Shown: positions 1-64,000 of the stretch, piece after piece | How the letters are laid out: each line of letters begins with the position of its first letter | How positions within the stretch are numbered: position 1 is the first letter of the stretch | Assembly: GCF_021869535.1 (NCBI RefSeq) | Contig: NW_026262723.1 | Location: 105,772,001 to 105,836,000, forward strand | Direction of reading: 5' to 3' | Origin: Mytilus californianus | Lineage: Eukaryota | DNA length: 64,000 nucleotides | Position numbers and translations under genes: made by a program | Notes under the pieces: model-generated | Seen by the model: only the letters and a program-made list of their open reading frames with translations | The model's database searches: none | Told to the model about the DNA's origin: nothing

Positions 1-269
1 TGTGCTGTAAAGACAAAATTAACCTTAATTGACTATTATATTATGGACTATTTTACTTCTTGTAAGGAAAACAAATGAGAATTTTTCAGAAAAGGATATG
101 CCTTCAAAATTAACAGTCGCTCGAAAGAAAATCTGGCACTTATAAGCATTTTTTATGACTTTCATTTTGCTCTATTCTAAGAGTTATTCCTAAAAGATTC
201 TTTAAAATTCTTCTTTTCATAATTGGTATTTTGTATGATTTTGATCACTATATCTGTACTAATACTTAC

Positions 270-386
270 ACATTTGTATGGAGTGTAAAGTCACCAGTAG
301 AGTAACCGACAGCAAAATTGCTCTTGGAAAGTTTTGATTTGGAAGTATCAAAGCTCATTTGGTATCCACCAAGCCAGCCATTGTAC
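270..386 (-). CDS. VDAC: VDAC coding exon 5
   Basis: 117 nt, [38 protein letters not shown](V); flanked by tgacag and gtaagt. Confidence 0.95.
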
Positions 387-3300
387 CTGTCAAATAGAGC
401 ATTTATCACAATAAGATAAAGTTTACATTGTTTTCACATATCATCATTTGGAAAGAGAAATTACCATTTATTGGAATATACATGAATTGTATGGTGTTTT
501 AACCAACAGGTTTCAAAATAAGTGCTCCCCTGCTGGCTGGTGAAAGTACTGCAGGGCCAATTCAGCTTAAACTAGCTTTCCCGTTAAGCCAGTACATTTA
601 CGTAAGAAAAAAAAAACCTGTTACTAATGAATGAGCTTCGTATTCATTTATGTGAGCAGTACAAGATAGTGATCCGTATGTGTCCTCTACATAACAAAAT
701 AGTGTGTACAAAAAAACAGTGCTATAATTTGATCTATTTCACCAATTGAAAAGTGTTGAATGTTTGGTGAGCAGCCATCTTTGTATGACCTTACCCTAAC
801 ACTAAGGCACCATTCACGGCTGGTCCAGCAAAATCAAAGTTAACATCACATTCCATATTTACATAATCTTGTTTGTATCCAGTCTTAATTGTTCCCTGCT
901 TCTTTCTGAAAAAAAAAAGTTTCGTCATATATACCTCTAACATGTTACATGCAGATACAACTCATTTTTTTCCCTGGAATTATGTTTTAAATTCTACAAG
1001 AGAACTAAGGATGTACATAAAATAAATGTTCAATTATGTTGCTGCGAAAGCCATAACAAATATACCAATTATCTATTAAACAAAGTGTTATGAACTGTAG
1101 CTTTAAAATTTACTTTCCTACCATAACATAACATTCACCATTTTGAATTGACCATAAAACTCAAGTTGCATCCTTCTTTTCACATTAAGATACAATAACA
1201 TGTATGTATTAAAATTTTCTCATTACTTCACTGTCAAATGCTAGTGTTTGATTTGACATAACTTATTTGTGTTACCTACCCTGTCTGTGGAGCAAATGTA
1301 GTGTCAAATGCTAATTTTAAACCTTGTACAATTTGGTCCTCAACAGTTATTTCTGTGTTTAACACATTGTCTGTTGTCCATTTTTCTTTGAATGTTAATC
1401 CTAGAAAACATATCAGGAATGATTTAATTCTAGATAGCATTGCCACAGTAAAATATTTGCATTTTTTATTCATCTGTTACTGTTAATTCATTTATTTTCA
1501 TGGGTACAAATTTTCATGGATTGAGGAAAACTTGTATTTTCATGGATATTGGATTTTGTGGTTGTGCCAGTCTTCATACAAGCCAATAGAAGATTTGAAA
1601 TTCGTTAAACATTTAAATTTGTTGTTCACCTGTATCCTTGAAATCCACGAAAATTTGTATTCCACGAATAATAATGAATCCACAGGTAATACTGTAATGT
1701 ACACACCTGTATATACACACCTGTATATACTTTCACTCTTTTGTGTTTTAGTGTAATACTTTTCAAGTATTTATCTCAATGACTTATCAAGAAGGAGAAA
1801 CAAATAATAACTGTTTTATATTCATACTTTATACTTTTTCTGAACTTTGTCATGATGTGTCTGGGGAAGGGTTTGGTGCCAGCAAACTAGTTTAACCCCC
1901 CCACATTCTGTATGTGCCTGTCCCAAGTCAGGAGCCTGTCATTCAGTGGTTTTTCGTTTGTTGCTATATATCATATTTGTTTTTCGTTCATTGTTTTTAA
2001 CATAAATCAGGTCATTAGTTTTCTCATCTTAATTGTTTTACATTTGTCATTTCTAGGCCTTTTATAGCTGACTATGCGGTATGGGTTTTGCTCATTGTTG
2101 AAGACTGTAAGGTGACCTATAGTTGTTAAATTCTATGTCATTTGGTCTCTGGTGGAGAGTTGTCTCATTGGCAATCATAACACATCTTCTTATTTTTATA
2201 ATATCTGTTATGAATGTCACACATCTATCCTATCACACTTAAAAAAAGCCCAGTCACATGTCTTCATGCTGGTCCATGGCCCATTTCCTTAAAGTTGTTT
2301 ACATATAACTTGTGTATTTTCATAGCAATCTTTTTTACATGATTTAAAATATACAGAACTTTTTCATTACAACCATTTGCATTTCACAAGCTAAACACTA
2401 GACAAGTTTTTATGTGTGTATACATTTTGTGTAGGTCAATAAATTAGAGTTCAAGGGTGATTTGAAAGTAAACTTACCGTAATCTTTCCATTTGTACTTG
2501 GTTTCTAAACTACCAGCAACTTTACCAGTATCGTGATTGTGGTCTAATTTACTTGTGAATTCTACTTTACTATCTGTTTTTGTTTTAGCCTCTAGTTTAT
2601 TGGTACCAAAGTCTGAAAAAAAACATCAATCATACACTATAAATTACTGATGCAAATGAAACTATTATTATTTCTGTCAGATATAGACTGACTGAATAGC
2701 AAACTTTGTGGTCCTTCAAATAATATGATGGTCCTCCATTTTTAAAAATTGTAATATGCTGGAAAACCTGAAAATGAAATGAAAATACAAAAAAAAAATT
2801 TTGTAAGACATAAAAATGTGTATGTTAACAGTTCCATTTGATTTCCTTTTTCAAAATCAAAGGTCTGAAGGTCAGACTTTTAATTTAAGTTTTGTCTGAA
2901 TCTTAGTCAAAACAATATAATTAGGTGCCCTAAAAATTAGATTGGTGAAATGTTCCTGAGAATAATAAACTTGGATACTTGTCAAAAAGATAACTAAAAA
3001 AAAAATGACTTCACAAAACTATGACATTTAGAAGTAAACATACATGTACATAAAAATAAGTTTCATGATATATGAATATATTCTGGCCCCTGGTCTGTTG
3101 TAAAAAAAGTTTTTAATGAAAATAGATAGTTTTTTTAACTGTCAAATAGACCAAGCTAAACAAAATCAAGTAAAGGTTTTCAATTGAATGTTTTGAGATG
3201 AAAGGTATATTATCTATTGCTTCTTTATCAAAGTGATTAATATTGTTTGTTTTCTATTACGATTTACCTTTTATTTACATTGCACACCTTTCTCAGTTTC

Positions 3301-3864
3301 TGGCAATTAAAAATAATCCTTTTTGAATTACAGTGTTTTTACCTAGAGGGTTTTTGCATGGTAGTACCCCCATGCATTCATTTAAGTCATTATCCTTCAA
3401 ATTCATGATCACTATCATATCCAGGGAAAACACCATTTCAAAGAATTGGAAGTTCCTAGCATATCTAGAGCTCTACATAACACTTAATATAAATGAAAAA
3501 TCTAGTTAAATATCTGATATGGCGGTCCAATTGCAACAACCAACTATTTGTTATGTATTGTTGTCTCTCTTAAATGTAAAAAAAATATTATTGTTATTAG
3601 ACATCTAGACTTATTACTTATAATGACAAAATTCTAACAGATTCTTGAGACAGTAAACTATGCAACACAATTCAGCAGACTATCTTGCTGCATTGGGTAA
3701 ACAGGTGTCTGCTTTAGTATACAAATCTGTCAGAAATGTTATACATTAAAAACCATGATAAAAAATACTGCCATTTAACAAAAGTTATCAAAATACTTAC
3801 TGTAACCTTTACTGAAAAGATCTCTGGCAGATTTTCCTAAATCGGAGTATGATGGAGGTGCCAT
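270..3864 (-). CDS. VDAC: Voltage-dependent anion channel (mitochondrial porin), 5' part; coding exons 3864-3801, 2612-2478, 1400-1280, 905-795, 386-270; continues beyond position 1
   Basis: The spliced translation (182 codons + 2 nt) reads [183 protein letters not shown]. It is colinear with animal VDACs, and all introns are GT-AG with consistent phases. Confidence 0.97.
795..905 (-). CDS. VDAC: VDAC coding exon 4
   Basis: 111 nt, [36 protein letters not shown](G); flanked by tttcag and gtaagg. Confidence 0.95.
1280..1400 (-). CDS. VDAC: VDAC coding exon 3
   Basis: 121 nt, (G)[22 protein letters not shown]...FAPQT(G); flanked by ttctag and gtaggt. Confidence 0.95.
2478..2612 (-). CDS. VDAC: VDAC coding exon 2
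   Basis: 135 nt, (N)[12 protein letters not shown]...[11 protein letters not shown](G); flanked by ttttcag and gtaagt. Confidence 0.95.
3801..3864 (-). CDS. VDAC: VDAC first coding exon
   Basis: ATG at 3864-3862; [21 protein letters not shown]; acceptor tttttcag ends at 3870; donor gtaagt starts at 3800. Confidence 0.96.
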
Positions 3865-5619
3865 TGTACCTGAAAAAATACAATAGTAAACTATAAATAA
3901 TACTTGAGTATGAACTATAAATTGTCTATACTGTTTATATTCCATTTCACTGAAAAAGAAAAAAGCAGGTGTAACAGCACTGCAATCCATATTGTTTTAA
4001 TGATTTATCATATTTTAATCATGGGTATACCTTATGCAGTCCATGATCAAGTTTGAATAATTCTGTCTGCCAGAGTCCAGATGGAAACTTGCATTAAAGA
4101 TACACAAATAAAATTTATGAAGCTAAATTGTGCTTTGATTGAGTAAAATTGACATATATATCTCAAAATCGTAGACTTCATTATTTATAACAGCAGTATC
4201 AGTCCATATTCAGTAAAGTTTTCTGGTAATATGTATTGGTTCTCTGGTTCATATTGAGTTTTGGGGAAACTATTGAACCGGTTTGTGATTACCTGGCAGT
4301 TAGATAGATAGGCTGAGTTTCCGATGGGGGTCGCCTTTTTGAAATATGCAAAAATACATTTGTGGCGATTACAAATCATAAATGGCGAAAAAGTTTGGCA
4401 AAAAGAAATATAACAGTTTGACTTTATCCATCTTGTTAATATTTTTCACCTTTCTCTGAACTTTTTCCTGATCAGACAATACTCAAATTTCACTGATTTC
4501 ACCTTGAACACATTAGGGGTATCAATTTTTTATAGAAAATTAATAATAATCAGCTGATTGTATTTGATAGCATTTGGCAACAACAGACCAATAAAAACAG
4601 GTGTTAATTGTATTGTTTAATGAAAATATGTAGTAAAATGGTGTCACGTCACCTGAAGGATTATATTAACAGATTTGATGAAAATAATTGTTTTGAAGTC
4701 ACAATTGTTTTAGTGCACACCTGTTTTTAAGCATATACTTTTACGTTGCCACTTTTACTATTAATGATGGTTTGGAAAGAAAACTTTTGTTTTGAAGAAA
4801 GGATTCAAATGTAAGAAATATATCTGATTTCATTCTTTGTCCTTTTAGAAATCAAGGTACATTGTAAGTATACAATAAAATGATTGAAGATGAAACCTGT
4901 GCACCTAAAAGTCAAATTTTACAGTAAAAAAGTTCACGAAATTTTGTTCTATCTGAGGGTTCATTCATTACAATGTAGGATATGAAATTATATATGTAGA
5001 ATTATAATAAATGAGACAACAATGCTGCAAACTGATTGTTAGCTAGAAGGAAACAAGTTCTAAACAAAAACATGTGAAATGTTTGTGAGTTGGCGAACAA
5101 AATTGATAGTGGCGAATAAAGAAATTGACCCAGGGAAAACCCTGTGTAGGGTCATAAGGTTTAACCAGGTCACAAGATGATGGTGACATTCAAGGAACTG
5201 GACAAAGGTTTACAGAGTGAAGACTCAGGGGTTGTCCAGCAGGGGACATGCAAGCTGCTCAAATGGATGTTATGCAGCTCAAATTAAGAAAAGGGGGAGA
5301 ATGTTGTATATCTGGAGATGTAAAGGTAGTCTAACTGGTTGATTTAGGGATCTACTTTGGCTCAAACGATTAGTTCTCTTCTTTAAATTCTGAGATCGAG
5401 GGCTGCAATTTATACCCCTAGTACCATCCATGTATTTTTACAATAATTCCATGACGAAATGCCCCTTCCCTGAGGTCAGACAGTCGAAATTTATACCCTC
5501 CGTCGTTGTCATATACTGGTTAATTTCTTGCTTGATTTTTTAAAGCTGTTGCTTTGAAGCTTTAACCGAAACACTTTTAATGCATAAACTGATGCTCAAG
5601 CTAAATATTTGATCCTTAC

Positions 5620-5705
5620 ACGTTTTTTCGCTTCTTCCCTTTTCTGCTGAGAGGACAAGAGAGAAATCAAGGTCACTTTAACGCAGTTTCCGGTTCCGAA
5701 TTTTT
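5620..5705 (-). promoter_or_regulatory. Probable non-coding first exon / TSS region of VDAC
   Basis: On the minus strand, an ETS-like CCGGAA precedes a relatively GC-rich stretch ending at a strong donor (aaacgt|gtaagg, intron starts at 5619). The ATG exon has an acceptor 5 nt upstream of the start codon, so a 5'UTR exon is required. Confidence 0.5.
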
Positions 5706-6419
5706 TTTTTTTTTTAAATTTCTGCATTTCTCATGTCTCACAAAACGTATAGACTTATGTTTCAATACTTCAACCACTTTACCATAACTTCTAAATAATT
5801 TTTCAATAAAATCTTAAATTTTATGACAACTAGAAGCCTGTTTAAATCCATATGTTTCACGCTTAATGCCTTGTATTGGGAACCAGAAACAAAAAATTAA
5901 GAATACCGATCCCGTAAACATACCCCAAAGAAGTTTGACAGTATCTGTTGACTGAACTCAGTTATAGTGACATATAAACATTTAAATAGCAACGTATACA
6001 TTTACGGCAACTACAATCAATTCAGGCAGCACATATGAATAAATACAGAGCACATGCAACCGTCAATATATATAAACATATAGGCAGTAAAACATAATAT
6101 ATCAATACAGACAAAGCACATGCAGAGTGAAGAGCAGATAAACATATTCACATAAAACACATACAAGCAAGAAAACATAAGATACCAACACATATCACAC
6201 ATGCATCAAGTTTAAAAATAAAAAAAAATAAATAAATAAAGCTCAAACAGGCTTAATTATAAAAGATAAGTTATGAGGCAGCAAGAGATGTCATTATTTG
6301 CATGAACTACGGGTACAATTTTCTGAAAAACACCAAGTGGATTTTTTTTTAATTAGCCAAATGTTGGCAGATTCCTTGCCTCATTAAGCAAGAAGTTCCA
6401 TAGTGTTTCTGCTTCGTAA

Positions 6420-6645
6420 TCAAAGCTTTTCTACCCGCCCAGGCTAGGAATAGATTACCGTAGCTATATTTGGCAAAACCTTTTAGGAATTTTTGGTCTC
6501 AATTTCTATTCAACTTCGTACTTTGTTTGGCCTTTTTAACCTTTTTTGATTCGAACGTCACTGATGGGTCTTTTTTAGACGAATCATGCGTCTGTCGCGC
6601 ACAATTTCAATCCTAGGATCTATGATGATTTTATTTCTCACCATA
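6420..6645 (+). mobile_element. Fragment of a high-copy repeat bearing a hammerhead motif (Penelope/retrozyme-associated type)
   Basis: Contains the degenerate hammerhead at 6553-6600. It resembles a common mussel interspersed repeat (from memory, not searched). Confidence 0.5.
6553..6600 (+). ncRNA. Degenerate minimal type I hammerhead ribozyme
   Basis: acgtca-CTGATGG-gtc-tttttta-gac-GAAT-catgcg-TC-tgtcgc follows the layout stem I, CUGAUGA core, stem II (GTC/GAC), GAAA, short stem III, UH site. Both core boxes carry a substitution. Confidence 0.5.
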
Positions 6646-6739
6646 CCTTTTTGTTTTCGGTCATGGTATATCAGCTATGCCTTTATACATACATAAAATT
6701 ATATGAATTTTCTTTAATGGTTATCAAATTATGTAAAAA

Positions 6740-7930
6740 AAATCCGGACTGGATTTTTTTACTTTTTATATGTCTCTAATGCCATGGTTCTCATCCTTTT
6801 GATGTTAAGTGCTGGTAGTTTAGACTGTTCAAGTTGGGTGTTGTAAGAGCTATTGTAGTCTTCGTAAATAAATCTGAGTGATCGTTCTTGTATTTTTTCG
6901 ATTTTTTTTTTATAGTGTTTCAAGTTGTTTACTGCAAAAGTGCCATGTTATTGGACAATAGCTGAGGTTTGAAAGGATGAAAGAGTGGTAAATAGTAAGT
7001 TTAGAAACTAGTAGTCTGGTTTGATTAACTCCAATTCTTTTTAATACGTTTAGTTGTGCTGCTTTTTACAAATGTTTGAGATGTGTGTATTGAAGTCTAG
7101 TTTAAAGTCTATGGTTACACCAAGAGTATTTACCTCGTCATCATATTGAATACTGATGCCGTTTAAGTTGATGACTGTATTTTGTGAATGTGTTTTTCGC
7201 CTATTTCGATTGTCTGGAATTTTTCTGGGTTTGCCTGCATTTTGTTGAATGAGTAACATGATATTTGGGAGTTACTATATTCCTCTAAGTGTTTAATAAC
7301 TGGTTCCAGAGAAGTGCCAGATTTAGAGAGGGTGTTATCATCGGCATGGTTATATAATTCACAGTGTTTTACAAAAAGGAAGATGTCATTAATAAAGACA
7401 TTAAATAATACAGAGCCAAATATAGATTCCTGAGGAACACCTTTATAAACATCAAGCATTTGACTTATACTTTGTCCTATTTTTACACATTGTTTCCTTA
7501 ATTTTTGTGAGATAACTTTTTAATAAATCTAGTGCAGATGTACCTAGGCCTTATTTTCTTAGTTTAAGAAGAAGATCATGTGGTAGACAGTCAAATACTG
7601 CTTTGCTTAGATCCATAAGTATTGCTGCGATATATTCATCATTATCTAGTGCCTTTTTCTCCAGTCTTCTAAAAGTTGACTGACAGCCATAGCTTGATAA
7701 AATAAAAGCCGCAGGGAAATGGTTAGAAATATCATCAAAGTATTTAGAAAGTTGATTTTCTATGGCTGTTTCTATTGATATAGTAGGTAGAACACTAACA
7801 GGTCTATAATTCCCTTTTTTCAAGAACACTATTTTTTTGTGGATAAGCGCTACTTGAGCAATTTTCAATGAGTCTGGATAATGAAGTGGATAATGACAAA
7901 TTTACAAGTTCAGTGATAGGTTTAACCACA
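6740..7930 (-). mobile_element. Decayed non-LTR retrotransposon (CR1/L2-type) reverse transcriptase
   Basis: Broken ORFs with RT motifs: KGNYRPVSVLPTIS, AILMDLSKA-FDCLPH, GVPQESIFGSVLFNVFIND, NHADDNTL, LGVTIDFKLDFNTHISNICKK, EKIQERSLRFIYEDY. Multiple stops and frameshifts. Confidence 0.85.
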
Positions 7931-7974
7931 ACAGGTTTAGCATAGTGCAGTAGTTTTGACTATATATATATATA

Positions 7975-8293
7975 CACTGTAAAAGTCGTGCTTAGAAATT
8001 AAACACTTGTATTACATGTTTAGATCTAAACGTGTTTAGGATTGTGTTTAATTTCTAAACACATTTCTCAGTAAGCACATAATATCTAAACATGTCTTGA
8101 ATTTAAACACTTTTAATGTGTTTAAAAATGAAAGTGTTTAGAAATTAAACACTTTTTTCTAAGCTAAACATGATTCGAAACACAATCCTAAACACATTGT
8201 ACTGAGACACGTTTAGATCTAAACATGTAAAAAAAAGTGCACAACAGATGTGCTTAGAAATGTGTTTAGGATCTAACCACCATTTTTACAGTG
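7975..8293. mobile_element. MITE with CACTGTAAAA terminal inverted repeats (CMC/EnSpm-like), inserted in a TA run
   Basis: cactgtaaaa at 7975 and ttttacagtg ending at 8293; TA on both sides; internal aaacac/gtgttt subrepeats in both orientations. Confidence 0.75.
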
Positions 8294-8759
8294 TATATAC
8301 CATCTGTATACCAGACGCCGTTTTTTACATATATTTTACTTATACGCTTAGATACAAAAGTTTCATTTACAGGCTGAAAAATAAGTTAATTGGATGTTGA
8401 CCTTGAGTATTTGTTTGTAATGACTTCTATACTTGAATGTTTATCGTTAATAGGTATGCTGTTGTCACCAATATTTTTGACTACATTGCCTATTTGATAT
8501 TTCTGTTTCGACACGGTCAACGCTCCGACCCATTCTTTCTCCTGCATAATTTATTAACTTTTCCTACATACAAAGATATAAGATTCCCGTTTTAATCATC
8601 GTGAACGTATTGCAAGTATGCGAGATGTCTTATTTTCTTTGCCTGCTTAGTTGCTAGTTTTTCATTGGCTGTATATATGATTACATTTGAGCATCTGTCA
8701 ACCATTCCCGTTTTAGTTATCTGATATTTCTATATTCTTACATAATTCGAAGAATAGCC

Positions 8760-9115
8760 AATGATAAATCAAAGGATAACAGGAATCACGCCAAATATTA
8801 AACTGGGAAATGGATAAGGTTTCCAAAACATGATCATACATTCTGCTTAAACGTGTGCTTAGAGGGGCGATCTTGAACTTACAGCGAGGACCTAGCTTAT
8901 AATCTGACTTAGAGAGATTATTGTGACTTCGAGATGACGGTAACAAACAGTATAGTTTAACAAATTGTTTATATATGTACATGTTATATAAGTCATATAA
9001 TAATGTTTCGTGAATGTTTTGTCTAAAATTAATGTATATATGTTTGTCTTTTTATTATTTTCTTGTTTGTAATTACGGGCCTTTGGATTAGGAAATAAAC
9101 TGATTTGATTTGATT
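8760..9115 (+). mobile_element. Possible 3' end relic of an L2/Crack-like LINE
   Basis: Weak GKWIRFPKHD..C...C similarity to the C-terminal zinc-knuckle region, followed by aataaa and a (gattt)n tail. Confidence 0.3.
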
Positions 9116-9449
9116 TTAGTTTAATATTATTTAAGGTGACTTATAGGTTCATTTGGGCCGGGTTTATTCGTATTTCTTTCTCGTATATTATATCTTTGTA
9201 ATTTGTACATATTTACAGATATGGAGCAAAATCCATACCGTTTAGTCTGCTATAAAAGGCGCCGACATGACGAAATGTGAAAGAATTCCTAATTCAACTT
9301 ACAGCTCTTTTCATAATGCTAGCAAGACAACGGTTTGTTTGGCTTGCTTGCTTTGTTTGTATCAATGTTTGCTCAAGCATTGTAATTAAGATTGACATCT
9401 GAAAACAACATAAAAAGGCGGATTTAAACTTGTATACATATATTTTATG

Positions 9450-10030
9450 ATGGTATAATACTAAACCCCTAACAGGAGGGATTGTGCCTGGTATTCATAT
9501 GATGAAGACATAATCTTTCAATCAGTTTAATTGAGGTCTGGAGCTGGCATGTCAGTAACTGCTAGTAGTCTGTTGTTATTTATGTATTATTGTCATTTTG
9601 TTTATTTTCTTTTGTTTCCTATTCTGACATCGGACTCGGACTTCTCTTAAACTGAGTTTTACTGTGCGTACTGTTGTACGTTTGTTTTTTCTACATTGGC
9701 TAGAGGTATAGGGGGAGGGTTGAGATATTAAAAAACATGTTTAACCCCGCCGCATTTTTGCGCCTGTCCCAAGTCAGGAGCCTCTGGCCTTTGTTAGTCT
9801 TGTATCATTTTTAATTTTAGTTTCTTGTGTATAATTTGGAGTTTAGTATGACGTCCATTATCACTGAACTAGTATACATATTTGTTTAGGGGCCAGCTGA
9901 AGGACGCCTCCGGGTGCGGGAGTTTCTCGCTGCATTGAAGACCCATTGGTGGCCTTCGGCTGTTGTCTGCTCTATGGTCGGGTTGTTGTCTCTTTGACAC
10001 ATTCCCCCGATGATTTTTATTCTCAATTTT
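9450..10030 (+). mobile_element. Penelope-like element 3' non-coding region (same family as 45165-45905 and 47360-48255, opposite orientation)
   Basis: Near-identical reverse complement of the 47360-47940 block, which abuts a Penelope-type ORF end. Confidence 0.7.
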
Positions 10031-11404
10031 ATTATATTTAAATTTGATTGGGCATTATCAAATAATCAAATTTATCTATACACAGGTTTAACTCCACCTA
10101 CTTATATTGTTTGTAGATATCAATCTTAATTACAATGTTTGAGCAAACATTTATATACAAACAAAGCAAGCAAGTCAAACAAACCTTTGTCTTGCTAGCA
10201 ATATGAAAAGAGCTGTAATAATGACGAGAAACAAGAACAATGTTACAGGTCAAAAGTAAAATAATAAAAATACCGAACTCGAAGGAAAATTCAAAACGGA
10301 AAGTCCTTTATCAATTGGCAAAATCAAAAGTTCAAACACATCAAACGAATGGAAAACAACTGTCATATTCCGGACTTGGTAAGGCTTTTATTCCTTATGT
10401 AGAAAATGGTGGATTAAAACTGGTTTTATAGCTAGCCAAACTTTTTACTTGTACGACAGTCGCATAGAACTAATCAACTGTATACAGACTGTCAGTGTTT
10501 CGTGAACATGTTTACTTTTTCGTGAGTTTAAATATGTTAAAAAAATATTGCATGTTTTGGTACTTGGCCGGCAAGCAAATGCTTCAAGATCTCTCCACGT
10601 TAGAAGAATTTCGAAGTATCGTATCATGTGGATTGATATCGAGGCCTTATTACAGTGTAATATGTACACTGTGGTCGCTCTTCAACTTTATGTTATATAG
10701 TTTTAGTTGTATAAAAAAAATTTGATAAATATTTAGTTGTATAAAACAGTTTTGTCTTTGCACTATCTGCTGGACTAAGGTGTGCAGATTGATATTTTAC
10801 TCTAAGCGAACATGGTTGTATGACTTATTAATTAAAATTGGTATTTCAACTAGCTTTTGGTAGCTGTTCCTACACTTAGATCTCAACTTTGTGTATTAAT
10901 TTGTGTGTGTGTGTTTTTTTTTTTGTTTTTTTTTTTTGCACTTAGTACCGACCTCATGAGTCAATCCCTTGGCCTATGTACGTTACAACTGAACTGGGAT
11001 GCAAAAACGTCAATCAAGCCATGCACCTGTAATCCAGTGGTTGTCGTTGGTTGTTGTCTGTCATATTTTTTTGTTTTTTTAATTGTTGAAGTAAAAACAA
11101 TACATTGATTTTTCCCTTTCGAATTACATTTTTACATTTTGTCAGATTAGCGCCTTAAATTTCGCTTACGTATACGATATGGATTCTTTTCTCATTGTTA
11201 AAAGCCGCACAGGGACCTTTTATTGTTCACATCTTGTTTTTCTTTTCCTTTGTTTTTTTTTATTGAAAGTAGGTTTATTTCCAATCTGGCATTTACAAAA
11301 TCTGAGCATACGAATTCTCGCAAGTAATAAAAAAAACTTCGGGAGCTCACGAGGGACGCACCTGTTTTAAAGTTTTAGAGAACACAATTTGATAACTTCA
11401 TTTA

Positions 11405-11673
11405 CAGCCGATTGCATTGAGTGTGTAGGTAAAGGTAATATCTTTGGTTAGCTTGCTTGCTAGCTAAACCGTGAAGTCATTATTAGGTAAGGTAAACTAT
11501 CCTCCTTTAAGAGTAGACTAGTGCGACAGATAACCAATCTATCTGTCTGTAGGACTAGGCTACTTCGAAAGGAGGGTATTATACCTTACCTAATAATGAC
11601 TTCACGGTTCAGCTAGCAAGCAAGCTAACCAAAGATATATTAGCTTTACCTACACACTCAATGCAATCGGCTG
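11405..11673. mobile_element. Palindromic MITE (TA target duplication, CAG termini; Tc1/mariner-like)
   Basis: ta|cagccgattgcattgagtgtgtagg...cctacacactcaatgcaatcggctg|ta; arms of about 120 nt are almost perfectly complementary. Confidence 0.75.
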
Positions 11674-13765
11674 TAACATAATTTTTTAACTTATGGTCAA
11701 GGCACAGTAAAATGCGCTATGTCATGAATGTTTGTAAAAGTTTGCATACAACTTTGACACGCATACGTTAAAGGGGAGGGTCGTTGAACCATAACTTAAT
11801 ATCGAAAATAATAATGCATTCATCTCTTTTATTTTCTTAAACATTACAGAATGAAATCTTTCAAAATAGGTGAACAATTGTATAGAAAGCACATAAGAAA
11901 TGGCCGGGAAAATGAACGTATATGGAAAGTACATAAAAAACGGCAGAAAACTTGGCACTCTTAAATATGTCTTAAAATCATCAAATACTAATCCACAAAT
12001 TTATCTTAAAACATTAAATTGATATGATGTTGATTCATAAATTTCCGTTTTAATGATGTGAAATAATACATAAGTAACTTTTGTTTGATAAATTTCCATA
12101 ATCAAACTCAATTTTGGTCAGAGCACGGGTTTTAAGGGATTTAATTTTTATTTATAGAAAGAGAAGGTAACTCCGAAATTGGGTCCGAGGTCCGTGCATG
12201 GTTGCCAAATTTGCTGTCGAGTGTAGCATAAATCAGCATAGAAATATTATATAACAGAAAGGTTAACATTTGTATAAAAATAATATTGACTATCCCTTAT
12301 CGCATGATGAGACTCATGAAAACCACGTGCATTATGTAGAGCGCATAAGGAAGTTATCATGACATAAGCACTGATCAGCTTAGCCTTAGAATTTACCAGA
12401 TAGTATACAATTAACGTTTAAATACATTCAAATCAGATAAATATCTGATAATCCAAATAGTGATTACAGACGAGGCTTGCAGGGAAATACCGCAACCAAC
12501 GACCGGTAAATACCAAATACCCCCCCCCCCCTTTTTTTCACCACCACCACACACACAATTAACAGTAAACACACTTGTATTTCTTGTAGGATAAAGCTAA
12601 ATGTTCTTGTAGGATAAAGCTAAATGGAGGAAACTATTTATACCTTTGCTCCTTTTTATTGATTCAGCTAATAAAAGTAAATGATATTTGTATGTTTTAT
12701 TAAGAGGGTGGTAAAGGGTTATTTTCGTGCAACATGTTTTGCCATTTTTATTTCACGTGCAGCCGCGAAAAAGTTTTGTTATTCTTTAACTCTTCAACCT
12801 TGATCAATGATCCATAGATGGAAACTTCCTACTATAAGGCATCTGCATACAAGGTATGAAGTATCCAGGTCATTTAGCTTCTGAAATTAAAGCTTTATAC
12901 AAATAGTTTATGCCGCTGCTGCCGGATGGTTATCCCTATGTCTCGCATTTTGCGACTTTTGTCGCAGGCAAGACTAAAAAAAAGAATACATGAATGTTGG
13001 GTTGAATAATTATTAGAATTATAAGATAACCATTCAGATGTAAATCATGCTAACCGAAATGATTCTGCATACTTAATACCACAGGCACTTGTCTCTAAGT
13101 TCTATGTTTTGGGGAAATACTTTTTATAATTAATCATTCACTGTAAGATTAACACTTCCATTTGGCTGTGAGAAGACGAAATAATTTACAGTTGTCCTAT
13201 TTCAAAGGCCTGTTACAAATGATTCCGAGAATAGAAATAGGGGTGTTATACACCATTTTGTAGATAATTCAATGTAGATTTACGACATAACAAGTTTCAG
13301 TGGGAGAGACAACCGCAGAATTGAAATATAATTTTAGATCGCGACCTGATGACATTTCTCATATATACGAATTAGGTACCTTGTATTATATTAAAGTATA
13401 TAGGTAATTTTTTTCAGAGACAAGTGCCTGTGCTTAATACTTCTCAATAAATATTCTTACGCCATGAACATTATCATGATTATATTATAATTAGATTGTG
13501 GAGATGCATTAGCCTTTTATATACTACATGTATTTGATTATGCAGCTTCAGTATGCCGATTTTGTTTAAAATTTATGTACTATTTGTTTTTAGTTGAAAC
13601 AAGTTAAGGCGACATACATGTATGTGTACCTAAAGTCAGAATATGATTAGTTATATATACCTGTATAGTTTATTTATACAAGATTCAACCATTAACATCT
13701 ATTAAACTTCTCCAATTATCCACTTCTAAGAAGGTTGTTTTACCTTATACTTATTTGTTGTAGTG

Positions 13766-14427
13766 ATGGTTGATCCTGTTACATGGAATTGTAAACAAGT
13801 TGGTCACTGGTTGAAAGAAAATGGTTTTGAAAAATACAAGAAGTTACTCTGTGACGAGCACAAGATCAATGGCGAAGCATTACTAGTACTCACAGAAAAT
13901 GACTTGAAACAGCCACCATTACAGTTGACGGTGTTAGGAGATATTAAACGGTTAATGCTTATCATTAGAAAAGTACAATCACAGAGTAATGTTAATCTAA
14001 GCCCTCAACCAAATGGCTCTAGAACATTCCAGAAAACATCAACACCTCTCTCAAGGTCATACCAACAGTCATCATCTCCACAAAGTTATGAACGTTTGGA
14101 TAGCAATGAGTCGATGGAAGAAAATGATAATGCTGATTTAAATGAAATTTCACAACAGTTGAGACAGGGACATTTTTCCAAAAATTTGGACCCAGAGCTA
14201 TGGAAGACTGCATTAAGTTTCATATATGTATTTACAGTTTTCTTACTGACTTCCTTTGTCATGGTTATAGTCCATGACAGGGTACCAGATACAGATAAAT
14301 ACCCTCCATTACCAGATATATTCTTAGATAATGTACCATATATCCCATGGGCATTTAAAGCATGTGAAATTATTGCAATAGGACTAGGAACAACATGGAT
14401 TGTTTTATTAATATTTCATAATCACAG
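13766..14427 (+). CDS. SAMD8: SAMD8 copy 1 coding exon 1 (SAM domain, linker, TM1-2)
   Basis: Acceptor tgttgtag ends at 13763; ATG at 13766; donor cacag|gtttgt, phase 2. Confidence 0.95.
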
Positions 14428-17400
14428 GTTTGTAAAAATTATGATAGATTTTGGTCAAGTCAAAACTATATTTCTTCCATAAATATAAGTTTATGTAATC
14501 TATTGGACTTTCCTAAACAAATGGTATTCAAACACAAACAAAATTGCATCAATTAAAGAAAAAGACTCACCAGTAGCGCTCAAATTAAAACAGTCATGAC
14601 AGTTCCTAAACCAAATCAAATATTATGAAGTTGAATTGAGAACGGACTAAGTTATCTTTTTACAGATGGTCTGAGGTGTCCTCGTAGAGGGTACTAGGGT
14701 TTAGATATCTAGAGCTTTTCATACATTTTGTACAGCCTTCAACAATGAGAAATTCCCCTATCCGTGTGACAGTCTTCAAAATTGTCTACAGTGTAGACAC
14801 ATTGTGATAAATTCATCAAAGATAACCAATTATTTAAAATACACACTTAATTTTCAATGGAAAAACAAGAAGAGACCAACGAACTGTGAAAAATTTCTTG
14901 ACCTGGGACAGGTTCATAAGCATGTACTGGGGTTAGACAAGTTGTGTGAATGTGCAACCTCGGCCTTTTATCTCCGTCAATAGAATAAGAAAAAGGTACA
15001 AAAATAATGGCCATTAAAAATAACCTCAGTAAAACAGCTACATGTACAAGTGAATTATAACTCAATAATAATGTATCAAAGAATTTACCTGAAGATAACT
15101 CAAAGTAAGTTCAAAAACTTACCTTTTCCCACTCAAAATTAATAAATACTATCAATGAATCAGTACATTTGTTTGTTTTTTTAAAGTTTATGTAATAAGA
15201 AGATTGTTGTTTTACAGATTTATATTGATGAGAAGAATGTTTTCCATGATAGGAACCATTTTTTTACTACGTTGTATTTGTATGTTAATTACATCATTGT
15301 CTGTACCTGGTGCTCATCTGAAATGTGAAGGCAAGGTATGTTATGGCAATAGAGATATAAACAGGTCAACCTAGAAATAAATATGATAACGTGAAGGCAA
15401 TATATGTTATGGCAATAGAGATATAAACAGGTCAACCTAGGAATAAATATGAAAATGTGAAGGCAGTATACATGTATGTTATGGCAATAGAGATATAAAC
15501 AGGTCAACCTAGTAATAAATGTGAAAATGTGAAGACAATATATGTTATGACAATGGAGATATAAACAAGTCAACCTATGAATAAATGTGGCAATAGAGAT
15601 ATAAACAGGTCAACCTATGAATAAATGTGAAAACGTGAAGGCAATATATGTTATGGCAATAGAGATATAAACAGGTCAACCTATGAATAAATGTGAAAAT
15701 GTGAAGGCAATGAATATATATATCATCCTATGAATAACAAAACATTACATAGAAAAATAGACTGAGCTACTAGAACCTCATCGAATACATGTACCTTGGA
15801 TGAACTCAGGTGCTCCGGAAGGGTAAGCACTTCCTGACCTACATGTTTTATATTCATTCTTGTTTTTGATTCTTCTTCTGGTATAAAGTTACAGCTTCAT
15901 AACACTGAAGATTACCTACTGTTTGTATGCATGGGGAATGTTGATTAAAAAAAATATCCGAGAAAAATGCAAAACAATCATCATTATAATTTTAATGATG
16001 ATGGATGGCTGCTTAACGTCCAGCAGCAAATTAATATGCATATTCAGGACGAGTTCACAAGGTAACAGTCTGCAGGAAGACATGTCGCCTTACCCAGACA
16101 CATTATTCTGACTCCGAGCCAACCAGTCTTTGCTCTTACTCCTTAATGCCACGTACAAATCTGAGATGCAGCAAATACCAATTTTAAAGTCTTTAGTTTG
16201 ACTTGGCCTAGGTTCGATACCACGACCCCTTCACTCGAGGTGAACACACTACCACGAGACCACTGAGCCAGGGGCGACCTTCAAATTTTGAGACTTTACT
16301 TGTGGTGTGGCTACATACATGATCAAGAAATTTAGTGATTTGTGTTAGCTGAATGAAGATATCATACTGGTTATGAGTGAAATGATTTCTATTCATTTTA
16401 GCTGTATGGAGATAATATACTGGTTATGAGTGTAATGATTTCTGTTCTATTTCATTTTAGCTGTATAAAGATATCATACTGGTTATTAGTGAAATGATTT
16501 CTATTCTATTTCATTTTAGCTGTATGGAGATAATATACTGGTTATGAGTGTAATGATTTCTGTTCTTTTTCATTTTAGCTGTATGGAGATTGAGTGTAAT
16601 AATTTATATTCTGTTTCATTTTAGCTGTATGGAGATATATGGACCAAACTTCGTAGAACCTTTGAGATCTGGACAGGACTAGGTATGACACTGTCTGGTG
16701 TTAGGACTTGTGGAGATTACATGTTCAGTGGACATACAGTTTTTGTAACTATGCTTAATTTTCTCATAACTGAATGTAAGTTATCATTATATTTTTGGTT
16801 AATTGGTGTATTTACAGATTGAGTTTGTGTTTTGTTATGGATGAACTCTCTTTTCACAGAATTATTGAGTATTTTAGTCATTTTGCAGACAGAGGCATAC
16901 AAGTCCTCTTGACTCTTCTAGTTTATATTAATTTTGCCACAAGGCTGTCTTATTTATGTATCCTTTGGCTTTTACTGTACAAATTTAAAATGCTACTGAA
17001 TTTTCTGTGTCGGTTATAAATCATTTGAAATATTGAGAATACTTATTTTAGACATTTACAAAAAGTTGTTGTTTGCAGTTTATCTATACATTCATATATC
17101 AAGGAATGACAATAGATCCTTTATTATAAGAGTTTTGTGTTTTTCAGACACTCCAAGAAAGATGTACTATCTCCATACTTCAGCATGGGTAGCCAATATG
17201 TTTGCATTATTCTTCATTCTAGCAGCCCATGAGCATTACTCCATAGATGTGTTCGTTGCTTTCTACATCACGTCCCGTATGTTTCTATATTACCACACTC
17301 TTGCCAATAATCGTTCACTTATGTTACGTGATAAGAAGAGAACACGAATCTGGTTTCCTTTATTCTCATTCTTCGAGTCTAAATGTGATGGTATTGTACC

Positions 17401-17506
17401 TAATGAATTTGAATGGCCGCTGCCTAGCTGGACACGAGTTAAACACTTTTTTATTGGATTGAAATCTGACATTGCAGCTAGTTCTAAGAACAAAAAGAAG
17501 CTGTGA
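13766..17506 (+). CDS. SAMD8: SAM-domain sphingomyelin synthase-related protein (ceramide phosphoethanolamine synthase SMSr), copy 1; exons 13766-14427, 15217-15335, 16625-16775, 17148-17506
   Basis: N-terminal SAM domain ([15 protein letters not shown]...[10 protein letters not shown]), PPLPD motif, RR..R..TS motif, [40 protein letters not shown]. All introns are GT-AG. The protein is 429 aa if one extra T at 15239-15243 is removed. Confidence 0.95.
15217..15335 (+). CDS. SAMD8: SAMD8 copy 1 coding exon 2 (119 nt as written; 118 expected)
   Basis: [40 protein letters not shown] reads through only with a T deleted from the T5 run; flanked by ttacag and gtatgt. Confidence 0.9.
15322..15712 (+). 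repeat. Minisatellite of about 66 bp, 6-7 copies, starting at the exon 2 donor of SAMD8 copy 1
   Basis: Unit gtgaaggcaa-tatgttatggcaatagagatataaacaggtcaacct-aataaat-tgaaaat. Confidence 0.9.
15990..16272 (-). mobile_element. tRNA-derived SINE (bivalve type), internally deleted
   Basis: The minus strand begins ggctcagtggtctcgtggtagtgtgttcacctcgagtgaaggggtcgtggtatcgaacc (A- and B-box-like), followed by the body ...gcattaaggagtaagagcaaagactggttggctcgg... Confidence 0.7.
16340..16636 (+). repeat. 59-bp minisatellite repeating the exon 3 acceptor of SAMD8 copy 1
   Basis: ttcattttag|ctgtat occurs with the AG ending at 16401, 16460, 16519, 16578 and 16624 (the true site). Confidence 0.9.
16625..16775 (+). 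CDS. SAMD8: SAMD8 copy 1 coding exon 3
   Basis: 151 nt, [50 protein letters not shown](Y). Confidence 0.95.
17148..17506 (+). CDS. SAMD8: SAMD8 copy 1 last coding exon
   Basis: [53 protein letters not shown]...KNKKKL*. Confidence 0.95.
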
Positions 17507-18369
17507 AAAAGAAGGAATTAAGTTTAATGTAAGTGAAATGTTTGTCAATTTCATTTATATATTTAGCTTGTTCTATGTACAGTTATATTGACCAAAAATA
17601 TTTGTAATTTTGACATGAACATATTATGTTTCTCCACTAATCTATAGAGCTAGTGTATTGTATATTCTTATCTGATTTCATTTATTTGGTAGTTAATTTT
17701 GAATGATAAAAAAAAAAGCTGAACTTGAATTTTTCTGGGTACTTCTCAGTAGTCAGAATTTAACTAAACAGTACTGTACTTTCTGTAACAATTTGGTCAT
17801 TTTTGTTTCTCAGTAAATTTTGATATATATGGGTGATATTTCATGACTCTAACTACAAACTTCATGCCAATGTGAGTAGTTTAGACTTTATGTTTAGATC
17901 AATTGCTGGATTATCCTTTGCCTATGCCTGTTGATCAAAGGGTATATTATTTACATAGTTCTTTCAATATGACATCTGTTTTATAGTCAGTTTTAAGACT
18001 TACAATGTAAGTCACCCCATGGGTCTGAAGACTGAACTCTTTCTAAAGCGTATCTTTAATTAGAGAAAATTATAATGGAATACTGTTGGTTCATTTATTT
18101 TCGTTAGTATCAATTTTCGTGGATTGAGGAACAGTTGTGTTTTCGTGGTTTTGCAGAAGTTTTCTTACAAAACCTAAAGAATATTTATACTTCGTGGTAT
18201 CCCACATCTTGAAAATGAGTCCACAGTAGTCTTAGTGTAGACTGTTTAGAACGAAATAGCTTAATAGATGACTGTTTCTAGTGATGAATAAGATAAATGT
18301 CTGTAGAATTATACATTATTCATGAATGAGTAAATAATTGACAAACGCTTTGTAAATTTACTCATCTAA

Positions 18370-18617
18370 GGGAGCAACCATTTAACTTCAAGGAGGGGTT
18401 ATGGTTTTTTGTCTGCGTCAGAAGAGCGATCAATTTTATTTAGTTTTTCAACGCTATCAATCAAATTATTTTTTTCAATATTTAACACTATAAGGTATGG
18501 GGAAAATCTGGATTCAGAATATTTTTTTTGTCATCTGCTTGACCAGAATATTTTTTTTCATCAAATTGGGGATCAGAATATTTTTTTAGAAAAAAAACAA
18601 GTTAAATGGTTGTTCCC
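18370..18617. mobile_element. PIF/Harbinger (Tourist-like) MITE
   Basis: taa|gggagcaaccatttaactt...aagttaaatggttgttccc|taa; TAA target duplication. A decayed relative lies near 28040-28290. Confidence 0.7.
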
Positions 18618-21600
18618 TAAACACTGACACTTGCGAGATCTGTGATGATTTTTTTTATGTGATATTAATTATGTCTTAAGAGGTAATATCTTGCCTATTT
18701 CCCTAGAGTATAAAAATACTGAAAAAATATAATTTAGCTGAAAGAGATTTACAATTAAATTTACCAAGATATGTAGAAAAATTTCAGATGCATATATATA
18801 TATATATTGGAAATGATGTTTGTAGTACTAGTACAATGAATATGACTGAGTACATTGTATAACAGATTAGCCCTTGTCCATTTGTTCCTTTATTGTGTCC
18901 CTTCTGATAATGTTTCCATTGCCTTTTCTCATAAAACCATGATTATAAACCGTTGACATTTTACTGTTATAATCCTTTTGTATAGTAAGCCATGACTCAC
19001 ATTTTATGCCTGATTGAGTTATATTTGGTAAATTAAAAACCAATGATGTTATATTACTGATATTTCAGTGTTACCTTTCCATTACAAAATACAACTGGTG
19101 AGTTTCATTTGATTTATTTTTAATGAAGTTGTGGCCTATTGAAATAGAAAATAGATTGAAGATCTCAGTTTTTCATACTTTTTCTGTAATGCCTGAATCA
19201 ACTAATTAGATTTCCTACCATAGGAATACCTGAATCACTTGATTAGATTTTTTTATAAAGATCAAGCATAAGTTTCATTCTAGTTGAACGATTTTTGCTG
19301 AAGTTGTGACTCTAGGTCATAAAAATTTATTTTAACAATATATGTCTCAGGGATTTGGTATTGCCAAGAGTTACTTGCAATATCTGCATCTTCAAATAAA
19401 TATTCTAGTGAACAATAATCAAGTTGATGTGATCACAAACTAAAGGATATATGTACATTAAACCTAAACTTCGACCTGAGATGTGGTCCATGAAGTAAGA
19501 ACACACAATACATTACAATTAAGGTTAATTATGCCCCATATAAGGAAGTTGAGGAGGGTATAAAGTTTTTGTTCAGATTGTCATCAATTTCTTGTCCCCT
19601 TGCTAGCACCTTCATTTATTTTTAGGATCCTTCCAAATTTGAATGGTTTCAACTGTTTGTAACCTTGGATGAGTTCGAAAGTCAGAAATATCTATAATTC
19701 AGGACCATTTTTACAGGAGGAAGGCATGTAAAAGTATCCCATATAAATTCTTGATTCCAGGATAGTTCATTCATTTTATACCAGATCCTCTTCAAATTGG
19801 AATGAAGGTTTTTACTCATCAAAACCTAAGGTGAGCTCCATTACAAAATAAATCTAAATTGAGGGACCATTACTTCCCAAGGGTAATTTGTAAAAATATT
19901 CAATGATATGTTTTCTTGCTGTAATAACACCTGTATTTTTAGATCAATTGGTCCACAGGCCAGTGTTCACTATCGCTATCACTTGGTATCTTTGGCGTCA
20001 TCTGTTAACTTTTACAAAATTCTTCTACACTGAAACAACAGGCCAAATAAAACCAAACTTGACCACATTCATCCTCAGGGTATACAGTTTTAAAATGTGT
20101 CCTGTGATCCAGCCTGTCAACCAACATGGCTGCCAAGGCTAAAAATAGAAAATAGGGTAGAATGCAAGTATTGTCTTTTATCTTGTAAACAAGTTTTGGT
20201 GTTTTTCCATACATTTATTTTTGGTATTTGAGTGTTCTCACCAAAGGTTCTTTCAATATTTTATACCGGTTATGATTTATGATATTGTAATTGGTGTTGT
20301 TCTTGACTTTATATTATGATAATTATTTTTTCCCCTACATTGACTGTTGTTAAGGGTGTGACAAAGTGAACAAAACACTTGGCTATATTCGTATGCAATG
20401 TATATAAATATAATTTTCACCTATGCATTTCTAGATGCTTAACTTTTTATATCTATATTACTATATTTTTTTACTCTATTGTTTTGCTACATGTAATTGA
20501 TGACAATTATGATGTGCTAATATGTTATTTTTGTTCATTATTATTTATTAATTTCTAAGTATGTGATTATGCAAAGCAATATTTGAAAAGCAAACAAGAT
20601 AGATTGTTTAATAGACTGTCTATATCTGTTAGGATTTTACAAAAATAAGGAATAATAATGTTCTTACTATTTTCTGTTGCCATAGAAAACTTGTATGATT
20701 TATGTAAAAATGTGACTAATTAATGGTTTTTTGTCATAAGTTGATTGTTACATGACATCAGGTTATAAACTTCCAGTGAATCTGTGTGTAGTGTGTATAT
20801 TTAATGTTTATAGTAGGAGTCTGACACACAACTTATCGTCCTGAATATGCATGAAATATTTGCCACTGGACGTAAAGCAACCAACAATCAATCACAACAT
20901 GCAATCCTGGGGAACAAGGGAGATAATTATGCAAATGACCGGGAAGAGAATATGAATGTATACTCTGAAATGTACACTGCAGATGTTAATGTAAATAATA
21001 TCTTCTATTTTATTATTAGTGGTTATATAGTTTTACTCTAGGAATTAAATTACTAGGTTTTGTTTTTGAACTCTTTTCCTTTAAAACAGTTTTACAATAA
21101 TGTGCCATAGAATTTTGTTAAAAGGCAGGTGTAGAAATTTGAGTGTTTTTTCAAAGTACTTAATATATTATTTTATCATGATATGTTTGTATTAAAGACA
21201 GCCAATCAAAGTTAATAAAGATATTGCTTGATACTGACTTACTGGTTTATATGTCCTTTCCAACCAAAATTATCACTACAGTGAAACAATGGTACTATTA
21301 CCTTTGAGCAATAGTTGCAGCTGCGTTTGTAATATGTTTGCCTCACTTTAAATAGCTAAAATGATCTGCAAGACAAGATTTACCAATAAGTCACTTTGGT
21401 TAAAAGTGGGTATAGGTGTGTAATAAAAAGAAACAGTTTCAAAGTTTTACGATCATGGCCATTGACAAAATAGAGGGGACACCCAGGACATCACACCATT
21501 ATATTACTAGTATATGTCATGTCTCGATGATCCAGTATTCATCAAGTTTTCTGGTTAGTCAGATTCCTTAGACTTTATATATATATAACAAAATATTGCA

Positions 21601-22799
21601 TATTCAATACAGTTTTAATATATAGTATACATTAACTAAGTGACTCATTTAAAATAATACTTCTTTGCTCATTCAATTTGTTTTGCAAAGTACAAACATT
21701 ATATAAAAATTTTTTTATCTTCATTACTCAAGAGCCAAATAAATAAAGATTTTTCAACTATTTGCTTCTTGTATTAAAAAATCATTAGATTAAATTTTAA
21801 CATTGAGATTATAATATTAAGGAATAATGGGTGTCAACCCATTTCTCCCATCATATATTTAGTCCACAATTTCCGGCCCAGAACAATATTAGTCTGAATT
21901 TTACGGCTCAGTCTTGTGTTTCATGTATTTAGTCTGAAATTTTTGACCTGGTCATATATTAAGTATAAAATTTCCGACCAAGTGACATTCATATATTTGT
22001 CAAGTTGATAAAGGGACCCATTCCAGCGACACATCTGTATATACCTTAATAAAGGAAGTGACACACCCCCTCCCAGGTGTGGTGACCAGTACAGTAAACA
22101 TACATGTATAATCGAGGTCACCTCTATATAAAACGAATCCCTGCATATATGACAAGTTACAAAATGACAATTTACGAATTAAGAACAGTTACAAGTTACA
22201 AATTGATAATTTACGAATTAAGAATTTTGACCCAGTTGGCTTTCCATATTCAGCAATGGAGCAGGACACCGTTCCTAATCTTGCCTGATTTGTCTTTGGG
22301 CAGAAAAAGCAGGAAAATGATAAGCAAAGATTGATTGCAGATACTTTTTGTTTAAACAATCTATACCTTTGCTATGACAATATCGCGTTATCTTGTTGCT
22401 ATAATTGATATTAGATTATGTGTTGCATTGGAATAGCTCAGTGAATTTGATCCCTTGGGAAAATTCTTATTTTATTCAATATAAAAGGAATTTTCTTGGT
22501 ATAAATGTCTACACAGTAGAATTTTATGGGGCAATGTAAGTCAACTGCAGGATCATAGTTTTCTATTTTCAAAATATTAATTTCAATATAATCTTGCAGG
22601 TGGCTGTCACTTTGTCTTTAACCCCATATTTCAGTGTCCATTCATTTATTTCACTTTTATGGGACATTCTTTTTTAATGACTTTATTGGTCATGCAAAGA
22701 AATGATGTAAGGCATAAGTTTTTGAGATTTCATTTATGTTCATTTTGGAGATAAAGTTTACTTTCTAAGGATAAGTATTGAAACTAACTCTGTTTCAGA

Positions 22800-23068
22800 T
22801 TTTTATGCCCCACCTACGATAGTAGTAGGGTCATTATGTTTTCTGATCTGTGCGTCCGTTCGTTCGTCCGTCTGTCCCGCTTCAGGTTAACGTTTTTGGT
22901 CAATGCAGTTTTTGATGAAGTTGAAGTCCAATCAACTTGAAACATAGTATGATATGATCTTTCTAATTTTAATGCCAAATTAGAGTTTTGATCCCAATTT
23001 CACGGTCCACTGAACATAGAAAATGATAGTGCGAGTAGGGCATCCGTGTACTATGGACAAATTCTTGT
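22800..23068 (+). mobile_element. Non-autonomous Helentron/pearl-like element
   Basis: ttttatgcccc start, subterminal inverted repeat, (ccgt/tcgt)n microsatellite, and a gggcatccgtgtactatggaca..ttcttgtt end hairpin. Confidence 0.6.
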
Positions 23069-23249
23069 TTCCTCTACTTTTATGAATTAACATTGGTAGC
23101 TATAATTTGATAAAAATTCAAAGAAACACCACTAAGTCTTCATAGACAATTCATAATTCCATCAATACTGACATACAGATACTTGGACGACATATATGAC
23201 CCCCATATATTTTGTAAACAATCCATATTTTTCTGAATACAGATATTTG

Positions 23250-23815
23250 GAGCAGCTCCGCTACATGATCATGCTTTACAAAGTCAGGAACATCTTTAGT
23301 GTCTTTCTTTTGTCGTATCTTAATGCTTTTGTCATCTGTGGAATCTAGTTTTGATGGTAGATCTTTCAGTGATAGTCGTTGTTAAATTTATTCATACCAT
23401 TCAAAGACTCGGGCGATATAGATCTTGACATATTTTATAGACAAAATACAGATCTAGCAGCACGACCATCACCATAAAACCAGGATGAGTTAAGTGCTTC
23501 GGAAAGATAAAGTTTTTGCTCAACTGGTGGCTCATGACAAGAAAAATCTGGTGACAAGTCTCATTTGGTGATGTCATAATTGACAAACAAATGGTGGATT
23601 GTGACTAAAACAAATGGACCATATCCATAATCCACAACAGTTAAGCAAACCATGATGGCACCATGCATGTTAAACCTACCAACAGAATATACCCCATATT
23701 CAAGTGTTGCTGAGATGTTGCTGAATAGAAATGGAAAGTTCGAATTCATACAGAAAAATAGGAAATATCTCTTGCCGTAATGTTTAATTCTCAGCCGATT
23801 CTCCGGCATTGTTTC
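23250..23815 (-). mobile_element. Penelope-like retroelement, decayed 3' fragment
   Basis: NRLRIKHYGKR...NFPFLFSNISATLEYGVY resembles the RLxTKLYDKRDDFxFxIVNFPFLxSNIPxxPAYGVY motif also seen at 61.5-61.9 kb. Confidence 0.6.
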
Positions 23816-25946
23816 GTGTAAGTAAAGATATAAGCAGACTGGGCAAAGCTGAGTCTGTGGAATTTTTTATTCGAAATTCAATGAGATAGATGGGATCAAC
23901 ATAGTCAGCAAACTTTGGTTCATCTCTATATTGGAATGTGAAATTAAAGAAGAATGGTATCTTCTTTTCATTTATCTTGAGAAGCTCATATATGAAGCCT
24001 GCATGCTACGAATAAAAGAACAAGTCGACTAGCAGGGTCGGATTCAGGCGTGGCGGGCGTGCGCCCCCCTAAAATTTGCAAAGCATGGGTTGTCCTCAGC
24101 TTAATAAAGAATATTTCTATAATTTTACCTCAAAAAATTTTCGCCGAGCGGAGGTTCCAAAAGGAAAGTTAACTGTTCAACAAATGCCCACCAAAAGTAA
24201 CAAATACATTGTCGAACAAAACATTTAGCACCTTGTAGATGTCTTTTTCAATGATTTTTTTCACCAGTTTTAGTGATTTGTACTTTTCTAAAATTTCAAT
24301 ACAAGTCATTCTTTTTTATGAAACATGGTTGGAAATTCTAACATTTTGTCTTTAAACCTAGAATGTAACCTAGTAGTATAGAGCTAGTCATTATAGGTGT
24401 ATTTCCAATTCCTGAGCGGTGGTGTAAATAATTGCAGCCATGTAAAATGAATAAATAAGGGCAGATCGTGATTAATTGTATATCGAGATTCAAATGCTTG
24501 GAGAAAAGGATTCAAATGTATGTTAAAACGCAAAGTTTGAATTTGAATGAAACAATTGACACAGACCAGTGTGGAAAGTCATTAGTTATTTAGTGTTAGT
24601 ATGTTGGACAGTGTTTTCCCCCATTAAGTTTATGCATGGTGGTGCCCTCACCAGATGTTTTCTGTGATTTTTTCTGTTGTATGTTAGTATTTGTTCAACG
24701 GTGACAGCACGGTCATCTTGGATTTCAGATTAGTAGTAAAAGCTCGAAATTAGCATTATGCATATTGCCATTCAGTTCATTCAATATCTGGTTATAATGT
24801 TCAAGTTTTTTAGTAGAAGCTATTTGTGTAAATTTCCGATATGATTCTATTCAAACTATGTTCCCCAGTAGTGAAAATCTTTGGGTTTTTTTTTTTCGGA
24901 TAGGCACCAACAACTCAAAATTAGTAGAGGAACACCCTAGATGTATGATTTGGTTTTAATATGTGGGATGGTTTTTGAGAAGCTGTATGTATGCATGTCT
25001 CAAATATATGGTTTTATTATGTTCCAATGTGGTGGCTATTTCTTATTCGGTTTGGCAAGAAAAAACGCCGCGAGTATTCTTTATGCTATAGGATCATCCC
25101 AGTACCATCAGTGCAAGATTCAGTTCAAATGTATGAGACTGTTTACTGAAAAGAAGCTATGTGTGTGTATTTCTCATTGTTTTGTGTTAAACTTTGTTCA
25201 ATTGTGGTGTCTATTTTCAATTTGTTTAGATTGGCAACAAAAAGTCAAAATTGGTATTTGACTATCTAAGGACCATTCCTAAAATATTTTAAATCAATAA
25301 GCCAAGAGATGCCCCAGAAGATCTTTGCAATTTTAGGTAATCAGAATCATTTGTTGCCCGTGCGGTCATTTCAAAATTCAAATCCACACTAAAAAATGGT
25401 ATTTTCAAAAATGAAGATTCCTTTTAAATTTGGTTATAGTTGGCAAGAAAGATTTCGCAGGAGATTAAATTATGAAAAGTTTACAGACGTCACGATGTAA
25501 GAAACCTCACACGACCCTGCGGGCTAGGTGTGTTAATAGGTGTAAAAATTGTGTAAATTTTAATTCGTTTGTTAAACATTTTCTGCCTAGACTCCAAAGG
25601 CTTGGTTGAAGTAAGATAGAAGTATTTTTTTCAGATATAATATTAATTTTTATAAAATGTCAAATCCAACTCATTTGTTCATGATTCTTGATTTCTAAGA
25701 GAAGTCAATGCAGTTATATTGTGTAGACTCAGAGAAATATGAAACGTGATTCTTAAAGATTTGACTGAATTCGAAATGGAAAAAGTAGTACACATTTATT
25801 TTTCTTTCCAAGTTTGTTTATGCATGTTATATGTGCAGAAAGATATAAGAAATGAAATTTTTAACAGTGGTGTAAATTTGTGAAAATAAGAGCATGCAGT
25901 TTTTAATTTTTTGTATTTCAATAGATCAGTGTTGTAAATACCACTG

Positions 25947-26645
25947 CAATTGCATTTGCGCCAATTTTTGAAAAATGCAGTATTTCATTTGCGCCACAGG
26001 GTTCAAATGTATATCATTTGCGCCAAAAAATGAATATTGTTTTGTACCAATTTACAGGTAAACTATAACGGAATCGTTTGGTATATGTTGTACTTGTTCT
26101 CATACAAAACCTGAGAGACACTTAAAGGTATACAATTGCATAGTGTTCACATGTCCGAGGTGACAAGATGGACATAATTCATTCGGAGACAAACGTGAGA
26201 GCAGGAAATACGTCTGCATCTAATTTTAATGCCTCTTAATTACTATATCTAATGTATTGAAAAACTGAGACAAATCGCTGATCGTATAGATTAAAACAAG
26301 AAAGTTACAAAGTAACAACAGATGTGGACAGCAAAACCATTATAAAACATTGAATGATAGTCAACCACGGTTTAGGCCAGGAAAAAGGACAATCTCGGCA
26401 TTTAAAAAAAATAACAGTGTTTAATGTTTTCATTTTGATTAATTGGTGAATGTGATTTATGATGAATACGTTATATTATGATGTCAAAACTATAATTTAA
26501 CATTATCATTAAAAGTCTCTCTTCAATATACTAGATTAATTACTTAAATTTCTGGCGCAAAAAAATGTATTATTTTGGCGCAAATGAAATATGGTTTGTG
26601 ACACAGATGAAACTGATATTTTTTGCGCAAATGAAATGCCAATTG
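25947..26645. mobile_element. MITE-like element with inverted subterminal repeats
   Basis: Three catttgcgcca motifs on the left, three (tg)gcgcaaa(tg) motifs on the right, and caattg termini. Confidence 0.55.
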
Positions 26646-29319
26646 ACTCAAAAGCAAAGCACAGCATTAACAAACACAAATTTAGAGTTTTAAACAAATA
26701 AAGATAAAGTTGAACATTGTAAGATAATTGTAAGAGTCTGTTAGGCCTTGCGAGTTTAGTCCCTTTACATAATAACATGTATAAATAAATGACTATTTGT
26801 ACGTTGGACTCTTTAGTAGCTAGTACAAATGATTTATAAAACAATACATGGCATCATATCACACTTAGCGGGGTTTGTTTTGTATTCAACAATGCTCTCT
26901 TTTATTTGGCTGCCTGAGAGATGATCTAAAAAAAAATGCAAATGGAAACTAGAACTGTCCACCAAGTTGGAGTAGTAACTATTTTTTATAGCGAAGTATG
27001 CTAGTGACTAAAATACGGGGAATAAAAAAGGTGAACATTTTATCACTAGACCAATATTTATGTAAGCTTGTACTTTGTGCATTCGAATCGTTAAATAGTG
27101 TTCCTGTGTGTATGGTGTATTATATAGCTGGTGTGGCTGAGTGGACATAAGTCTAAGCACTTAACTAATATAATGTAAATAAACTAAGTGTCCCACGTCC
27201 TCAGTTCTAATGCCTGCTTTATAAAAGACCCCATAATCTTTAACCTGAAACCACTTTTGTTTGGAATTTCTTTTTACAGTGACAATTACATATTTGTCAG
27301 GGAGGTCAAACAAGATGTGACATGAGTGGTCAAAGATCCATTAAGTTTTTTTTTTAATTCTGAATAGTATCAACGGTTCCATTCATAAAAAAATCACTAT
27401 ATGTGTAATCGTTTTCACGTTTTGTCCATTGACTGGTATAATCCTCGGCTAAATCCATTAACTGTTTTAACTTGAGTTGTGTTACCGGATAAAAGATTTA
27501 GTCTGACGGTATTTCGGTCCCTTGGTTTATACATTTCGTAGAGAAGTATGTTGTTTATGTTTAACCTGCAACACGTATTTGAAGTTGAGAAATTTTAGAT
27601 GCAATTGGTGAGTTATATGTTTATCAGATGTTTTGAACGGATTTTAAAAGTGAGGTATTTGTGATTTTACTGATTAAGAATGAAGAATATTACTTAAAAG
27701 ATGACACTAATAAATATTAATCTTAAAAGTCTAGGAACAAACCTAAGTTGTACGACTTTGCCCCCCGCAGAGCTATAGAAAAACAGTACATTAACGGGTG
27801 TTACACGGACTCTTTTTAGATGATACACGGACTCTTTTTAGTTGTTACACGGACACTTTTTATGAATAGATTCACTCGTGCATGATCAGTGAGTTCATGG
27901 GCACTTTAACTTTCAATTAGATTTGAACTTTTTGGTTCACCGACATATTTCCTGTCTTTTTATTAAACAAAATATTTACGTTAGCATCAATATCTTTTTT
28001 CAAACATTTTCAGTAAAATACTATTCATATCAGTACACTAAGGGATTAGACATTTAACTTCAAAAAGGGGGGGGGGGGGTATGGTTTTCTCCTAAAAAAA
28101 GATATTTTGATCCCAAATTTTATGAGAAAAAATTTACTATGGTCAAGCAGATGACAAATTAATGTTCTGCATGATTCCTGATACCGTATAGTGCTAATTT
28201 AAACAAAAATATTTGGGTGATGGCGTTGAAAAGTAAAAAGTTAATATACTCAGAAAAGAACCGCCCCATTTATGAAGCGAAATAATCGGTCAATAAATGT
28301 TTTCTTCGATATATGGACATGAATAGTATTTTGGACAATGCTGAAAGTAAAGAAATGATGATACCGACGTTCATATTTCAATAAAAAAAGACAGGAAATA
28401 AGTAAATAAAAATCAAATCTTATCAAAAGATAAAATCCCTATCAACTCACCAATGCACGATTGATCCTATAAAAAAAAAGTGTTCGTGTAATACACGTCC
28501 AAATAAGCAGCAAATCTAGAAGAAAATCATTCAACTTATGTCATCAATTTTGGACGGTAAGCTGCGATTGGACCATATAGTAACACGTGTTTAATCCCGA
28601 TCAACACTTGCAGATCTAGAGACGAGCATGAATTTAAAAAAAAAATCAAAGTATATGCCTGAATATATATAATATTAAGACAAAATCCATTTTTTCATAA
28701 CATTTCATTTACTAATGAAGTAGGAAATTCATTTTTTTGATACATTTATATTGTTATTGAATTTATATATACATATATATCAGAGCGGATCCAGCCATTT
28801 TAAAAAAAGGGGGTTCTCAATCCAGGACAAAACAGGGGAGGGGGTCCAACTATATGTCCCCATTTAAATGTATTGATCGTTCAAAAAAGGGGTGTTACAA
28901 CCCCTGGGACCCCCACCACTGAATATTGAATTCATGTATTTGGCAACAAACGTGCGATTTTTACGATTTTTTTAAAGGGGGAATGGAGGGATGGAATGGC
29001 ACATTCTGCATTTTTTCATCAAAATAAAGATCACAGCCTGTTTATTTTAAATTAAATTAGGCCCCCCCTCCCCGCTTTCCGTTTCATCCATAAAAATCAA
29101 ACGTTAGCTTACTTACCACTAAAATATTTCTTTAATATATTACTTTTTTACGAAGTTGCATTTTATAAAGTCTTAAATGTGTACAACATTCATCTTTTAC
29201 TTGATATGGTTCTTTTTTATCAAATTATTAGATTCCTGATTTTTTTCTTGAAAAAAACTCTCGGTTGAAGCGAAATGAAAAAAAAAAGTGTGTAATTGTA
29301 AATGCTCTTTTGTTCCTAC

Positions 29320-30130
29320 GTTGGAAAGTTCCGGGCGGAAAGAACTAACTAGCCGAAAAGTTCCGGAGGAACTTATTAACTAGTTACTTTGTTCTTCCTC
29401 TGGTTTAAAAGTTCCACCGGAACAAAGTGACTAGTTGAAAAGTTCCAACGGAACATATCAACTTGTTAGAAAGTTCCTTTTTGCCAAATTAGTCAAAACC
29501 GGAACTAACAAACTAGCCCAAGAGTTCCAACGGAACTTATCAACCAGGCAGAAAGTTCCATTTGGAGAATTGATGCAAAGTAAAAGCGCAACATATTATA
29601 TTTGAACCTTTAAAAGGGAAACCAAGATACTGAATATACCATATTTCGTCCTTTTTGTAGAAAGAGGGGGAAGAATGAGTATCAGTATATATAAGAGCAA
29701 ATCATTAATTTACAAGAATACCCAACGCACTGAAAGGGGTTACTTTGGGGACAAATATGCAAAATTTAAGTTGTATTTCATAGCTCACATAAAACGGAAT
29801 AAGTTGCATTATCATGCAAATTTAGTATTCATAGTACCCTCAAGAGAGGGAAGAATACCCCCCTCCTCATGTGGTTCTTTGCATCAATTCTCCAAATGGA
29901 ACTTTGTGACTGGTTGATAAGTTCCGTTGGAACTTTTGGGCTAGTTTGTTAGTTCCGGTTTTGACTTATTTGCCAAAGAGGTTCTTTGTGGCTAGTTGAT
30001 AAGTTCCTTTTTCCGGAACTTTTCGACTGCACTCGGAATAAAACAACTAGTTGGAAAGTTCCATCGGAACGAAATAACTAGTTGAAAAGATCCGCCGGAA
30101 CAAAGTAACTGACGGAACATAGTGGCTGTT
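29320..30130. mobile_element. Foldback-like element built of self-palindromic units of about 31 bp
   Basis: Repeated gaaaagttccNNcggaacNNNNNaactagtt; an inverted repeat of about 100 bp between 29478-29580 and 29877-29980. Confidence 0.6.
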
Positions 30131-30235
30131 ACATTTATACTATAACTTACATTTACTGCTTTATGGCTATCTCAGTTTCTCAAATGTTTAGTCTTGCAAA
30201 ATGTATTATTACTTTCTTGAAACGTCGTACAAGTC

Positions 30236-30419
30236 AGATACAAAACAAAAGTAACAAAAAAACAGGCCGGAAACAACCTGCCGTATAGTTTTTCTGCACT
30301 TGTAGTCAGGTCAAGGTCCTCGGCTATCGCCTCGGACCTTGACCTGACTACTCGTGCAGAAAAACTATCCGGCAACGGTTGTTACCGGCCTGTTTCTTTG
30401 TTACCTTTGTATTGTATCT
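30236..30419. repeat. Long imperfect palindrome (arms of about 85 bp)
   Basis: agatacaa...gtagtcaggtcaaggtcc / ggaccttgacctgactac...ttgtatct around a central ctcggctatcgcctcgg. Confidence 0.85.
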
Positions 30420-33293
30420 AATACATAATAGCTGTCACTTCCAAACATGATTTGTTTTAAGATTTCAAGTTCGAAATGGACGTTGAAGATATTTGCGTGT
30501 GGATTTGATAAAGCCCTAACGGTTTTGCGTAGAATTCATGTTTCCCATGCTAAGAATTCGACCAGCTAATTTAAAGTTTTTACATTGAGGTGCCATAAAC
30601 ACAAGCAGTTCTCGATGGTAGAACTTTGTATTGAACAGATACGTCATCTTTCTTTTTGTTTGTACCTTTTAGAAATTGACATATTGCATAAAAATACCAT
30701 TTATTAATACTTTTTCATTTTTTTTTTTAAAGATTTCCTTATATAGTGATAGTGACTATGTTTCATAAAAGTACAATTCTTAGTCACAGACATAACTATA
30801 AGGTACAATTATTACATGCATGTGTGAACGGCAAAACAATGACTTAGAGGACTGACTTTCACATTCTTCTTCTTCCTTGTACATTTATAACTTTGAATGT
30901 TTTTTTCAATAATTAAAATTTGTTGCGTTAAATATAGTTGATCAGATTTATAGATAAAAGGGATGGACCCACAGTACTGTGGTAAAAAGGTCCTTCTTTC
31001 TAAATCAAGGCATTTACAAATCATAATGTAGTGGTACTCGTCATCAATGTCGCTTGAGTCACAGAGACGGTGGACTCTGTCTTCGCTCTGTTAACCCTGC
31101 CACCTCAAAGACTCAGTTGGCAGATTGTGAGTGACTATCACATTTATATTTTATGATTCAAAATCTTGTATTTTTTGTTTCTTGAATAAGAAATGTCAAA
31201 TTTAATGAGATTAAGTATGTATTGTCTTGAACCTGATTAAAAAACCTTATAAAACAGGACATGACATGAAATCCAATTAAAAACTCAACCTAATTACAGT
31301 CAATTGTAATCTGTGAATAACAGTAGTGTCCTGGTATTTAATTCTTTTGCAAGTAAGTTGATAGTAGTTTTACTCTATGATATTAGAAAGTTCAAACGTA
31401 AGTTTACTGAATTTCATTATTGTTTTATTTCGATTAGAAAATACAAATATATCAGAAATGTATTTTTATTTAATTTCATCAAGATAAAAATAAATATAAA
31501 TAAACTTGAATTTGCGATAATTTTGTATTTAATATACTTAATTGCCTTCCTGATTTACGCTATTAGATTTTTTTATATATCAAAAAATAAAAAAAATAAT
31601 ATTAAAAAAAAATTTAAATTACAAGGACTTTCTTGTATTTGTTGACTAACCTTTGAAAAATATATACACTGTATTATGAAGTGCGTTGTCATTGTAATTC
31701 GAGTCGCGTCAGTGACAAGTTACAGTCCGTTTTAGTCGGAATTAATAAACACATGTTGACACCGGTTTTTAATCCGATCATTTCAAGTAAAATGGACATG
31801 AAATATCCCAACAGCATTTTCCACTTTTAAATCATTTAATGGACGTTTTATTTTCTGTTCAGGAATTATTTTTCTGTAAATTGCATTAATCGTCATTTGA
31901 AATGCAGATTTTAATGAATGAAATTTAAATGTTTGTGATCGATGTTTGTGGTTATTCTATTTTTATGTACCTCGACATTATCTGGGAAAGTTTGAATTAA
32001 AACGTGACGTAAACTTGAATACATTATATCAACCCATATTCTAACCTTCTTTAATTATGGTCAATAGAAAACAAATATTGTGTAGCCATAACAGTCAAGC
32101 ACAATGTAAAATAAGTCATTACTTGATCACACGCTTGACGAGAACTTCTGAATTCGGTAATATATATTATATTCTTTTTGCTCTCCGTCTTCTCCTTTTT
32201 ATGTCAAATACAACTGTAATAAATATTTGATAAATAATGAACGCTTGATACGTTGAACGAGTTAGGATTCTCTTTTTGAATGTTCAACTGTTATGAAAAT
32301 ATTGTCATACAAAATTTTTATAACGGAAAAAAAAACGATAACTTCTTAAATCAGTAATTATTTTTTTAGATTGATCCATCACTTAAAAATCCAATAGTAA
32401 GAAACGATTTCAGCGTTTCCTTTATTAGCGATAGCGATTTCTCCTTGCGATTATTTGTTTTGTTGCTATAGTATTGCACCTTATACTGTTACACGTAGGT
32501 CACATTTCAGAACGGACTTTTAAATAATAATGACTAATTATCATTAAACTTAGGTTTAATAGTGAGAACGTTGATATAATCGACCAGAAGTGTAAATGTG
32601 CAAACAGGTAATGTAATCGCTATATTATTATCATTCTTTTATTAAAAGGCAGTATTTTCTTTTTCTTTTTTTTTTCAACTTTAATACAAGTGGTAAGGGT
32701 AAGATTTGGTGTCGCATATTTGTATTATAGTTCAAAATTGGAAACAATATACCGGTATAAATCTTTTCGTTCCAGATAAAAACCCTGGAGGAAATTTGTC
32801 CCAAATTCGGCAGAAATTTTTTTGACTGAATAGTTTAGAAAAAAAGTTTTTAATATAACTCACGGGAGTGTAATACAACTTGAGGAATACAACGAACATG
32901 ACCAGTATAATAACGGGTTACATTATACCGGTCAACGGTTGATCGTTTTCGAAAGACGCAGATTTTATTAAATATATATTTATCATATATTCATCGCTAA
33001 GCGGTTCTAGTTCAAATGTTGTTTTCAAAATTGGAAAGGCAGAATTCAAATATTTGTAAAGAATAATAACATTGGTGATAATCATTTCTCGTGTGAATGA
33101 CAAATTAATGACATCAATTGTATGATATATGTTATCAAATTATGATTTGATATACAGATTCTGTTTTGACATGAAATTTTCATTAATGTAAATTTATTTG
33201 ATTCAAATTCTTGATACGAGCATGTCATGGGTATAATAAAAATCTTATCATTGTATTTATTTTGTCATTTGATTTCAGATTTCGTAAGAAAAA

Positions 33294-33880
33294 ATGTCGG
33301 ATCCTTTATTATGGAACTGTGATAGAGTGAAACAATTTTTATGTGAGAACGGGTTTCAAGAATACCAGAAACTACTATGTGATGAGAACAGAATCGACGG
33401 TCGTGTTCTTCTAACATTGACAGAAAAGGATTTATTTCAACTTCAAATATCAGCATTAGGCGATGTCAAAAGACTATTGTTTGCAATCCAAGACCTTCAG
33501 ATCAGACAGAATTCACGGTTACAAGATCAAAATTATCATAATGACTGTCAATCCTCATCTTCTTCAGAAAGTTCCTACATGATAGATATTCTAGATTCCT
33601 CTGACGACGAAAAACATAACTATAGACCAAAACGGAAAATTAACCAAGAAATATGGAAGACGGGTGTCAGCATTGTCTATACATTTTTTGTACATTTTGT
33701 GACTAGTTTTGCCATCATAGTTGCACAAGAGCGCATGCCTGACAAAAAGAAATATCGCCCATTACCTGACGTTATGTTAGATAGCATATCTTATGTACCG
33801 TGGGCATATAAAGTGACAGAGGGGGTTATTTTAGCTGGATTTATTACGTATTTTATAATATTAGTGTTTCACAAATATAG
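33294..33880 (+). CDS. SMSr-like copy 2 coding exon 1
   Basis: Acceptor gatttcag ends at 33278; ATG at 33294; donor tatag|gtacgt, phase 2. Confidence 0.92.
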
Positions 33881-36800
33881 GTACGTATATATTCAGATGA
33901 ACAAAGCAAGAAAAACACAGTACTTTGTGAGAGGTTTAGCGCTTTAAAACCAGGTTTAATCCACCATTTTCTACATAAGAAAATGCCTGTACCAAGTCAG
34001 GAATATGACAGTTGTTGTCCATTCGTTTGATGTGTTTGTGCTTTTGATTTTGCCATTTGATTAGGGACTTTCCGTTTTTAATTTTCCTCGGAGTTCAGAA
34101 ATTTTGTGATTTAACTTTTTGCAGAGAATATCTTTTCATTTTTAAGCAGAAAATTAAAGAACATATATAGAAAGACAGTTTATGCTCCGTTCGGATTTAT
34201 ATCACCAACAAGGAAACCAAAGTATAAAATAAAATTAAGAAGATATGGTATGATTACCAGTGAGACAACTCTCAACCAGAGACCAAATGGCGTAGAAGGT
34301 TGGCAACTAGATGTCATCGTACGGCGTCCAACAAGATATATAAGCCTTTGAAAATTTGGCAGGAATCGATTCTCTCTAGATTTTCATAAAATTAACATCA
34401 GCCCCTTTTTTCTTTCAAAAACTATGAAAAAAATAACAAGGATTTTATAAGATTTTCAAATATGGCTTTTTAAACTATATGTTATAAAATATGAAAAGAA
34501 AAGTAAGGGTTTGTGGGCAAACATTTTAATGGCACTACATGGATAAAACCAGTAGATTCCAAAAATCTGGCAAAAATTCAAAAACAAGAGGAGCGAACAT
34601 CCTTAAAGGCCCCGAAATATCAAACATAAAACAATTCAAATATAAAAAAGAAGATGTGGTATGATTGCCAATGAGACAACTCTCAACAAGAGACCAAAAT
34701 TAATGACACAGAAATTAACAACTAGAGGGTACCGTGCGTCCTTCAACAATGAGCAAAGCCGCATAGTCAGCTATAAAAGGCCCCGAAATGACAAATGTAA
34801 AACAATTCAAACGAGAAAACCAACGGCCTAATTTGTGTACAAAATAATAAACGAAAAACAAACAAGTAACACAGCAACAAACGACAACCACTGAATTACA
34901 GGCTCCTAACTTGGGACAGGCACATACAGAATGTGGTGGGGTTAAATATGTTAGCAGGCGCACAACCCTCCCCTAACCTGGGACAGTGGTGTAACAGTAC
35001 AACATAAGAACAAACTATAGAAATCAGTTGAAAAAGGCTTAACTCATCTGATGGATACAAATAGAAATACATCTTACAAAAACACGGAGTGGACGTGGCA
35101 GGGTACTTATACATCCCAACAACAAAAAGACACTTAAGTACAGATCTGAGAGTACTCGCAGTTACTGACAGCTAGTTCAAAGCCAATAACAACTAATAAA
35201 AAAAATCATGCATCTAAGACTAAATGCTCATTTCGTGTAGCTGTACATAAACCGTCCCTCGAATAGTAATTATGGTAAAGGTAATGGATTTCATTTAAGT
35301 CTCTTTAAGCAAGTACGAAGAAGACGAAACAATACCATTTAAAATAAGTATCAAAGCTGTTTTTTTGTTATGTGTTAACCTGCTTTCTCTCTAGATATTT
35401 AAAAGTCACGTTATTGAAATGTTCAGGTCTATATTAAAGTAAAAGTTAATTTTTGTATTAGGATTTGACACGCGATCTTCAAACATGCATTGTCAGAAGA
35501 AAGTCAGACTGATCTCCAAAACCTAATAATAGGAGTACTAACCCTAAGCTGCTAGGTAATCCTTGCATGCTTGGAGATTTAATGTAATCCATAATACTTA
35601 GGGTATGTAGTCATAATATATAATTTGATAATAACTTATAAAACAATTTGTATATTTTCAGGTTTATAATACTCAGAAGAATGTTTGTCATTGCCGCCTC
35701 CATATTTTTATTTCGCAGTATATGTGTTGTCGTCACCTCATTACCTATGCCTCAAGAACATTTTAACTGTGAAAAACTGGTATGTTGTCACAATTTTTAA
35801 ACGAATGTTATATCCAATATATATAAAGTCAACTATGTCCATACATAATTAATTTTAGTCACAGAGAATATGCACCGCATTGTCGATTGATTATAGTTAG
35901 AGGCCGAACGCCCAGTATTACAGATAAGTACTCGAAACGAGGCCAAATTAAATTATGAAACACTCAAAAAGCTTTTGACAAGATTTCGAATGGTATAAAG
36001 AATGGGTATTTTTACAATAAGATTTGTGGTATTCTCTTTGCATTGTTATAGACAAACAAATGGAAACAAACATTCAGAATCCACCGCTGTATAGCGTCAA
36101 CTTAGCCTCTCACAATCTTTTTCTCATATATATATATATATGTATACAGCTTTGAATTTAGATTGAACGTGTCTACTCCGACGAATTACAATCATAATAC
36201 TTTGCTTGTAAAAAATCTTTGTGTTAAGTTTGATCTAATTCAACATTATTGATACGCATGATCAACAAATGAAATTAAATGAAAAAATGAAGCAGACATA
36301 ATGTAGAATTTAAATAAACACGATTCAAAAGATGTAATAAGTTTTAAAAAAATCTTTAATAACTGCACATGTAATGTTAAATTATATTTTTAGGTATTTA
36401 AAAACGGCTGGGAAAGATTTTCCAGAGCACTAGAGATTTATTCCGGAATGGGAATGAAAGTCTCCGGATTAAAAACTTGTGGAGATTACATGTTCAGTGG
36501 ACATACAGTCACCATAACAACTCTCATTCTTCTCATAAATGAATGTAAGTAAATTTTATTTATGTCCCGTTACATCACATTTTCTTCGTAATATCATATG
36601 GAACTCAATAAATTATGATTTACATTAAAAAAAAAGTCCAACGACACGAAAAGAGAAAGAAAAAGAAATAAACACTTATATTATCAGCCATACTGGAGAC
36701 ATCTTCAGTATCTAAATGACCAGTTGTAAACAGATTCAAAATATAGAGTCCCCTTTGTAGATTATTCTAACTGTCGGGTATCCCGTGTAATTGAAAATGA

Positions 36801-37378
36801 TCACAGCTTTTTGCTACAGCTATAGTTTTACTTTTTAAAGATTTAACTATTCCTTTTGATTCACATAAAAAGTCAGAAGTAGAGCCAATTTCCCCGGAAT
36901 TTATTTTTCAACAAGACCATATTCAAAAAGTCTTTCAATATTTACTTAAATTTGTAGTATCACAGCCCAATGTGTGTACGTTGACAACGTCATAATTTTA
37001 TTTTTTTTAATTTCAGATACACCAAAAAGATGGATATTACTACACACACTGGTGTGGATTGTGGGGTTGTTTGGTATTTTCTTCATTTTAGCAGGACACG
37101 GACACTATACCTTAGATGTGATAGTAGCATTTTATATTACATCACGGTTATTTCAATATCACCACATCCTAGCAAACAATAAGACTTTAATGACAAGAGA
37201 TCAGAGTAGACTTAAGAAATGGTTCCCAGTCTTTCATTTTTTCGAATCAAATTGTGATGGAATAGTTCCAAATGAATACGAGTGGCCATTAACTATTGTG
37301 GAATCAGCAATGCAACGGTGTGCAAAACTCAGGAACTATATATCTTCATTGCTTTCAAGAGATAAACAGCTGATCTAG
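33294..37378 (+). CDS. Divergent SAM-domain sphingomyelin synthase family paralogue (SMSr-like copy 2), 405 aa; exons 33294-33880, 35662-35779, 36394-36544, 37017-37378
   Basis: SAM domain ([15 protein letters not shown]...[10 protein letters not shown]), [55 protein letters not shown]. The frame is intact (1218 nt), and intron positions and phases are identical to copy 1. Confidence 0.93.
34640..35225 (+). repeat. High-copy interspersed repeat family A (gattgccaatgagacaact...), in intron 1 of copy 2
   Basis: Related copies lie at about 1860-2200 (inverted), 34250-34330, 43250-44200, 47140-47350 plus 48270-49050, and 57830-57945. Confidence 0.8.
35662..35779 (+). CDS. SMSr-like copy 2 coding exon 2
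   Basis: 118 nt, [40 protein letters not shown]; flanked by ttttcag and gtatgt. Confidence 0.92.
36394..36544 (+). CDS. SMSr-like copy 2 coding exon 3
   Basis: 151 nt, [50 protein letters not shown](Y). Confidence 0.93.
37017..37378 (+). CDS. SMSr-like copy 2 last coding exon
   Basis: [54 protein letters not shown]...RDKQLI*. Confidence 0.93.
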
Positions 37379-40300
37379 TATTTTCTAACAACGAGATGAC
37401 ATCGTTATATTTTGATCGCTTTGAATTCTCAATTACATTTTGAAAATACATTGACTCCAGCACAAAACCAATGCATCTAAATCGTTTCTGTCTATCAATC
37501 GATTCTAGTATTTAGTATATTGTTGTTCTGATAGTATCATTTGCGAAGCACTTGTGTTTGATTTGAAATTAAGTGGTGAAGGCAAAAGTCGATATTAGGG
37601 CCATTGTTTTAAAGAATGTGACAAGTGTTTTGTGTGTTTTCGTTTGTTGCTTAGTTATACAAATCTGATAACATTGATGAAGTCAGAAACAGGAACTGAA
37701 ATAGTAAAACGAAATATGAAAGCACATTGAGCCAACGGTAGTATTTTGGATTTTGGATTTTAATTGACATTATATTTTTACACAGAACAGTATTTGTACT
37801 GTAATAACGCTAATATGAGAATCGGATTCATGTTTTTTTTGTCATATTGAACATCCTCCATAACTTTATTTTTAAAGTTTTTATTTATTATTTATTTATG
37901 ATTTTAACGTTGTTATACAATTTTATGGCATTATTACATGAATAAATTTTATTTTATTTTTTATGTCGTTTTTCGATTTCTATTATGATATGATTTGTTG
38001 AAATTATTTTTATAACGATAATTTCTCTTGTTTGTTAGAGTGTAATGTTCTTTTCATATTGGAAAAGGAAACATAAAAGTAGAATGTAAGACGGGTTTAT
38101 CTGTAATTGACCTAGAAAACATGGGCGCATCTATTAACATCTCACGTGACCAATCCGCCATTACAACCGTGAAAAATAACGCACGTGTATTGATCAAAAC
38201 ATTATCGATTTTCTGTTTACATTTGGATTTCTTTCATTTTCTGATTTATTTTACTATGGATGCTGCCGAAAATTATAAAAAAAACATGGAAGCATTTCTT
38301 GTGCAGTCAATAGTTGTACAAATAATCGTAAAAAAAATTCAGGAGTGGAAAAAATCAATATGCGAATTACACAACGAGTTGCCGCACAATGACTGCCCTC
38401 GTTTGATTCCATATACGTCTTATGTGATGCCTTCAGACGAGTCAACAAACCTGAGTAGACCAAAGCCGTATAAACATAAAAGAAAACTCTGCATAAACAG
38501 GTTTTTGTATGATCCAGACATTTTTTTTGGATGATGCGCCACTGCACGACAATCCGTTTTTTTTTTTAATAAAACTTGTTATGAAAGTAAAATAACTCTG
38601 ACCGACGAATGTTTACACGTTGTAAAACGACTGTTAAAAACTTAAATTAATCTATAAAATTTAATCCGATGACTACAGTGCATCTGCCTCTTTTTGTATA
38701 GAAAATCCACCGCTACATCAGATGCGGATCCAGGATTTTAAAAAAAAGGGGGGAGGGCGCGTGCCCCCAAACTTTTGTAGTGGAAGCGGTAAAATGTCTG
38801 GATTAACCATAAATGAAGCTAATAACAATGAAACCTACCCCGAGGCTACATGTAGTTATAATTGCAAGCAAATCAACCCAGTGTGAAGAGACGAACTTTT
38901 TTCATTCATGACTTCTATAGTATCTTTATGCTGCAAAATAGACAGACATTCCGACAATATTAACTCAGACAAAAATATTGTTAACAGAGGAGTAAGGAGT
39001 TCAAAATTAAATAAAAGGGAGGGGGAACCTCGTCAGACGTTTAAGAAATATTATGAATGACAGTGACGCCTTATTGTATATTTATGTAACTAAGTTTTCT
39101 TTACTTTAGTGGAATTACTACACAATTTAATTTTCAACTACGATATTGCAGATCAGCTGTTGCTCGATCGTACTGATGAGGTTAATACTTAGTTTGATAT
39201 TTGGTAATTTTGGACGGCGCTTTAATATTTCGAAAAGTAAGGCTTGTAAAATATTTTATTCCTGGGTGCAGTTCTTGCTGAAAAACTTAAAGGTTTTATA
39301 TATATATATGTAGGTCTGTGTGCTTATGGTATATTTTCACTTTATTTTCTTTATAAGACGTATACAGTTACTTCTGTTGAATTGAACTTTCCTCAGTAGA
39401 ATATTCTGTGCATGAATTCTAAAATTTTATACATTAGAAAGGATTTTTCAAAGGTCTAACTCAAATAGTTTACTAGAACCTACGAAAGCGTAGCTATACC
39501 GGTAATCCGACAACCTTAAATTCCTACACTTCAGTAGTCCGACGGTCCGAAATACACCCCTAATGTTATATTGTAATACTGTATTTCACTGTATTATATA
39601 CATCGGGGACTTATATAAGAGTTTAATGCGGATTAGGGATGAAAATCTACGAGACCTCTGTTTTGGAGTGGTTGGGAGGGGAGTTGGCAAAACACTAAAT
39701 GACACTTCTAAAACATAACTAATCATCGCTTTGAATTTACATGTTGGAGTCTTTGGTGGTTTAATGGCATTCATTTATATTAAGCATGGATCATGATGTT
39801 ATATACTATACATACTATAGTAGTTGTATGTCGAGTAATTTTCTGCAAAAGAAATTGGAATCGAACACATAATAACTTAAACTATAGGAATACATGGGCC
39901 GTGAAAGTTCAAAACTTCTTAAGCCCATATTCTAATCGCAAAGTTATATCTACATATGGCCCGACGCATCGATAGCATATAGCGGAATTCATGCGGACAC
40001 CAAAGTAATACGAAAATGTCACCGTGCTCAGTTTTGAGCATTATACGTGAGTCAAGCAAAAAGCACAAAACTCTCGTCTCTGTAGGACCGTCTGATTAGT
40101 GGATTGTTAAATTTTAGGACTGTCTCATTATAGGTCTGACCACAGAAATTTCTATGATTTGATAAAATTGCACCCTGGTTTTTCTGATTTATACTGCACT
40201 CGTTCTATTTGAGCAGTCAAAATGCGTTGACCGTATATTTCTATGTCATATACAGTCACTGACCTGATATCACTTTTCCTCATGAATATTTAAATAGAAA

Positions 40301-40685
40301 TTGCCAAAATTATATTTAATTATTCATACGACCTATTCAACCTGTTCTTGTTTCCAATGTATACAACGACTCAAACTTATTTCTTTTGCAATTTTTAGAA
40401 GAAAAAAAAACATATTTGACTTGTTAATATTTTTGGTTTGCAAACTATAAATCATTATGTTTTATGCTTATTGTTGATATTTTAGTTCATTCTCAAACAA
40501 ATTCGTTCACCATCGATTGCGGGTTTCAACAGGTAATGTACATTTCATTGTGTTGTATATTTCTCCGCCTGCATGATATGAGGCCTTTTTATATAAGGGG
40601 GAAGTTTCCCAATATTTAAATCAAATAATAACATTAACACACTAAACAACAATTGAAAATGTTTTTTTTTTAGATTGCAGTATAA

Positions 40686-40833
40686 AGACAATAATAGTGC
40701 ATTGACTTGACATATCAACGATATAAGGATTCGGCCCGAAACGGAAAAAAGCTCGGCAGAGCCTCGCATTTCCCCGTTTCTAAGCCTCATCCTTATATCG
40801 TTGATATGTCAAGTCAATGCACTATTATTGTCT
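40686..40833. repeat. Perfect 45-bp inverted repeat with a 58-nt GC-rich spacer (palindromic MITE-like)
   Basis: agacaataatagtgcattgacttgacatatcaacgatataaggat at 40686-40730 and its exact reverse complement at 40789-40833; TATA flanks. Confidence 0.85.
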
Positions 40834-41469
40834 ATATATCACATATGCGACCGGTCAGGACTATTTATTTTTTATTTATGTATGCGTTATAATTATTAAT
40901 ATTATGATTACCAAATGATTGTAATCGACATGTAACCTGGGATTAGTATTCGTATAAAATTTATTATGTCCCGCGTGTAACATATCAAATACAGTTATAT
41001 TTTAAGGACACGACACCTGGTCTGCAATACACTTAGAATCCTTATCTAATTACTTTATTATTTATAGCACATATAATTTTGCCGAGGTCAAGTACGACTT
41101 CACATTCTTGTGTTTACATTTAATTATATGCGGTCAGGGCATATAGATCTATATCTTATATTTTTTCACGGTTGTAATGGCGATCGTACTACGACGACGC
41201 CTAGGAGTCGCGTCACAAACTAAGGCAGATAATCGGAAAAACCTGTCTTATCTATCAATGCAAAACATTTTATCATAAAAGTGTGAGATAGATACTCCTA
41301 CAGACTGATTCATTCAATACTAATAAAAGACAGGTTACAATACAGTACGTCAAGCTCTAAATCGCCCGTGCCTAATTAAACAGAGCCTTTCAAAGATCTG
41401 CCATAAACACTCCAAAGACTATTAACATTACGTTATGACTTAACAGAATAACATTAAGTTATGACTTAA

Positions 41470-41743
41470 GGTGGTACCCAACACCTTGACTAATATTAAT
41501 TTGGCTCGTTTAATTTTCATAAAATTTTGACAAAATGTTTACTTTGACCCTTTGACAAAAATATAAAAATTTCAAAAAATTTGAACCAACCACTTTATCA
41601 GAAAAATTTCATTGGTTATATAACAGTTTGACAAACACTAATTTTGATCATTGAGAAGCTTACTATTTCCTTAACAATACAACGTAATTAAAACGTTTAG
41701 CTGATTTTTACAGAGTTATCTCCCTGTAGTGTTAGGTACCACC
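41470..41743. mobile_element. MITE with TTAA target duplication (Kolobok-like), inserted into a 26-bp tandem repeat
   Basis: ttaa|ggtggtacccaacac...gtgttaggtaccacc|ttaa; the flanks repeat ttatgacttaacagaataacattaag. Confidence 0.75.
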
Positions 41744-43249
41744 TTAACAGAATAACATTAAGTTATGACTTAACAGAATAACATTAAGTTATGATTTAAC
41801 AGAAAAAAACACTTACCTCTCAAATGACGGTCTTCATATATCACAAATACAACTTAAAGTAAACAATAATATAAAAAAAAGAAGAAATCACGCGTCCTAC
41901 ACTCAAAAACACAGGCATTTTATATTACATCAGGCATTTGTCTCTGAAAAATACCTATATACCTTAATATATTAAGGTATATAGGATTTTTATTTTCAGA
42001 GACAAGTGCTTGTACTCAAAAACCGTTGGATGCACCTCCGAGCAGATTTCATACGTGAACTTTAAGAGTTCAAGAACAGGCGATCTAATGCAATGTTATT
42101 TAAAGATCAAATATATGCAGAAAACATCAAACATTTCAGTCTCGTTCCAAACAAAAGACCAGCCAATGAATGACATCCTCCAAAAAAGCACATAGTTAAA
42201 CATCTTGACAGCAAAATAGAAATTGTTAGCTCAATAAGAAATATTACCATAAACAGCTTGATGTGAAATAATTCTGGTTATCAAATTTCTGCAGGTGCAA
42301 TCATATTTCTCTAAGAAATCTCTATATTTGTGATAATATTTAGTAAAAGTTTGAATAAAAAGTAAATTAACAAAAATACCGAACTCGGAGAAAAATACAA
42401 AACGAAACGTCCCCAATCAAATGGCAAAATCAAAAGCTCAAACACATCAAACGAATGTATAACAACTGTCTTATTCCTGACTTATAGATTATTTATTCAA
42501 GCTAAACATCCAGTGGCATATATGTCATGAATACCCAGGACGAGAAATCAACAATTGATAAGTTATACGTATGTTCTGCATGGTAGGTCGACCAGGATAA
42601 AGGGTCGACAATTGGATTGCAACTGAAAAATAAGGACAAACAGAAAAGAGGCATAACTGTTGCCTGTGACTTTTGCAAGGCAGCATTTCTGCCATATTGT
42701 ATTTGCCCTTATATTCAAGCTGCTGTCGAAAACTTTTACAACATTGATACAGTTATCATAGTTTGGTCAAACTGTGACTTTGTAGAGAAAAGTTTGACCG
42801 ACTTATGATAACTATCCCTACTATCTAATGTAATATCATACGTTCATGTTTAAAATCTGAAATCTGAGACGTCAGGCAACAACGAGAATATCGATCCAGC
42901 TTTGAAATGTACACTTCATAGGAAGGAGCACGGTAATATTACCACTAAGGCAAGGGAAATTAACAATTTGAAAGGAAAGGTAGTCCAGTTTGTATTGAAT
43001 AATGGTGTAAGGATTATATCAGAAAAGTCTGTTAATATTTAGTGTAAATGAATCTGTATTAAAAAATGACATGATAACTTCCTATAAAGAGACTGTCCCC
43101 ATCTTTCTGGTCTCGCATATTTGACCGTAAAATGCCATGGCATGCACGTATAAAACGATCATATGATTATAGATTTGTAAAATCAATAGTATTAATGATA
43201 ATGCATTAAATAAGAAAAAGGTACACCAATATAATTCTTAATTTAAAAA

Positions 43250-44460
43250 TAAGAAGTGGTATGATTGCCAATGAGACAGCTCTCCATAAGAGACCAAATG
43301 ACACAGAAATTAACCATAAGTCACAGCACGGCCTTCAACAATGAGTAAAACCCATACTGCATAGTAAGCTATAAAAGGCCCCAAAATGACGAATGTAAAA
43401 CGGTTCAAACAAGAAAACTAATTTATGTACAAAATAATGAACGAAAAACAAATATAATATACAACAACAAACGACAACCACTGAATTTACAGGTTCCTGA
43501 CTTGGGACAGGCACATACAGAATGTGTCGGGGTTAAACTAGTTTAAAGGCGCACCAACCATCCCCTAACCTGTGATAGTGATGTAGCAGTACAACATAGG
43601 AACAAACTATAAAAATCAGTTGAAAAGGGCTAAACTCATCAGATCGACACAAAGCAGAAATACATTTAACAAAAACACAGAGTGGACGTGGCAGTCTACT
43701 TATACATCCCCACAACAAAAAAAACACTAAGTACAGATCTGAGAGTACTCGCAGTTACTGACAGCTAGTTCAAAGACCATAATAACTAATAAAAAAATCA
43801 TGCATCTAAGACTAAAGTATCAATCAGTACACATCCAACATCCAATGGATTTAGTGTAAAGACGTCATTAACAGTCAGAGAAAAACATGACCTTGTGCAA
43901 TGCCAAGATACAGATATCGACAGATGGTAGAGCCATGAATGTGCATATGTATATAAAAATAATATTAAGTTTGATTTTAATTTACTAATAAAAACAATAT
44001 TCAGAGTTGGCAACCTTTTATAATGAGTTTATTTAAAGGATCGATAAGTTTACCCGGATCTTATCTAAATTTCCAGGCTCGGTAAACAATATCTCCGTAA
44101 AAATTAGGATGTGCTATCCCGTTAAAAATAAGTTTTCTACAGGTATAATCAAACTTCTAATCAAATCTTTATATTTATGGAAGAATTTAGTAAAGGTTTT
44201 AAGTCATTTGTGGTAACGAAATCCCTGAATTAATAGTTTACCAGTAATACATAGAAAACGTTCATTGAAATTCAAAATGTCACAACAGACACGAGCATAG
44301 CGAACGAGATGTGATATATAAACACCGTAAGATTGTGCCAAAGGAACATCGACGTCCAAAAAAGGAAAATTAACATTAGGGAAGGAAAATCGTCCCTTTT
44401 GTCGTAAATATTAGTGTAGAGTTCCCCGTGTAAAACTAAAATATCTAACTCTAGGAAAGG
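43250..44460 (+). repeat. Long copy of repeat family A
   Basis: Colinear with 34640-35225 and 48270-49050. Confidence 0.75.
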
Positions 44461-45164
44461 ACAGTTATTACCGTTTATATTTGTCTTTTACAATCTCCTT
44501 AGAATCAGATCTCAGTCCATTTTGCTCCGTCAGATTTGTTTAATCTAACGGAGCAAAGATCAAAATCTAAATTTGATGAGATTGCCTTATGCCTTCTTAT
44601 CCTGTTCAATCGTTTAGTGTCAGTCCAAAAACCACGTCCTTCACCAAGGTCAACTCTATTTTGAGAGCAGCTGATTTATTTCTTTGTATTGCAACGATTT
44701 TTTCCTAAATGTCCGACATATGAATGCCAACAGGGACAACAGGGATGCGGTTGCGTTAATTATTGGTTAAAGCTTTTTATTTCAGAAAGTAAAGAAAAAA
44801 TTGATAAAAATATTGGTTCAATGACATTATATGTTTTATCACAATATTTTTCAATAATGATTGTGAGTAAAAGGACAAATATATTTGGTATAACGAATCA
44901 TTGCAAGGTATACATGTTCGTCAAACAAGATTCATTTGTCTTTTACCATAATTATGTTCAGAGCAGGGTACCGGGATCCAGGATTTTTGAAAGGGGGGGG
45001 GGGGGGGGGGGGTTAGTCGATGAATGTATGAATGTTCAAACTGAATATATACCGCTGAGCGAAGCGAGGCGAACACATTTTTGGACGATTGTATGCTTAA
45101 AAAATCTTTTAAATCGTGAGAAACATGAGATTTTGTTTTATTCGGTATAACAGACATAAATATT

Positions 45165-45905
45165 TATAAAATAAAATTGAGAATGGAAATGAGGAATGTG
45201 AGAGACAACAACCCGACCAAAGAGCAGAAAACAGCCCAAGGCCACCGATGGGTCTTCAACACAGCGAGAAAATCCCGCACCCGGAGGCGGGCTTCAGCTA
45301 GCCCCTAAATAAAAATGTGTACTAGTCCAGTAAAAATGGACGTCACACTAAACTCTGAAACTTATAAATGAACTAAAATTTAAAAAACATACAAGACTAA
45401 CAAAGGCCAGAGGATCCTGACTTGGGACAGGCGCAAAAATGCGGCGGAGTTAAACATGTTTTGTGAGATCTCAACCCTCCCCCTATACCTCTAGTCTATG
45501 TAGAATAAACAAATACACGACAATACGCACAGTAAAACACAGCTTAAAAGAAGTCCGAGTCCGATGTCAGAATAGGTAACAGAAGAAACTAATCAACATT
45601 ACAATGATACATAAATTAACAAAGGACTACTAGCAGTTACTGACATGCCAGCTCCAGACTTCAATTAAACTGATTGAAAGATTATGTCTTCATCATATGA
45701 AAATCAAGCACAATCCCTCCCGTTAGGGGTTTATCATACCATCATCATAACCCGTATCATGCCAACAACTGGTTTTAGAATAAATGTGTTTATTTCCGAT
45801 GCAAAGACCCTATGAGTGAATCAATATTAAATCCAAAATATGCCATCTTTAATGACCTAACAGCAGTATCGTAACTATATACCTTCTGAATAAGTCTGTT
45901 TACAT
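45165..45905 (-). mobile_element. Penelope-like element 3' region
   Basis: Colinear with 47360-48120. Confidence 0.7.
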
Positions 45906-47359
45906 TTTATATTTCTCTGGTATAAAGAATGATTGTAAGAGGTAAGTTCACTAGTGGAAAAGAAACCGCCTGCTTATCCTTCAGAAGAACACGAGTATAC
46001 CCCCTTTTTGGTTTTTCATGACTCCATCTATTTGGTTTATTGTGCTTAGTTGCCGTCTGTTTTTCTTTGATCGATTCATGTTTTTTTTAGCATATTGGTA
46101 TCTCCTCACTTTTTAGAACTTTTATTTTGAATGAAAACGAATTTAGCTAATCTCCATTAAATCAGAATTTGACAGAGGTTGCATGCCAACGAGGTTTATT
46201 AAGCTGAAAAATATTCTTGAGTTTGATTATTATAAGAATAAAAGTTTTGTATATGAACTTATTCTTACAAGAAGCAAATCTTGGAAGACACTTTTGTGCT
46301 CTAGAAGGATTAACAATTCACGTTCGAAAGTCGTCGTGTTATTAACTACTATCATGACTATAGGAATAATCGTCTGTTTGACTTGTATTGCCCTTTCTTA
46401 CAAGTTTTGTTCTAAAAATAAAGTCTGTCTTAAAAATCGTCCCTTTTGCCGTAAATATTTGTGTAGAGTTCCCCGTGTAAAACTAAAATATCTAACTCAA
46501 GGAAAGGACAGTTATTACCGTTTATATTCGTCTGTTTGACTTTTATTGTCCTTTCTTACAAGTTTTGTTCTAAAAATATAGTCTTTCTTAATGTTACACA
46601 CACGGATTTAGTTGTGATTAAATTTAATAAAAACTATTGAAATCTTTGCTTGAAGCATTATATTTCAAAATTCGGCTCATGTGAATCTATCTTAAGTGCA
46701 TTAAATTCGGCTCATGTGAATCTATCTTAAGTGCATTACAATAGTCAGTATATATATCCTCAGTATGATGTTATGTTTTGGTATTTAAAGGATGAGAAAA
46801 TGTAACATTATGCACTTTGCGTCACGTGTGTTTGAATGACCAAATGATATTTTAAGTGTTATAACTGTACGAATCAATATATAAAATAGTTGCTTAGTAC
46901 TATATGTAACTATTCTAACGTGTAGGACGGCATTTCTTCTCAGCCGGTTAAGTACTTGAGTTTGCTTTTAGTAACTGCATGCGAGCATTCTTTAACACCG
47001 TTACGGTATAATTGGTTATCAATTTTGTGCCTTATTCGGCTTGTTATCTATTATATTGTTATTTTCCTGTACTGGTTTTTGTCTCGCCTGCGACGAAAGT
47101 CTATCCACCAAATTTCAAATGAAGTGGATGTAAGCAATTATAGGCAACCGTACGGCATTCAACAATGACAAAAACCCAATCCGTATAGTCGGCTATAAAA
47201 GGACCCGACATGAAAAATATGAAACAATTCAATTGAGAAAACTAACAGCCTAATTCATAACAAAACAATTTACGAAAAACAAATATGACAGACATGAACA
47301 ACAACCACTGAACTAAAGGCTCCTGACTTGGGACAGGCACATAAAGAATGTGCGGCGAG

Positions 47360-48255
47360 TTTAATAAAATTGAGAATGGAAATGGGGAATGTGTCAAAGG
47401 GACAACAACCCGACCATAGAGCAGACAACAGCCGAAGGCCACCAATGGGTCTTCAATGCAGCGAGAAACTCCCGCACCCGGAGGCGCCTTTCAGCTGGCC
47501 CCTAAACAAATATGTATACTAGTTCAGTGATAATGGACGTCATACTAAACTCCAAATTATACACAAGAAACTAAAATTAAAAAAGATACAAGACTAACAA
47601 AGGCCAGAGGCTCCTGACTTGGGACAGGCGCAAAAATGCGGCGGGGTTAAACATGTTTTTTGAGATCTCAACCCTCCCGCTATACCTCCAGCCAATGTAG
47701 AAAAAACAAACGTACAACAGTACGCACAGTAAAACTCAGTTTAAGAAAAGTCCGAGTCCGATGTCAGAATAGGAAACAAAAGAAAATAAACAAAATGACA
47801 ATAATACATAAATAACAACAGACTACTAGCAGTTACTGACATGCCAGCTCCAGACCTCAATTAAACTGATTGAAAGATTATGTCTTCATCATATGAATAT
47901 CAGGCACAATCCCTCCTGTTAGGGGTTTAGCATTATACCGTCATAAAATATACGAGAAGAACATAACCCGTGTCATGCCAACAACTGGTTTTAGAATAAA
48001 TATGTTTAATTCCGATGCAAAGACCCTATAAGTGAATCAATATTAAAGCCAAAATATGCAATCTTTAATGACCTGACAACAGTATCGTAACTATATCCCT
48101 TCTTAATAAGTCTGTTTAAAGGTTTTGTTAGCTTTTGAGGTGAATACTGACATTTTTGTGCTTTGTAAAGAATATTACCATAAAAGATTGGATGTGAAAT
48201 ACCCGAACGTATAAGATGTCTGCATGTTGAGTTATATTTACGAATGATGTCCTTA
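47360..48255 (-). mobile_element. Penelope-like element 3' fragment (ORF C-terminus plus 3' region), nested in a family A repeat
   Basis: ORF end FKDIIRKYNSTCRHLIRSGISHPIFYGNILYKAQK...IGSLHRN*. A decayed homologue of this peptide lies at 42231-42350. Family A sequence resumes on both sides. Confidence 0.65.
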
Positions 48256-49677
48256 AACATGTTTGTGAGCGTTCAATCCTCCCCTAACCTGGGACAGTGG
48301 TGTTACAGAACAACATAAGAACTATAAAAATCAGTTGAAAAGGGATTATCTCATCAGATCGATACAAAGCAGATAACAAAAACACAGATCGGACAACAAA
48401 AAAGACACAAAGTACAGATTTGAGAGTATTCGCAGTTACTGACAGTTAGTTCAAAGCCAATAACAACTAATAAAAAAGGTCAAGTATCTAAGATAAAAAT
48501 ATCAATAAGTACACATACAACATCCAATTGATTTAGTGTAAAGACGTCATTAACAGTCAAAGAAAGACATGACCTTGTGCAATGCCAAAATATACATGTA
48601 TAGGTATCGACAGATTGTCGTACCGTGAAAGTGCATATGTGTGTATAACAATAATAGTTAGTATGGTTTTAATTTACTGATAATAAAATCAATATTTATA
48701 CCAATAAAAACCTGTTCAAAGATCTAATTACATTGTTGAATTGGTAACCTTTTAGAATAAGTTTATTTAAAGGATAAATCAGTTTACCCGGGTCGTATCT
48801 TAACAACATCACCGTAAAATTTAGGATGTGCTATTCCGTTTGAAATAAGTTTCCTACAGGTACAGCCAAACTTGCAAACCAAATCTTTGTATCTATGAAA
48901 GAATTTAGTAAAGGTTTTAAGTAATTTGTGGTAACGAAATCCCTGACTTAATAATTTAAAAGGAAAATTAATAATAGGGAAAGAAAATCATTCCTTTTGT
49001 CGTAAATTTCTGTGTAGAGTTTCTGGTGTAAAACTGAAATATCTAAATCTAAGTCAATTTGAAAGGAACTACTTGTGATAAATCAATGATATTTTTATAC
49101 AATTGCATTGCTATCACCAATTACCAGTTTGACGACTATTTCGAGGCTCTGCCCACTTGGTCATGGTCTAGTGACTTTGAATTAATTATCAATTCTCAAT
49201 GTTAAGTTTTCTGCTTTTTTCTACTTGTGATAGATCAATGATATTTTCTATACAGTTGCATTACTATCGGTACATATTAGTTTGACGACTTTTTCGAGGC
49301 CCTGCCCCCTGGGTCATTGTCCCAGTGACTTTGAATTAATTAGCAATATTACTATCGATCAGATTGTCTTTTTCAGGCGATACATATCTCTGTGTCTACA
49401 GTTTATTAATGCATGTTCGTATAAGTACGTGTTTAATAATCTACTGATTGATTTAAAAAGGGAACGGTTGAATTTGTTTTTTAAGTTTGATATCTCCATA
49501 TGATCATTTGCCCGTCCCTCGTCAGTAATTTTCGTATTACATATCTTATAATTTCGTTATTTTGAGATTGGGTGTTAATGGAAGCTTTTATATAGATCCG
49601 ATAACATGGTGTCAAGATTGGAAACTTCAGGTTAACCGATCGAAAACCAAAATTATACATTAATTATTATTATAAGA

Positions 49678-50780
49678 ATGCGTCCGTGCAGCAATACGTT
49701 TCCGTTCTCCTGTGGAAATCAAGACCTTGACTATGCAGATTCGTACAAATATCTGGGACTTTGGTTTGATGAACACTTAACTATGAACAAAGCTGTAAGG
49801 GAACTTGCGAAATCGGCTAGTAGAGCTCTTGGTGTCCTATTCGACAAATTCGTAACGGCGGGAGGTATGACTTGGAAAGTTAACCTTAAACTATACACAT
49901 CGATGGTGGAACCTATTTTATATTATGGCAGTGGTATTTGGATAACAAAATCTTACAATGTGATAAACAATGTTCAGACTAAAGCAGCCAAATATTTCCA
50001 TGCAGTGGGAAAAGAACTTCTTATACGTCTGTGCGTGGCGACCTAGGACTTACTTCTTGTCATACTTAGCAAAAACTATCATGCATACGATTAAAATGCA
50101 AATTCGTCCGAGCAGATGATGATCGGCTGATTTAAAAAATGGCAAATTGGGCATCGCGTGGTAGAAACGACTGGCATTCACAAGTAAACAAATGTATAAA
50201 CGAACTAGCCGTATCTGGTACGGTCAATAACATTGTCTTGACTGTGTGAAAACAGCAACATGCATTATCAACAACAAGTTACTCAATCTAGATCAAAATT
50301 AATTTTTGCAAGATCCGAACAATGATATAAACAAAGCGAATGGCAATATAATTAAGAACGTACCGATTATATAAGACGACGATAGAAACCGCACACTACA
50401 TTACACGCCAGCTTCCACGAACTGTCAGACGTACAATGGCATTATTTAGGAGCGGGACACTACCGTTAGCTATTGAGACGGGACGATATTCCAGACCGCA
50501 GATACCACTAAATGACTAGTAGACTTTGTAAATTTTGTAATACAAACACTGTAGAACACGAAATACATTTTTTTAATTGTTTGTCCTTTATATACAGACA
50601 TCCGATACGAACTTTTTCAAGCAGCACTAGAACTCATTGATGACTTTGACAGAATGAACACAGAGAATATACGTATTGCGCTTACGAATTGTAAATACAT
50701 ACAAACTTTTCTAGCTCATGCATTGAATAGATTTTTTTCTAAAGAGAGACAAGTTTTAATGAAATTATAATTTGCAAACT
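49678..50780 (+). mobile_element. L2/Crack-like LINE, decayed 3' part (RT C-terminus plus zinc knuckle)
   Basis: YKYLGLWFDEHLTMNKAV, LYTSMVEPILYYGSGIW, VQTKAAKYF, and downstream LPLAIETGRY...CKFCNTNTVEHEIHFLIVCPLY, with stops. Confidence 0.75.
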
Positions 50781-51998
50781 ATTTATTTATAACCAGTATC
50801 ATTGTTCTTATATTTATTTTTTTATTTTATATAAAGGTACTGTGATAGTCTCAATTTAATACCCCAAGTTTAAATACTTTTATTTTATTTTTAAAAGATA
50901 AATTCAATCGACAATGTTATTTATTTATTTACTTTATCACAATATTGGCATTTTCATAAAGATTTTTACTTTGTCAAAAGTGGATTTTTTTATGTCCTTA
51001 TTTAAGAAGTGCTTGTAAAAAATTTAATCTAATTATATATATTTTAATGTGTTTTATTGTAAATTTAGTGTCTCGTATGTCTATATCGGCTGTTTTAACT
51101 GTTTTGTGTATTGAACATGTATATTTACTTGTAAGATTAATATGTGACACTTTAACAACATAATCATTGTCTTATCTTATCTTTAAGGTAAGTTTCAGTT
51201 GCAGATCCAGGATTTTGGAAAAAACGGCGTCCAACGGGAAGGCAACGTCAGGAGTTGGACTAGTAAAATGGTATATGTAGTTCCATAAGGAACTAAATCC
51301 GCCAATGAGCTTGGTTAAAATCAAATAAACACAACAAAATTTACGATTTGTAGAAATTAATTATAATATATTATAAAAATCCTACTGACTTATGTTAGTA
51401 AGTAATAAGAAATTTAGTTTAAAGTCGGCATTAATGTACACAATAACAATAGACTGATGAAATCTTTAACCGAATATCAAATAAAAATCCTACAGCTTCA
51501 TGCAATACGAAAAATAAATAAAAGACTAAGCAAAATATTTTGTAAGCATGTCATAGCTGATTTCTGATTTCTAAATCTCCACAGTAAAGATTCTTAAAGC
51601 AAACATATCACGACATGTGCACCGACGGAGGGGTCCAGCAATCACAAAAATATCATAGAAATACTAAAAAAAACTTTAAAAAAATATGAAAGTTATTAAG
51701 CACTGGCATTTAAGTACAGCTATTCGTAATAATTTAAAAGCAAGGCAATGATGAATTTCTGCTGTTTGTTTGATGACGGAGAAGATCTTTATTTATATCT
51801 GATGGTACGTAGCAGGTTGATGTAGAAATTTGGTTTTCGGTCAGATTTCGATATCGGGGCAATCAGTTACGTTTTTATGTAAAAGAAAACTGGATTATAT
51901 AAGAAATTTAAAGGAGACCAGATAATCCCATAATGAATAAACTTTCAAAAATTAACCGAATTGAATGACTAAATTGGTGACAATTATTACAAGAATCA

Positions 51999-52101
51999 AT
52001 GGATCGATTAAGTATAATATCTGGTGCTCTGTTTTTTACAGCTGATGTGTTTGCAGTGGCAAGCTTGGCCATGCCAAGGTGGATTGTTTCAGATATCGGA
52101 G
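51999..52101 (+). CDS. MOSMO: MOSMO coding exon 1
   Basis: 103 nt; donor ggag|gtataa. Confidence 0.9.
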
Positions 52102-55100
52102 GTATAAAAAATGACAACACAAACAAATATTTATAGCATGTCAAATGTTTATATGTTGTGTTTATTAAAAAAAAAAAACATCAGGTACTTTCAGGTGCCT
52201 AAATTAATAGACCTTAACGCTATTTGGAAATCTGCGCTGCTTGACCCGAGAAATTATCTGCGCCTGTTGAACTATTGAAGTCATACAACAATCCCTTTTC
52301 CATTGTGGCATCAGATAGTTTCTATTATGACGTCAAAATTTTACAGGAACCTTTGTGATGTCCAGTAATGGCGGACAAATAGCGATCTGTATATGCGAGC
52401 CAAAATCGTTCCTGTGAAAAAAGTTCCAGTGGAACAAATATCACAGGAAATATATTCTGGGAAACTTAGATTAAGATTGATCGTAAGTCATTAACAATTC
52501 AGTATACTTCTTACGATTGATCTTAGTCTTAAGTTTTTTTTGTGAAACCGACTCCAGGGTTGTGAAATTTGTTCCTTACCTGGTAAATAAGTTCTGGGTT
52601 TGTCAGATTAGTTCCTTACCTGGTGAAATAAGTTCCTTGTCTGTGAAATATGTTCCACTGGTTATACAAGATATCTTAAATTCTGAGCATTTGTCATCAT
52701 CTATCTAAAAGTATAAAAAGTACTTATATCTCTTTTTTTTTTAAATTTAAGTTTTCCAAATGTTGAATTTACTTTTCAAATTTCCATTATCAAAGAAACT
52801 AATCTTTTGGAACTTTTTATACGACCGCAAAAATTAAAAATGTTTTGGTCGTATATTGGTATGACGTTGGCGTCGTCGTCGTTGTCGTCGTCCGAAGACA
52901 CATTGGTTTTCGCACTCTAACTTTAGTTTAAGTGAATGGATCTCCATGAAATTTTACCATAAGGTTCAATACCACAAAAGGAAGGTTGGGATTGATTTTG
53001 GGGGTTATGGTACCAACAGTTGAGGAATTAGGGGCCAAAAATAAGCATTTTTGTAACTTCCAGACATAACTTGTGTGTTAGTGTATGGATCTCTCTGACA
53101 TACGACCACAAGGTTCCATATCACAAAGGGAATGCTGGGATTGATTTTGGGGGTAATTGCCGCAAAATTTTAGGAATTAGGGGCCAAAAAAGGGTAAAAA
53201 AACAAGCATTTTTCTAGTTTCATGATAATAACTTGTAAGTATATGGATTTTTCTGAAATTAAACTACAAGGTTCCATATCAGAAAGGGAAAGCTGGAATT
53301 GAGTTTGGGGGTAATTTCCTCAAAATTTTAGGAATTAGGGGCCAAAAAGGGGCAAAAAACAAGCATTTTTCTAGTTTCAGGACAATAACTTGTGTGTAAG
53401 TGTATGGATCTTTATGAAATTGTACTACAAGGTTCAATATCACAAAAGGAAAGCTGGGTTTGAGTTTGGGGGTAATTGCCCTAAACATTTAGGAATTTGG
53501 GGCCAAAAAGGGGCCTAAAAACAAGCATTTTTCTAGTTTCCAGACAATAACTTGTGTTCAAGTGTATGGATCTTTATGAAATTGTACTACAAGGTTCCAT
53601 ATCACAAAAGGAAAGCTGGGTTTGAGTTTAGGGGTAATTGCCCTTAACGTTTAGGAATTTGGGGCCAAAAAGGGGCCTAAAAACAAGCATTTTTCTAGTT
53701 TCCAGACAATAACTTGTGTTCAAGTGTATGGATCTCTCTGAAATTGTACTGCAAGGTACCATACCACAAAGGGAAGGCTGGGATTGAGTTTGGGGGTAAT
53801 TGCCTCAAAATTTTAGGAATTAGGGGCAAAAAAGGGGCAAAAAACAAGCATTTTTCTAGTTTCAGGACAATAACTTGTGTGTAAGTGTATGGATCTTTAT
53901 GAAATTGTACTACAAGGTTCCATATCACAAAGGGAAGGCTGGGATTGAGTTTGGGGGTTTAAAAAATTTAGTGGAGGGATTTTTTTTTTCTTTAAAATTT
54001 TCCATTTTAAATTGGTTATTTCTGATTTATATATAAAAGCAAATAATAATGATATGGTTTGAATAGGTAAATTAAAAATTTTTAAGTTCTTAGACCACAT
54101 TCATTCTGTGTCAGAAACCTATGCTGTGTCAAATATTTAATCACAATCCAAATTCAGTGCTGTATCAAGCTTGAATGTTGTGTCCATACTTGCCCCAACT
54201 GTTCAGGGTTCGACCTCTGCGGTCGTATCAAGCTGCGCCCCAGCGGAGCATTTTATTTACTCTTTTATTTATGTAGATACATGTACAGTTATCTACCTTT
54301 TGAATAATTATGTCCGCCATATTGTTATGCAAGGAATTGTATACAAGACACACAAATCAAATTTTTGAAGTGAAATTTTACTTTTTTTGAGTATAAATTA
54401 CTTATATCTCAAAATCATATATTTTAATATCTATAAAAGCAGTATAAAACCCTATAAAATAAAGTTTTCGGTAACATTTATCAGCTCTAGGGTCAATATT
54501 CAGTTCTTGGTAGTTCTCTGAAAATTGTAGTTCCCGAACCAGGGAACCTATTGATATTAATTGAACACTCAATTTGATATCATTTGATATTGCTTTTATT
54601 GTTTATTATTATACTTTACTACAGCAACCACTTATAAAACAATTAAGATATAACTGTATGTTTTTTATTCCTTCAAGGAGAATATCCCCCTTTTCCCGTG
54701 GCAAATATCGCGTTGGCAAAATAACGGTTTGGGAATTTGCGCGTAGGCAAACTAACTGTTTGGGAATATGCGTGTAGACAAAATAACTGTTCAGGGAGTA
54801 ACCGTGTAACAAAAATAACTGTTTTTGGTGCACATTTGCACGTCAAAATAATAGCAAGCTATAGAGACGTCATTGCTTGTTTATCTCTGGAAAATATTGC
54901 GGCCCCTCAACATTTTGCTCATTCTCGGATCTGGACATTGAAAACATTTTGAGACACAAAGACTCAAAAAGCACTATACAAGCTACAAAAAGTGCGTTGA
55001 TATGCTTGAATTTACAGCCAATTGCTCTTGACACAGCAGTTATAACCATGCCGGTTTGGATCATGCCAATCGCACGTTCCCATAATGCAGGCGTAAGACG

Positions 55101-58100
55101 GGGTATTTTGAAATGTTTTCTTGTAACTTTGTGAACTTACGACTGGATACAGTAACAGGTGTCGAACAACATCACATTTAGTCGAATTTTTTAACAGATT
55201 TTTCTGCACGTGCAAATTTTCCAAAATTCGAATTTGATATGTATCAGCCATAGTTTTCCCTAATTAATTTTGCCTGATTAGTGATACAAAATTAATCCCT
55301 TTTGGGATTCTGTGTCTGATGGGATTTTTCTGGTTATTTTAATTATGTCAGATAATCAGAGACTACTACATGTGCATTGGTAGAACTGATCTGATTCCTC
55401 CTGTTCTTAAGCAAGTAGGCTTAGAATCAGTTCAAGTTATGAAAATAACTCACCTTTTATGGTACAAAATTTAGTTTTCTAATTGTAGGTCGTACATATA
55501 TTGGACTGCTGAAATCCTGTCTAGAAATGTATGGACAACAGCAGAGTGAAATGTGTTTTACACCTTCACCTATCCGAGCTGAATGGATACTGACATTTAT
55601 CTGTATAATACTGGGTATAATGTGTGTCACAACAACCATAATACTACTAATAATATCACACTGGAGATATCGAGTGATGAAACATGCAAGATGGCTTGGA
55701 TTTGCTGCCAGTAAGTATTCTAGAAGTGTTTCCTAAGTTTTGGATGTGCCCAGCACAATGGCATTTTTTCTGGAAGACCTGCCCTATAGACTGCAACATG
55801 TTCATGTGCCTCAAGTCAGGAACCTTGCTGGTGGTTTTCTTAAGATTTAATTTGGAAGTTCTTTAAATTGAGGGAATTTTGGGTAGTTTGCAGATTTTTT
55901 TTGTCTCTGTTAAAGGACGCAACCCTCAATCCAAAATGTTCTGCAACCAAAAGGTGACAATGTTTATAATGAATTCCTAGAAACAAACATTTTCTTGATC
56001 TGGGATTGCAGTCAAAGTTGATTATACCAAAGACTGTCACAAATTATGAAAAATTGAACTAAAACTGATGTAGCAACACTAATAATGCATATATTAGGGG
56101 TCATAAATTAGTAATTTATAATGTGAGGTGCCACACAAATTGTATTAATAGTAATATCATAACTTTATCTATTTGAAATTTGTAGCTTTTTGGCCTAATT
56201 AAAAAAAACATAAAAATCTTAGGGCCAATTTTAACCTTTTGTGAACCTACTCCTTTATTTGTATTTTTCTCTTTTATTGAAGATATTGAAATATAAATGT
56301 TTTAATTTAATTGTACTGTGACAGTGTTATTGATTTAAGGGTAAACATGAACATACAGCATGTATAGCAGTTTCTTCTGTCATACTGACAAAATTTTTAT
56401 GCCCTCGCCCTAGCTGAGGGGGCATTAAGTTTTACCCTTGCTGTCTGTACGTATGTCCCAAAATTGGTTTCTGTTCTCTAACTTTAGTTTGCCTCAACTA
56501 AATGTTATGAAACTTATACACAATGCTTATTACCACAAAACACAGATCAAGTTTGAATTTTGGTGGCGTCACTTTTACCGTTCTAGAGTTATGCCCCTTT
56601 ACAAATGGAAAAATTGCTGAATTTTTCGTTTCCATTCTCTCACTTTAGTTTGCCTCAACCAAATGTTATGAAACTTATACGCAATGCTTATTACCACAAA
56701 ACACAGGTCAAGTTTGAATTTTGGTGGCGTCACTTTTACTGTTTTAGAGTTGTGCCCCTTTACAAATGGAAAAATTGCTGAATTTTTCGTTTCTGTTCTC
56801 TAACTTTAGTTTGCCTCAACCAAATGTTATGAAACTTATACACAATGCTAATTACCACAAAACACAGATCAAGTTTGAATTTTGGTGGCATCACTTTTAC
56901 CATTCTAGAGTTGTGCCCCTTTACAAATGGAAAAATTGCTGCATTTTTCGTTTCCGTTCTCTAACTTTAGTTAGCCTCAACCAAATGTAATTAAACTTAT
57001 ACACAATGCTTATTACCACAAAACACAGATCAAGTTTAAATTTTGGTGGTGTCACTTTTACCGTTCTAGAGTTATGCCCCATTACAAATGGAAAAATTCC
57101 TGAAATATTTGTTTCTGTTCTCTAACTTTAGTTTGCCTCAACCAAATGTTATGAAACTTATGCACAATGCTTATTACCACAAAACTCAGATCAAGTACAA
57201 ATTACGGTAGCGTCACTTTTACAGTTCTTGAGTTATATCACTTTATAACGTTATATGCAAGCGGGGGCATCATCTGTGTCCCATGGACACATTCCCCATT
57301 TATTCAGACTTAAATTAACCTTAGCAGGAATGATATTTGAAATGAACTTTGATGCTGATCAAATGAAAAACATGCTGCTAGAGGCAATCTTTTCAAAAAT
57401 CTTCTCCCAACTACATGGTCAAATTTTTTGAAACTTACCATGATTGATACAAAACAAAGCCTGAAGCTAACTTTGTCAAAAGGTTTAATTCTTCTTATTC
57501 TAGTTAAAATTTCTAAAAACTTAAATATAAGTTGATATTACATGTACAAATGTATGCATAGAGACCAGGTGAGTGACTTAGGCCTCTTGTCATTTATACT
57601 TTTTGGTAAAAAAATAACAAAAACGGTACCAATTTTGCTGCACCAGATGCGCATTTCGACAATCAATGTCTCTTGATAAAGCTGCACTATTATTCCTTCC
57701 ATGTGCCTATTATGAATGTATATTTTCAATATAGTAAGACATAAATGTTGTTCCTTACACATGCTTCAAATCTTTTTATTTTCAGTGATTCTATTCTTTA
57801 AAGCTCCACTGGTATTCCTTCCATATATAAAAAAGTAGATGTGGTATGATTGCCAATGAGACAACTCTTCACAAGAGACCAAATGACACAGAAATTAACA
57901 ACTATAGGTCACTGTAAGGCCTTCAACAATGAGCAAAGCCCATTATATATGCTTATTATAAATGTATATTTTCAGTGTAGTAAGGCATTCCTTACATGCT
58001 TATCTTTATATTTTCAGTGATTCTGTTCTGTAAAGCTGCAGTGGTATTTCCTATAGGATTTAATATGGATCAGATTGGCGGAGAGCCATATCAGTTGCCT

Positions 58101-58205
58101 AATAATTACCAAGTTGGAATCTCATATATCTTTTTTGTTCTGGCTTTATGGATAACTGTTGTATCAGAACTTTTTGCCAGTAAAGTCTGCTTACCACATT
58201 TCTAG
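51999..58205 (+). CDS. MOSMO: Modulator of Smoothened (C16orf52/Atthog, tetraspan claudin-like protein), 170 aa; exons 51999-52101, 55489-55710, 58018-58205
   Basis: MDRLSIISGALFFTADVFAVASLAMPRWI...GLLKSC...EWILTFICIILGI...SHWRYRVMKHARWLGFAAMILFCKAAVVFPIGF...GGEPYQLPNNYQVGISYIFFVLALWITVVSELFASKVCLPHF matches human MOSMO (MDKLTIISGCLFLAADIFAIAS...FAGKVCLPG, recalled). Introns are GT-AG, phase 1/1. Confidence 0.93.
52814..54256 (+). mobile_element. Helentron/pearl-like non-autonomous element carrying about 6 tandem units of about 162 bp
   Basis: tttttatacgaccgc...gcggtcgtat subterminal inverted repeat, (gtc)n microsatellite, aacaagcattttt recurring at 53201, 53358, 53520, 53682 and 53843, and a terminal hairpin gctgcgccccagcggagca. 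Confidence 0.75.
54880..55140 (+). mobile_element. Possible Crypton/DUF3504-type relic (N-terminal fragment)
   Basis: FCSFSDLDIENILRHKDSKSTIQATKSAL resembles the RF..LS.EDI..IL..KDSKNT..ATK.A start of ZMYM/KCTD1-like tyrosine-recombinase elements (recalled pattern only). Confidence 0.3.
55489..55710 (+). CDS. MOSMO: MOSMO coding exon 2
   Basis: 222 nt; flanked by ttgtag and gtaagt. Confidence 0.92.
56394..57300 (+). mobile_element. Helentron/pearl-like non-autonomous element carrying 5 tandem units of about 161 bp
   Basis: tttttatgccctcg...gggggcat inverted repeat; ctctaactttagtttgcctcaac recurring near 56477, 56638, 56799, 56959 and 57120; end gggggcatcatctgtgtcccatggacacatt. Confidence 0.8.
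58018..58205 (+). CDS. MOSMO: MOSMO coding exon 3
   Basis: 188 nt; ttttcag acceptor; ends KVCLPHF*. Confidence 0.92.
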
Positions 58206-58959
58206 AACTAATGTTTCCAACATCATTGCATGAAAGAAAGAAAAGCAAGCCTATCCTTACATGGTAGAAAAAAATATTAATTGATAAAATTTTCAAGATC
58301 TCCTCTTTATAGTGTGTCAATCAGCAGGACTGGAGAACACTTGGAAGAACTCTTGAGCAGTTGAAACTTCAGTAGTAAAAGTTTATAGTTTACCTGTTTA
58401 AGAACAGCAATTAATATCAGTACATATTAGCTACATGCTGTTTCCTATATGTGGACAATTCAGATTGTCATGTGTAATACAATGTTTAATTTCTTTGTAT
58501 ATAGATCAAGTAGAATTGTAATATTGGAATGCATTTAATATATGTACATGTATTCACTTGCTATATAGTCAAATTTGCTACTTTAAAAGTTGAAATTTAT
58601 GAGCAAATAGTTTTGACTTGATGGGAGATGTGCAATATACATCATACAATTATATTTGATTTTGTTGTGTACAACTAGCATTGAAGTAATAAAATTATAC
58701 ATAATAAGTTGTAATTTTATCTGTGTTTGCACATCAACTTCTGAAGTCAACATTAAGGAGGGTACCAGTTCAGTTTGGAAATAAGTGGTGACATAAAAGA
58801 TATATGATTGCATTATTTTGTATAAACCTTCTCAAGATAAGCTGGACAATTTAAATCAAATGTATGTGACCTTCTCAAGATAACCTTGACAATTGTAATC
58901 AAGTGTACAAAACCTTTTCAAGATGGTGGACAACTGAGATAAAATTTATAAAAAATCTT

Positions 58960-60530
58960 TGATGTTTATTGATTGTTGTACCTCCCTATTTTAAAGATCA
59001 GTCTGTACCTATCATTTCATATACCTATACCAAACCAATTGGAACTAAAATTTCAATTACATACACATGTTGCAGGATCTCAATACTGACGACTTCAAGT
59101 CTAAACCTCCTGATTGCACCTGTGCTAGTTCCACATTCATATATAAACTGACTGGCCACCTTATTACTTGTGACCTAAACATTGTCAATAACTCTTCTCT
59201 GTGAAATGTGTTATTCAAAGGCCCAAAATATTGTGAGACTAAATTCATCAATTGGAAACAAAACATCAAAATACTGATAGATTCAGTCGAGGATTATGTC
59301 AGGCAATGGGTCAAACTCGAGAAAGAAGACATAGATACTCTTTCCAAAGGATTAAAGCTGTAAGGTCGTTGATATGAATTAGAATTAAAGAAAAACTGAA
59401 TGGGTCTATGAATACACATGCTTCATCGATCTTTAAAGACCCAAATGTTGAAAATCACCTATCCTACCTCCATGACAAATATGTTATTGTCCCCGCAGAT
59501 AAAGCCACTAATAACTTTGTTTTTGTGTGTAAATCACATTACATGAACTGCTTGATAAATGAAGTACGTATTGACAATTTACTTAGAAATTCAACATATA
59601 CCCACACGAGACTTAACAAGGAGGAAATCCTGAATAATCAGGTCTGTTCTATGTTCCTTTGTAATTTCAACCAAAGATGAAGAACTGAATATTCCTTTAC
59701 TGTATTGGATACCTAAATTATACAAATCTCCTACAAACAAAGTTATATTGCTGGGTCTTCCTAGTGCTCAACAAACCTCTTTCTAAACTATTAACATCAA
59801 TTTTATTATCAATGTTATTGTGAAACTACCTATTCTAAAGGCTACGTGAATCAGATGTGGATACTTATAAAATCCAAAGATCTCTTAGAGTACATGCAAT
59901 CTAAGACTCTTTCATCTTGCAATAGTATTAAAACATTTGACTTTTCTAATTTTTACACAGTTGTTCCCCATTCCAAACTAAAAGACAAATTGAAAGAGTT
60001 GGTCCTGCTTTGTTTCATAAAAAGAATGGCCAACGCAGATACAAGAATCATACAAGTATCTTGTCTTAGGGAGAGATAAATCGTACTTTGTAAAAATCAC
60101 TCTGATTTTAAAAAAAATTTCTCTTAAGCTGACATTATCAAGATGATATCTTGATTGACAACATATTTGTAACGTTTTGGGATTTTGTTTTCAACAAACA
60201 ATTGGTATTCCCATTGGAGCCAAATGTACTCCGCTTCTTGCATACTTGTACCTTTATTTATATGAGGTTGATTTCCTATAGGAGCTTCTTAGCAACAACG
60301 GAAGAAGCAACCATCATCTTTTAACTTCACTTTCCGCTATATAGATGATGTCCTATCACTAAAGAATTCAACGTTTGGTGACTATGTTGAACGCATCTAT
60401 CCCATCGAGCTTAAAATAAAAAATACAACAGACACGGTTAAGTCTGCCTCATATCTTGACTTGCATCTAGAAATCTAGAAAAGAGATGATTTCGGCTTCC
60501 CAATTGTGAACATTCCGGAATACCTGAGAT
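58960..60530 (+). mobile_element. Penelope-like retroelement RT, decayed
   Basis: KGPKY, HDKYVIVPADKA, QMWILIKSKDL, IKTFDFSNFYT.VPH, QQTIGIPIGAKCTPLLA, FRYIDDVLSL; many stops and frameshifts. Confidence 0.85.
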
Positions 60531-61354
60531 AACCCTGCGGTTTTGGGTTGGGTTTGTATTGCCCAGTCTTGAGTTTACAATGTTGTGTTCTGTATACTGT
60601 TATTTGTCTTTTGATTTTTTCCCCATGGAGTTGTCAGTTTATTTTCGACTTATGCGTTTGAATGTATCTTTGGTATCTTTCGCCTCTCTTTTTATATTTT
60701 GTTGTTGTCGAAAAAGTGCATTTTCAATGCTCCTTTCTGTAAATCAGTAGGTCTAACTCCAATAAAATATAATATAAACTACACCTTCCATTTGAAGATT
60801 CTAATTTCCAATCATATCAAAATCATTATATTGGAAAATGTCTATAAAATAAAGAATTTAAATCTTTTCACTTTCTAAAAATGAATCAAAAATAAATAAA
60901 GGATCCTAAGATGAGTTAGAAGGATAGTATAACTATGTTTGAACATAGAAATACTCAAAAGAAGCAACCATTTACTAGTACATTTATAGAGACATCCTTG
61001 TTTTATCAACAACAAAATGGTTATCCTTCTAAATTTAATACAGTAGTGATAACATATGACTCATTCTACGTTTCCATTCTCAATTTTATGTATCAAGTAT
61101 GATTTTATTACCACCAAATCTGAAAATAAGATATTAAATTAAGCACACAAGTCTTCCAAACTTTCAATCAGGGATTGTGATCATTTTCAGAAGAAGTTCA
61201 CTTATTTATCAGAATTTCGTGAGCTGAAAGGGGTGATATTAAAAAGAAAAAATACTTGCTGAATGTTTTAGTGATATAATAATGAAAACCCTGATCAACG
61301 TTCCAATCCTTGTGTTATCAAAATCAAAAGTCGAAACTTTTTATTCGAATTTTG

Positions 61355-61355
61355 G

Positions 61356-61396
<41 letters not shown>
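61355..61396. repeat. (CT)n microsatellite
   Basis: About 20 CT units, read directly. Confidence 0.9.
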
Positions 61397-61479
61397 GTTT
61401 TAATAGAAGAGAAGCGAACGATACCAAAGGGACATTCAAATTCATAAGTAGAAAAGAAACTGTTACGGTATAAGGAACA

Positions 61480-62380
61480 TATCCGCTATCATCTGTGAAA
61501 CGGATATTCCATAACGGTCAACCAACTTATGATGGCGTCCGTAAAATTTACGAAAGGGATGATTTCAACTTCACCACTTGGAACTCTTGGTTTAGTAGCT
61601 GCCTTGTGAGCAGAAACAGTCTATCAAGGAAATCATGATAGGAAATACAAGCCCTGGAATACCGTATCAACTGGGAGATATATACTTCGTATGCAGGCGC
61701 TGTTTCAAAGTTGCTTCATAGAAATGAAAAGTCACAATTGGGAAGCTGAAATCATCTCTTTTGTCGTAAAACTTTGTTTTCAACCGACCTTCATTGTCAA
61801 TTTCTAGATGTAAGTCAAGATATGAGGCAACTTAACTGTATCTGTTGTATTCATCTCAAGTTCGATGGGATGGATGCGTTCAACATGACCACCTAAAGCG
61901 GAAAGTAAAGTTAAAGGATACTGCTTACTTCATTTCTTTCTTCCTAAGAAGTTCCTGGATGAAATTATTCTCACATAAATAAAGGAATGCCGATTGTTTG
62001 TTGAAAAACACATCCTCCAAACGTAACAAATATGTTGTCAATCAAGAAATCAAGCATCTTGAAAATGTCAGTTTTAGAGAATTTTGTTTTGAATCAGAGA
62101 GATTGTTTTACAAAGTAGTATTTATCCCTCCCCAAGAAGAAATTATTGTAACTACGTTGGCCATTTGTTTTTATGAAACAAAGCAGGAGCAACTCATTCA
62201 ATTTTTCTTTAAGTTTGGAATGGGGAATACTTGTGTAAAGTGTAGAAAAGTCAAATATTTTAATACTATTGTACGATGAAAGAGTCTTAGATTGAATGTA
62301 CAATAAAAGATCTTTGAAATTTTTTCATTATCCACATCTGATTCTGTGTCAGCACACAAAGTTGCATTTCGACCAAAATC
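61480..62380 (-). mobile_element. Second Penelope-like RT copy, inverted and internally deleted
   Basis: YIQSKTLSSYNSIKIFDFSTLYTSIPHSKLKEKL, followed by DKRDDFSFPIVTF...AYEVYISQLIR...KFYGRHHKLVDRYGISVSQMI. Confidence 0.8.
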
Positions 62381-63444
62381 ACCTATCCCAAGTTTAAAGG
62401 ACTCTCTTGAATGTCTTACAGGAGTTGTTATAAAGATAAAATGAAATATAAAAATGAGATCATAAAAATGTCAGAATAACTTAAAATTTGGCTGGATCAC
62501 AGCACCGAGGATGATTTGATTTGCATTTGTGACCAAAGCTATAGTAGTAAAAGTGATGAACAAGACAAGATCTACCAATAATTAAGTCACCATTTCCATA
62601 TAATCATTTGATTTCTTATAGGAGCAATGATGAGTTATTGGCATTGAATAATTATGTATACCCTTTTTACGTGTTGGGCAAAACACAATCTATAGAAGAT
62701 GAAGAGAAATAGTAATCCGCAAAACATATCAGCAATAAAAGATGATTATACTTTATAGAAGTTATTGCCCTTAAATGATAATTTTTTACCCCATTTTGTG
62801 TTCTGGACAAAAAGTTAAGTAGAGAGAACTTAAAAACCGTTGAAAATGCAAAAAGATTCAGATAACCTACATAATACTCTTTAGAGCCTCTTGTTTAAAT
62901 AAGTGGAATTATGAAAGAGTGATCAATGAAAAGAAAGACTATTTGACTTCAATTCTACAAAAAGTAACTAATACCAATCTCCAATTTAATGTAACACATG
63001 TAAATCAAGAATCCATTTCAAAGAACTTGCTAGTATAGATTTGAATAAAAGTACATGAAACCAGATTCATCAGAGATGGCGCAAAACGCTGGCTTAACCG
63101 ATAACTCATTTGATGAACCAATCTATTGCAACTATAAAAATGCCCATTGAATTAAAGCTAGCTAAAGTGAAACATCGATTAAAAAAGAATAGTTAAAAGG
63201 AAATGGGAAACTTTAGACTAGTAAGTATTCTATTTTATAATAAAAAGTTATTAAAAAAAAATTTTGAAACCCACTTGCTTGAACATGAGTTGATATATCG
63301 AGTTTAGCTCGGTTTCAGGAGCTCGTACTCTACTGATTCTTGTTTTATCATTCTGTTTGATCACATTTTAAAGACTGTTATTGTAAATTCGTATGGATAG
63401 GAGCGTTAAATAAGTGAAAATAAGTTTTTGTTACTAGTATGAAA

Positions 63445-64000
63445 AAAGTAAATCACAAAGATACTAAACTCCGAGGAAAATTCAAAACGGAAAGTCCCTA
63501 ATCAAACGGCAAAATCAAAAGCTCATACACATCAAACGAATGGACAACAACTGTCATATTCCTGACTTGGTACAGGCATTTTCTTATGTAGAAAATGATG
63601 GATTAAACCTGGTTTTATAGCTAGCTAAACCTCTCACTTGTATGGCAGTCGCATAAAATTCCATTATATTGACAACGATGTGTGAACAAAACAAACAGAC
63701 ATAATAGGTAAAAATGTCAAAAATAGGGGTACAGCAGTCAACATTGTGTTATTATCTTAATCACTATAAAAACAAACAAATATGTAAACAAACATTTACC
63801 ATGGCACAATAACACAATGACGGGGTGTATAAGTACAGAGCCACGTCATATGTAACAAAGAAACACAAAAAGGCATATAGACAAAGCATATTAGCAAAAA
63901 TGAAAGACAAGAATACAAAAATTATCAAAGAACAATAACACAATGACTGGATGTATAAGTACAGAGCCACGTCATATGATATATGTAACAAAGAAACACA
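63445..64000 (+). repeat. High-copy interspersed repeat family B (ccgaggaaaattcaaaacggaaagtccc...)
   Basis: Related copies lie at 10255-10470, 33945-34130 (inverted) and 42355-42485. Confidence 0.75.

What the first reader, a model, noticed from the sequence alone, without database searches (positions are those of the whole stretch)
33294..37378. Intact tandem SMSr paralogue with Gly at the head-group-selectivity position: candidate new ceramide head-group transferase
Seen: copy 2 keeps the catalytic His (SGHT), His and Asp (HYTLD), but the residue before the second His is Gly (GGA at 37100-37102, HGHY). Copy 1 has Glu there (GAG at 17231-17233, HEHY). The neighbouring residue also changes (AAH to AGH). 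The frame is intact and intron phases match copy 1, indicating an old duplicate under selection. Established: in mammalian SMS1/SMS2/SMSr this residue switches specificity (Asp gives sphingomyelin only, Glu permits CPE). In Trypanosoma brucei SLS enzymes the residue before the catalytic His is the main selectivity determinant, and small side chains go with inositol-phosphoceramide synthesis. Bivalves are rich in ceramide aminoethylphosphonate (CAEP), whose synthase I do not know to be identified. Inference: copy 2 makes a different phospho- or phosphono-sphingolipid (IPC, CAEP or its N-methyl form), a lineage-specific branch of sphingolipid synthesis.
Basis: partly seen in the sequence, partly recalled or inferred. 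Interest (0 to 1): 0.82.

Follow-up and report, generated by a model that had tools for sequence, protein, structure and literature searches.

The report
Mussel SMSr paralogue with Gly selector
A mussel carries, next to its ordinary SMSr lipid-enzyme gene, an intact, expressed second copy from a mussel-and-oyster-only subfamily whose head-group-selecting glutamate is replaced by glycine, so it probably acts on a different lipid, though nothing here ties it to the phosphonolipid CAEP.

Summary
Copy 2 (33294-37378, +) is an intact four-exon gene of 405 aa: SAM domain plus six-helix SMS core. It has SGHT, HGHYTLD, GGA at 37100-37102, and the same intron phases and the same sizes of exons 2 and 3 as copy 1 (HEHY).

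It is a working gene:
- A public spliced contig matches all my exon junctions.
- dN/dS against M. trossulus is 0.12, the same as copy 1 (0.13).
- The five catalytic residues described for human SMSr are all kept.
- A confident model overlays human SMSr (TM 0.89).

It belongs to a clade seen only in Mytilus (four paralogues) and oysters (one). Gly is invariant there, alongside other fixed changes in the lumenal loops (H to Q145, S to P224, L to F/Y230). So a changed head-group pocket is well supported.

The specific reading (CAEP or IPC synthase) is not supported:
- CAEP-rich scallops, clams, snails, octopus and corals showed only HEHY SMSr.
- The lost Glu would also be expected to serve an aminoethyl head group.
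- Gly at this site is not new: 112 of 119 arthropod SAM-less SMS-like proteins have it.

The product is unknown. This is a new variant of a known kind, already annotated as "SMSr-like", and of moderate interest.

The parts
33294..33880 (+). Copy 2 exon 1: ATG, SAM domain (aa 1-76), disordered linker, TM1, lumenal loop 1 with PLPD (aa 156-159), start of TM2
   Evidence: Translation. Pfam SAM_1 E 1.7e-12. Matches human SMSr 8ijr residues 12-224. Spliced contig L001 covers it.
35662..35779 (+). Copy 2 exon 2 (118 nt): TM3 with the RR motif and the start of lumenal loop 2 ([11 protein letters not shown])
   Evidence: AG/GT borders. Same length as copy 1 exon 2. Junctions confirmed by L001.
36394..36544 (+). 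Copy 2 exon 3 (151 nt): lumenal loop 2 and the D3 motif [10 protein letters not shown] (D266, H272), TM4
37017..37378 (+). Copy 2 exon 4: TM5, D4 motif HGHYTLD, TM6, C-terminal tail, TAG stop
   Evidence: human SMSr 316-405, E 1e-32. The 3' UTR continues to about 37859 in contig L001.
37100..37102 (+). GGA = Gly314, at the position of human SMSr E343 and SMS2 E271 (head-group selector, directly before catalytic His315)
   Evidence: Invariant Gly in the clade.
33726..33728 (+). CAA = Gln145 at the lumenal end of TM1. It replaces a His (human H174) that is invariant in 184 canonical SMSr and 60 SAM-less SMS-like proteins
33819..33821 (+). GAG = Glu176, the equivalent of human E205 (a member of the catalytic pentad), retained
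   Evidence: Alignment to 8ijr. Pentad residues as listed in PMC13133130.
35744..35755 (+). Codons P224-M225-P226-Q227: lumenal loop 2 motif changed from SMSr-type SVPG to PMPQ/E
13766..17506 (+). Copy 1: canonical SMSr/SAMD8 (4 exons, 429 aa, HEHY), the tandem parent-type gene 15.8 kb upstream
   Evidence: Groups with scallop and oyster canonical SMSr.

Best explanation
Copy 2 is a functional, transcribed gene of a subfamily derived from SMSr/SAMD8. The subfamily arose by duplication in pteriomorph bivalves. It is present as four paralogues in Mytilus and one in oysters.

The protein keeps the N-terminal SAM oligomerisation domain, the six-helix lipid phosphatase/phosphotransferase core and all five catalytic residues. 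I therefore infer that it still cleaves the phosphodiester of a glycerolipid donor at the lumenal face, releases diacylglycerol, and passes the phospho head group to ceramide or to water.

What has changed is the lumenal head-group chamber. The Glu before the D4 His, which SMS2 needs to make CPE, is Gly. A set of otherwise invariant SMSr residues in lumenal loops 1-3 is also replaced and then fixed.

The most likely consequence is that it no longer works as a CPE synthase like copy 1. It either handles another head group or acts mainly as a phospholipase-C-type DAG producer.

Shown here: the gene structure, expression, selective constraint, clade membership and the residue pattern. Inferred: catalytic activity and the shift in specificity. 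Unknown: the actual substrate and product.
For: - Intact ORF with GT-AG introns.
- Pfam SAM_1 plus PAP2_C.
- Full-length similarity to human SMSr structures 8ijr/8ijq.
- AlphaFold model with pLDDT 88.5; its core overlays 8ijq_A at TM 0.89, rmsd 2.3 A, 48% identity, and its SAM domain resembles the DGK-delta SAM.
- Pentad equivalents E176, D266, H272, H315 and D319 are all present (pentad as described in PMC13133130).
- Spliced 1712-nt Logan contig with exactly my junctions. Runs from 12 studies hold an exon-sized share of the stretch, one of them labelled RNA-Seq.
- dN/dS 0.12 overall and 0.10 in the core against M. trossulus, compared with 0.13 for copy 1.
- Clade of mussel and oyster Gly proteins, SH-aLRT 92-99. 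The tree that holds this clade together with pteriomorph canonical SMSr is 7.9 lnL units better than the free tree, p-AU 0.64.
- 28 positions where the clade departs from SMSr residues conserved at 85% or more. Many are fixed in 9-10 of 10 members and lie in or next to the lumenal loops.
- E271D in SMS2 lowers only CPE synthesis (PMC11663969).
Against: - No enzyme assay exists for any member of the clade.
- The residue-to-function rule comes from mammalian SMS2/SMS1 and from trypanosome SLS, not from a Gly variant.
- Human SMSr itself is a very weak CPE synthase with PLC and PAP side activities (PMC7988496), so the ancestral 'main' activity is itself unsettled.
- My attempt to lay raw reads failed, so expression level and tissue are unknown.
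- The M. coruscus public assembly shows a 1-nt deletion in exon 3 of the orthologue. If real, the gene is dispensable in some haplotypes.
Confidence: 0.6

Rival explanations
1. One reading: copy 2 is the synthase of ceramide aminoethylphosphonate (or its N-methyl form), or of inositol-phosphoceramide. It would take the head group from a phosphono-glycerolipid or from PI.
For: Mytilus membranes are very rich in CAEP (29 mol% in haemocytes, PMC9174665). No 'CAEP synthase' is named anywhere in the held literature. The head-group selector and the lumenal loops are changed. In TbSLS a small Ser at this site goes with IPC synthesis (PMC11796370).
Against: The Gly clade was found only in Mytilus and oysters. 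Scallops, unionid, dreissenid and Solemya clams, eight gastropods, Octopus, Exaiptasia, Nematostella and corals are groups reported to hold CAEP (PMC9174665, PMC8708635 title list). They appear in the same hit lists with HEHY SMSr only. AEP carries the same aminoethyl group as phosphoethanolamine, so a CAEP synthase would be expected to keep the Glu (inference). Canonical copy 1, or a CDP-alcohol-type enzyme using CMP-AEP, are equally open candidates (own knowledge of Drosophila CPES; not tested). Arthropods, which are not reported to hold CAEP (own knowledge), have Gly at this site in their SMS-like enzymes.
Confidence: 0.12
2. Copy 2 has shifted towards the specificity of SAM-less SMS1/2-type enzymes, meaning a bulkier, choline-like or N-methylated head group. 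It would have converged on the arthropod SMS-like active site while keeping the SMSr scaffold and SAM domain.
For: At 5 of the 28 clade-specific positions the clade carries exactly the residue that is invariant in 60 arthropod SAM-less SMS-like proteins: I179, P224, Y/F230, L281 and G314. Three of these lie in lumenal loops 2 and 3. 112 of 119 arthropod SMS-like proteins have Gly before the catalytic His, including the planthopper protein. Planthopper SMS homologues are reported to regulate sphingomyelin synthesis (Shi 2019, as cited in PMC7943485; I did not read that paper).
Against: The Mytilus lipidome papers read here report CAEP and PE-ceramide and treat them as the analogues of sphingomyelin; they do not report a sphingomyelin pool (PMC7034892, PMC9174665). 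Most clade-specific changes (H to Q145, T to C217 and others) are not shared with SMS-like enzymes. No Gly-type enzyme has been assayed biochemically in anything I could read.
Confidence: 0.15
3. The Gly is functionally tolerated. Copy 2 does the same job as copy 1 (trace CPE synthesis and ER ceramide sensing), and the paralogues are kept through division of expression among tissues or stages.
For: Catalytic pentad and SAM domain are intact. Constraint is equal to copy 1. The isopod Armadillidium has SMSr-type proteins with Gly or Ala at this site, so the position can change in SMSr without gene loss.
Against: Glu is otherwise kept in SMSr-type proteins from cnidarians to vertebrates (81 of the 88 further proteins from the profile search). 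Gly has been frozen across the whole clade since before the mussel-oyster split, together with other replacements of invariant residues. Even the mild E to D change lowers CPE synthesis in SMS2.
Confidence: 0.13

Closest known systems
SMSr / SAMD8 (human structures 8IJQ, 8IJR; Drosophila and other canonical SMSr), the ER ceramide phosphoethanolamine synthase
   Same: N-terminal SAM domain, six transmembrane helices, D1-D4 motifs, and the catalytic residues E-H/D-H-D. 48% identity to the human core, with model TM 0.89. Tandem neighbour of a canonical SMSr, with the same intron positions.
   Different: Gly instead of the Glu before the D4 His. His to Gln at the end of TM1. SVPG..HL changed to PMPQ..HF/Y in lumenal loop 2, plus about 20 further fixed replacements. 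A long branch in trees.
Arthropod SAM-less SMS1/2-like proteins (annotated phosphatidylcholine:ceramide cholinephosphotransferase 1/2-like)
   Same: Gly before the catalytic His (HGHY or RGHY) in 112 of 119. They also share Pro and Tyr in lumenal loop 2 with the bivalve clade.
   Different: They have no SAM domain and form a separate deep branch. They keep the TM1 His that the bivalve clade lost.
Trypanosoma brucei SLS1-4
   Same: This is a paralogue family in which the residue directly before a catalytic His predicts the product (Ser = IPC, Phe = SM/EPC) (PMC11796370).
   Different: It is a different, SAM-less branch of the family. The residues involved are Ser and Phe, not Glu and Gly. No sequence comparison was made here.

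Membership tests
Sphingomyelin synthase family (PAP2_C / LPT superfamily) | PAP2_C domain with D3 (C-G-D-x3-S-G-H-T) and D4 (H-Y-T-x-D-V) motifs and the His-His-Asp triad | tested here: met
   Pfam PF14360 at E 1e-24. [10 protein letters not shown] at aa 264-273 and HYTLDV at aa 315-320.
Sphingomyelin synthase family (PAP2_C / LPT superfamily) | Six-helix membrane fold that can be superposed on a solved SMS-family structure | tested here: met
   Model pLDDT 88.5. Foldseek against 8ijq_A: E 3.5e-16, TM 0.89, rmsd 2.3 A.
SMSr / SAMD8 subfamily | N-terminal SAM domain fused to the SMS core | tested here: met
   SAM_1 at aa 7-68. The SAM part of the model matches the DGK-delta SAM at TM 0.91.
SMSr / SAMD8 subfamily | Catalytic pentad E205-H301 / D295-H344-D348 (human numbering) | tested here: met
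   E176, H272, D266, H315 and D319, by alignment to 8ijr. Pentad as listed in PMC13133130.
SMSr / SAMD8 subfamily | Glu directly before the D4 His (human E343), required for CPE synthesis in SMS2 | tested here: not met
   Gly314, GGA at 37100-37102.
SMSr / SAMD8 subfamily | Orthology: branches inside the canonical SMSr tree, following species relationships | tested here: inconclusive
   The free tree puts the clade outside all canonical SMSr, on a long branch. A tree that holds it with pteriomorph SMSr is not rejected and scores better.
SMSr / SAMD8 subfamily | CPE synthase activity and ER residence | not testable with these tools
   Needs expression and assay.
Kinetoplastid-type IPC synthase (TbSLS1 / LmjIPCS) | Signature Ser before the catalytic His, and no SAM domain | tested here: not met
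   Gly rather than Ser, and a SAM domain is present.
CDP-alcohol phosphotransferase-type CPE synthase (Drosophila CPES) | CDP-alcohol phosphotransferase domain | tested here: not met
   No such Pfam family among the hits at E up to 0.01.

The most novel reading that the evidence does not exclude
The mussel and oyster Gly-type SMSr paralogues are head-group-switched ceramide phosphotransferases. They would make a sphingolipid other than CPE, with CAEP, N-methyl-CAEP and a choline-type lipid as the candidates. That would be a lineage-specific branch of sphingolipid synthesis and could include the unidentified CAEP synthase of these bivalves.
Probability: 0.25. Interest if true: 0.75.

Novelty: new variant of a known kind. 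Interest (0 to 1): 0.45.

Why it matters
SMS-family enzymes set the balance between ceramide, diacylglycerol and the bulk membrane sphingolipid. How they choose a head group is known from only a few engineered mutants.

This clade is a natural experiment. It is an SMSr scaffold that has held Gly at the selector position, plus a remodelled lumenal chamber, under purifying selection since before mussels and oysters split. It occurs in animals whose main sphingolipid (CAEP) has no known synthase.

Copy 1 and copy 2 sit side by side and differ at defined residues, so they form a ready-made pair for swap experiments. The practical gain is a short, testable list of candidate enzymes: the four Mytilus Gly paralogues, the oyster one, and canonical SMSr.

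The limits matter too. The proteins are already in public databases as "SMSr-like". The phyletic pattern does not track CAEP. The same Gly is ordinary in arthropod SMS-like enzymes.

Tried and rejected
Expression therefore rests on the spliced Logan contig and on word shares.
- A first structure model from the 7-sequence alignment was too poor to use (pLDDT 58.5). It was replaced by a model from 75 sequences.
- Kol 2017 and Vacaru 2013 are not in the held library. Their claims are cited only through papers that quote them, or marked as my own knowledge.
- The idea that the Glu is part of the catalytic pentad was checked and dropped. The pentad Glu is E205, not E343.
- A search for further copies inside the window found only copies 1 and 2.
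- ORFs at 38121-38534 and 44689-45150 have no Pfam match.
- The spliced 405-aa protein has no reference, so it was given as letters once. After that I worked through exon references and the 99%-identical database protein P0177.
Full report
**Observation**

Reading 33200-37500 and splicing four exons (33294-33880, 35662-35779, 36394-36544, 37017-37378) gives a 1218-nt ORF. All introns have GT-AG borders, and the protein is 405 aa. A tblastn of this protein on the window finds one other copy, at 13766-17506. I modelled that copy as four exons and 429 aa.

Both genes have intron phases 2/0/1 and identical lengths for exons 2 and 3 (118 and 151 nt). GGA at 37100-37102 is Gly in [14 protein letters not shown] at 17231-17233 is Glu in [11 protein letters not shown].

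**What the protein is**

- Pfam finds SAM_1 (aa 7-68) and PAP2_C (aa 263-335).
- The pieces match human SMSr structures 8ijr/8ijq along the whole length. With native numbering, Gly314 falls on human E343, directly before H344.
- The catalytic pentad proposed for human SMSr is E205-H301 / D295-H344-D348 (PMC13133130). Copy 2 keeps all five as E176, H272, D266, H315 and D319. The replaced Glu is the selector residue, not a pentad member.
- An AlphaFold model built on 75 relatives has pLDDT 88.5. Its membrane core overlays 8ijq_A with TM 0.89 and rmsd 2.3 A. Its SAM domain resembles that of DGK-delta, as published for SMSr (PMC5264588 abstract).

**Is it a live gene?**

- P0177 is a database protein 99% identical to copy 2. 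It is encoded without interruption on a 1712-nt Logan contig (L001).
- That contig aligns to the window in four blocks whose ends are exactly my exon borders. It adds about 480 nt of 3' UTR.
- Twenty runs from 12 studies hold an exon-sized share of the stretch. One is labelled RNA-Seq.
I avoided those places afterwards.
- Exon identities are 98-99% to M. coruscus and 92-94% to M. trossulus. The window therefore comes from a Mytilus close to M. coruscus (inference).
- Against the M. trossulus orthologue, dN/dS is 0.12 (0.10 in the core) at dS 0.26. Copy 1 gives 0.13. Copy 2 is as constrained as the canonical gene.
- The order VDAC (minus strand), copy 1, then copy 2 about 18 kb downstream is the same in M. 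trossulus.

**Relatives**

An exhaustive search with exon 4 returned 150 representatives. Fifteen of them have HGHY. Named members show three separate groups:

- Mytilus and oyster SAM-bearing proteins.
- An isopod SMSr.
- Insect SAM-less SMS-like proteins.

Word and profile searches show the following:

- Mytilus has the canonical gene plus four Gly paralogues: copy 2, and the P0179, P0199 and P0296-P0298 types.
- Oysters have a canonical gene (P0303, P0304) plus one Gly gene (P0064, P0173).
- Scallops, Solemya, Potamilus, Dreissena, eight gastropods, Octopus, sea anemones and corals appear only with HEHY.

In trees the Gly proteins of mussels and oysters form one clade (SH-aLRT 92, inner node 99). 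Copy 1 sits with pteriomorph canonical SMSr (97). The free tree places the long-branched Gly clade outside all SMSr. A tree that holds it with pteriomorph SMSr scores 7.9 lnL units better and is not rejected (p-AU 0.64). The simplest history is a duplication in early pteriomorph bivalves, fast divergence, then further duplication in mussels. By my own knowledge of bivalve history, the mussel-oyster split is several hundred million years old.

**What changed besides the Gly**

I compared 10 clade members with 184 canonical SMSr proteins. At 28 positions SMSr is at least 85% conserved but the clade differs. Changes that are fixed or nearly fixed:

| Copy 2 position | Change from canonical SMSr | Note |
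|---|---|---|
| 145 | His to Gln | human H174; also invariant in 60 SAM-less SMS-like proteins |
| 172 | Phe to Tyr | |
| 217 | Thr to Cys | |
| 224 | Ser to Pro | |
| 225 | Val to Met | |
| 227 | Gly to Gln/Glu | |
| 230 | Leu to Phe/Tyr | |
| 251 | Trp to Tyr | |
| 281 | Phe to Leu | |
| 314 | Glu to Gly | the selector position |

By the model's helices, most of these lie at the lumenal ends of TM1-TM3 and TM5 or in lumenal loops 1-3. That is the side where the head group is bound. PMC12122681 points to the TM3-TM4 connection for head-group binding.

At five of the 28 positions (179, 224, 230, 281, 314) the clade has the residue that is invariant in arthropod SAM-less SMS-like proteins. This is a modest sign of convergence.

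**Background claims**

- Kol 2017 could not be read. PMC11663969 restates that E271 of SMS2 is crucial for CPE synthesis. It also shows that E271D lowers CPE synthesis alone, leaving SM synthase and PLC activities intact.
- PMC11796370 confirms the TbSLS signature residue next to a catalytic His: Ser for IPC, Phe or Tyr for SM/EPC.
- Human SMSr also has PA-phosphatase and PLC activities (PMC7988496).

**CAEP**

Mytilus is rich in CAEP (29 mol% in haemocytes) and also holds PE-ceramide (PMC9174665, PMC7034892). No paper in the held library uses the phrase "CAEP synthase".

Three things weigh against copy 2 as that enzyme:

- The clade is missing from the other CAEP-rich groups in my lists.
- AEP has the same aminoethyl group as phosphoethanolamine, so the Glu should be kept rather than lost (inference).
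- Gly at this site is the normal state in arthropod SMS-like proteins, 112 of 119. These include the planthopper protein, whose family is reported to regulate sphingomyelin synthesis (cited in PMC7943485).

Canonical SMSr, or a CMP-AEP-dependent transferase, remain open candidates. I could not test either.

**Verdict**

The gene is real, expressed and constrained. It belongs to a previously undescribed but publicly annotated ("SMSr-like") subfamily with a rebuilt head-group chamber. That it handles a different head group, or mainly releases DAG, is the best reading (0.6). CAEP or IPC synthesis specifically is weakly supported (about 0.12).

Noticed in passing
window 15321-15711 and 16345-16636 (copy 1, intron 2): Tandem repeats of 66 nt and 59 nt. 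The first repeats the last bases of exon 2 with its GT donor. The second repeats the AG acceptor with the first bases of exon 3. Intron 2 of the canonical gene therefore holds several decoy splice sites.
   Followed up: no
L003 about 9950 (M. coruscus GCA_011752425.2, orthologue of copy 2 exon 3; window equivalent about 36443): The public M. coruscus assembly lacks one C of a CC pair. This shifts the frame after EIYS and explains why the gene is annotated there as two models (255 aa and the 180-aa 'SAMD8' CAC5409198.1). It could be an assembly error or a real null allele; this is not resolved.
   Followed up: partly
P0176 (M. galloprovincialis gene model): A chimeric read-through model. Residues 1-180 are the C-terminal half of copy 1 (98%), and residues 228-450 are the middle of copy 2 (85%). 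This shows the tandem order also exists in M. galloprovincialis, and that the annotation there is wrong.
   Followed up: partly
L002 about 12960 (M. trossulus orthologue): The M. trossulus copy 2 ends six codons early at a TGA (399 aa). The C-terminal tail is therefore not constrained.
   Followed up: no
P0169 and P0103 (Armadillidium vulgare): Isopod SMSr-type proteins carry AHGHY and AHAHY. These are independent losses of the selector Glu outside bivalves.
   Followed up: no
window 270-13000 (minus strand) and L005 1-2757: A VDAC (Porin_3) gene lies head-to-head upstream of copy 1.
   Followed up: partly
window 34225-34290 and 34645-34710 (copy 2, intron 1): Two copies of a roughly 60-nt element (…gatatggtatgattaccagtgagacaactctcaaccagagaccaaa…) lie about 420 nt apart inside intron 1. 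It is probably a dispersed mussel repeat. Seen by eye.
   Followed up: no
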